Source of the DNA: Raja brachyura
Lineage: Eukaryota
Assembly: GCA_963514005.1 (NCBI GenBank)
Contig: OY740812.1
Location: 30,876,001 to 30,940,000 of the forward strand
Direction of reading: 5' to 3'
Length of the DNA stretch: 64,000 nucleotides
In this document: in pieces, positions 1-64,000 of the stretch
How the letters are laid out: every line of letters begins with the position of its first letter
Numbering within the stretch: the stretch's first letter is position 1
Notes under the pieces: generated by a model
What the model was told of the DNA's origin: nothing
Database searches by the model: none
Seen by the model: the letters and a program-made list of their open reading frames with translations, nothing else
Position numbers and translations under genes: made by a program

Positions 1-2849
1 CAAAGACATGCAGGTTTGTAGGTTAATTGGTCTCTGTGAATTGCCCCTAGTGTGTAGGGAGTGGGATAACATGGAATTAGTGTGAAAGGGTCATAAATGG
101 TCAGCCAGGACTTAGTGGGTTGAGGGACTAGATTCCATGCTGTTTCTTTCAATCAATAAAGAAAAAACCTGTTCACACAAATGAGAAACAAGACACAAAG
201 TGCTGGAGCAAATCAGCATCTTTAGAGAATGTGGATTGGTGATATTTTGAGGTGGGACCAGACTTCCAATTCAGACTTGATTGAGACTGAAGAATCCCAA
301 CCTGAAACATTGCCTACCCATGTTCTTCAGAGTTGCTGCCTGACCCAAGTTGTTCCAACACTTTGTGTCTTTTGTAATAAACCTATGCCATTCTTTGTGT
401 CTACATTTCACACAATGGAATCTAGATTTCCCTCACTCACGATTTTTCACGTTAAATCATCATTTAAAATAATAGGACAAGGCAAAAAATTAATAAAAAT
501 AGGTAAATTGTCTCATATTTATCGTGGAATAAAATAGAATCAATGATTGAGGAAGTAATAGCAGTACAATTGGAAAGTCAGAAGGTAATCAAACAGGGTC
601 AACATGACTTTGTGAAGGGAAAATTGTGCCTGACACCATATTTGAGTAATTCTTCACAATAGTTCCCAAAGTCACTAAACAAAGGTAAAAATCACAAAAG
701 ATTAAGTCAGAGCCCATGTTGTTGGAGGTAATATTTTGGCATGAATAGAGAGCTGGAAGCATGTGTGTGATTTTTTTATTTTAAGTTGCCCCGCACATCT
801 CCTTTAAACGTTGGATCTCTCCTTAAAGCTACGCAGGTTGCATTCATAATAGTTTCTGAGCACAATATACGCATAAACTGTAAAATGTTCTGGCCGTTTT
901 TAGGCTATGCAGCACACACATTAATACGGACAATACCATACTGTACTGTTCTATATTCTGTGCATTATTGGTATAGAACATTGGCTACCAATGGGAGACT
1001 GTACTATGCACTGTTTTTCCAAGAATGCACTGAAGATTTTGGTGTATGATTTGGTGAAGGACATCTTCTGAATGTATTATTACAGGAGGCCAAGGATAAA
1101 GGAGTCATTTTCAAATTGACAAGATTTGACAACAAGCCCAAAGTCCTTAGTGCAGCCCAAGACAGTCCTTAGTGCAGCCCAAGACATATATCATAGTTTA
1201 TTTAGTGTTTTGAAGTATTTACGAGCCTGATGGTCATTGGGAAGAAGCTATTCTTGAACCTGATGGTTACGGTTTTCAGATTCCTATACCTTCCTACCAA
1301 TGGTAGGAATGCACTGTGAATGTGGCCAGTGTGGTGCTGGTCTTTGATGGTGATGGCTGCCTTTTAGAATCAGTGCCTCCTATAGATCCCTTCATTGATG
1401 GGGAGGTCAGTGCCCATGGTGGACCCGGCCGTCCATCAATTGTGTTTCTGATTGACTAAACCCAAAAAATGTTTATAAAGGGTCTCGACCCGGACCATCA
1501 CCCATTGCAGAGATGCTGCTTGTCCCACTGAGTTACTCCAGAACTGTGTGTCGATCTTGTGATGTACCGTTTATGATGAACCAATGTTCAATCTCCCTTT
1601 TATTATTCCATATTAATAGTCTAAAGACAGCCAAAATGTTTTGCAGTGAATGTGTAAGATGTGCTGAGAAACCATTATGAATGGAACATGCATAGGTTTA
1701 AGGTGAGAGGGGTAGAGCTTAAAGGCGATGTGCGGAGCAATTTATTATACACAGAGGATGGTGAGTGTCTGGAATGCGCAGCAGATTTGGTGATTGAGGC
1801 AGATTAGGAGGCTTTTGGGTAGGCATAATATGCAGGGAATGGAGAAGTATAGATTATGCACAGGTAGATAAGAGATGGTCTTGACATCATGTTCAGCAGA
1901 GATGTTGTGGGCCGAAAGATCTGCTCTTGTGACGTACCATGTAGGAAGGAACTGCGGATGCTGGTTTATACTGAAGATAGACACAAAATGTTTGAGTAAC
2001 TCAGTGGGACAGGCAGCATCTCTGGATAGAAAAGGAATGGGTGAAGTTTCAGGGCGAGGTCTGATGAAGGGTCTCAAACCGAAATGCCACCCATTCCAGA
2101 GATGCTGCCTGTCCCGCTGAGTTACTCCAATGATGAGCACCTCACTGTGATGTGCCGTTCTATATTCTATGCACTATGAAGATAGAATGGCTGCCAATGA
2201 GAGACTGCACTTTTTCCAAGAATTCACTGAAAATGTTGGTGCATGATTTGGTGAAGGACATCTTCTCTCTGTATTAGGGCAGGAGGCCAACCTGACTCAT
2301 GCCCTTGAGACAATGGAAAGTCGAAGAGGAATGTAATGAGGTTGATCAGTTTAATAACAAAGTTAGTGATCAAGTCTCTCTTTATGACACAGGAGGCCAT
2401 CTGATCCATCGAGTCTGTGTCGACTCTCACCGCAAGTCCATTCCGCCACTTATTTCAATGTGAGCGTTTTACTTATGAGGAGATGGTTATACATCTAAAT
2501 TTCTCCAATATGTATATGCAACTTGAATACTGCTTTCAACTATAAGTAGCCTGCATAATATCCAAGGAACAGGTTAGACCCGATTCAATTTCTCTCTCCT
2601 TGAAATTATTTACTTCTGGCTGTAAAATTGCCATCCATATAATTTCCATCAATCTAGAAAAAATCATACTTACAATTTAGAAATAAACACATGGGTTAAC
2701 ACTCTGGCTTTTGTAGCAAGTGGATAATGAAATGAAAAATTGAACGTTACAAATTTGAAGCTTGGCTTCAAAAATCTGAAATTACTTTGAAATCAATAAC
2801 TTGTACAAACATGGTAATTAATTAGAAAAACCTAACTACTGCTCCTCCT

Positions 2850-3086
2850 AATGTGTTGCTAATGTCACTGGGGACAGAGACCTTCCTGTTTCAGCTAAAA
2901 TTAATTGTAGAGGAAGCTACACATTAACATGCAGCAGTATTCATTGCATCTCACCAATCAGAGTTGTGATTTTTGAAAACACAAAGTTGACGTTTCTTGA
3001 AATAACTTAGCAATGCTATCGGCAATCAAGGCTTGAAGTACACAAGCAGAAATATTTGTTATTACATTTATTCATTTAATTACTCA
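2850..3086 (+). promoter_or_regulatory. Candidate TATA-less CD79B proximal promoter/5' UTR
   Basis: Unique sequence directly upstream of the ATG; ETS-type cores (CTTCCTGT 2882-2889, AGAGGAAG 2909-2916), CCAAT 2954-2958, no obvious TATA. Motif matches only. Confidence 0.4.
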
Positions 3087-3165
3087 ATGGCTTTCTTTAC
3101 TGGGAAATCATGTCCAGTATTAAATATCCTGATCTTCACGCTCGCCTTTACAAGTTGGATACTTG
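3087..3165 (+). CDS. CD79B: CD79B coding exon 1 (signal peptide MAFFTGKSCPVLNILIFTLAFTSWIL-G)
   Basis: First in-frame ATG after upstream TAA at 3003; hydrophobic leader; strong donor G|GTAAGT at 3165/3166, phase 1, matching the phase-1 Ig exon. Not in the ORF track (too short). Confidence 0.82.
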
Positions 3166-4849
3166 GTAAGTGCCTCTTTCTGTATTTTCCACTTGTCATC
3201 ACACCAAAGTAATATTTGCTCTTGAAGTACTTTGAAATTATCTTTGAGATGCAAAGTAGTGTTCATTTCTGCGTGTCTTTTGTTCAGTCGAATATGTCCA
3301 TGTTTATAAATTAACAAAGGCTTTCTGCAATGCAATTCAGTATGTTCTGTATCTGCAGCTCATATGTCTGAGTGTTATCACTTAAACTATGGTCCCTTAA
3401 GCTCATCAATGTTGCTGGCATACAGCACTTAATATTTGGCTCAAGACAGAATTATACGTTAAAATGATACAGTCCTGTTGCTACTCATAGTAAATCTGTC
3501 CAAACATAAAAACAGGAAGTTATGGCAATAGGCATCAGGTCAGATAGCTTTCGTGCAAAGAAGATATTTTCCTACCCTGACTGGTCTAATAAATGTTTCC
3601 TGCAATTTAGCTGTTCAATACATTTCAGATTAAGTTTTTTCTAGGTTTCTTTATTTTCCAATATTGTTACTTTGGCCGGCCTATTTTGTTGAGACTCTTC
3701 TTTAGTCAAAGGGTAGATCTGTGGAACTTAGAGAGTAGTCAATCATTGCCATAGAGGGCAATGGAGGCCAAGTCAGTTGATATTTTTAAGGCAGAGATTG
3801 GTAAATTCTTGATTAGAACGGGTGTCAAGGGTTATGGGGAGAAAGCAGGAAAATGGGATGAGGAGGCTGAGATCAACCATGATTGAATGGTGGAGTAGAC
3901 TTGGTGAGCCGAATGGCCTGATTCTACTCCTATAACTTGTGAACTTGTGAGAAACAACGGAAAAATTGTCACTGCAGTGCTAAGTGGGTTTTTAATGCCT
4001 CATTCAGAAGACATTGGTTGCAAGCAGCCTGAGAGTTCTACACAGACGCTGAAGGGGATGTAGAAAAATAGGAACACTTGCGTAAGTGTAGGATTTGATG
4101 CATTACTTACTGTAGGATGTTGCTAAGTGTTTTACTGCCAATTAAGTCCTTTCTAAATTGGAATTGCTGTTATAAAGTATATTATAATTACTATTATAAT
4201 TAAAATTACTGTCATAAAGTTCCCACCAACAACAACTGTAGTAAAAATTCAAGTTAACAGGTTGAATTTTTGTATTCCAATTATAGTATTGTCATCAAAC
4301 ATGATAACATTTTATACCCTGCACAAGAGATATTTTATTTATCTATGGTACTGGCCATGTGGGAGTAACGTTAATAGACAATAGACAATACGTGCAGGAG
4401 TAGGCCATTTGGCCCTTCGAGCCAGCACCGCCATTCAATGTGATCATGGCTGTTCATCCCCAATCAGTACCTCGTTCCTACCTTCTCCCCATATCCCCTG
4501 ACTCCGCTATTTTTAAGAGCCCTATCTAGCTCTCTCTTGAAAGCATCCAGAGAACCTGTCTCCACCGCCCTCTGAGGCAGAGAATTCCACAGAATCGCCA
4601 CTCTGTGAGGAAAAGTGTTTCCTCGTCTCCTTTCTAAATGGCATTCTAATGAGCATGAAACACATAATTGACATTCCGGTTGCAATTTTCTAGAACCAAT
4701 ACATGTTTAGAAAATGGTACGCGCCTGGAATGAAGTTGCAAGCCTGAATCAAAGAGTTACCACATGCTTCAGTTTGATTCACAGAGCTATATTCTCATCT
4801 GATCTGCTGAGGGCAAATCCAGCAATGAAACTAGACCTTGAATCATATT

Positions 4850-4959
4850 GTAGACAAAAGTGCTGGAGAAACTCAGCGGGTGAGGCAGCATCTATGGAAC
4901 GAAGGAATTAGGCAAAGTTTCGGGCCAAAACCCTTCTTCAGACTTCTTCACACTACTCC
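4850..4959 (-). mobile_element. Penelope-derived hammerhead mini-element with 15-bp TSD
   Basis: TSD ACCTTGAATCATATT at 4835-4849 and 4960-4974; minus strand reads CTGAAGAAGGGTTTTGGCCCGAAAC. Confidence 0.8.
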
Positions 4960-5107
4960 ACCTTGAATCATATTTAACGTTTCCAATGACTACCTTCTCA
5001 AGGTTCTTTCTTCTTTCTTTGCGGGGTGTGCAAATATGGTGACCCTTGCTCATGTGTGTTCATGGAGGAATAGGAAATTTCTCATCAGAATCCATTGCCT
5101 GTACAGG

Positions 5108-5390
5108 GCTTTACAATGGTAGAGTTGCTGCCTCACAACGCTAGAGACCTGGGTTCAATGATGACTACGAGTGCTGTCGGCGGAGTTTGCTTGTGCTCCC
5201 CGTGAGCGCGTGGGTTTTCTCCGGGTGCTCTGGTTTCCTCCCACATTCCAAAGATGTGCAAATTTGTAGGTTAATTGGCATGGGTAAATTGTCCCTTGTA
5301 TGTAGGATAGTGTGCAGGTGATCATTGGTCAATGCGGACTTGGTGTGCCGAAGCGCCTGTTTGTGCGCTGTATCTCTAAACTAAACTAAA
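5108..5390 (+). mobile_element. tRNA-derived SINE (HE1/V-SINE-like)
   Basis: Pol III-like head (ggtagagttgctgcctcac...gggttcaat), body 'gtttgtaggttaattgg', tail (CTAAA)n. Further copies: 1-155, 8075-8340, 33823-34110, 48688-48945 (+); 14118-14358, 15040-15300, 18505-18680, 19043-19175, 19570-19845 (-). Confidence 0.85.
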
Positions 5391-5622
5391 GCCTCTGCTG
5401 TGGTCGGGTATCCCACACACCAAAGTTTGCACTTCGTGTGCAAGGTGCACTGGACACACAGTTTTGTGATGTCATTGTGCCCTTTCTTTATGATTCAAAA
5501 GTGCATGGGATATTATTGTAGGCTGCATTTCCACGTATTTCATTCTCAAATTGTGCTTTCAAGCAAGCAAGAAATTTAAGGTTACAGTTTTTTTGTGATG
5601 CAAATTTAGATGGAACGAAGGA

Positions 5623-5893
5623 ATGTTCATGGCATTATAGAGTAATCCCTTCTCTTGCTTTAATAATACCAATCACTGGACCTTCCAGTTTTTTTTTCGC
5701 CGCCAAAAGAGCTGTACTTCTCACATCCAATAAACAGGGTAACTTACAATGCATCGATATGAACTTTGAATTTTCCATCATTAGGTTTCTTCTCTCCCAG
5801 ACTACCTCCACCCCTCCTCACCTTTCACCCCACCCAATCTTACCCACCCCTTCCATCTCCTGTACCCCCACCTATTTCTCTCCTTCACCCAAA
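5623..5893 (+). repeat. Left copy of ~270-bp direct duplication flanking the L1
   Basis: atgttcatggcattatagag...ccttcacccaaa, repeated at 7495-7778 with scattered substitutions and one ~13-nt indel. Confidence 0.92.
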
Positions 5894-7493
5894 ACATAAG
5901 AAAGGATATAGAAAGATGGTCCACCTACCCAATGGATTTTAGTAGTAAGATAAATGTGGTGAAAATGAATATTTTGTCAAGGCTATTGTACTCGTTTCAA
6001 TCTCTGCCAATTGAGGTACCATTAAAACAATTCACGGAATGGGATACATTAATATCTAGATTTATTTGGGGAGGAAAGAAGGCCAGAATTCGATACACTA
6101 CTCTACGGTTACCAAAGGACAAAGGTGGAATGGCACTTCCAAATTTTAGGATATATTTCTATGCAGCCCAACTTCAACCACTAATTAATTGGTGTGAGGC
6201 CAGCTATATAGCTAGGTGGAAAGAGATTGAGACATATATCCCTGACTTCCACATCCAAACACTTTTGGGAGAAAAAGCGCTTCCTGGACATATCAGGAGT
6301 ATAATCGATCCAATAACGATATTTACTTTAGAAACCTGGTTCACCCTTACCAGACAACTTAAACTGAATAAACGACAAAAAGTTTTAAGATGGATAGCTT
6401 TGGATAATGAATTTAAACCAGGGATGTATGACTCAACATTTAAAGAGTGGATGAAGAAAGGAATGACTGCATTTTGTACTGTTATTGAAAATGGAGATCT
6501 AAGAAGTTTTCAAGATTTGAAGGATAGATTTGCACTTCGGAACCAAGACTTGTTAAGATACTTCCAACTGAGAGATTATTACAATAAAAAGGTAAAAAGG
6601 GAGGCACTAGAAGAAAATAATCCAGTGATAGAAGTGATAGTTAGTGCGTATCATCAAAAAACATTAAGGATTATTTCTAAACTTTATCATAGTTTAATGG
6701 AATGTCAAGCTAAAACTACATTTACGTAACATTCAAGTGGGAAAAGGAATTGAACATCACAATCTCAGAAGAAGAATGGCATCATATGTGTGTAACACTA
6801 CAGACATCCACTAATTCACAAAATTGGAGAGAATTTAATTGGAAAAATTTGATTTGTTTCTTTATTACGCCTAACATAAAGAGCAAGCAAATTCTAAGGC
6901 AGCAAACCTGCTGGAGGCAATGTGGTCAAACAGATGCAAATCATGCACATATCTTCTGGAGTTGCCCAAAAATAGGACCATTTTGGGACAGAGTGAATTC
7001 AGAATTAACGGAGGTATTAGGATATGCAGTCTGCAAGAAGTGTTCCATTTTATACCTGGGTAATATAAATACAGTGGTGCTGAAGGAAGACCATTACTTG
7101 GTTAAAATCCTACTCACAGCTGGCAGAAAGGCCATTACAAGAAACTGGCTTGGAGCGGACACACCCAGACTTAGACAATGGTTAGACATAGTACAGGAAA
7201 TATTTGTCATGGAGAAAATGACATATTCTCTAAGAGTGAAAGAAGAAAATGGGAAAAATGGATTAGGTATAGAAATAAAGACATCAACACTGTATAATTT
7301 TATAGACAATAATGTAAGTTATTGGAAAATGTTTTAATATGAAAATAGTTCTGTATACTGCATCATTAATTGTAAACTGAACCTCCTGTTACACTGTTGT
7401 ACGTTTCACTGTAATGTTGTATGTTTCGTTGTTATATTTGTGTTTTATTTGTGTATACATAAAAGCAATAAAAACTAAAGTGGAAAAAAAAAA
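5894..7493 (+). mobile_element. 5'-truncated L1-clade LINE (ORF2 C-terminal part, frameshifted) with poly(A) tail
   Basis: ORFs 5932-6729 and 6750-7337: '[13 protein letters not shown]', '[13 protein letters not shown]', CCHC knuckle 'CWRQCGQTDANHAHIFWSC'; AATAAA 7467-7472 and A-tail 7484-7493. Confidence 0.9.
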
Positions 7494-7494
7494 G

Positions 7495-7778
7495 ATGTTC
7501 ATGGCATTATAGAGTAATCCCTTCCCTTGTTTTAATAATACCAATCACTGGACCTTCAAGTTTTTTTTTCACCCCCAAAAGAGCTGTACTTCTCACATCC
7601 AATAAACTGGGTAACTTACAACGCATCGGTATGAACTTTGAATTTTCCATCATTAGGTTTCTTCTCACTTTACCCCCACTCCCAGCCTACCCCCGCCCCT
7701 CCTCACCTTTCACCCCACCCAATCTTACCCTCCCCTTCCATCGCCTGTACCCCCACCTATTTCTCTCCTTCACCCAAA
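7495..7778 (+). repeat. Right copy of the direct duplication flanking the L1
   Basis: Starts immediately after the L1 A-tail; matches 5623-5893. Confidence 0.92.
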
Positions 7779-10700
7779 CCCCCTCCTGCTACTCACCACC
7801 CTCAGGCTTCACAATCAGCAACTCTTCAAATCTGTCTCACACCTTTCATTCTTATCTCTGGCCTTTGTTCCAACTATCTGCCCGTCAACCCACCTGCCAT
7901 GTGTTGTCCTGCCCCACCCCTTTTCCAGCTTTCTTCCCCCCCTCTGAAACTGTTTCTCAGTATTAAATAATCTTCTTTTATTCCTACTAATTCATTTCTC
8001 ACCCAATTGTTGAAGTGTCTGGAGGATGACTACAAATCCAGCAATTTATCTCAGCAATTGCGAGAAACATTTAGGGCGGTACGGTAGAATTGCTACCTTA
8101 CAGCGCCGGAGACCCATGTTTGATCTTGACTACTAGTGGTATTTATACAGTTTGTACGTCCTCCCTGTGACTACATGGGTTTTCTCCAGGATCTCTGGTT
8201 TTCTCCCAAAATTCCTACAAGTTTGCAGGCTAATTGGCTTGGTATAATTGCAAATTGTGTACAAAGATTGCTGGACAGCACAGACTCGGTGGGCCCAAGG
8301 GCCTGTTTCCGTGCTGTATCTCTAATTTAAAAAAACTAAAATCTGGATCGGGGAACACAATACAGTCTAGGGTATTAAAGAAGCAATTTCGCTTTTTTCT
8401 CCAAAAGATTTTTTAACACATCTTTATTTTCTTCCTATAAATGTTCAGCATAATTATTGATCCAAAATATGAAAAACATTTCAACATGAACACCTTACAT
8501 TTATAGCAAACAGGAAGAGGCCACAGTAGAAAAAATAGATGCATTTACTGATTTGTAAGTTTCTTAGTACTGGAAATGATAACTATCTCACTGCAGTTTT
8601 TGAACCATGTTAGATTGGGTACAAGAAGGCGCCTCAAGTTACAGCTCAGTAAACAGTGATTCCTGTGAAAATAGACAGGAAGAAGCAGTAGATATCTCTG
8701 CGCAGCATGAGTTTTAAGAAGTTCCTGTCTGAACATAACTTCTTTGTGCATCTGTGATCTTGCCCAAGAGACAACATTCTGTGGTCTCAGTGCAAACCTG
8801 AAGTGAGATAACGATGTACCAGTACACACAGTAATGGAGCACCTGCTCTGCTCGAATCTGAAGAACGGTCTCGACCTGAAACATCTCCCATTCCTTCTCT
8901 CCAGAGATGCTGTCGGTCCAGCTGTTACTCCAGCTTTTTGTGTCTATCTTCAGTGTAAACCAGCATCTGCAGTTCCTTCCCACACACATGAATGGAACTG
9001 TCCCCACCCAATTGGAAAGTAGCCTATAGACAACAGAGGGAATAAATTGTTTCACCTGTGATTAAACCTTGTCAGTAACTGAAGGAAATATTTGTTGACC
9101 GTTGGTACCTTAATGTGCTCACATTTAGAGAAACAACAAATTGCAGATGTTTTTTGACAAAAAGGATCCCAACTGGAAACATCATTTACCATGTTCTCCA
9201 TTGATGATGCTTGACCCACTGAGTTACTCCAGCACTTTATGTTTTTTGTTGTACTCACATTCAGCTTAATTGTATTACATTGTCAACCAATCCTCACTTG
9301 AACATGGATAAATGAGAAGGGGAAAATGTACAACTACCTAGAACAATCACTCTCCAAGTTTATAGATCGTCACAGACAGGCACGTGCCGTCAGGGTAGGC
9401 AAGGTAGGCACTGCCTACCCTGACTAAAATTATGAAATGGCAATTTTTAAATATAAATAGTAAAGGCATGGGAGAATTATGCCTGTCTAAGAGATCGATC
9501 TCTTAGGTAGGCATAATTCTCCGTGCCTTTCACCCGCAGCGCTTGTAACACGGGAAGCTCTGTGCAGCCCCCGTGCCGTCAGCGCTGCCTGAGCCGTCAG
9601 ATTGAATGGGAGCTGAAGGCAGCAGAAATTCTGCCTTTGCAGCACTGCGCATGTGCATCATCTTTCTGCGCATGCGCATCGCGAGTTTCTTGGCGGGATG
9701 TTCAAATATGGATTGCCATTATTTTAATAGTATCTTAGCAAACAAATGGAGAATGGACTTAATGTACCAATAATGTGGTAAGTGCATTTCTTTGTGCTTT
9801 ATGTTTTTAAATACTGTAGTTCCCAGGGTGGGGGGAGAGCTCCGTTCACAGTGTTTGGGCAGTCTGGCGTTGTGAAGGAGGGGATCGGGGTCAGTAACCC
9901 ACTTGCCACGCTCCGGTCTGAGTGCAGGTGAGATGGGACTAGGTGAGAGTAAAAGTGTGTGAGGGGTGAGAAGTCCATGCCGGGTGCCGGCCGGCCGCAG
10001 CCGCTGTTCAGATTGTTGGGAGACGGAGCTCAGGGTTCGCCTCTTGAGCTGCTTTGGTGCCCAGGCGTAAGTTGAGGTGGAAGGTGGTTGGGGGTGCGGG
10101 GGGGGGGGGGGGGCTCGTCTTCTGAAGAAGGATCTCGACCCGCTGAATTACTCCAGCAGTGTTAAAGAAGGAACTGCAGATGCAGCAAAATCGAGCGTAC
10201 ACAAAATTCTAGAGAAACTCAGCGGGTGCAGCAGCATCTATAGAGCGAAGGGATGGGTGACAGGAGGGTCTCGACCTGCTGAAATTCTCCAGCATTTGGA
10301 TCTAAACATCACCCATCCCTTCCCTCTAGAGATGCGGCCTGTCCCACTGAGTTACTCCAGCTTGTGTGTGTCTATCGTTGAATGGGTGACGTTTCGGGTC
10401 AAGACCCTTCTTCGGACTGAAAATAAAACTTGCCTCGCGTGAAGCGGCTTGTAAATTAAAACATAAAAACAAGAAATGCTAGACTCATTTATGTGCTCCT
10501 ATTCATTTACCTGGCCTGTTGCTGTCCTCCCTCGTCCACCGTGAGCGCTGGACAACTCACTGGGTGCAAAACTCCGCTGCATTCCGGGCGGAGGGCGATG
10601 ATCACCCGACTGACCGGCAAGTAGAGGCGGCGGGTCGGTCAAGCCCAGCTCCCCGCCACCGGGATAAACACCACTACTGGAGTAAACTCAGCGGGATCTC

Positions 10701-11144
10701 TGGAGAAGTCTGAAGTAGGGTCTCGACACGAAATCTCACCCATCCCATCTCTCCAGAGATGCTGCCAGTCCCTCGGAGTTACTCCAGCATTGTGTGTGTC
10801 TATGGGTTACACAAAAAGCTGGCGAAACTCAGCGGGTGCAGCAGCATCTAAGGAGCGAAGGAGATAGGCGACGTTTCGGGTCGAGGCCCTTCTTGTGTGT
10901 GTCTATCTTCGGTGCAAACCAGCATCTGCAGTTCCTTCACAATCCCACACTCTCGGGCCCAGGGGGTGGATGGAGCATCACACGTGGATACAACCCACTC
11001 ACTGCCCAGACTTGCCCCTCCGGCAGGTCTTTAACCGCGTCCTAAAGCCATTCGTGTTAAAGAAGGAACTGCAGATGCTGGAGAATCGAGGGTTACACAA
11101 AGCTGGAGAAACTCAGCGGGTGCTGCAGCATGAAGAAGGTCAGC

Positions 11145-11180
11145 AGGTCTGAAGAAGGGTCTCGACCCGAAACGTCGCCT
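11145..11180 (+). ncRNA. Minimal type I hammerhead-ribozyme motif (Penelope pLTR-type)
   Basis: AGGT-CTGAAGA-A-GGGTC-TC-GACCC-GAAAC-GTC-GCCT: stem I AGGU/GCCU, CUGANGA core, stem II hairpin, GAAA, GUC triplet. Activity not shown. Confidence 0.7.
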
Positions 11181-11552
11181 ATCTCCTTCGCCCCTTCGAT
11201 GCTGCTGCACCCGCTGAGTTTCTCCAGCTTTTTGTGTAACCCCCATCTCTCACCTGCCGTTCGACGGCTTCGCTCATGTCAACCGCGTCCCGCAAATCCT
11301 TAAATTCCCACAGCCAAGTAACCTAAACTGGACCCGTGAACGCGCTGTCGGAATTTAAAGATTTGCGGGAAGCCGGCCGGCGAGCGGCAGGTGAGAGATG
11401 TTCAGACGGAGAGCACTGCCAGAGGTGAGTGGGGACCAGCAGAAGGGGCTGAAGTGGCAGGGTCCCGGCGGCCACTCGCAGTCACCCGAGCTGCTTCCTT
11501 CCGCGGAAGTGGCGGCCAGTTCTGCTGTCCGTGTCCGGCAGGTGAGAGATGG

Positions 11553-11752
11553 GGGTTACACAAAAAGCTGGAGAAACTCAGCGGATGCAGCAGCATCTAA
11601 GGGGCGAAGGAGATAGGCGACGTTTCGGGTCGAGACCCTTCTTCAGACTCAGTCTCAGTCTGAAGAAGGGTCTCGACCCGAAACGTCGCCTATCTCCTTC
11701 GCCCCTTAGATGCTGCTGCACCCGCTGAGTTTCTCCAGCTCTTTGTGTAACC
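11553..11752. repeat. Near-perfect ~200-bp inverted pair of Penelope-derived mini-elements with a hammerhead core on each strand (11615-11650 minus; 11656-11691 plus)
   Basis: gggttacacaaaaagctggag...cttcagact / cagtctc / agtctgaag...ctttgtgtaaccc; arms are reverse complements with few mismatches. Confidence 0.88.
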
Positions 11753-13118
11753 CTCGATTCTCCAGCATCTGCAGTTCCTTCTTTAACACGGAGGGTGAGA
11801 GATGTTCAGACGAAGAGCACTGCCAGAGGTGATCAGAAGGCGCTGAAGAGCAGTCGGTTCTGGTGTTGGGTCCCGGTGGCCGCTCGCACCCGAGCTGCTT
11901 CTATCCCCGGAAGTGGCGGCCAGTTCTGCTGTCCTTGCCCGGAGCGCTGCGGCAGCGGTGAGTGAGTTTGATATGATCTCTGTCCCCCTCCTTCTCAAAA
12001 CTTCTCCCTTCTCGCATATTTAACCCCTGCCACAGGCTCCCCACACGCTGTGAAAGGAACTCCCCCTCCAATTGGACCCTTGAATTAGTATTGTCATTCC
12101 ATAAGATGACAACTGATTCAACGTCCCGATGTGCTCCCGTTTTTCCCACCATCTCTCCACCTGCCTTCATCCTCCGTCCCCCACCCATTCAGTAATTAAA
12201 AAAATGAAGGAGATTTAGAACCCTTGGGAAATTTGAATTGTTACTTATTTTTATTTTTTTACGAAGAGAACAATCTGCGCATGCGCGGTTTTAAGATTTT
12301 TTGAAAGCCGGCTGACTGCCTACCCTGAGTAATTACTCACGGCACGTGCCTGGTCACAGATTACATCACAGCATTGCCACGTTACCACATGTAATATATC
12401 AAATGCTAAACACTATCATGCATTCAGCACAAGTTTGCTGCATTATCATGGTCACTCATTAAGCACTAATTTGCTGGTATTGTTATTTGACCAATTTAAT
12501 CATGCCTTCCCACTGGCCACTTGTTCTACAAAGGTATATACACTAGAACAAATGGATAAAGCTAGATCAAACGATTAGGTGGGAATCATCTTGGAAACCT
12601 ACAATGCATTTATTTGATTATACTGGCCCCCTTCCTCCAGGGCTGCATGCGGAATTTAATCTGAGAGAAATATAATCATTTGTGTGAGATATTGACCATT
12701 TATTTTCAGACCCAGTGTGTGAAGGATATGGTTAGTGTGAGGGGATCTCCGGTCGGTGTGGACTCAGAATGCCGAAGGGCCTGTTTCCATGCTGTATCTC
12801 TAAACTAAATAAAACATGAAGTCCATTCACTTTCTCCACAGCAAATATTCAGATACAGGTACTCACATGGATCCAAGCTACAAAGCTCTTTTGTGGGGTG
12901 TGGGGAAAAAGCCCTTTCTTTCTCGATCCCCCTCCTTCACCACTTTCCCAGTACATTGATGATTATATTAGCGCTGCTTTGGATTCTTATACAGAACTTG
13001 AAAGTTTAATTACCATTGTTGCTAACCTCAACAATTATTGCTCTGACTTTCGCAAGGTTCCTTGCTCAGATTCCCTTTCCATTTCTTCACCTCTGGTCCT
13101 CCACTTCAGGATTACTTA

Positions 13119-13419
13119 AGGGCCTGTCCCACTTTCCCGAGTCCTCTGCCGAGTTGAAAGGACCATAAAAAAAAAAATTCAAGATTTTTGTGTTCTATGA
13201 ACTCCTCCTCCCGACTATCTTTTTACTCATGGACTTTTTTGTCATGCTGGAAAAAACGTCCCGACTTACCTGATGGCCCCAGTACCTACGGTTGACATAA
13301 CGAGCCGCTACGATATATCTACGGACTCCTACGGCCTCGCTACGGACATTCTCCGAGTTTGAATCGAGGGGAAAACTCAGGAGAATTTGTGAGGAACTCG
13401 GGAATGTGGGACAGGCCCT
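13119..13419. mobile_element. PIF/Harbinger-type MITE
   Basis: TIR AGGGCCTGTCCCAC (13119-13132) / GTGGGACAGGCCCT (13406-13419); TTA on both flanks (3-bp TWA TSD). Confidence 0.88.
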
Positions 13420-13673
13420 TTAGTGATTAATATCCATTGCAAGTCCATATAACTGTGCAGGACAGTTCTAGTGTACAGGGTGATTGCTGGTCAGAGTGGA
13501 TTCGGTAGGCCAATGGGCCTGTTTCCACGTTGTATCACTAAAGTCCAAAATCTAATAGTCTAATTAGTTTAGTCACCAATAATGTGTGAAAATTTGGTGA
13601 TGTCAAGTCGACTTCTATTACTTTAAATCATTGCAGGAAAGAAATACATGTATATTGTCTGTTTTGCTTTCAG

Positions 13674-13973
13674 GTGTGTTCTGTGCGGAGCAGAAGGTCA
13701 AGTACTCTGAGCCGTACCGCGCTGTTATCAAAGGAAACAATGTGACTCTGCGGTGCTCCTTTGACAACTTACCTGATGACAATAAGTGCCACATCAAATG
13801 GTATAAAGACGGAAAAACCCCCATTGAATTGAAAGGCACAACAAACAACAACTGTGAAGCCTTGCTGAGAATTTACAATGCAAAGACATTTCATTCAGGG
13901 ATTTACTACTGCGAATTGCAAACAAACACCAAATCGGTAGTCCAGTGTGCAGCAGAATTGAGCGTGCAACCAA
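13674..13973 (+). CDS. CD79B: CD79B coding exon 2, extracellular Ig domain (300 nt, phase 1-1)
   Basis: Acceptor tctgttttgctttcag|, donor A|GTGAGT; encodes VTLRC...IKWYK...LLRI...SGIYYC...VVQCAAELSV (B-strand Cys, C-strand Trp, F-strand YYC, G-strand Cys matching the Ig-beta interchain Cys in 'QGCGTELRV'). Confidence 0.92.
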
Positions 13974-16390
13974 GTGAGTAAAAGCAATATCCTATCAGGA
14001 TGCTCACCTGCTGTTTCAACATTTTTAGAATACACATCTTTAAGTTCATAATTTTTCTTTCATAACTCATGCATATTCCAACATCTGCAATTTTATTTGT
14101 TTTCCATGAATTCCTCTTTAGTTTAGTTTAATTTAGAGACACAGCACGGAAACAGGCCCTTTGGCCCACCGAGTCTATGCCGGCCGGCGATCCCTGTACA
14201 CTAGCAGTGTCCTGCACGCTAGGGACAATTTACAATTTTAGCAAAGCCAGTTAACCTACAAACATGCATGTTTTTAGAGTGTGGGAGGAAACCGCAACCC
14301 CCCGGAGAAAACCAACGCGGTCACAGGGAGAATGTGCAAACTCCGTACAGACAGCACCTAGGTGCCACATTTTCAGGGAAACTACTTCAGGAGATCTCGA
14401 GTGCGCTCTCGTAATTTTGCCCAAATTGAAGGAGGTGCTAGACCACTAGTTCCAGGAAAATCGATGGTGGGCCTGTATCATCACCAGTGGTTAGAGTAAA
14501 AATGCAATTCAGGCAAAACCCTTGTGGTGATGCTGTTCAATGTAAATTGGAAATAGCAGTGAAAATGTGCAAATTGGGATAAAGTAAAGTACACTGGACT
14601 GTGTCACCCTCATTTACAAGGTGAAGTTTTTGGTCATCAGCACAGGCTGTTGTAGCAACCGCTGTCCCCATTGTTTGGCAATCCCAATTGTTGAGTGTCG
14701 TTTGCCTCCTCCTCTCAACACACCAGCCCCCATTGCACCACTCCCTGTCAACTCAAGGATTTCATTTGAACTCACCTGGTTCACAAGGAATGTCATGACA
14801 ACACTGTGTAAACTTTTTTTTTAACAGGCAAAATAATTGTATGTTCAGTATCGAAATACAACAGTTGAGAAAATCTGTCCTGCAACCAAATTTGATGGAT
14901 TAACACCAGACTTTCAACTAGTCCGGCTGACTCAGGATGTTGGTGGTGCTCAGATGGCAGATTGGACAACTATTGGATTTTACTGCCTTTGATACCCAAA
15001 CGCATTTAAAACATTTTTTCATTTTGATTTGATTCCAAAAATACAGCATAGAAACAGGCCCTTCGGCCCACCAAATCCATGCCAACCATCGGTTATTTAT
15101 TCACACTAGTTCTATGTTATCCCGCTTTTTCATCCATCCCCTGCATACAGAAAGCAATTTACAGAGGCCAATTAACCTACACAACCACACAACAGGAGCA
15201 CCGGAAGAAAACCAGACAGTTACAGGGAGAACGTGCAAACTCCACACAGACAGCACCCGAGGTCAGGATCGAAACTGGGCCTCTGCCACAATGAGGCATG
15301 GACTCCAGTAGTATTGGAATAATTTAAGGAAAGTTAGAGAAGGAAAGCTCTAGCGAATTTAGAGTATGCAGGAAGTGCAGTCCAATAAATTTAATGGAAG
15401 CATGGGAAACAGATTCTGAATGAAATTAAACAGGTTTAAAAGAAGTATGTGAAATGTCTCCAATGCGTTTATAGGGATTGCTCAAAATATGTCCGAGTTG
15501 GGGAGCCAGGGCCAGGTTAGTTTAAAATGAGTGCAGAATTGAGTGCCCTGGTAAGTTTAGAAGGAGGTGAGGAAAGAGGCACTTTAAAGGGTTTAAAGAG
15601 GATGGTAGGAACATCACGTTACAAGCCAGATGCCAAACCACTGAGATTTCAAAATAGTCGGATAATTAGACGTCTAGTTTAGTTATGGTGTCACTAAATT
15701 ATGTCAGGAAAATAAAATCTGAGCCAATATTCCAACACCTTCCAACCTTCTATCAAAACAGTACAATCAGAAAATGTTCCATTGAAACGTATTACTTTCA
15801 ATCTAATTTACTGTTTACATTGCGCCTCAGCTGAGAAGGAAATTGCAACTAGGTCAGATCTGTGCCCTTGAAAGCAACAAAAACTGTAGACTTTGTCAAT
15901 CCGTAAACAAAAACAAACAATACTGAAAAGTGCAGCTCAGGCAGAGAGAGAAATAAGGTTAATAGTGTCACCCAGCGTGGAAGCAGGACCTTCAGCCCAA
16001 CTTGCCAACATCTCCCATCTACACTAGTCCCACCCACCAGCGTTTGGCCCTTATCCTTCTAAACCTGTCCTATCCATGTACATGTCTAATTGTTTCTTAA
16101 ACATTGCAAGAGTCCCTGCTTTAACTACTTCATCTGGCAGCTCGTTCCACACCCACCATCCTTTGTATGAAAAAGCTATCCCTCAGGTTCCTATTAAATC
16201 TTTCCCCCCTCACCTTAAACCTATGTCCTCTGATTCTCCACTCCCCTACTTTGGGAAAGATACTTTGTGCTTCTACCCAATCTAATTATTTTATACACCT
16301 CTATAACATCACCCCTAATGTCCTGCGCTCCAAGAAATAGAGTTCCAGCCAGCTCAGACCCTCAAGCCCTGGCAACATCCTCATAAATCT

Positions 16391-16518
16391 GGAGGAAGGA
16401 ACTGCAGATGCTTGTATAAACCGAAGATAGGCATAAAAAGCTGGAGTAACTCAGCGGGACAAGCAGCATCTCTGGAAAGAAGGAATGGTGATGTTTTGGG
16501 TTGAGACCCTTCTTCAGA
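16391..16518 (-). mobile_element. Penelope-derived hammerhead mini-element with 11-bp TSD, inserted in a CR1 fragment
   Basis: TSD CTCATAAATCT at 16380-16390 and 16519-16529. Confidence 0.8.
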
Positions 16519-16942
16519 CTCATAAATCTTCACTGCACTTCACAGTGCGATGATATTTTGACTGAACCAAGAAAAAGTTAATGCTTGAGGCTCAGCTGTT
16601 CAGTTGCGATTATGAAAGAAGCCTTAATTTCCATTTCCTCTGCCTTTAATGTCAACTGCTTTCATACTGGGCAGCTGATTACATGCACGTCATGGGCTGC
16701 ACGATTACACTGACACCTTCATCTTTCAATGTTTAGCAATTGAAATCATCTGAATTGAACATCAAACTCTTTATCAAATCTAGGCTTTTACAGTGCTAAT
16801 TTTTAAATCTTTGTTTGATGTTTGTGATCTGCTTCAATATGGTTTGCCCCAGCGGGTCTGTGCATTACGGGAAAGTTTAGGGACCATTTTTAAATTGGGT
16901 ATTAAATGATCAGGGAGGAGCCTACTTTAGGAAGAAGGAAGC

Positions 16943-17330
16943 ATAGAAACATAGAACATAGGTGCAGGAGGAGGCCATTCGGCACTTCGAACCAGCACCG
17001 CCATTCATTGTGATCATGGCTGTTCATCCCCAATCAATAACCCGTGCCTGCCTTCTCCCCATATCCCTTGATTCCACTAGCCCTTAGAGCTCTGTCTAAC
17101 TCTCTCTTAAATCCATCCAGTGATTTGGCCTCCACTGCCCTCTGTGGCAGGGAATTCCACAAATTCACAACTCTCTGGGTGAAAAAGTTTTTTCTCACCT
17201 CAGTCTTAAATGGCCTCCCCTTTATTCTAAGACTGTGGCCCCTGCTTCTGGACTCGCCCAACATTGGGAACATTTTTCCTGCATCTAGCTTGTCCAGTCC
17301 TTTTATAATTTTATATGTTTCTATAAGATC
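16943..17330 (-). mobile_element. CR1 LINE 3' fragment (similar copies at 4373-4642 and 27655-28000 minus; 3715-3950 and 18682-19035 plus)
   Basis: ORF 17034-17273 'MFPMLGESRSRGHSLRIKGRPFKTEVRKNFFTQRVVNLWNSLPQ'; tail atagaaacatagaacat. Confidence 0.88.
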
Positions 17331-20300
17331 CTGTAAGATTCTACAACAAGCAGTTAGGATGCTTTTTGATTGAAATCTTTGTGCTGGAACTACTAAAGAA
17401 TCAATTTGCCACAGTTTTCTGATTGTGTGAGGATCTGGATTGTTGATGGGTTAGCGGTGTAGATGGGAAGCCATTCCCAAATTGAATTGAATTGCATGGG
17501 GGTCAGGAGCACAGCCACTAAGTGTTGAGTTATTATAATTGGCCATTCACAACACTGGAATGGGATAAATGCAGGAATCGCAGAGAGTTGCAGTACTGAG
17601 GGAAGAAACTGAGACAGGGACATTACAGACCAAACTGCAAAATAAAGACAACACAATCAAGGCCTCACTAGACTTAAAGCCAATGAAGGTCTGTGTTCAT
17701 TGGGAATGGACAAATTGAACTTGATCCTAGATTAGGACGTGAGATGCAGAGAATAATGGTGAGGTCAGCCAGAAGGGATTTTGATTAGTCAGATCAAACA
17801 AATACACAAACATGAATGAGAGTTTCAGTAGAAGGTGAGTTGAAATAAAGTCAAAGATGAAGTATGTTATGCAGGCAGAGATAAGTGAAATAGATGAGAA
17901 CAATTAAGAAAGCATATGGCATTTTGTAGGTTATTTCGACAAGAGTACAACTTATATTTATGTTAGTATTAACTAATTATATTAACATTTGAAGTCAATC
18001 TAGTTTAAGATAGACTTTGGTGCAGGTGTCTTACTTTATTTTCAAACATTGGGTGAGAAAGCAAAGAAACTCCAATGTAATATGTCTCCAAGTAATTCCC
18101 TTCCATTTCCCATCTAACATCGAAAAAGAAAGTGTCACTTTGGTAGTGAGCCATAACACTAGGGCATTGCCTGACTGGCACTGGGGTGAAGGAGACATTA
18201 GATCTTGGTGTAAGGGTACGAGGTTATAAAAAGCACTTAATAGAAGTAAGACTATATTTATAAAAATAGGCACTAATGTCAAAGTTCAATTATGGGTGGA
18301 TGGAATTGACAGGACAAGAGAATCATATGATGTTGCTTATACCGACCCTGCAGTGCTGTGCAAAGCTCATGTCTCCATCTTATATTGAGGTACCAGAAAT
18401 TAAATTGAGGCTTTCCACTTTTAATCAGACTGGAGCTCATTTCCCTTGAAGAAGAACGTGGTAACAAGATGATGGAACACCATCGAACACATTATAATTC
18501 AATGCGTTTAGTTTTGAGATGCAGCGCGAAAACAGGCCCTTCGGCCCACCAGGTCCACGCCGACCACATAAACATTATCCCACACACATTAGGAACAATT
18601 TATTTTACAGTTTACCAAGCAAATTAACCTACAAACCTGTACGTCTTTGGAATGTGGGAGAAAACAGAAGATCTCCGAGAAAAGGATTGGACAAGCTAGA
18701 TGCAGGAAAAAAATTCCCAATGTTGGGGGAATCTAGAACCAGGAGCCACAGTCTAAGAATAATGGGGAGGCCATTTAAAACAATGAGAAAATTTTTTTTC
18801 ACCCAGTTGGGAATTTGTGGAATTGTCTGCCACGGAAGTCAGTGAAGGCCAATTAACTGGATGAATTTAAAAGAGAGTTAGATAAAGCTCTTGGGGCTAG
18901 CAGAATCAAGGGATATGGGGAAAAGGCAGGCACAGGTTACTGATTGTGGATGATAAGCCATGATCACAATGAATGGCGGTGCTGGCTCAAAGGGACGAAT
19001 GGCCTCCTCCTGCACCTATTTTCTATGTTTCTATTATTCTATTAAAACCCACGCAGATCATGGGGTGAACGTACAAACTCTGTACAGCCGGCACCCGTAG
19101 TCGGGATCGAACCTGGGTCTCCAGCTCTGCAAGCGCAGTAAGGCAGCAACTCCACCACTGCTCCACCGTGCTGCCCAGGGTAAACAAGATAAACATGAGC
19201 AGAAAGATACGATTGGGTTACAAAGGGGGTGGTGGAAAGATGATTCAGTGCAGTATAAATGTCAACATTGTCCATTTGGATGGCTATTTTCTGTTATATA
19301 AGTTTTATGTAATTTCCCTTCGTCCGCCACTATAAATGGACGAAGTTATAGATTTCTCAGCCTTTCTTTCTTTACCTGTCAGGTAAATTCTGTCCATGGA
19401 TGGTTGGGTAGGGGCCGAATGTACAATTCTTTTAGCTTTATTCATCACTTCAATAGCATTTTTCGTGTAACAATGACAATATCAGAGAGAAAATTTTCTT
19501 AGAAGTCCATTAATTGAGAGATTATTGGGTTTAGAATAGAACTCGGGGCAAAATCCAAAAAAAAACAATAGTTTAGTTTAGAAATAGAGCCTGGAAACAG
19601 GCCCTTCGGTCCACCGAGTCCATGTCGACCCATACTACTAATTCCATCCTACACATTAAGGACAATTTGAGGAAGTCAATTAATCTACAAACATACATGT
19701 CTTTAGAATGTGGGAAGAAACCGCTTCACCTGGAAGAATCCCATGCGGTCACAGGGAGAACATGCAATCAGCATTCAGAGTCAGGATCGTTCCTGGATTT
19801 CTGGCGCTGTAAGGCAGCAACGCCACCGCTACACTACTGTGCCATCCACAATTACATCTGCACTGCATAAATGACCATAAAGAGAAACATTAGTAAAGTT
19901 TAATGACATGTTAATCACAATGATAACTAAGTTAAAGATGTAAATAAAACTGATGACACCATCGTACATGACAGATGTGGAAATGTTTCTCCATTAATCT
20001 GATTTGAATATTCACGCAAATACACATGAAAAGTTTAAATATGGTGGACTGCTGAATAATAATTTATCTTTTCATATTACATAAAGTGACTATAATAATC
20101 AGGCAAATCCATCCCATCTGCTTTCACTAGAGGTGTATTAACATAACTTATAGATGGAAAGGGCATTGACCCAAACACTGACTGGTTTCTCCTTCCACAG
20201 ATGCTGCTTCACTGGTTGTGTTCTTCCAGCATTTCTGTTTTTGTTGTATTTATATAGCAATGTATACGTCCCTAAGCAACACAAAGTCATGGAATAATTA

Positions 20301-21371
20301 TAGCAGTGAGCCGTGAAGCCCTGCACTGCATGGTCCCACAAATGTGAATGATCTCAGTTTTGACAGATTGGTTTTGAAAGGTAAATGAGAAGGGAATAGT
20401 ACTGAAATCTGAATTTAATACAGAACATTCTAGAGGTACTCAGCAAGTCAGGCAGTATCAGTGGAGAAAGAAACAGAGCTAATGTTCAGAAGGATTAACT
20501 TACATTTGTACCAATGGATAAATATTAATCAAAGAACATAGAACATTGAACAGTACAGCACTGGGGGCAACGGTAGAGTTGCTGCCTTACAGCACCGAAA
20601 CCCGGGTTTAATCCTGACTGCGGGTGGATGAACGAATGAATGCTTTATTTTCACATGTGACAAGTCACAGTGAAATTCCTTGCTATTACCAAGGTATGCA
20701 AATAGTCACCACAAAAAGAGCATACTCACTGCCATGTGGTCCATCCTCATCCGCTGGGTGGCGTCCTCATTGACCGCTACACCAACCTCCCTACTATCAC
20801 CGCCAGATCCCCTCCTGACACCTCCGTGGCATCGACCCAGGGGCCGGTCGTGGGCTCAGCTGACCCAGCTCCGTCAGCCACGGGCTCCGTCGACGTCTGG
20901 CTCCTGCTCCGGCCCAGGCTTCTCCGCGGCCTCCTGGGAGACGTCTGCATCACCTCCGTGAGGCTCCGTTGGAGCCAGACCAAGCAAAAGGCCCTTGAAG
21001 CCTGCTCTACCATTTATCAAGATTATGGTTGAATTTCCATCTCAGCACCATCTTTTTAGATTACCCACCACACCCCTTGATTCTTTCAATATCCAAATCA
21101 GCGAAGGATAAAACTCTGTTCCTAATGAACTTCTGTGTGAGCCTCCACAGTCCTACAAATGATGCACCATCCACTGAATGAAGACACATCTCCTCAACTT
21201 AGACTATGTTCAGACTATGAGTCTTGGTACTAGACGCATCAGCCAGCATAAACAGTTTCATCAATCCAGCCTGACAAACATTTGTGAGTTGCAATGACAT
21301 TACTTCGAATTCTTCTAAACTCCAGTAAATACTCCAGACCTTGCAAATTTAATCTCTCCTCGTTGATGTTC

Positions 21372-21968
21372 AGGCATGGAATACTGAGGCTCTATAAGGC
21401 ACTGGTCAGACCGCATTTGGAGTATTGTGAGCAATTTTAGACCCCATTTCTGAGGAAGGAGGTATTGGCATTGGAAAAGGTCTGGAGGAGGTTTACGAGA
21501 ATGAACCCAGGGATGTTTGGGTTAACATATAATCAGCGTTTGATGGCACTGGAACTGTACTCACTGTAGTTTAGAAGGATAAGGTGGAACCTCATTGTAA
21601 CTTACCGAATAGTGAAAGGCCTTGATAGAGATGATGTTGAGAGGATGTTTCCACTAGTGGGAGAGTCTAGGACCAGAGGGCACGGCCTCAGAATAAAAGG
21701 ACATACTGTTAGAGAGGAAATGAGAAGGCATTTCTTTAGTCTGAGGGTGGTGAATGTGTGGAATTTATTGCCACAGAAGGCTGTGGAGGATGTCATTGGG
21801 TATTTTTAAGGTGAAGATTAACGGATTCTTGATTAGTGAGGATGTCAGGAGTTATGGGGAGAAGGCAGGAAAATGGGGTTGAGAGGGAGAGATAGATCAG
21901 CTATGAATGAATGGTGGAGTAAACTCGATGGGCTGAATGGCCTATTTCTGCTCCTAAGACTTATGAAC
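21372..21968 (+). mobile_element. CR1 LINE 3' fragment
   Basis: 'MFPLVGESRTRGHGLRIKG' and typical CR1 3' UTR. Confidence 0.85.
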
Positions 21969-22794
21969 TCATTCAGCAAACCTGCCATCCCTGGAACCAG
22001 TCAAGTGACCTTTCCCTCCACTCCCTTGATTGCAAATGCATTCCTTCTGGAGACCAAACCTGTACTTTAGTTGCAGTCCCACCAAGGCCCTATATTGTGC
22101 AGCATGACTTCATTACTTCTGTACTCAAAGACATCCTTTATTTCCATTATCGCTTGTTGGACCACCATGTCCACTTTCTATAACTTGTGTGCAAGAACTC
22201 TGTGGTGCTATTGGACATCAATCTAGGTGATATCACAATGTTTTCACATTATTTCTACCAGCCATGAGGTTTGTTCACTGACTCACTTTGTTCAAACTGG
22301 CTCTCTGAGATTTGATTCTGGACTTACTTTGTCTTTAGCATGAATGTGGATGGAGGGCACAGGGTGAGCACAGTGATATCAATCAACATGCAATCCCCTC
22401 TTGGACAAATCTCTAGGGAAATGTTTCTGTGGATACAAGGCTCACAAACAGCATGGTTTTAGAACATTGAAGTAGAGTCTAGTGCATTGAAGAATGGTTT
22501 AGAGGGATTATGTGCAAATCACAGACAGGTGGGAGTAGTGTAGATGGGGCATCCTGGTTGGCATGGGAAGTTGGGCCAGAGGGCCTGTTTCTGTGCTGGA
22601 TGACTCTAGAATTATTTCTGTCATGCATTATCTAACAAAAATACTCATGACAGAACGTCAATAAATAGAAGCGGACCATTAGTGGTCAGTTGTAATTCCC
22701 ACACGAAACAAGAACTCTTCTTCATTTGGATGCAAGTCGATGGAATCAGTTTTTCCTTGACATGTAACTAAGTGAAATACAATGTTCACGATAA

Positions 22795-23633
22795 AGGGCC
22801 TGTCCCACTGTACCAGGCAATTCAAGAGTTCTCCCGAGTTCTCGTCTGATTCGAGCTCATGTAACGTACGTAGCGGGTACGTAGGAGCTCGTGGATGTCA
22901 CGGAGCGGCTCGTACGAGTAACGGAAGTACTCGGGAAATCCGGTAAACTCGTGACGTTTTTTCAACGCTGTGAAAAATGTCCACGAGTAAAAAAATACTC
23001 GTGATGAAAAAAATTGTTACTTTTTACTCGTACGAGTCCCTATGTCCCCGCTACGTACATTACACGAGCTTGAACCAGAGGAGAACTCGGGAGAACTCTT
23101 GAATTACCTCGTACAGTGGGATAGACCCTTTAGGGGACTACAGGCGACTACAGGCGACTAGGCTGTTGCCACATGGTTGCCGGGGTGTCGACTGTATGAT
23201 CTCCTCAGTCGCCCAAAGAATCGTAGAGTCTTTCTGGTCGCCGCGGAATTTTGAAATGTTCAAAACTTTTCGGCAACCGTTGTCTTGATGCCAATGGGGG
23301 TAGACTGATGTAGCCTGATGTAGCATGATGTAGGTGCTGTCTCCAGGATGATGTAGGATGTCGCCAGGATGACGTAGGTAGTTGCCGGCGATTACATTGG
23401 TGAATTCCATTAAAGTTATATTACAGATGATTTAAATTTGAATGTTATTATAATATTTTTGGATCCACAATTGTATGTTAAAGTTATATTGTAGATAATT
23501 TGAATTTGAATGTTATTTTAATATTTTTGTATGCACTGTTGTATGTCGTACAGTCGCCGTTTTTTTGGCAACCTGCAATGACTATGACAGTCGTGGCAGT
23601 CGCCTAAAAAATTGCCTAAGTGGGACAGGCCCT
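22795..23633. mobile_element. Composite PIF/Harbinger MITE (complete MITE 22795-23129 fused to the right part of a second MITE family)
   Basis: Left TIR AGGGCCTGTCCCAC at 22795; internal right TIR ending 23129; outer right TIR GTGGGACAGGCCCT ending 23633; TAA at 22792-22794 and 23634-23636. Confidence 0.82.
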
Positions 23634-24483
23634 TAAATCTCCCGATTTCCTCCCGGAAATGTAGCAAAACACCGGGAAAATGGGGTAAATGGTCAATACC
23701 ACGTTTTCTCCAAATGACTGGCTGGGAATAGAGTAGAGAATAGAGAAAGCTCGTAAGATTTATCTGAATAACTCCTGACAGACATTTCCTCTTACGTATA
23801 TAATTAGTCATTCTCACCACCTTCCTGTGCACCAGGTGTCAGTGGAGCTTAAATGCAAATATGCTTGAGGAAGGTACAGTCCCTACAGAAATGACAACCT
23901 GCCTGGACGGCCCTAGAATCAAAGTTTAGTCACCTGAACACTTTGGTAAATAATCCAGAAGGAACGTATATGGTTTCTTGTGAAGGAAGGAACTGCAGAT
24001 GCTGGTTTAAACCGACGATAGACTCAAAGTGCTGGAGTAAGTCAGCGGGACAGGCAGCATCTCTGGAGAGAAGGAATGGGTGACGTTTCGGGTCGTGTCT
24101 GAAGAAGGGTCTCAACCCGAAAAGTCACCCATTCTTTTCCAGAGATTCTGCCTGTCCCACTGAGTTACTCTAGCACTTTGTGTCTGGTTTCTTCCCTTGT
24201 CACAAGAACAAGCAGGGCATGAGACACCACAATACAATGTGAATCTATTACAGGTATGATCTGGTGAAATCACTTGATAGATTAAGCAATAGAGTAGAGG
24301 GACATGATACAATATGCTTTGTAACCACCAATACTGATAGATCAATCATGCAGGTGGAGGGCAACAGTTCAGATGGAGATTGAAATCTGTGATGAATGCA
24401 GTCAGTATTCCTCACATATTGTGCTGAGATGGATCACAATGGTGTCCTGTTGTAAAAAATGCTTTTCCATATGTTCCCTTCAG

Positions 24484-24602
24484 AAACCACTGAAGTGAAC
24501 CAAAGGAAGACTGCGACCACAATGAAAGACATGTTGATTTTAACCCAGGGAATTCTGCTGATGCTCTGCCTCACTTTGCCGGGAATGTTGTTCTTTAACA
24601 AA
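24484..24602 (+). CDS. CD79B: CD79B coding exon 3, stalk + transmembrane (119 nt)
   Basis: Acceptor atgttcccttcag|, donor AAA|GTAAGT; encodes KTTEVNQRKTATTMKDMLILTQGILLMLCLTLPGMLFFNK, aligning to mammalian TLKDGIIMIQTLLIILFIIVPIFLLLDK with the Q-X10-P motif; same length and phases (1-0) as the human TM exon. Confidence 0.95.
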
Positions 24603-26069
24603 GTAAGTAGACAGCAATTTAGCCTTCCAACTACTTAACATTTCTCCTTCCTGTTCTATTCACTGCCTGGATCATTGAGATGGTACAGGTCCACCACCCA
24701 CTTTCCGGCACCTTTGTTCCCAGAGTCCCTCTGGATGATCAATTATGCGAGACCAATAGAGGTTACGGCCTCCGAGATGAGTTGCATGGTACCAGAATGG
24801 TCTGCCTGTACTGCCGGGGGGCCGAGATACTGACCCGCAAAGATGGCTAGGTCATAAGTTCATAAGGTCATAAGTGATAGGAGAAGAATTAGGCCATTTG
24901 ACCCAACAAGTCTACTCTGCCATTCAATCATGGCTGATCTAGCTCTCCCCCCTAACACCAATCTCCTGCCTGCTCCCCATTGCCCCGGCTATGGGAACGG
25001 ACCTGTTGGCTCCAGCCAGGCTGGAGGTCCAGAGCACCGGCCGCCGGGGACAAATTCAACCCGTAGATCGGCCGCTGAATTCCTGATGCATTAGACATGG
25101 ACCGCCTCACCCAGCCTAGCTGTCACATTCTCGTAGGGCCTTCTGGCGGGGGGGGGGGGGGGTTTCAAGGGCGCTCTCATAATTTTATCCGGATTAAAGG
25201 AGGTGCTGGAGCACCAGTTGCTGGAAAATTGGTGGTGGACCTGTATTTGGAAGTAAGATTTCAACTAAAGTTGAAAACAAATTATTGATAAGTGACGACC
25301 CATAGTTTTAATGAGTAGGGCCTTCTCGCCATTCACACCCAGTTATCTATAGCCAGCTAACTCATATTCGTAAGGAAGTAGAATTTCAATTGTTGCATGG
25401 AGTCTGTGCGAGGTCTTAGTGTAATCCCATCAAACTCAATCCACAATTTATTTCCTATTCACCTGCCCATCTACTCCTCTCTAGTCACAGGGAGAACGTG
25501 CAAACTCCACACACGGAGTACCTGAGGTCAGAGTTCAGTAGCAGATGTGCCGGGTGCAACTTGTCAGCAGGTTTAGGACTTCTGCATTCAGATGCAATGG
25601 TGGCAGAGAACCCAGCACCCTGGTATCTAGACAGTCACGTGCCAGTGTTCACTACAGAATTGACAGCTTTCCACAGCAATGATTGTCACAGATCCACACA
25701 TTGAGATCCTGAGATGCTTATCTAATATGTATCTAAGTGCTAATGTATAATGATACTTCTGTCATAGAGTGTGGAAACAGGCCCTTCAGCCCAACTTACC
25801 CACACCGGCCAACAAGTCCCAGCTACACGAGTCCCTGCGTTTATAGAGTCAAATACTTGTACTGAACTGTATAGAAAAATAAATTGCACTGTACCTTGGT
25901 ACATATGACAAATAAAGGAATAAACAAAAATGTACCATACCATTTAATATTGGAAGTATTCATCTTCTGCTCAAGTCCAACCAAAGCATTTATTTCAACT
26001 GTTGAAGGCCTGAACTTACAAATCAAAAAAGGACAAATAAGTTATGAAAATCATTCTTATTCTTTACAG

Positions 26070-26123
26070 AACAACCAGATAAAAAAGGATAATGACGAAT
26101 CTGAGGCTTACCATATGTATGAG
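26070..26123 (+). CDS. CD79B: CD79B coding exon 4, membrane-proximal tail and first ITAM Tyr (NNQIKKDNDESEAYHMYE)
   Basis: Acceptor cttattctttacag|, donor GAG|GTATGA, phase 0-0; ends in HxYE like mammalian EEDHTYE, with the YE|GL junction conserved. Confidence 0.92.
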
Positions 26124-26369
26124 GTATGAAACAAGGGGGGTATTTTATATCTCAGCAAAAATGTCGATTATATTCATATGAATGTTATTTATGCTATTAA
26201 AATCAGCATAAACATTTTTATCAGTTGCACAAAGCATGGTTCGTGGGTCAACCTGTGGATTTGGTTTTTAACCAGATCATTCTGTAGCAATCGCAGCCTG
26301 GCAACTGGAGGGTGGTTGGAATCTAGAACACACATTTAAGAAGTATCTCAATAAACATTTGAGTTGCAA

Positions 26370-27405
26370 ATGAATAGAAATGTACCTTCCACCATCACCC
26401 TCATCTTCCTTCCATGATGCCAATTTGCTATCCATTCAGCTATCTTTCCTTGCATCCCCTGCCAGAGCAGCTTACCATGTGGAACCTTGTTGAATGCCTT
26501 ACTGAAATCCATGTATACAACGTCTACTGCTCTGCCCTCATCAACCTTTTTGGTCACGTCTTAAAAATCACATTTGTGAGACACGACCTCCCACGTACAA
26601 AACCATGCTGACTATCCCTAATCAGCCCTTGCCCGTCCAAATGCCTGTATAACCTATCCCTCAGAATACTCTCTAGTAACTTACCAAATACAGATATTAA
26701 GCTCACCGGCCTATAGTTCCCAGCATTTTCCCTTTAGCCCTTCTTGAATAGAGGCACAACATTTGCCACTCTCCAGTCTTCCGGCACCTCTCCTGTATTT
26801 AAGGACGACTCATAAATTTCAACCAGGGCTCCCGGAATTTCCTCTCTAGTTTCCCACAATGTCCTCGGATATATCTGATCAGGCCCTGGAGATTTGTCTA
26901 CCTTCATACACGATAGTACCTTCAGTACTTCTTCCACGGTAACACTGACTGCTCTCAAGACACTACCATTGACTGCCCCAAGTTTCTACATCCTGCTGTC
27001 TTTCTCCTCAGTAAATACAGAGGAGAAATACTCATTGAGGACCTAGCCATCTCCTGTGGCTCCACACAGGAGAGGTGACCGCTTTGATTCCTGGGAGTTC
27101 CCACTCTCTCTCTAGTTACCCTATTTATAAAATATTTTGGGATTGTCCTTAATGCTACCCGCCAGAGCTATCTCCTGACTCCGGTTATCCCTTCTGATTT
27201 CCTTTTTCAGTTTACACCTTTGTTCCCGAAACTCCTCCAGGAATGCACTTGATCCCAGCTGCCTATACCTGTCCTATGCATCTTTGTTTTTGACCAATAC
27301 CTCAATTTCCCTCATCCTCCTTCCTTACGTTTGCCTGCTTTGCCCTTCACTCTAACAGGAACGTACTGTACATATCCTGAGCTTTTGTCAGCACACTTTT
27401 AAAAA
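26370..27405 (-). mobile_element. CR1 LINE internal fragment
   Basis: Minus ORFs 'VDKSPGPDQIYPR...VPEDWRVANVVPLFKKG' and 'VDVVYMDFSKAFNKVPH'. Confidence 0.88.
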
Positions 27406-28368
27406 CAACAAGTGTTAATATTTGACAAATTTTCAGAACCTTTAAGAAAATTGGGCAAAGCTGTGGGATGTGAAAAGTGACCCATCAACTTTGTCAAATA
27501 TGGGACAAACACAGGCAAATGGGAATATCCTACAAGGGGCATCTTGGTCATCCTGGATGAGTTGGGCCAGAGGGTCTGTTTCCATGCTGTGTGAATCTAT
27601 GACTCTATTTGATCCCTCTGCCTCTAGTCATCCTCAACCCTGATATAGAAAAACATTATTAGAAACGTAGAAACATCGAAAATGGGTGCAGGAGGAGGCC
27701 TTTTTGGCCCTTCAAGCCAGCACCGCCCATTTATTGCGATCATGGCTGATCGTCCCAAATCAATAACCCGTGCCTGCCTTCTCCCCATATCCCTTGATTC
27801 CACTAGCCCCTAGAGCTCTATCTAACTCTCTCTTAAATCCATCTAGTGATTTGGCCTCCACTGCCCTCTGTGGCAGGGAATTCCACAAATTCACAACTTT
27901 CTGGGTGAAAACGTTTTTTCTCACCTCCGTCTTAAATGGCCTCCCCTTATTCTAAGACTGTGGCCTCTAGTTCTGGACTCGCCCAACATTGGGAACATTG
28001 ATCTTTCATCATTGGTCAATGTGCTGGAACTCTTCACTTAATAATACTGTTGGAGATACTTCAGCTCACTGACTGTAGCTGTGCAGGAAGATGGCTCATC
28101 ATCCCATCCTCTTCCCAGCAATTGAGGATGAGCAATAAATGATAGTGGTGTAACCATATTCACATTCCATGCATGTACAGATAATATCAAAGTCTGTCCC
28201 TTATTGCATGAAGCATAATGGAACAGTAATGAAGCATGACTGTACTCATCATCATTGAAAACATTAGCGATGCTGTGGAGCTGGTTTCCGACGGGAATGG
28301 TGACGGACGCACCACAATCTCCGTCACTGCTGGAAGTAAAGCATTTTGTTGTTCAAATGTTCAAAGGT

Positions 28369-28990
28369 ATTTATTGGTCACGTACACCAATTGATGCAGT
28401 GAAATGTTTCTTGCCAATGCAGCACATTAAAAAAGCATACAGACATAACAATAATAAAGAGATTTTAAACACAAAAAACATCCCCCCACAATGGTTCCCA
28501 TTATGAGGGAAGGCACAACGTCCAGTCCCCACCCCATGTCCTCCCATAGTCAGGCCTATTGAGGCCTCCACAGTCGCCTTCACGGAGGCCCGAGTTCCAG
28601 GCCGTTCTCGCCGGGTGGTGGTGCCCCGGCGTCGGGAGAATCGTCTCAGTGGCTTGGGACACCCGGAACGGCCGCTTCCTTACCGGAGTCGCGCTGAATG
28701 GAGCTCCCCCACTGGCTCCCGATGTTGAAGTCAGCTGGCCGCTCCACAGACCCGCGGTTTCAGCTCAACGCAGCTCCAGCGCGGCGACCAAACAGAGCTC
28801 AGCCCTGCGATGGCGCTTCAGCGCTGCGCCGCTGCCAAAGCCGGGGTTCTGGGCGGTCTCCTCAAGAAATGCCGCTCCAGGCCTGCTGGTAGGCCGCGAG
28901 GACAGGTCGAAGATGCAGCCCGGAGAAAAGCTGCCTCTCCGACCAGGTAGGGACCAGGAAACGTAGTTTCCCCTTCTTTTTGGTCCTGCT
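28369..28990 (-). repeat. GC-rich unclassified non-autonomous retroposon-like repeat
   Basis: Abrupt CpG-rich block; minus strand ends in ...gtgtacgtgaccaataaa tail; similar architecture at 20627-20990 and 63368-64000. Confidence 0.5.
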
Positions 28991-29777
28991 GGGGGTCCAC
29001 AGCCCCCTCCTCACCTGGCAAACCAGGTGGGGGAGATGGTTTAGTCGCCGGCTATCCAACCATGGGGCGGGTAGCATGGGATTACATGGTACCCATGGCG
29101 GGGGGAACTCCCCGCGACCTGACCTGCAAGAGATCTAACATGTAAAGCTAGTTTTAAAGGGGATGTAAAACTCCAAACCTTTCACGGTTGTTTTTGAACA
29201 AAAGCTGGCCACCAACACAGGTGAAAGGTTGTATTGTTTAAACTACAGCCAATCAACAGAAGAACATTTCAGAATAACAATAAACACTTTATTGACCTGA
29301 CACTCTATAAATAAATTAGCCTCGTCTTAAAGAGATACAGGTTCATTACATTTCATTTCATTGTACCAACAGAACAATCCATCAAGTACTGCACAAGTAT
29401 AATATACATGTCCATATAAAATGGGAAGAATATCAGTTATAATTAGTTAATTAATATAGTTATAATTTATTTGGTTGTCCTTATAAGACAGCATAAATAT
29501 CGGGAAATACCTAACTATCATTTGTGATGCACCTGTATTTTCTGCACATTAACTGATTCAAGATTTACCAATTATGTAAACATTATGTCATAATGCTGGA
29601 TAATGTAAATACTGGTGTGAATTACATCACTAAAGCATTGATGGAGTCATAGCTCTGCAAAACTAAGAGCTGATTTTTCACAGGGATAGCACACACAGAA
29701 GGCACTGATTAGGAACTGGTAGGCTTGGTGTGCTGAGTTCCTGTCAGTTAAAAAAAGACCAGTTGAAAAGTCAGAAG

Positions 29778-31682
29778 ACAGACAGGAAATGCTGGAGTGA
29801 CTCAGCGGGTCAGGCAGCATCTCTGGTAAAAAAGTGACGTTTTGGGTCGAGACCCTTCTTCAGACTGAGAGTCAAGGGAGTGGGAAACTAGAGGTATGAA
29901 AAGGTTCAGAACTGACACCAATGACCAAGGAAAAGTGGAGCCCACCATGGTCCATTGATGGCTGTGGAAGAGGTGATAATAGAGGGATATATGGATGCAA
30001 ACGCTGGATGATTAAGGTGGGGGAGGGGCAGAGAGAGATGGAATTTAGGGGCTACATGAAATTAGAGAAATTAATATTCATACTGCTGGGTTTTAAGCTG
30101 CCCAAGATAAATATGTAGTACTGTTCTTCCAGTTTGAATGTGTCCTCACTCTGACAGTGGAGGAGACCCAAGACAGAAAGGTCAGTATGGGAATGGGAAG
30201 GGGAGTTAAAATGCTTGGCAACTGGGAGATCACATAGGCCGAGGTGGACTGAGCGAAGGTGTTCAGCGAAACATTTGATTTGTCTGCACTTGTTCTCACC
30301 GTCCTATAGGAGTCCACACCGAGAATAACGGATGCAGTAGATGAGGTTGGAGGAGGTGCAAATGAACCTCTGCCTCTCCTGATAGGACTGCTGGGGTCCC
30401 TGGATGGAGTTGAGGCAGGAGATATAGGGACAAGTGTTGCATCTCCGGCAGTTCCAGGAGGGTACATGGGAGAGGGTGGTTTGGGGGGAAGGGATGTGTT
30501 AACCAGGGAGTTAACCAGGGAGCGGTCACAGCAGAAAGGGGAATGGCTTGGAAATGGGAAGATGTGACACTCTTGTGGTGAGATCCCGTTGGAGGTGACA
30601 AAAGTGTCAGAGGATTATGTGTTGTGTATGACGTCTGATGGGGTGAAAGGTAAGGACTACGAGGGACCCTGTCCGTGTTGCGACTAGGGGATGGGGGGAC
30701 AAGGGCGGAACTGCCAGGGCACCAAGAAGACCAATGTGAGGGCCTCATCTGTAATAGAAAAGGGGAACACACATTCCCTAAAAATGAGGACATCTCGGAT
30801 GTCTTGGTATGGAACTCACCTTGGGCATGGAATTAGAAGTAGGGTATCTAGGCAGGCATAACTAGGCTCATGCAGGTGCTCATAGCTACTTCTTGATTTG
30901 GAGGAAGTGGGAGGAGTAGAAGGAGAAGTTGTTAAGAGTGAGACACAAAATGCTGGTGTAACTGAGACAGGCAGCATCTCTAGAGAGAAGGAATGGTTGA
31001 CTTTCTGGTTCGGGACCCTTCTTCAGACCCCCGACTCTACGACCACGTCTTAACCCAGACCCGTTAAACTTTCTCTCCAGAGATTCTGCCTGTCCCGCTG
31101 AGTTACTCCAGCATTTCGTGTCTACCTTCAATTTAAACCAGCATCTGCAGTTCTTTCCTGCACATTTTGTTATGGGTAGGGGTGCCAACTGTCCCGTATT
31201 AGCCGGGACATCTGTACATTGGGCTAAATTGGTTTGTCCCATACGTTGGCAACCCTAGTTGGCAACCCAAGTTACGAGTGAGGACCAACTCCGCTGGATG
31301 GAGGACAGTGTTCATAGAGGGAAAATGGTGGGCTCTGCTGTCGAAGAAGAACCAGAGGGTTTTTGGGCCCTCCTGGTGGGGGATGGACGTGTAGTGACTG
31401 AATGTCCTTAATAAAGATGAGGGAGTGGGGGCCTGGAAAACGGACGTCATTAAAAATACAAAGGGCGTGTGAAGTGTCTTGGACATAGATCTGGAGGGAT
31501 TGGACCAGGGGAATAGGATGTTGAGGTATGTGGAAATCATTTCAGTGTGACAGGGGCAGGCAGAAACAATGGGTCTGCCAGCGCAGTTCTATTTATGGGT
31601 TTTGGGGAGAAGGTAAAACTGGGCCATGCGGGCTGCGAAACGATAAAGTTGGAGGCAGTGGAGGGCAGACAGCCAGAAGTCA
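29778..31682 (-). mobile_element. Degenerate Penelope-like element (RT + GIY-YIG remnants), interrupted by an insertion at 30943-31270
   Basis: Reverse-complement similarity to the element at 51983-53543; hammerhead-type end at ~29834-29866; insertion flanked by GTTAAGAGTGAG / GTTACGAGTGAG. Confidence 0.82.
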
Positions 31683-31683
31683 T

Positions 31684-33578
31684 ATAGAAACATAGAAACA
31701 TAGAAATTAGGTGCAGGAGTAGGCCATTCGGCCCTTTGAGCCTGCACCGCCATTCAATATGATCATGGCTGATCATCCAACTCAGTATCCCGTACCTGCC
31801 TTCTCTCCATACCCTCTGATCCCCTTAGCCACAAGGGCCACATCTAACTCCCTCTTAAATATAGCCAATGAACTGGCCTGAACTACCCTCTGTGGCAGAG
31901 AGTTCCAGAGACCCACCATTCTATGTGTAAAAAAAGTCCTTCTCATCTCGGTCCTAAAGGGTTTCCCCCTTATCCTTAAGCTGTGACCCCTTGTCCTGGA
32001 CCTCCCCAACATCGGGAACAATCTTCCTGCATCTAGCCTGCCCAACCCCTTAAGAATTTTGTACGTTTCTATAAGATCCCCTCTCAATCTCCTAAATTCT
32101 AGAGAGTATAAACCGAGTCTATGCAGTCTTTGTTCATAAGACAGTCCTGACATCCCAGGAATCAGTCTGGTGAACCTTCTCTGCACTCCCTCTATGGCAA
32201 TAATGTCCTTCCTCAGATTTGGAGACTAGAACTGTACGCAATACTCCAGGTGTGGTCTCACCAAGACCCTATAAAACTGAAGTAGAACCTCCCTGCTCCT
32301 ATACTCAAATCCTTTTGCTATGAAAGCTAACATACCATTCGCTTTCTTCACTGCCTGCTGCACCTGCATGCCCACTTTCAATGACTGGTGTACCATGACA
32401 CCCAGGTCGCGCTGCATCTCCCCTTTTCCTAATCGGCCACCATTTAGATAATAGTCTGCTTTCCTATTTTTGCCACCAAAGTGGATAACCTCACATTTAT
32501 CCACATTATACTGCATCTGCCAAACATTTGCCCACTCACCCAGCCTATCCAAGTCACCTTGCAGTCTCCTAGCATCCTCCTCACAGCTAACACTGCCCCC
32601 CAGCTTAGTGTCATCCGCAAACTTGGAGATATTGCCTTCAATTCCCTCATCCAGATCATTAATGTATATTGTAAATAGCTGGGGTCCCAGCACTGAGCCT
32701 TGCGGTACCCTACTAGTCACTGCCTGCCATTGTGAAAACCACCCGTTTACTCCTACTCTTTGCTTCCTGTTTGCCAGCCAGTTCTCTATCCACATCAATA
32801 CTGAACCCCCAATGCCGTATGCTTTAAGTTTATATACTAATCTCTTATGTGAGACCTTGTCTAAAGCCTTCTGGAAGTCCAGATACACCACATCCACTGG
32901 TTCTCCCCTATCCACTCTACTAGTTACATCCTCGAAAAATTCCACAAGATTCGTCAGACATGATTTACTTTTCGTAAATCCATGCTGACTTTGTCCAATG
33001 ATTTCACCACTTTCCAAATGTGCTGCTATTCCATCTTTAATAACTGACTCTAGCAGTTTCCCCACTACCGATATTAGACTAACTGGTCTGTAATTCCCCG
33101 TTTTCTCTCTCCCCCCCCTTCTTAAAAAGAGGGGTTATGTTTGCTACCCGCCAATCCTCAGGAACTACTCCAGAATCTGAAGAGTTTTGAAAGATTATCA
33201 CTAATGCATCCACTATTTCCGGAGCTACTTCCTTAAGTACTCTGGGATGCAGCCTATCTGGCCCTGGGGATTTATCGGCCTTTAATCCATTCAATTTACC
33301 CAACACCACTTCCCGACTAACCTGGATTTCACTCAAGTCCTCCTTTGACCCGCGGTCCCCTGCTATTTCCGGCAGATTATTTATGTCTTCCTTAGTGAAG
33401 ACGGAACCAAAGTTGTTATTCAATTGGTCCGCCATATCCTTGTTCCCCATGATCAACTCACCTGTTTCTGACTGCAAGGGACCTACATTTGTTTTAACTA
33501 ATCTCTATCTCTTCACATGTCTATAAAAACTTTTGCAGTCAGTTTTTATGTTCCCTGCCAGTTTTCTTTCATAATCTA
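31684..33578 (-). mobile_element. CR1 (HER1-like) LINE, 5'-truncated, RT domain
   Basis: ORFs 33079-33477, 32226-33065 ('QHGFTKSKSCLTNL', 'VYLDFQKALDKVSH', 'VPQGSVLGPQLF', 'KFADDTKL'), 31782-32186; (TCTATGTT)n tail at 31684-31703. Confidence 0.95.
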
Positions 33579-33822
33579 ATGTAATCAGAGATTGTACCCA
33601 GGTGCTCATCAGTGGGGTCATGGTCCAAGGATATGTAGGAGAAGGTGTTCGAGAGCTGGTGCCTGGTCTCAATGCGGTAGAGGTCAGCGCATCAGACTAC
33701 CACCGCACCTCCCGAGTCGGCTGTATGTTTGGAGGTGGTGAGGTGAGAGTAGGTAAGGGGAGTGGAAATGTTAAGATGATTAAAAGGCAGTAGCTGTTAG
33801 TTGGCAATGTCTCATGCACAGA

Positions 33823-34110
33823 CGGCCACAGTGGCACAGTTGGTGGAGCTGTTGCCCACAGTGCCAGAGATCCGTGCTCGATCCTGGCCTCGGGTGCTTT
33901 CTGGGTGGAGTTTTCCCGTTCTCCCTGCGACTGCATGGGTGCTCAGGTGCTCTTCTTTCCTCCCATATCCCAAAGACGTAAGGGTTTGGAGATTAATTGG
34001 TCGTGCAAATTGCACCTAGTGTGTAGGGAGTGGATGTGAAAGTGGGATGATGTAACTAGTGTGAACAGGTGATCGAAGGCATGGATGATGGCCTGTTTCA
34101 ATACTGTTTC
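33823..34110 (+). mobile_element. tRNA-derived SINE (HE1-like)
   Basis: cggccacagtggcacagttggtggagctg head; same body as 5108-5390. Confidence 0.8.
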
Positions 34111-34935
34111 TTTGAACTCTACACAGCTCTCTGTGAGCTCCACCCCCAACCATGAGCATCTGACTGAGATTATTAAAAATATTGATTAAAACACTTTCAA
34201 ACCTGGCTTTCTCAGCATGTTAAATATACAAATATATTTGGCACAGTTCTCAGTTGTGCTCTATATGTTTGCATCACATTTCTTCCTTCCATTGAAAGGG
34301 GAATATCTGCACATAAATAGTATAGGAGTCAATTTTAGTGCAAGAGCCTTAATTCCTCACAACAGGGAACATTTGCTCTGTACTATCCTGTTTGGCATAG
34401 ACATTGTGAGCCGAAGAGCCTGTTCCTGTGCTGAACGGTTCTATGTTCTTTAATTTTACGGATTATACATGCTCATATGGTTTATACTTGGTTCTTGGTA
34501 GATTTGATTTACTTCAGCATTTGGTAGAAGGGGTTTTTTAAATCTTCAGAATTTAATTATAGCTATGTATGCGTGTCCACTGGGACTGGGATTGAGACTG
34601 TTTAACTTTGGTTAACAGACAGTAATTGTAACTCTTTAGTTATGAGTAGAGGTATCTTGACACTGTGTCTGAACTTAGTTTTGTAATAAGATTGACATTA
34701 ATGCATGAAGTGTACAGAAGATAGAACAGTACAGCACAGCAACAGGCCCTTCAGCCCACAATGTCCATGACGAACAAGATGCTATGATAAACTTATACTA
34801 TCTGCATGCACGTGACCGATTCCCTCATTTCCCTATAATGCCGAATCATTTTAAGTTGCATGAATAAAGTTGCATGTTTGGAGTGGGATCAGAAATATGA
34901 TTTATTTTTTTTAATGGTGTTTTGTTTTGGTCTAG

Positions 34936-35031
34936 GGTTTGGAAGTTATGCAGACGGCCATGTACGAGGACATTGGCAACATGAGACAAACGGAAGACAA
35001 ATGTTCCACTGCTGAGCAGCCCAACGAGTAA
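34936..35031 (+). CDS. CD79B: CD79B last coding exon, ITAM C-half and stop (GLEVMQTAMYEDIGNMRQTEDKCSTAEQPNE*)
   Basis: Acceptor ttttgttttggtctag|; aligns to mammalian GLDIDQTATYEDIVTLRTGEVKWSVGEHPGQE; TAA at 35029-35031. Confidence 0.95.
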   Translation, partial: GLEVMQTAMYEDIGNMRQTEDKCSTAEQPNE

Positions 35032-36345
35032 CGCGCAATCACATCATGAAGGCACAATGATGTTCCCCTGAACAATGTGATAGCAAAAATAACCTGTTGA
35101 AAATTATATTATTGGTACCGGAAAGAACGCAAGCATATAAAATGTGGTTGAGGGATTGATGGCAGAAGTGAATGTGCTTCCCAACTGATCCTGAGGCGGT
35201 AAATAAACAGCGCAATCACAAATTGGAATGCCAGCCTTAACACTTGGCAAAGGATCTGTAGACCATTTCCTGCCCATCCATTGTTTCATGAAATCTGCAC
35301 AGGTTTCATTCTTCAACAATGGGAGGCCTCGTGTAAAAGGGAATTGACAGCACGATAAAATGGCTATTAGATTAGATATATTTTTCTGATGGTGCTAATT
35401 GCTAATTGATAGAAAATTACTCTGCACAATTTAATAAAGGATTATAGAAATGGATATATTTTATGAAAGAAATGTAAACTGTCAGTGTTATATATAAATA
35501 ATAGATTGTCTCAAAATATATATATATTATCTGATTTATAATTCATGCATAACTAGGCCAAAATAATGAAGGATGTACACCTTTAGTGAAAAAATGCACA
35601 GAAATATTTTTATTTTGTGTCGCAAAACACAAGATGGTTCATTACATTAAGTTTCATTTGTGTCAACAAGATTGTTTATAAAATGAACAATTATCATCTT
35701 ACTTTAGGGATCCAAAGAGGAGATAATTAATTCATTTGTCTTAATCTAATGCAGACAAAAATATACAATAGTTTAGTGCACGCGTTAAATGGCGAAGGTG
35801 AAACCACAAACCTGTCGGTGATATTTGACTGGGTATGCAACGTCATCTCAATCCCAACATGACATGGCATTCATAAACTACACTCAAAGCAAAGTGCAGT
35901 CTACATGACGTCTAGGTGGATCCATTTTAAAGTGAAGAAAGTAAAGTGATATATTCTTTTTTTGGTCATTTACTGAGTTTTCCATTGTTTTACCTCAACT
36001 TCCACCATGGTATACAGTTTTTACTAATTAAATCAAATGATTTAACCAAAGGTGGCACCATGCTTAATTAGTTTAACAGTATTGGAATTCATTTCAAGTT
36101 ATTTTAAGCAAATTTTCTACCTTGTATATATTTTGTAAATAGATGTAGGAATGTATTGCTGTCATTATGGATAATGTATTAATTTGCAAATATATTTGTC
36201 TCAACTTGCAGTGAATGCTATTTTTTAGGCATCTCTATGCTGTAGATAAGGAAAGGTTGTGCAGTTTGTTGGCTTTTCTTATATTTGATAATTTAGTTGC
36301 TTTTGACTTTTTTGAAATAAAGCATACTTCTATTGTCACGCTAGG
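35032..36345 (+). other. CD79B: Probable CD79B 3' UTR with candidate poly(A) signal AATAAA at 36316-36321 (earlier AATAAA near 35202 and 35433)
   Basis: Repeat-free AT-rich stretch after the stop; distal AATAAA followed by GT/T-rich sequence. The end position is inferred. Confidence 0.5.
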
Positions 36346-36532
36346 ATTAAAGATTGTTTTGTGAATCATTGTTTCCTTTCGACTAACATCCACAAATCAT
36401 GCAGCCCACAAAAAGACTGAGCATAGATTGCCAGGTCTATCCACCACATCTATTCATTAGATGGTCCAACATTCACTGTTCACCCATCTCATGTAATTTA
36501 GTTTCTTCTTTACAGTCTAATTATAAGATATT

Positions 36533-37768
36533 ACTAGACTAAGTGGGACGCAATGGGTCCCAGCATCACACGGGAGGGCTGGTCCCCCAACGCAATATTC
36601 CACCTCTCCACCAATTCCAATATTGGTGGCCAGTGGGAAAGGGGGGGGGGGCTTTCTGGAGTGCTAGTATGGGTGTTGTGGGCTGAAGGGACTAGGTTCC
36701 AGAGGGCTAGTATGGGCATTGTGGGTTGAATGGATTTTTGGGCTGGCGGCTCAGTCACTCAAGCATGTTGTGCTGGCAGCTCATTCACGGCTGGTGGGCT
36801 GTCAGTTGACTCACGGCTATTCCCTGAAATTCCATTTCAAGCAGGGTGCAAGGCCACCAAATTCAAGTGCAGTTTCTTACTACTTCAAGCAGGTTGCAAG
36901 GCCACCAAATTCAAGTGCAGTTTCATACCATTTCAAGCAGGGTGCAAGGCCACTAAAGACAGCGAGTCCTGACCTGTCCCTCTTCCATCTTGCAGAGACT
37001 GAGCCACGCCCACGCTTCTGGGTTTTATAGTCCCTCCCCCCTCCCACCAGATGGCGTGATTGACAGGAGAATCTCAACACTTTTTAAACACTAATAACTC
37101 TTATTTTTCATCGAAGGGAAAAATCCTCAGCACCTGATGAGCAGAGTGGGACTGAGGAAGATGGCCAAAAATCACAGCCGTACGTGGTAGCGTTTTTTCA
37201 AAAAATAATATAAAGCACTAACAGGAAGTGGTCAAGATTAGACTTTGAATTGTATAGAAGGCAAGGCAACTTTAATTAGGCAACACAGCTTTAGCATTTC
37301 CAAACCAGAGGCAACACAGCTTTAGCATTTCCAAACCAAAGGCAAACCAGCTTTAGCATATCCAAACCAAAGGCAACACAGCTTTAGCATTTCCAAACTA
37401 TATTTTCAAGCCACATTAAGGGCACTGACAGGTCAGTAAAACCACTCACAGTTTAGTAGATATGTGTTCAGTGTTATTAACAGCTCAGACTGAGGGACAT
37501 GACCCTCTCGCTCCCCCATCTTGCAGAGACTGACTGAGGCACTGAACACTTCTGGGTTTTATAGTCCCTCATTGAGAATCTCAACATTTTTTAAACAGTA
37601 CTAACTCTTTTATTTTTAAACAATAGGATAAATCCTATTGTCCTGCGCAGTGGGGATGGGCTCTGAGTAAGATGGCAAAAAATCACAGCGTAAGTGGCAG
37701 TGATTTTTTTTAAATCAATGTACAGAACAACAGGAAGTGGTCAAGATCAGACTTTTTGTAATATAGAT
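36533..37768 (+). mobile_element. Non-autonomous Helentron/HINE-like element with internal minisatellites and duplicated 3' module
   Basis: Begins ACTAGACTAAGTGGGAC..GTCCC (small hairpin), ends ACAGGAAGTGGTCAAGAT...TATAGAT; same termini as 54036-55450; no TIR/TSD. The superfamily call is inference. Confidence 0.6.
37279..37398 (+). repeat. ~30-bp tandem repeat (GGCAACACAGCTTTAGCATTTCCAAACCAA) x4
   Basis: Directly visible tandem copies inside the 36533-37768 element. Confidence 0.9.
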
Positions 37769-37791
37769 AAGATAGTCTGATTATACAATAT

Positions 37792-38422
37792 GGGGGGCTA
37801 CCATCGACTCCACAGTTAAAAAGGCACAACAGAGGATGTACTTCCTACGGCAGCTGAGGAAGCACAATCTGCCACAGGCAAAGATGGTCCAATTCTACAC
37901 GGCCATCATAGAGTATGTTCTCACCTTCTCCATCATGGTCTGGTTTGGCTCAGCAACCAAGCACGACACCTGGAGTCGGCAGCGAATCGTCCGATCAGCA
38001 GAGAAGGTTATTGGCTGCAACCTTCCCTCCATTGATGAACTGTACACTGCAAGGGCAAGGAAGAGAGTGGGCTAGATCATCTCTGACCCCTCTCACCCTG
38101 GCCACAAACTCTTTGAATCACTGCCCTCTGGAAGGAGACTCCGGATTGTCAAAGCTGCCACAGCCAGACATAAAAACAGTTTTTTTCCACGGGTAGTTGC
38201 TCTATTCAACAGCCAAAAATCTGTAGCATCCCTTTGATCTTGAATATTGTAGGTTCACATGCTTGATCAATGGTGTTTTATCATTAATGTTTTATTATTA
38301 TTAATGTTTAGTGTTTTCTGAGTCATTCATAACTGTCACTGTATGTCACGTTGTTACTTGTGGGTTGAGCACCAACGCAAATTCCTTGTATGTGAATTCT
38401 TGGCCAATAAACTTACTTACTT
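37792..38422 (+). mobile_element. Rex1/Babar-type LINE 3' fragment
   Basis: ORF 37836-38075 'YFLRQLRK...FYTAIIEYVLTFSIMVWFG', followed by 'DPSHPGHKLF..LPSGRR'; tail AATAAAC(TTAC)n. Confidence 0.8.
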
Positions 38423-39651
38423 ATCAGAATTATAATGAATCCCAGGAATAAGGATTAAATTAAAAATTGCATCTATATTTTTTGCATATTTTCATCCTTT
38501 TCTCAGACATTAGTATGACTTTTCACCATTTAGGCTCAAAATCAAAGTATAATTATCTCTAAAAGATATTTTGAAACGTGTCTTAACGACATTCTCTGTA
38601 TTGCATAATTCTATTAAGCATGGATGAGCTAAAATATTCTATCTTACTTCAGTATTAAAACCCTTCTCTACAGCCTACAATTCTTGTGAACCAATTTGGT
38701 AAATTCCTTCCAGAATTTCCATCCAGAATTTCCATTTCAATTCTGCTGTTTCACATTAGAAGAAAAGGAGTTCCACAAACGAGTAGATTAGCTGCTTAAA
38801 CAAAAGCATCTCTGGAGAACATGAATAGAAGACACTTCATATCAGGATCCTTCTTCAGACTGAAGAAGTGCTGCCCGACTGCTGAGGTACTTCAGCACTT
38901 TTACCACTTTTTTTTTGTAAACCAGCATCTGCAGTTCCTGTGAATAAGATTAATGAGAGGCATAGAAAGGTTACTCAGTACCTTTTCCCAGAATGGAAAA
39001 AAAAACAAATACTATCGGCGATAGCTTAAAGGTGAGATGGGCAAAATTTCAAGGAGAAGTGCAGGGCAAGTTATTTTACACAGAGGCTGGAGTGTGCCTG
39101 GAATGTGATGGCAGGGTGGTGGATGGAGCAAGTACAATAGTGACAATCTAAGGGGCTTTTGGATAGGCATATTCACATGCAGGGAATGGAGGGATAAGGA
39201 TTATGTACAGGCAAGTGTGAGTTGGTGTTGGCATCATGTTTAGCACGGACATTGTGGGCCGAATGGCCTGTTCCTATGCAGCGCTGTTCTATGTTCTATG
39301 TCCTATATTTTTTAGCGCACTTACAATGATTTGCAAGTCCAAGTTTAATCTCACCCAGCAACAAATAAAGTGGATTAATGTAAATACTTTTTCACTTCCG
39401 ATGAGGTAACTGGTGAACTTTTGTCATCACATGATGATGTCACACTGCTAGTTGGGACTGGACAAAACATACAGGGGCAAAATAAATGCCCACTCAGGAC
39501 TTCTTAATCTGGAGATTTTATAGAAAGTCTTCACAAGCAACGAAACAGAAGCAGAACGATTTACTCTGTGTTAATGGCTGTCTTGTAAACTGGTAAAAGG
39601 AATGTACTGCAAAAAATGTTCCTACCTTCATTGACTGCCATGTAATTTGAG

Positions 39652-39667
39652 CCTGTAGGAGGCAGTG
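39652..39667 (+). promoter_or_regulatory. Candidate CTCF site CCTGTAGGAGGCAGTG
   Basis: Close match to the CTCF core consensus, in unique sequence 3' of CD79B. Motif match only. Confidence 0.35.
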
Positions 39668-42584
39668 TTTCATCATGAACTGGTAGCAAAAGTTTCAATG
39701 GCTGTTTTCAGTAAGTGGAAAATATTTGAATTTCTTCAACCCACAGTGTATCTTTGTCTTAAAATGAAACTGGGCAAAATGAATTAAAAGTTAATTATTG
39801 GTTGACATATTCTCACAGAGGTTTCTTAGAATGCTTAATATTTCTTTCCAGTGAAAACGTATTCTCACTGGGGCTTTAGCTTGGCTGGGAATGAAAGTGG
39901 TCTCTGGTATTGTATCCCTTCTGTTTATCCACATGTATCATATTGGGTGGAATATTTATAAGCGTTTTTATCTGCTAAAGGAATAACTGATGGTTATTCT
40001 TTTACTTAGGACTGTTGAAGCAGAAATTTATCAGAAAGCACTTTCACACCTATTGTTGTCTTTTGTTTAAATATCCTCACATAAATTGCCAGTGAAGGGT
40101 AACAGAACCTCTGCACTGAATGTCAAATTCACCTTGGATTGGTGGGACTAAAGTCTAGACTTTTACAGATGGTAAAGCTAGGTTTTACTTTAATTGATTG
40201 AAAGTAATCGGATAAAATCCCAATCCATCTCTTCTTGGGATGTTGCACGGACTATGAGTCAACATCAATTTATTAAGCCATGCAGAAAATTGGAAATGCA
40301 TGTTAGATGCTTGCCTGAAAGAGATTTCAGACACTCGGATAAAGCAAAGCAGCGACAACATATAAAACCTCATGCGTTGCTGGACATTAAAAAATGAACA
40401 GCTACCAGTGTTGACATCTCTTATCCCCTGCTGTAGATACTTGATAAAATGAAATATACTGGAACTTTATGAGGTTCAATGTTTTGTGTCAAGCAAACCC
40501 TCTACTAATTTGTGAAGAATTAATATATTCTGGTTCAGAGAGCGATGTCATTCAGAATAATATATATGTCTCTATACTGTATGTATACACTTGTCTTCCC
40601 AAGTGTAGCAACTTATTGTTCATATTCATTGTCATGGAATGTCAATTAGCAACCAGTAATCAAATTAAAACCTACAGGGATAGGTTAAGGGAAGACCATA
40701 AGACCAGTCAGTCTGACACAGTTTTCCATCTAGAAATGTTGCCTCCAGGAGATGTAAAACAAAATCTAATACTTTTTTTTTATAATTCCTGTGAAGCAAA
40801 TGCTTTATTTTAATTATCTTCCAATAGCATAAGATTTAAAAAACAGTGCGATTAGTTTAATGAAAACAAAAACAAACTTAGAAATGAAACAGTGTAATTT
40901 TTTCAATAATGTTTCTATTTATGTATTCTGTAGATAGTTGTGCTCATTTGTAACTCACAGTACATGCATCTGACGTATATAATATCCAACAAACATCAGT
41001 CAGAACTTTGGCTTGGCTAGAATTATAACTAAAATAACACTCTAGAATAATGCTCTAGAATATATGTGTTATAGCATCAAACGCAGGTGAAAAATGGCAG
41101 GAAAATTATCAAATTAATAGTTTTTGAGACATATCCTGATATTACCATCATCCATCAGAGATAACTAAGTACTATTCAGTATTGGAGATGCAATTTCTTC
41201 AATTCAAAAAGTTACAGGTGATTAAAATCTATGCACATCTGCATAAATTATTATTAAACTTAATGTTAGACAATAATATTTGAATAATCATGACATCTAA
41301 ATCAGTGTCAGGAGTAATATGCTGTTAATAAATGCACCAATCTACGAAAGCCAAAGCCCAAACAGAGTGCTGGAATCATCCAGCAGGTCAGGGAGAGAAC
41401 CAGAGCTGAAGTTTGAAGTCAATGATCCTTTATCTGAACACTAATAGTGTGTTTATGTTATAGAGTGAGTGTGATAGCGGAGAGAACAGAGAGAATGTCT
41501 ATGATAGCATGCAGAGCAAATAGGATGCAGGTGATGGGTGTTTGAAACAAACTGACAGAGGATGCAGTTGTGGCAGGTACCATAACAGCGTTTAAAAGAC
41601 ACTTTGACAGATACATGATTGGAAAGATTTAGAGAAACGCAAGCTGGTGTGGGAGTAGCTTCTTGGGGAAACTTGGATGAATTGAGCTGAAGGGCCTGGT
41701 TTCATACTGTATGCTCTATGAATTACTTTAAAATAGGTTATTGACTGAAATGGTTAAGTTCAATATTAAGATTTGAGAGCGCCAACCTGCACAGAAGCGG
41801 AGGAATGCATGATGCTGAATAGAGAATGGTCAGAATCGGAGTGAGACAGGAATTAAAGTTACAGTGAACTTCCAGGTAGGACTGTTTGTTATTATGGATG
41901 ATGGAATAAATGAAAAGTGGTTGCACGGGATATGGGTCATGCAAAGAGATTATTTGGTGGTGGAAGAAGAACAGACCAGAGAATTGTGGAAGGAACGGTC
42001 TCTTCAGAATAATGAATGAGGAGAGAATAAGATCTGTCTTGTGGTGGAATCTCATTTAAGGTGTGGGAGGTTTTTGAGAATGATCTATTGACTGTGGAGG
42101 CTAGAAGGGTAAAATTTGAAGACATGGCAAACTCCAAGTTTTTTGATGGGAGGAAAGGGAGTTAGAGTGGGTTGCTGGAGATGGAGGAGGAGCACTTGAG
42201 AGCCCTGACAACCATGGTGAAGAGGAAACCATGGTAAAGATAAAAGGACAGTGCCTTTTCAATGTTGAGGGTGAAAATCTTATTATCAGATCAAGTACAA
42301 TGAAGATGGAGAATCTGGGGGTACTAAATAATGTCCCCACAGGAAGCATGATTGGGAGGAGATGTAATTGAGACAGTGTTGGGAATTTGTGCACTTATAA
42401 TGGATATTGGTTGCCTACTTACAGTATTCCTTCGGATGTGATGACAAGGGAAGAAACAGGATGGACCATTTTGAGTTGAGAGTAAGGTTGAAATTGACAG
42501 TAAAGGTGATAAGATTTTCAAATTCTCTGATGAAGGCGGAAGGGTGGAAATTGGAAGCTGTGACTAGTAGTAGGATTCCATTGG

Positions 42585-43578
42585 AGGTGGCAAAAATGTC
42601 AGAGGATTATATTTTGTATGTGATGGCTGATGAAATGGAAGGTAAGGACTATGAGGACCCTGTCCCTGTTGCGACTTGGGGGATGGGGAGCAAGGGCGAA
42701 GCTGCGAGGTACTGAGGAGACAAGTGTGAGGGCCTCATCTATGATGGAAGAGTGGAACCCCCGTTCCCCAAAGAATGAGGATATCTCAGATGTCCTGATA
42801 TGGAACACCTCATCTTGGGTGCAGATGCGGCGTAGACGGAGGAATTGGGAGTAGGGGATAGAGTCTTTGCAGGAAGCAGGGTGGAAAGAAGTGTTGTCAA
42901 GATAGTTGTGGGCATCAGTGGGTTTGTAATAGACGTCAGTCGATGGTCTATCTCCTGCGATGGAGTCTGCTAGATCAAGAAATGGGAGAGAGGTGTCGGG
43001 TGGACCAAGTGAATTTGAGTGCAGGATGGCAATTAGTGATGAAGGTAATGAAGTCTATGAGATCTGCATGCGTGCAGGAAGTAGAACAGATGCAGTCGTC
43101 AATGTAACTGAGATAGAGTTCGGGGGTAAGGCCAGTGTACGGCTGGAACAAGGATTGTTCAACGTACCGTACAAAGAGGCAGGCACGGCTGAGACTCATG
43201 TGGGTGCCCATAGCTATGCCTTAGACTTGGAGGATGTGGGAGGAGTTGAAGGAGAAGTTGTTAAGGGTGAGGATCAGCTCCGCTAGGCGGAGGAGAGTTA
43301 GTAGAGAGAAATTGGCTGGTTCTGTGGTTGAGGAAGAAACGGAGGGGTTTAAGGCCTTCCTGGTGGGGGGTGGAGGTGTAGAGTGACTGACCGTTCATAG
43401 TAAAGATGAGGGAGTGGGTGCCCAGAAAGCGGAAGGCATTAAAGAGATGAATAGCATTTGAGGTATCTTGTACATAGGTCAGGAGAGATTGGACCAGGTG
43501 TATAGGGTGGAATTGAGGTATGTGGAAATGATTTCAGTGGGACAGGAGCAGGCGGAAACAATGGGTCTGCCAGGGCAC
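42585..43578 (-). mobile_element. Penelope-like element RT fragment
   Basis: Minus-strand ORFs 'MGTHM...ACLFVRYVEQSLF...LSYIDDCI' (42975-43211) and 42599-42808 homologous to the 52011/52598 ORFs. Confidence 0.87.
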
Positions 43579-43688
43579 CTTGTATCTTATTGCAGCTAAA
43601 GAGTAACTTTACTGGTGGAATTTTGTGTTGTTGATGGAGTTTCATAAAATTTAAGAAGTTAAGATGTGCATTGATTCAAGTTTTCAAG

Positions 43689-43858
43689 ATATGAAATAGA
43701 AATGAATGAATAGATAGTGGAGAACAGCCTCCACTGGGGGGGGGGCAAATCAAGTTATCAAATTGGGGAGCAAACCGCCAGGAGTGGTTAGGAAACATTT
43801 GTGGATGCTTAGGATGGTAAAAACTTGGAACTCGGCAAACAGCAATTGTTAATTTTAA
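43689..43858 (+). repeat. Left copy of 170-bp direct duplication flanking the second L1
   Basis: atatgaaatagaaat...gcaattgttaattttaa repeated at 48403-48572. Confidence 0.92.
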
Positions 43859-46800
43859 TTTCCCTTTAGAATTGCCACTGAAAAATGTAAATACATTGGA
43901 GTTTATGTGACTAGAAAATATACCTCTCTATTCCAAGCAAAATCTCCACCATTTATTACTAAATTAAATGCCCTTATTCAATTTTGGAAAACACTTCCTA
44001 TTTCCCTTATAGGTAGAGTAAATGCTACAAAGATGATTTTCCTCCCACAACTACTTTACCTATTTCAATCTATACCTATTTATCTCCCTAAAAGCTTTTT
44101 TAAAAAACTTGTCTCTGTGATTACAAACTTTATCTGGAATTATAAAACTCACAGAATTCACAAACGACATTTATGTAAACCTACAGAAAACAATGGATTG
44201 GCATTCCCCAATTTTATTTTCTAATACTGGGCAACTAATATTAAAAATTTAATCTACTGGATGGATGATACATGTCAACAAGTAAAATGGTTAAAAATGG
44301 AGAGGGAAGATTGTTCGCCTTTTAATATCGGCATGATTCTTCTTTCTCCAATACATCTGGGACTAGGGGAAAATAAATGGTCGGCATGGACTGGAAGGGC
44401 CGAGAAGACCTGTTTCCGTGCTGTAATTGTTATATGGTTATCTGAATAAATCAACGTATGAGAAAAATCCGATAATTCATGGCACCCTACGAATTTGGAA
44501 ACAGTTGAAATCAACTCTCAAATTGAGAAATTTTACTTCGGAGTCACGTGAGTGACTACGTGAAGACCCCGCCAGCACGCATACGTGACATATCGTCGAA
44601 TGCATTGCGAAGCAACAGGCAGGGAGGAGGGTCACTCCTCCGCCGGTAAGTTTAAAACGGACCTACAGGTGAGTATTTACTATCCTGAGGTCATTTTGCG
44701 GGCACTCTGTTGTGGTTTTTGTTACAGAGTACCCCACCATGGACAAGTCACGAACCAAGTCCAAACGGGCCGCTTCGAGACTGACTGCGGAGGACTGCAG
44801 GAACGCGGGCAGTCAGTAGTGGCCGACTTCTCCAGAGCTGCTTGTTGTTCAAACGGCAGCCCCCGACTTGCCGCCGCAACAGCCCGCAGGAGCACCTCGG
44901 ACTGGTGGCAAAGCCACCCAGAAGTCGGGAAAGCCCGTTGACTCGGCAGGGTCCGGGCTGGAAGATTCACCGCCCGCGGGAAGTGACGGCAGTCGATTAT
45001 CCGGCATGGAGCAGATGGTGGAGCAGTTGCTCCAACGTGACCTACTCCAGCAGGAGTCTGGTCACCGTGGGTCTCCTAACAGACCCACGGCAGCACCTTT
45101 TACAGGGCTGCCAAATGTCTCACCCTCTTCGCAGGGGAGCATAAGGAGTCAGGTCTGGGCTGACTCTGAAGAGGGGGATTTGGCAGAAGAATCCAACATC
45201 CTAGGGGTGCAAGAAGAGGAGCTACTCGGGATGGTGTCCAAGTTTGCGATGCCTTCACAGAAGGGACTGCCGTTGCAGCCACAGCTGACAGCCAGTATAA
45301 ATTACCTAACAACTCATCAGCTACAAGAACAGGCTTTGAACGACATGACAGCCAAATATCTAGCTCCAAAAAACTGCATCTCCCTCAATGTGCCTGCGGT
45401 AAATAACCCCATCTGGGGAAACATCGGTCCTGGCATCAGAAGCCAGGAAGTTAAAATGCAGAAACTACTGGCCTCTGGTATTACAGCTTTTGCCAGGTCA
45501 GTAGACGGGAAAGATATGTCGGAGGAGCAACAGGATTCCCTGGCACTCTTCTGTAATGTACAGTTTGAGATCAACTGTTTCAGGAAGAGTGTCACCCGAC
45601 CTACACTAAACCCAAAGTTTGCGAGGTTGTGTAGAACCAGCGGCGTACAGCTGCCTACTCTGTTGTTCGGGGACAACCTGCCCAAACAGGTAAAAGACCT
45701 CGAAGAAGAGGCAAAAGCCGTCGGCATGATTAAAGTGCCGGCCGCTACCAAGTCCTCATATACTCGGCGGCAGCACCGATACGCATCCACCAGCAGGCCG
45801 CGTTATCACAGGGAAAGAACAGCTGGTGAAAGCTTGAAGGCCGTACAACCTACACAAAAGTCTGTTTTAGGCCATGTCCCAGAACGGCCTTCCTAGAAGA
45901 TGCTCCAACCCCACACCACAACGCCTCCACCTCCCAGGAACCAAGGACGGAGAAAACCAACACAGCACCACTGGTAACCATGGAGGTAGGTTGGTCTGGT
46001 TGCCCTCGGAACATAGCATGTGTAACTTCTTCACAGGTTGGGGGAAGGTTACACTTGTTTAGGGCTGCATGGAGTTCTATAACTTCTGATCCTTTCATAC
46101 TGCTCAGTATTCAGGGATACAAAATTGAATTTGTTGAAAAACTCCTCCTTCCGGTTCAACATGCACCTAGCCGAAAGTTTGTGCTTTCACAAAAAGAGAA
46201 AGTGGAAGGTCATGCGGAACTGTTAAGACTACATACAAAAGGAGTAATTGAGAAAACCAAACATGAAGCTCTTGAGTTTGTATCAAACATCTTCACCAAA
46301 AACAAAAAAATGGTGGATGCCGCATCATTATTGATTTGACACAACTGAATACTTTTGTGCAGTACACCTACTTCAAAATGGAAACTTTTGTTACTGCCAA
46401 ACAATGAGTTTCCAAGGGGTACTTCATGGCTTGCATCGACCTAAAAATGCATATTACTCAATACCAAACGAGAAAGATCACCGCAGATATTTGAAATTTA
46501 TCTGGATGGGGCAGCTCTGGCAGTATAAAGCGCTGCCGAATGGATTAACATCAGCCCCCAGACTGTTTACTAAAATATTGAAACCAGCATTGGCGTTTCT
46601 TCGGAAACAAAAACATATTGTCGATGACATCCTAATTGTGGGGAAAACCCTGGAGTTGACCAAATTAGCTGTCTCAGCCACCAAGCTCCTAGTTCAAAAA
46701 TTGAGATTTATCATCCATCCGGACAAATTCAAGTCAATGCCTTCGGTGACTATGGACTATTTGGGGTTCACGATTGACTCTGTTCATATGTCTGTCTCTT

Positions 46801-48402
46801 TACCAAAGGACAAAGCAACAGACTTGACAGAGGCATGTAACAGCCTTGTTTGTGTCAGTAAACCATCTATTCAGCAAGTAGCCAGGGTAATTGGGAAGCT
46901 CGTGGCTGCCTTTCCAGCCACACAATTTGGACCCTTACATTACCAAAATCTACAAAGGGCCAAAATTGCAGCACTCAAACACCATGCTGGCCATTTTGGA
47001 ATTGCGATGGTGGATTAGCAATGTTCGACATTGCTCTAATCCCATCACAGTCACAAACCCTTATGCTCTGCCAGCGTTCACGGCTGGGGAGCAACCGATA
47101 CCACCTCCAGTTGCGGTGGTAGATGGAATGCACACGAGTTAACCTTACTTCAGACACTGGGTATCAATCATCTGGAGATGTTGGGAGCGTTTCACGGGCT
47201 TTGGGCTTACTGTTCAGGCATGCACCATCTGCATGTTCGCCTACAAATTGATAACACCACCGTGGTGGCATACATTAATCATATGGGTGGAATTAAGTCG
47301 ATATCTTATGATGAATTGGCCAATACAATCTGGCACTGGTGCATAGAAAGAAACATTTAAATATCAGCTACTTACCTTCCAAGTAAGCTCAATACAGTGG
47401 CGGACACCAGGTCACACATATTCAATGACAACACCGAATGGATGTTGGACAACCAGGTATTTACTGACATTGTAGCTCGGTATGGAATGCCAGATAACGA
47501 CTTTTTTGCATAATCACCAGATACCAGCATATGTTGCATGGGAACCAGACCCGGGGGCAGTAGCGATGGACGCTTTCTCGCTACACTGGGGGGATTTGTT
47601 TTTCTATACATTTCCCCCCTTCTGCCTCATCAGTCGGGTCTTGCGAAAAATTCACCAAGACTCCGCATCAGGTATTTTAGTAGTACCCGATTGGCCTACT
47701 CAGCCATGGTTCCCTGTGGTACTCGACATGGTCTCAGGACCATGTATTCCGATCTCCAAACGCCCGAGTTTGCAGGTACATCCTGTGACCGGAGAGAGTC
47801 CATGACCGAATGAACCTATTGGTTTGCAAGATATGAAAAGACCTCTCCTGGAATTTGGACTGTCGGACCGAACCATGAACATCATCGCAGCATCCTGCAG
47901 AGAGTCCACCAGGAAACAGCACCTCACCCATATTAAAAAATGGGAGGTATTTTGTACCAGGACAAACACTACTTACAACACAGCCACCATTACGGATGTG
48001 TTGGAGTTCCTGGCAAGTATACATTTTGATGAAGGCTTGAATTATAGTGCCATCAACTGGCACTATAACTCAAATTAAATCCGAAGCTACGATGGGTGAG
48101 GTGGAGGGGGGGATGGGGTGAGGTGAGGTGGAGGGGAAGGGGCAAGGTATATCTCCACGTCTTCTTTTCTTATTTCTTTTTCTTTCCGCTGCACTGCTTT
48201 GGTAGCTTAGGGTTGTTCGTTTCCATTTTATCTCTTCATTTTTTCTTTTCTTCTTTTCTTGCTTTCCCTTTTTTCTCTTTTCCCTTTAAAAAAAAATGTA
48301 GGTTATAAGGTTAAAAATGAAGCTGTACGATAATTGTATATTTGTCGATGCCGAGCGTTTTATCCTTATACAATTGCTTCTAATAATAATAAATAAATAA
48401 AT
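43859..48402 (+). mobile_element. 5'-truncated L1-clade LINE interrupted by a DIRS element (ORF2 part 43859-44530; 3' UTR/tail ~48057-48402)
   Basis: ORF 43907-44224 'LPISLIGRVNATKMIFLPQLLYLFQSIP...NFIWN...GLAFPNF'; (TAA)n/(TAAA)n tail at 48381-48402; flanked by a 170-bp direct duplication. Confidence 0.82.
44531..48056 (+). mobile_element. DIRS1-like tyrosine-recombinase retrotransposon, decayed and 3'-truncated (gag 44739-45896; RT/RNase H ~45980-47360; methyltransferase-like ~47400-47805; start of YR ~47824-48056)
   Basis: 5' end TTTTACTTCGGAGTCACGTGAGTGACTACG; RT motifs 'AYYSIP', 'QYKALPNGLTSAPRLFTK'; RNase H 'LQIDNTTVVAYINHMGG'; 'DAFSLHWG..FYTFPPF...LVVPDWPTQPWFP'; YR N-terminus 'RESTRKQHLTHIKKWEVFC...YSAIN'. 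Multiple frameshifts and stops. Confidence 0.9.
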
Positions 48403-48572
48403 ATATGAAATAGAAATTAATTAATAGATAGTGGGGAACAGCCTCCACTGGGGGTCCCAAATCAAGTTATCAAATTGGGGAGCAAACCGCCAGGAGTGAA
48501 GTTAGGAAACGCTTGTGGATGCTTAGGATGGTAAAAACTTGGAACTCGGCAAACAGCAATTGTTAATTTTAA
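48403..48572 (+). repeat. Right copy of 170-bp direct duplication flanking the second L1
   Basis: Begins right after the L1 tail; matches 43689-43858. Confidence 0.92.
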
Positions 48573-62536: not shown

Positions 62537-63367
62537 AATAGATGGTTGGGTAGCCAACCTGATTCAGATGAGTCACAGTGATTAAAACCTGTTAAGAATA
62601 CATATCAAATTGTTAGCCTTGTGCCCCAGACTCCTGTGAGCCAAGGGTCTGAAGAAGGGTCTCGACCCAAATGTCACCTATCCATGTTCCCCTGAATTAC
62701 TCCAGCACTTTGTGTCCTCCTGTGTGACAAGTCTTATTTTGCAATGTGATTTCAGCCACATTTTACAAGATTACAACCATACCTTTGGATCAAACCTGCG
62801 AATACATACCTTGAGAGGAATTTTAAAAAGGTATTTAATCAAACAAAATATATTTTTAATCATTTGCCAATAACTAAATATGCTCTCTTCCACTCTCACT
62901 AAAACATTTAACATAGAACACAGAACAGCGCAGCACAGGAATAGGCTCTTCGCCCCACAATGTCAATACTAAACATGATATTGAATGAAACTACTTCCTT
63001 CTGCCTGCTTCTGATCCATTAACCTCCAATCCCTGTGTATCCATGTACCTATCTAAAAGCCTCCTAAACACCAGTATGCTATCTGCCTCCACCACCAACC
63101 CTGGCCATTCATTCCAGGCGCTTTACCAATCTCTGTCTCCTTTAAACGTGCCCTTCTCACAAAACTATACCCTCTGATATTTGATGTTTCCACTCTGGGA
63201 AAAAGATTCTGACTGTTTGCCTTCTCTATGTCTCTCACAAGTTTATATACATCTACCAGGCCTCTCCTCAACCTCTGCCATTCCAGAGAAAACATTGCAC
63301 AATCTTAACAAAGGTCTTTCTCTAAATGTGTCACAGTCAAGGCTGACATTTATTGCTCATCTCCAAT

Positions 63368-64000
63368 TCAATCAATCAATCAGTTTTATTCGTCACTTGC
63401 ACATAAAGTGCAAGTGAAATGAATTTGCCAGCAGCGGTACAATGAAAATCAACACACAAAAACACAATAAAAATTTAACATAAACATCCACCACAGCATT
63501 CATCACTGTGGTGGAAGGCAGAGAATTTGGCCAGTCCTCCTCCACTTTCCCCCGTGGTCGGGACCTCAACCCACCGCAGCCGCCGCTGCGGGCGTCCAGA
63601 TGAGTAGACAAGGTAAAGTCCAGGTAAGTCCTGAATCGGTGCCTCCCCACCGGAGACTGCGGCTTCAGGTTGATGTAGGCCGCCGGCCAGCGGTCGAAGA
63701 TCTAAAGTCCCTGGAAGCACCGGAGGGCCGGCGGTCGGAGCTCTTCTCCAGGGATCCCTGGCTAGGGACCCCACTCCGGATGGTAATTCCATGTCGCGCC
63801 CACGGTAGAAGTTGACCGCGGGCCGGCGGTCAGAGCTCTTCCTCTCCCGGGTCCCCAATGAGGGATCCCAGGCTGCGGATGCTGCGCTAGTTGGAGCTCT
63901 GCAGACCGCAGCTTCAGTCTGCCGCGGGCCAGCGAATGGAGTGTTCCCCTCCGGCGAGCCCCGGCGAGCCCCGACGAGGGCTTGCCCGCTCTGCGACGAG
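63368..64000 (-). repeat. GC-rich unclassified retroposon-like repeat running off the window end
   Basis: Minus strand ends gtgacgaataaaac(TGAT)n; CpG-rich body with short internal repeats (gggccggcggtc x2, ccggcgagcc x2). Confidence 0.5.

Follow-up and report, generated by a model that had tools for sequence, protein, structure and literature searches.

Insertion of an L1 retrotransposon usually duplicates about 7–20 bp of its target. The length of this target-site duplication (TSD) peaks at 13–15 bp for the L1 clade in human, cow, opossum and zebrafish (Ichiyanagi and Okada 2008, cited in PMC4245944), and in human data from long reads the median is 21 bp (PMC12350158). Much longer TSDs have been recorded in cultured cells. 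TSDs exceeding 100 bp make up at most 10% of events in HeLa cells (Gilbert et al., cited in PMC5223499), compared with 57–91% in NER-deficient cells. De novo human L1 insertions in XPA, XPC and XPD cells have a median TSD of 1495 bp and include examples of 242, 275 and 277 bp (Servant et al., PMC5223499). The zebrafish L2-clade element ZfL2-2 produced a long TSD, of 1228 bp, in one of 25 insertions in DT40 cells (PMC2666801). Since long TSDs are known from cultured cells, the mechanism behind them is not new.

There is nevertheless no settled account of how the second target strand is opened: TSD length has been called clade-specific, yet it differs among cell lines and is greatly increased by loss of NER. 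A vertebrate with naturally long L1 TSDs would therefore be a natural experiment separating the element from the host. The genome surveys consulted worked with short duplications; one was limited to 5–30 bp and left longer TSDs for in vivo study (PMC2912911), and another source defines TSDs as 5–25 bp (PMC12016303). A term count in the accessible text of one review of vertebrate L1s returned no mention of sharks (PMC5381506), and in the literature searched, with most subscription papers and supplements outside it, long L1 TSDs were found neither in cartilaginous fish nor as a germline class.

The window considered here, a stretch of 64,000 nucleotides from the skate Raja brachyura, holds two 5′-truncated L1s, each flanked by copies of a long direct duplication (271–284 bp at site 1 and 173 bp at site 2). 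Both loci look like the long-TSD product already known for L1, and unlike its canonical insertion with a short TSD.

A truncated L1 in the first intron of CD79B

The forward strand of the window carries CD79B (3087–35031), with exons at 3087–3165, 13675–13974, 24484–24602, 26071–26124 and 34936–35031. A PDB search with the Ig exon alone did not name CD79B, and the TM and ITAM exons named it weakly (E=0.46 and 0.02). The identity is settled because a named skate protein, the CD79B-like protein of Amblyraja radiata, matches all five exons, at 24/26, 80/99, 34/38, 14/17 and 29/31 residues (80–94%). Intron 1 also contains a GC-rich island (9400–12350) with a palindrome of 26-bp arms (9471–9522), GCGCATGCGC motifs, a splice-donor-like site near 9777 and dense young Penelope-type tails in both orientations; the island is possibly an internal promoter.

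The first L1 lies in this intron, where the initial annotation had placed it, in sense orientation between exon 1 and the Ig exon. The insert (5894–7494, forward strand; 1601 nt) is the 3′ part of a fish-type L1 and comprises post-RT ORF2, a 3′ UTR, an AATAAA signal (7467–7472), an A10 tail (7484–7493) and one extra G. It corresponds to amino acids ~764–1215 of full-length APE+RT L1 ORF2 proteins, with 57–59% identity; these references carry PF03372 and PF00078, and the named hits among them are teleost L1 proteins. The APE endonuclease, RT and ORF1 are absent through 5′ truncation. Neither the L1 fragments nor the reading frames of the duplicated unit had a Pfam hit, so the assignment to L1 is based on protein homologs. 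The ORF2 remnant has a frameshift near 6723, a second near 7247 (read by eye) and no nonsense codon, and no other copy of this L1 family occurs in the window.

On either side of the insert lies a copy of the same DNA, as the initial annotation had recognised. Local alignment matches the left copy (5623–5893, forward strand, 271 nt) to the right copy (7495–7778, forward strand, 284 nt, 13 nt longer than the left) over 271 columns with 13 substitutions and one 13-nt indel (blastn E=6e-115, unit against the 64-kb window). The divergence is 4.8% (95% CI 2.6–8.1%), comprising 7 transitions and 6 transversions distributed evenly along the copies (KS p=0.86). The length is thus far beyond the usual range, which agrees with what had been claimed.

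The copies adjoin the L1 with gaps of 0 nt at both the left junction and the end of the A-tail. The exact abutment first claimed stands in this sense, although both ends are uncertain by a few bases. CAAA, the four nucleotides that close the left copy, could also belong to the L1 coding sequence, and between the A10 tail and the right copy stands a single G. A purine run (top strand) lies directly upstream of the left copy; with the extra G, it means that the duplication may begin 1–6 nt further left. In the L1 frame, the final bases of the left copy encode Gln and supply the opening base of an Asn codon. Gln-Asn spans the junction in P0212, the nearest homolog (79% over the first 80 aa), and in 4/36 homologs overall; Gln occurs at −1 in 14/36. 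These protein comparisons fit, and do not prove, a microhomology of up to 4 nt at the 5′ junction, and the CAAA is probably of this kind. Neither end is a canonical TTTT/AA site, and no clear first-nick motif is seen there.

The duplicated unit is, judging by its composition, a chance slice of the DNA of the locus, part unique and part old decayed retroelement, and not the end of an element. Its first ~110 nt have no other match in the window (best other E=2.5). A young dispersed repeat with the same boundaries, which the initial annotation had named as evidence that would count against it, was not encountered: a blastn search of the window gave no third copy, and the other matches are of 20 nt or less. 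Further along, a 44-nt stretch resembles the 3′ end of the window's Penelope-like GIY-YIG elements and is probably a decayed remnant of a GIY-YIG C-terminus (7606–7649, forward strand; counterpart 5737–5826). An nhmmer profile built from two other copies in the window detects it with E=1e-4 in the right copy and 0.006 in the left. In plain pairwise alignment against the window's Penelope, the right copy plus downstream DNA scored 84, not above shuffles (mean 69, max 115); the left copy was borderline (75 against a shuffle maximum of 74), and tblastn gave no significant support for a Penelope origin (E=0.24). The pyrimidine-rich DNA past 7778 may be a continuation of the Penelope 3′ UTR, its best match having an E of only 0.056.

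A second L1 between direct copies

Self-comparison of the window disclosed a second pair of this kind, at 43686–43858 and 48400–48572. The initial annotation overlooked this L1 and its 173-bp duplication (43686–48572), and it is here that the interest lies. The left copy (forward strand, 173 nt) and the right copy (forward strand) differ by 9 substitutions in 171 columns and two 2-nt indels. The L1 between them begins with a 5′-truncated ORF2 (43859–44530, forward strand) that has one nonsense codon and is interrupted by a ~100-nt short repeat near 44341–44441. It is 73% identical to P0024 and about 60% to full-length APE+RT proteins. Its identity to the site-1 L1 is 40% (32/80 aa), and it belongs to another lineage, on a separate branch. 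The truncation points of the two L1s (5894 and 43859; profile positions ~790 and ~756) both fall just past the RT domain and lie no more than about 35 codons apart, a near-coincidence that, with n=2, may be due to chance.

Nested in the second L1 is a younger RT/RNaseH-like element (44530–48060, forward strand; ends approximate) with a truncated right end and Pfam matches to RVT_1 (E=6e-11) and RVT_3 (E=0.097), which we take to be DIRS-like. Beyond it, 48060–48399 (forward strand) is presumed from position and composition only to be the 3′ UTR and (AAT/AAAT)n tail of the second L1; it has no other copy in the window. The 5′ L1 part and this tail would then constitute one insertion, despite the nested element and an apparent deletion. 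As at site 1 the gaps are of 0 nt, with ORF2 following directly on the left copy and the A-rich tail running right up to the right copy.

The second L1 struck an older repeat, of which a third, independent copy is present on the reverse strand at 50645–50930. In this copy the upstream flank, one unit and the downstream flank follow without interruption. When the three copies are compared, 16 columns have the left and right copies of site 2 agreeing against the third, and the other two patterns account for 3 and 6 columns. The third copy thus serves as a proxy for the empty site and, as far as a paralogous copy can indicate, probably preserves the single-unit state that preceded the second L1.

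The ends of the site-2 unit are also informative. The left copy starts at a bottom-strand TCTT/GA, a variant of the TTTT/A-type site expected of a first nick, and ends at a top-strand TTTT/AA. The odds of the latter within 3 positions are 0.25% and of the TCTT/G class about 4%, both motifs having been noticed after the fact. They suggest that an endonuclease may have nicked each end of the unit.

With two loci to hand, it can be asked whether the copies arose as independent inserts of a dispersed repeat, or as Penelope pseudo-LTRs. Part of the site-1 unit is Penelope-derived and the site-2 unit lies within a dispersed repeat, as such an origin would have it. Against this, the first ~110 nt at site 1 go unmatched in the window, the site-1 copies are 95% alike yet barely detectable against other Penelope copies, and the site-2 boundaries fall inside the repeat, where the pair has its 16 derived columns in common. 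Within the window neither unit ends as an LTR or Penelope pseudo-LTR would, the site-1 unit being confined to a single locus and the site-2 boundaries lying inside an older repeat. An origin of this sort is scarcely plausible. An assembly artefact, in which filled and empty haplotypes were joined, could likewise yield the order unit, L1, unit. The copies are, however, 4.8–5.3% diverged with indels, compared with a nucleotide diversity of 0.002 in another species, the epaulette shark (PMC10587355); the window has zero N, and two loci are involved. The chance of such an artefact is close to negligible, and the initial view that the copies are old and no assembly echo is borne out.

Frequency in the window and age of the insertions

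Long closely spaced duplications are otherwise rare in the window. Only two non-overlapping direct pairs in the 64 kb reach 100 nt and 88% identity at a spacing below 10 kb, and each flanks one of the L1s. Searched with a profile of 36 full-length ORF2 proteins, the window yields post-RT L1 sequence at the same two loci only, and four further loci match weakly in the RT domain alone; the profile is blind to L1 pieces reduced to 3′ UTR. At both L1 loci (2/2) a duplication of more than 100 bp adjoins both ends of the insert, compared with 0/16 other retroelement pieces delimited by hand with approximate ends. These pieces are tentatively classed as 10 CR1-like, 3 L2/Rex-like and 3 Penelope-like. 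One of them has a 145-nt, 81% pair belonging to a multi-copy short repeat 530 nt away. Fisher's test gives p=0.007 with both L1s and p=0.06 without site 1, which was ascertained.

Several other arrangements in the window deserve record. A 5′-truncated Penelope-like element with RT and GIY-YIG hits (51985–53545) has a 14-nt TSD. An older, locus-specific direct pair (942–1093 and 2151–2290; 78%, 1057 nt apart, no further copy in the window) encloses several repeat pieces, with a similar short tail at the start of each copy. Related composite repeats with similar ends and internal tandem arrays (48-, 31-, 30- and 41-bp periods) are found at 36520–37760 and 54040–55450. Two palindromic elements (13123–13420 and 22797–23635) begin AAGGGCCTGTCCCACT and end in its reverse complement; by eye, they look like non-autonomous DNA transposons.

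A different kind of pair bears on the possibility that tandem duplications already existed and that the L1s inserted at their junctions. The window does hold one with a later insert: 11390–11538 and 11794–11942 form a tandem of ~150 nt units, 78% alike, into which a Penelope-type element later inserted, with head-to-head Penelope-type tails near the junction. There the insertion left an 11-nt re-duplication at the junction. At the 5′ junctions of the L1s, the corresponding re-duplication of the start of the unit is 0 nt at site 1 and a 4-nt match somewhere in a 65-nt interval at site 2. Prior tandems would further demand that an exact junction in ~550 nt was struck without a TSD, twice, and this origin is highly improbable.

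The site-1 L1 provides its own estimate of age. The divergence of the site-1 pair corresponds to a decay of 2.5% per copy, at which 1.8 nonsense codons would be expected in the 1353 nt of coding sequence; none is present (P0=0.16). At 5% decay the expectation is 3.7 (P0=0.03) and at 10% it is 7.3 (P0=0.001). Indels per nucleotide agree between the L1 and the copies (0.15% versus 0.18%). From the zero nonsense codons and the agreeing indel rates it follows that the site-1 L1 predates the duplication by little, if at all, and the nonsense test leaves a younger L1 possible. Near-identical family members from which the L1s could be dated directly were not found, the best reaching 59% at site 1 (longer proteins) and 73% at site 2, with short pieces at up to 77%.

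Dating by the divergence of the copies, in the manner of LTR pairs as was first proposed, is valid in principle, and the decay of the site-1 L1 agrees with it. At the mutation rate of the epaulette shark, 7e-10 per generation (PMC10587355), 2.5% per copy would amount to ~35 million generations, a figure set aside as it looks too old for batoids. An uncalibrated age of tens of millions of years or more is preferred. Where polarity could be set, private changes number 9 in the left copies and 3 in the right (p=0.15; 3 of the 12 polarised by eye), and the idea of an asymmetric decay was dropped at this p value.

These ages bear on a two-step origin, in which an L1 with a short TSD would have inserted first, and a microhomology template switch or repair between empty and filled alleles would later have truncated the L1 and duplicated the unit. 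The end structure alone fits a one-step event and such a later switch equally, and repair-mediated proximal duplications of up to 619 bp with 2–9-nt microhomology are known in vertebrate germlines (PMC2671141). The switch must, however, have occurred at both L1s, and a site-1 L1 not much older than its duplication argues against it, as does the end of the site-2 unit on an endonuclease motif. Moreover, 39 proximal repair duplications were inspected and a poly(A/T) tract was seen in none of them (PMC2671141). Two steps are an unlikely account, although the strongest of the alternatives.

Mechanism, host and known systems

The preferred reading, to which a probability of about 80% is assigned, is that each locus records a single L1 TPRT event with a very long TSD, completed at a distant second-strand end. 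In line with standard TPRT, a bottom-strand nick at the start of the unit would have primed reverse transcription on the A-rich tail of the L1. Synthesis of the cDNA would then have ended early, just 3′ of the RT domain, leaving the 5′ truncation that is observed at both loci. The top strand would have been opened 271–284 nt (site 1) or ~171–173 nt (site 2) downstream rather than ~15 nt. That distant end could have come from a second endonuclease nick or from replication or repair. Its 3′ end may have paired with the cDNA over 2–4 nt, a microhomology for which the support is at the protein level, and have primed the second strand. Fill-in between the nicks would have created two copies identical at birth, which have since diverged by ~5%. 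The distant second-strand nick or repair-coupled integration proposed in the initial annotation accords with the way in which long TSDs are usually modelled (PMC5223499, PMC2666801). In the proposal of Servant et al., the distal primer is a replication or repair end (PMC5223499), and L1 prefers S phase and the lagging-strand template (review PMC12503042); the end of an Okazaki fragment as the second primer is speculation. The product is a dated scar with no evident function.

A related possibility is a single event in which the cDNA end jumped to a nearby template, either the downstream DNA by strand invasion or, at site 1, the sense CD79B pre-mRNA, and copied back to the first nick, thereby generating the left copy. 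PMC2666801 considers jumps between templates at the 5′ ends of LINEs, and the intronic, sense-oriented L1 of site 1 would suit a pre-mRNA template. Site 2, by contrast, lies 3′ of the CD79B stop codon, where no host transcript was identified, and copying must have stopped exactly at the first nick twice. Such a jump is very unlikely; in its DNA version it merges with the preferred reading.

The finding of long TSDs at both of two L1s from separate lineages makes routine long TSDs in this host a testable possibility, and hints that it may complete such insertions in another way than mammals and zebrafish do. It is rated at a little under even odds that TSDs of 100–300 bp are common or normal in germline L1 insertion in this cartilaginous-fish lineage, across unrelated L1 lineages; the data suggest as much through one independent case (Fisher p=0.06). 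If so, the end of the second strand would be set by the host and not by the element. Candidate causes would be a global-genome NER that acts weakly on the TPRT flap, or else the end of the next Okazaki fragment or of the linker DNA, such an end predicting TSD lengths on the scale of the nucleosome. Each insertion would be datable from its own flanks, as LTR pairs are, and be open to precise excision by recombination between them, and the class would have been missed by TSD callers limited to 25–30 bp. Per-copy ages in slow-evolving genomes, small local duplications and a route to the precise loss of L1s would also follow. Should the genome-wide share instead be low, the two loci would be rare germline cases, well preserved, of what is already known as a minority outcome; a single such locus alone would be a minor curiosity.

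A number of parallels can be drawn with described systems. The two loci share with canonical L1 TPRT the 5′ truncation, the A-rich tail, a probable 5′ microhomology and the direct duplication of the target, and differ in that the duplication is about 12–20 times longer at both L1 pieces found. Germline proximal repair duplications are likewise closely linked (50–619 bp) with short microhomology; these arise without a new LINE insert and lack poly(A/T) (0/39), in contrast to the present copies, both of which adjoin an L1. ZfL2-2 in DT40 cells and L1 in HeLa cells, as described in the sources cited above, demonstrate that a long TSD can be a minority LINE outcome in repair-proficient cells, albeit in cell-culture events, whilst here it accompanies 2/2 genomic L1 pieces. 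NER-deficient cells resemble these loci in combining an A-tailed L1 with a direct duplication of more than 100 bp, a first nick that is often of endonuclease type (TCTT/g) and a model with a distal second nick (PMC5223499). There, as reported, the insertions are somatic events of an engineered human L1 in repair mutants with a median TSD of 1495 bp. Here, they are natural genomic copies, about 5% diverged, of two fish-type L1 lineages with duplications of 173 and 271–284 bp.

Follow-up and report, generated by a model that had tools for sequence, protein, structure and literature searches.

The short repeats that recur throughout the window (the 64,000 nucleotides of Raja brachyura contig OY740812.1 analysed here, in which positions are counted unless a locus is named) are, on the reading that we consider likely, separate and mostly decaying insertions of the pLTR of a Neptune-type Penelope-like element (PLE). 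Such insertions would have arisen when RT started internally on an uncut, capped transcript leader, and the two sense copies in intron 1 of the gene CD79B would be passengers, predicted not to cleave. As a ribozyme discovery the finding is ordinary; PLE minimal hammerheads have already been described. Its value lies in the record that these copies keep of how PLEs replicate, a process still poorly understood: the young copies number tens of thousands, and their fixed 5' edge, extra G and two 3' ends suggest that copying is initiated internally on a capped leader that has not been cut.

The 28-nt core of the focal copy (11149..11176, + strand) comprises CUGAAGA, a bulged A, a 4-bp helix II with a CUCG loop, GAAA, an ACGU palindrome and a GUC site. 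An earlier note on this DNA, made from the letters alone, had reported intact cores in the region of 11145, at 11660 and at 49851 on the + strand and at 11615-11650 on the - strand; the exact core is indeed present at each, at 11149, 11660 and 49851 (+) and at 11619-11646 (-). Altogether the window holds 20 ungapped copies of the core with at most 8 mismatches, and in 5 of the 20 both boxes are retained together with the ACGU palindrome and an NUH site. The remaining 15, spread over 1472..62676 (at 1472, 2061, 4914, 8858, 10122, 10388, 10710, 10870, 16490, 24099, 29836, 30999, 38831, 62114 and 62649), are decayed and lack the combination of core and palindrome. Ten positions had also been put forward as variants of the hammerhead, a description that does not survive: nine lack the boxes, the palindrome or the NUH site, and the tenth, at 53452, has a GUU site with a helix I of 1 bp.

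In the 2.7-Gb genome the exact 28-mer occurs 50,608 times, against 0 in the control, and the generic core CTGANGAN{11,15}GAAACGTH has 143,956 matches, against 263 in the control. Thus, the core motif is not due to chance, and the very high copy number that had been proposed for it is borne out. Sixty arbitrarily spaced 10-kb stretches, in which family copies were located by means of a downstream anchor, contain 156 copies, or about 7x10^5 genome-wide by extrapolation. Scanning the window against Rfam at E<=5 gave no match to a hammerhead family; the matches returned were of hairpins to models of the miRNA type. Nor was there a second, unrelated hammerhead family in 1.38 Mb, where both of the 2 matches outside the main form are variants of this family.

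Judged by its sequence, the motif is the known PLE minimal type I hammerhead, whose self-cleavage is predicted only for the dimer. The reading of 11145-11180 as a complete minimal type I hammerhead thus holds for the type of motif but not for its completeness as a monomer, in which the A15.1-U16.1 pair has a probability of 0. Because GAAAC-GUC leaves helix III without a loop, the three-way junction cannot form in a monomer; helix III, which the earlier note had correctly described as very short and palindromic, is a zero-loop ACGU that could pair only between two copies. Folding gives a helix II of 4 bp, GGGU/ACCC with a CUCG loop (GGGU/GCCC with UUCG at 53452), and the proposed GGGUC/GACCC of 5 bp would need a 2-nt loop, which the energy model forbids. 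The extra base that had been noticed after A9 is real: between A9 and G10.1 stands an unpaired A in 141 of 145 folded cores, and the G10.1-C11.1 pair is G-C in 92/120 copies and G-U in 14/120. Covariation of the stems, which had been suggested as a check, is nearly absent from helix II, with one two-sided change in 480 cells (120 random copies by 4 pairs). In the native leader (L077:3984-4120) the 5' hammerhead box is predicted to pair with the part of the tail beside the second 3' end site; folded in this way, the ribozyme would be blocked and the two ends of the module drawn together.

Comparisons with the literature, here and below, refer to the accessible portions of the papers cited. The conserved boxes CUGANGA, GAAA and UH that identify PLE minimal hammerheads are all present, and the family shares with those described in PMC4209133 the same CUGANGA/GAAA/UH core, the unpaired base 9/10.1 and G10.1-C11.1, the palindromic 15.2-16.2 without loop 3, the location in pLTRs, and the occurrence by the thousand per genome, mostly as solo copies and also in opposite-strand pairs. 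Helix II is shorter here than in S. mansoni (4 versus 7-8 bp), and so is native helix I (2 versus 4-5 bp), although a D. virilis PLE variant has 2 bp as well (PMC4209133); the family falls short of a 4-5-bp helix I, yet lies within the range of described PLE variants. Coelacanth has about 4,000 and Xenopus about 9,000 such motifs (PMC4209133), compared with roughly 144,000 cores here, whose sequence heterogeneity is low. The accessible text of that paper, whose supplements may list the family, names no shark or ray. It reports that a single PLE minimal hammerhead motif is not cleaved and that dimers cleave weakly.

The source of the repeats can be identified from the coding element at 51948..53354 (+), a 5'-truncated and frameshifted PLE that runs from the RT core to GIY-YIG with 86-92% protein identity to the intact ORF of locus L077. 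The same motif follows these RT/GIY-YIG frames at 53452, within the element's 3' pLTR (53448..53544, +; helix II GGGU-UUCG-GCCC, GUU site, helix I of 1 bp). A search with the window's C-terminal PLE frame yielded 95,169 first-look candidates, 142 of them scored, and sixteen long-frame PLE loci were retrieved for comparison. L077 consists of a pLTR, a 1,191-aa ORF and a second pLTR; L082 is a tandem array with three cores about 3.97 kb apart, and tandem arrays of the coding element are made of units of about 4 kb. The long ORF begins about 165 nt past the core and encodes RT with DKG and YIDD motifs, a CX4CX2C motif (aa 1058) and, at the C terminus, GIY-YIG, although the matches to RVT_1 (E=5e-4) and GIY-YIG (E=1.8e-3) are both below the Pfam cut-offs; a Pro/Ser-rich stretch of about 300 aa extends it to 1,191 aa. 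By its linker the element would be Neptune-type, the linker motif fitting Neptune or Nematis.

The module at 11147-11242 matches the pLTR of the L077-type element almost letter for letter, and hence the short repeats are the ends of the coding family: their sequence identifies them as pLTR modules of 95-130 bp. The earlier attribution to a coding PLE was right, as the same module flanks the RT/GIY-YIG ORF in L077, in L082 and at 53452 in the window. Besides the focal module (11147..11242, +; a member of subfamily A that stops at the first of the 3' end sites), the window contains an inverted partial pLTR ahead of it, consisting of the tail and 3' half (11053..11131, -; from blastn and folding), an antisense module (11553..11655, -; core 11619-11646 intact), and, head-to-head with the latter, a sense module with an intact core at 11660-11687, a 2-bp helix I and a tail of about 36 nt (11655..11790, +). 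A solo module of the older ACCCAT subfamily, with an intact core and a 2-bp helix I, lies outside CD79B (49848..49945, +).

The arrangement of the coding element has close parallels. The Poseidon PLE PAc of Anolis carolinensis (Frangieh et al. 2024, PMC11167929) has the same tandem pLTR-ORF layout with the hammerhead at the junction, and the same two internal RT starts bounding an optional tail; by comparison with PAc, features of the skate element are the Neptune/Nematis zinc finger in the RT-EN linker and the ORF start about 165 nt downstream of the core. Neptune-clade EN+ PLEs (Craig et al. 2021, PMC8557442) share the C-terminal GIY-YIG, the CX2-5CXXC linker, 5' truncation, partial tandems, inverted 5' copies and a tail of 30-40 bp; relative to these, the Pro/Ser-rich stretch and the resulting ORF length distinguish the present element. 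Inverted pLTRs, tails and solo pLTRs have been described for PLEs (PMC3846280).

Several further features of coding copies deserve mention. Two full-ORF copies lack a complete 5' pLTR, one starting directly after the tail (L076:4270) and the other inside the hammerhead (L078:4030). An upstream frame of about 40 codons, seen by eye at L077:4035-4160, opens within the pLTR and runs across the main ATG in a different frame. The window also holds two older and more diverged coding PLE fragments, at 30058-33781 (-) and 42539-43577 (-), with 47-65% protein identity to L077; the first sits antisense in CD79B intron 4.

We now consider where the copies begin and end. Subfamily A was sampled without regard to the letters upstream of the core, and 68 copies remained once hAT loci and duplicates had been excluded. 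Native upstream sequence amounts to 0-5 nt in 52 of them, 6-11 nt in 4, 12-199 nt in 2 and at least 200 nt in 10. At the other end, 28 of the 68 stop 65-67 nt after GUC and 16 stop at 99-103 nt, positions that bound the optional tail; according to PMC11167929, such tails mark two internal RT start sites. Starts at the cut site (+26..+30) are rare, occurring in 2 of the 156 random copies, 107 of which begin at or before +2, and this near-absence fits an uncut template. In PAc, likewise, uncut RNA serves as template and no RNA-seq ends fall at the cut site (PMC11167929). TSDs of 9-17 bp flank 40 of 110 non-inverted short copies, a count made without a shuffle control. The ORF-start motif, with 797 genomic copies, provides a second view of the same edge: in 27 of 30 such loci the sequence ends after another 37-136 nt, and of the 10 fragments that reach the core, 5 stop at -3..-6. 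Therefore, the ORF-start fragments come from the leader end of the transcript.

The edge also often carries a foreign base. Native sequence upstream of the core reads ..ACCAGT or ..ATCAGT; among 27 unselected copies in which AGT is preceded by a base other than the native C, that base is G in 16 (background 0.28, p=6.5e-4). An extra G is found by eye in 37 of 42 tandem junctions among the first 100 of 584 sites. G-bridged joints to the same A occur in three species. For L1, an extra G is a sign of the cap in insertions of full length (PMC11702581). Less favourably, A comes close to G in the first 100 genome-wide DAGT matches, also viewed by eye, which comprise 52 G, 38 A and 10 T, at least 7 of the 52 G-type matches appearing to be hAT copies. 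Further points against a capped start are that the edge is spread over about 6 nt and that it can also be read as a 3' splice site (a pyrimidine tract plus CAG). In D. virilis a better helix I is supplied by splicing; for the genomic copies here that origin was rejected, since 133 short copies share no upstream exon. For PAc, no capped-leader edge such as the one we infer here is described in PMC11167929, and the literature on hammerheads of cartilaginous fish and skates and on PLE start sites gave no account of the family or of the extra-G edge, although subscription papers, Repbase or supplements may hold one.

These ends suggest that the modules were copied by internal initiation from a capped and uncut transcript leader. 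Transcription would start on, or close to, the A that precedes the core by three bases. RT would then begin at either of two internal positions, roughly 65 and 101 nt beyond GUC, as for the Anolis PLE in vitro, copy through the uncleaved ribozyme and add a base opposite the cap, whereupon the cDNA would integrate, sometimes after fold-back or re-copying. The ribozyme may matter only to the active element, as a weak and probably protein-assisted dimer. The family identity, fixed ends, TSDs and extra G of the copies are established, as are the hAT-like carriage and near-neutral decay described below.

Depending upon which transcript is copied and what halts the copying, other processes could leave similar ends, and it is important to disentangle them. 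If the copies were made from the 3' end of a read-through PLE transcript, on which RT stalls at the folded hammerhead or at a bound protein, the edge would be a roadblock. Such an origin agrees with 5' truncation as the rule for PLEs (PMC8557442), with the coincidence of the 5' edge and the edge of the motif, and with the predicted pairing of 5' box and tail in the native leader; the long copies, moreover, clearly derive from the 3' pLTR. A stall, however, predicts no non-templated G at the edge, and the ORF-start fragments, whose start lies only downstream of the 5' pLTR, end at that edge too. We consider a roadblock fairly unlikely. Another possibility is that the solo copies form a SINE-like, non-autonomous family with its own internal promoter, mobilised in trans by the PLE protein. 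D. virilis Penelope does have an internal promoter (PMC2377424), the ends are fixed and partly flanked by TSDs, and about 72% of subfamily-A cores are short. But short and long copies share sequence and variants, no diagnostic short-only lineage was seen (in a comparison made without a tree), and the leader of the coding transcript would yield the same product, so that a SINE-like source seems to us quite unlikely. It would in any case involve the copying mechanism that we propose for the leader, only the source locus being different.

As for constraint on the core, the copies and their consensuses give two answers. In 96 random core-spanning copies (100, less 4 in small groups), the catalytic sites have 75 substitutions where 84 are expected from base-matched sites; mutations are slightly fewer at catalytic A positions than at other A (21/474 versus 48/614, p=0.024), though 31/94 copies show a change at G12, which is a CpG site. 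Just 26 of the 100 random copies that span the core are intact. The consensuses of five subfamilies, in contrast, differ at 0-1 of 28 core nucleotides versus 4-14 of 58 downstream. Since the consensuses keep the core while individual copies decay near-neutrally, the motif is constrained in the active lineages and decays after insertion. The expectation that the core is conserved across copies thus applies to the subfamily consensuses and not to the catalytic sites of inserted copies, which decay about neutrally.

Helix I requires separate treatment. In 35 of 42 copies with element context the native helix I is 2 bp; its third pair is broken in 93/120 copies, and it reaches 4 bp in 10 of 191 distinct copies. 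The stem AGGU/GCCU that had been described for the focal copy does pair over 4 bp, but its 5' strand AGGU (11145..11148, +) is junction sequence and not native to the PLE. This junction is present 325 times genome-wide because it is carried inside a 2,976-bp TIR element (9377..12352), which is non-coding and hAT-like, has an 8-bp TSD at 9369-9376 and 12353-12360, and holds 7 family copies as cargo. Eight of 12 sampled carrier loci match at 97.5-98.9% identity over about 2.7 kb and the other four match partly; all 9 complete carrier elements that were checked have the 8-bp TSD. The TIRs are short and start with CAG, and no frame in the element exceeds 142 aa. We take this carrier, a young element with at least 325 copies, to be a non-autonomous hAT-type DNA transposon: like such elements it has short TIRs, an 8-bp TSD, no long ORF and near-identical copies, and it differs from them in its cargo of PLE hammerhead modules. 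In contigs of two related species, B and C, the sequence skips from 9368 to 12353 and from 9376 to 12385, and thus the carrier site is empty in both. A near-perfect hairpin of 70 bp lies at 9461-9531, just within the left end of the element.

The best stem of the focal copy is thus a chance junction spread by a second transposon. One compound insertion would have entered the hAT-like element, gained its 4-bp helix I by an accident of the junction and spread as cargo. Genome-wide, 9,065 of 32,607 subfamily-A cores retain 10 nt of native upstream sequence, and 3,073 of the 32,607 have a 4-bp helix I (purine-GGT start), a number higher than expected from random flanks. Outside the carrier, many 4-bp stems, viewed by eye at 30 loci, open with re-copied element sequence, and we attribute the excess to re-priming on the element's own GGGT, a pattern read from about a dozen of the 30 loci viewed and without a formal test. 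Selection for helix I was rejected as an explanation, the 4-bp stems coming from hAT carriage (325/3,073) and, by inspection, from re-copied element sequence. A single hammerhead that folds well in a genome can owe its form to a chance junction, of which an unrelated transposon has then made many copies.

Re-copying is also suggested by the micro-tandems. Head-to-tail repeats of the module at a spacing of 30-42 nt occur at 584 sites among the 143,956 cores, or about 0.4% (examples are L262-L281); some arrays are three- or fourfold, and junctions often differ within one array. They look like the product of iterative re-copying by RT. Two complete cores are present in 13 of 20 tandem loci, and in all 13 the double-hammerhead fold lies above the MFE. 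The genome also has 1,595 exact head-to-head palindrome centres. One could imagine a more active joint reading, in which RT copies the capped leader and slips back by 30-42 nt to re-copy the module, much as telomerase does, and in which some of the resulting double hammerheads (584 sites) and of the approximately 3,000 junction-completed copies (325 of them spread by the DNA transposon) are active and cut host pre-mRNAs; we give this reading little credence.

Finally, we turn to the copies within CD79B, whose exons were mapped with four ray and skate CD79B proteins. The homologues place the coding exons within 3087..35031 (+), at about 3087-3165, 13674-13975, 24486-24602, 26070-26123 and 34936-35031; an exon 1 at 8529 was ruled out, since they place exon 1 at 3087. 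A PDB search with the Ig exon returned generic Ig matches only. Sense copies do lie in a CD79B intron, as the earlier note had stated: those at 11149 and 11660 are both in intron 1, and both inside the TIR element. Counting all copies in the introns of this one gene, 6 are sense and 7 antisense, or 2 and 4 without the cargo.

The two intact sense cores are 511 nt apart on the same strand, the intact antisense copy lies between them, and each sense copy is predicted to pair with it. In a fold of 821 nt the focal copy pairs with the antisense copy, helix I having a probability of 0.06-0.07 and the dimer helix III one of 0; in a 231-nt context the probability of helix I is about 0.2. The double hammerhead has an energy of -15.9 kcal/mol versus -27.7 for the best dimer fold, and the native motif -6.7 versus -19.7, energies that ignore Mg2+, tertiary contacts, proteins and co-transcriptional order. 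Judging from dimer topology, the 4-bp helix of a cis dimer would direct a cut after 11687, and not after 11176 as had been supposed. PMC11167929 reports that the Anolis PLE hammerhead cleaves only with protein, and earlier work cited in PMC2995048 that cutting by an intronic hammerhead leaves splicing largely intact. Because of the predicted antisense pairing, the unfavourable dimer folds, the weak published PLE dimers and the tolerance of splicing, cleavage of CD79B pre-mRNA, or an effect on CD79B, is unlikely under these models.

The earlier note had gone further and proposed a retrozyme-like RNA family whose sense copies could cut CD79B pre-mRNA. In its full form this reading would have the copies transcribed, self-cleaving as dimers and circularising, with sense copies cutting host pre-mRNAs such as that of CD79B. 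The family does share with non-LTR retrozymes (PMC7229834; bioRxiv 10.64898/2026.07.22.740005) a type I hammerhead, a link to PLEs, a non-coding nature and high copy number. In its favour, the core is kept among the subfamily masters, thousands of copies have a 4-bp helix I, close tandem pairs exist, two intact cores neighbour each other in CD79B intron 1, and the Anolis hammerhead cleaves with the help of protein. Retrozymes, however, come as tandem repeats (about 170-400 nt according to PMC7229834; consensus of 51-972 nt in bioRxiv 10.64898/2026.07.22.740005) with a hammerhead in each unit, of canonical type I with a 6-bp helix I and loop contacts, and with abundant monomeric circular RNAs. 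Here we find dispersed pLTR modules of a coding element that bear a minimal motif, only the micro-tandem fraction of cores being closely repeated, at a spacing of 30-42 nt. The copies are dispersed monomers whose ends do not match the cut site and more than a quarter of which, in subfamily A, keep native upstream sequence; junctions vary within several micro-arrays, unlike copies of a circle; and double-hammerhead folds are less stable than the best dimer fold by 12-15 kcal/mol. The antisense copy in intron 1 and the tolerance of splicing noted above argue against an effect on the host gene, and 8 of 9 Xenopus dimer elements were uncleaved in a survey that included one chondrichthyan (bioRxiv 10.64898/2026.07.22.740005). 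The proposal is, in our judgement, highly improbable. Were even some of the sense copies in introns to cleave, the ribozyme load of skate genomes would be large; nothing here shows cleavage.

The window contains other repeats as well. Tandem arrays of units of about 29 bp and 39 bp occupy 54200-55000. Gag-like and RT frames, the latter with an RVT_1 match, lie at 44820-47018 (+) and presumably resemble a DIRS-type retrotransposon. LINE fragments are found at 5785-7337 (+; assigned by eye) and, with RVT_1 matches, at 32226-33134 (-) and 56592-58247 (+).
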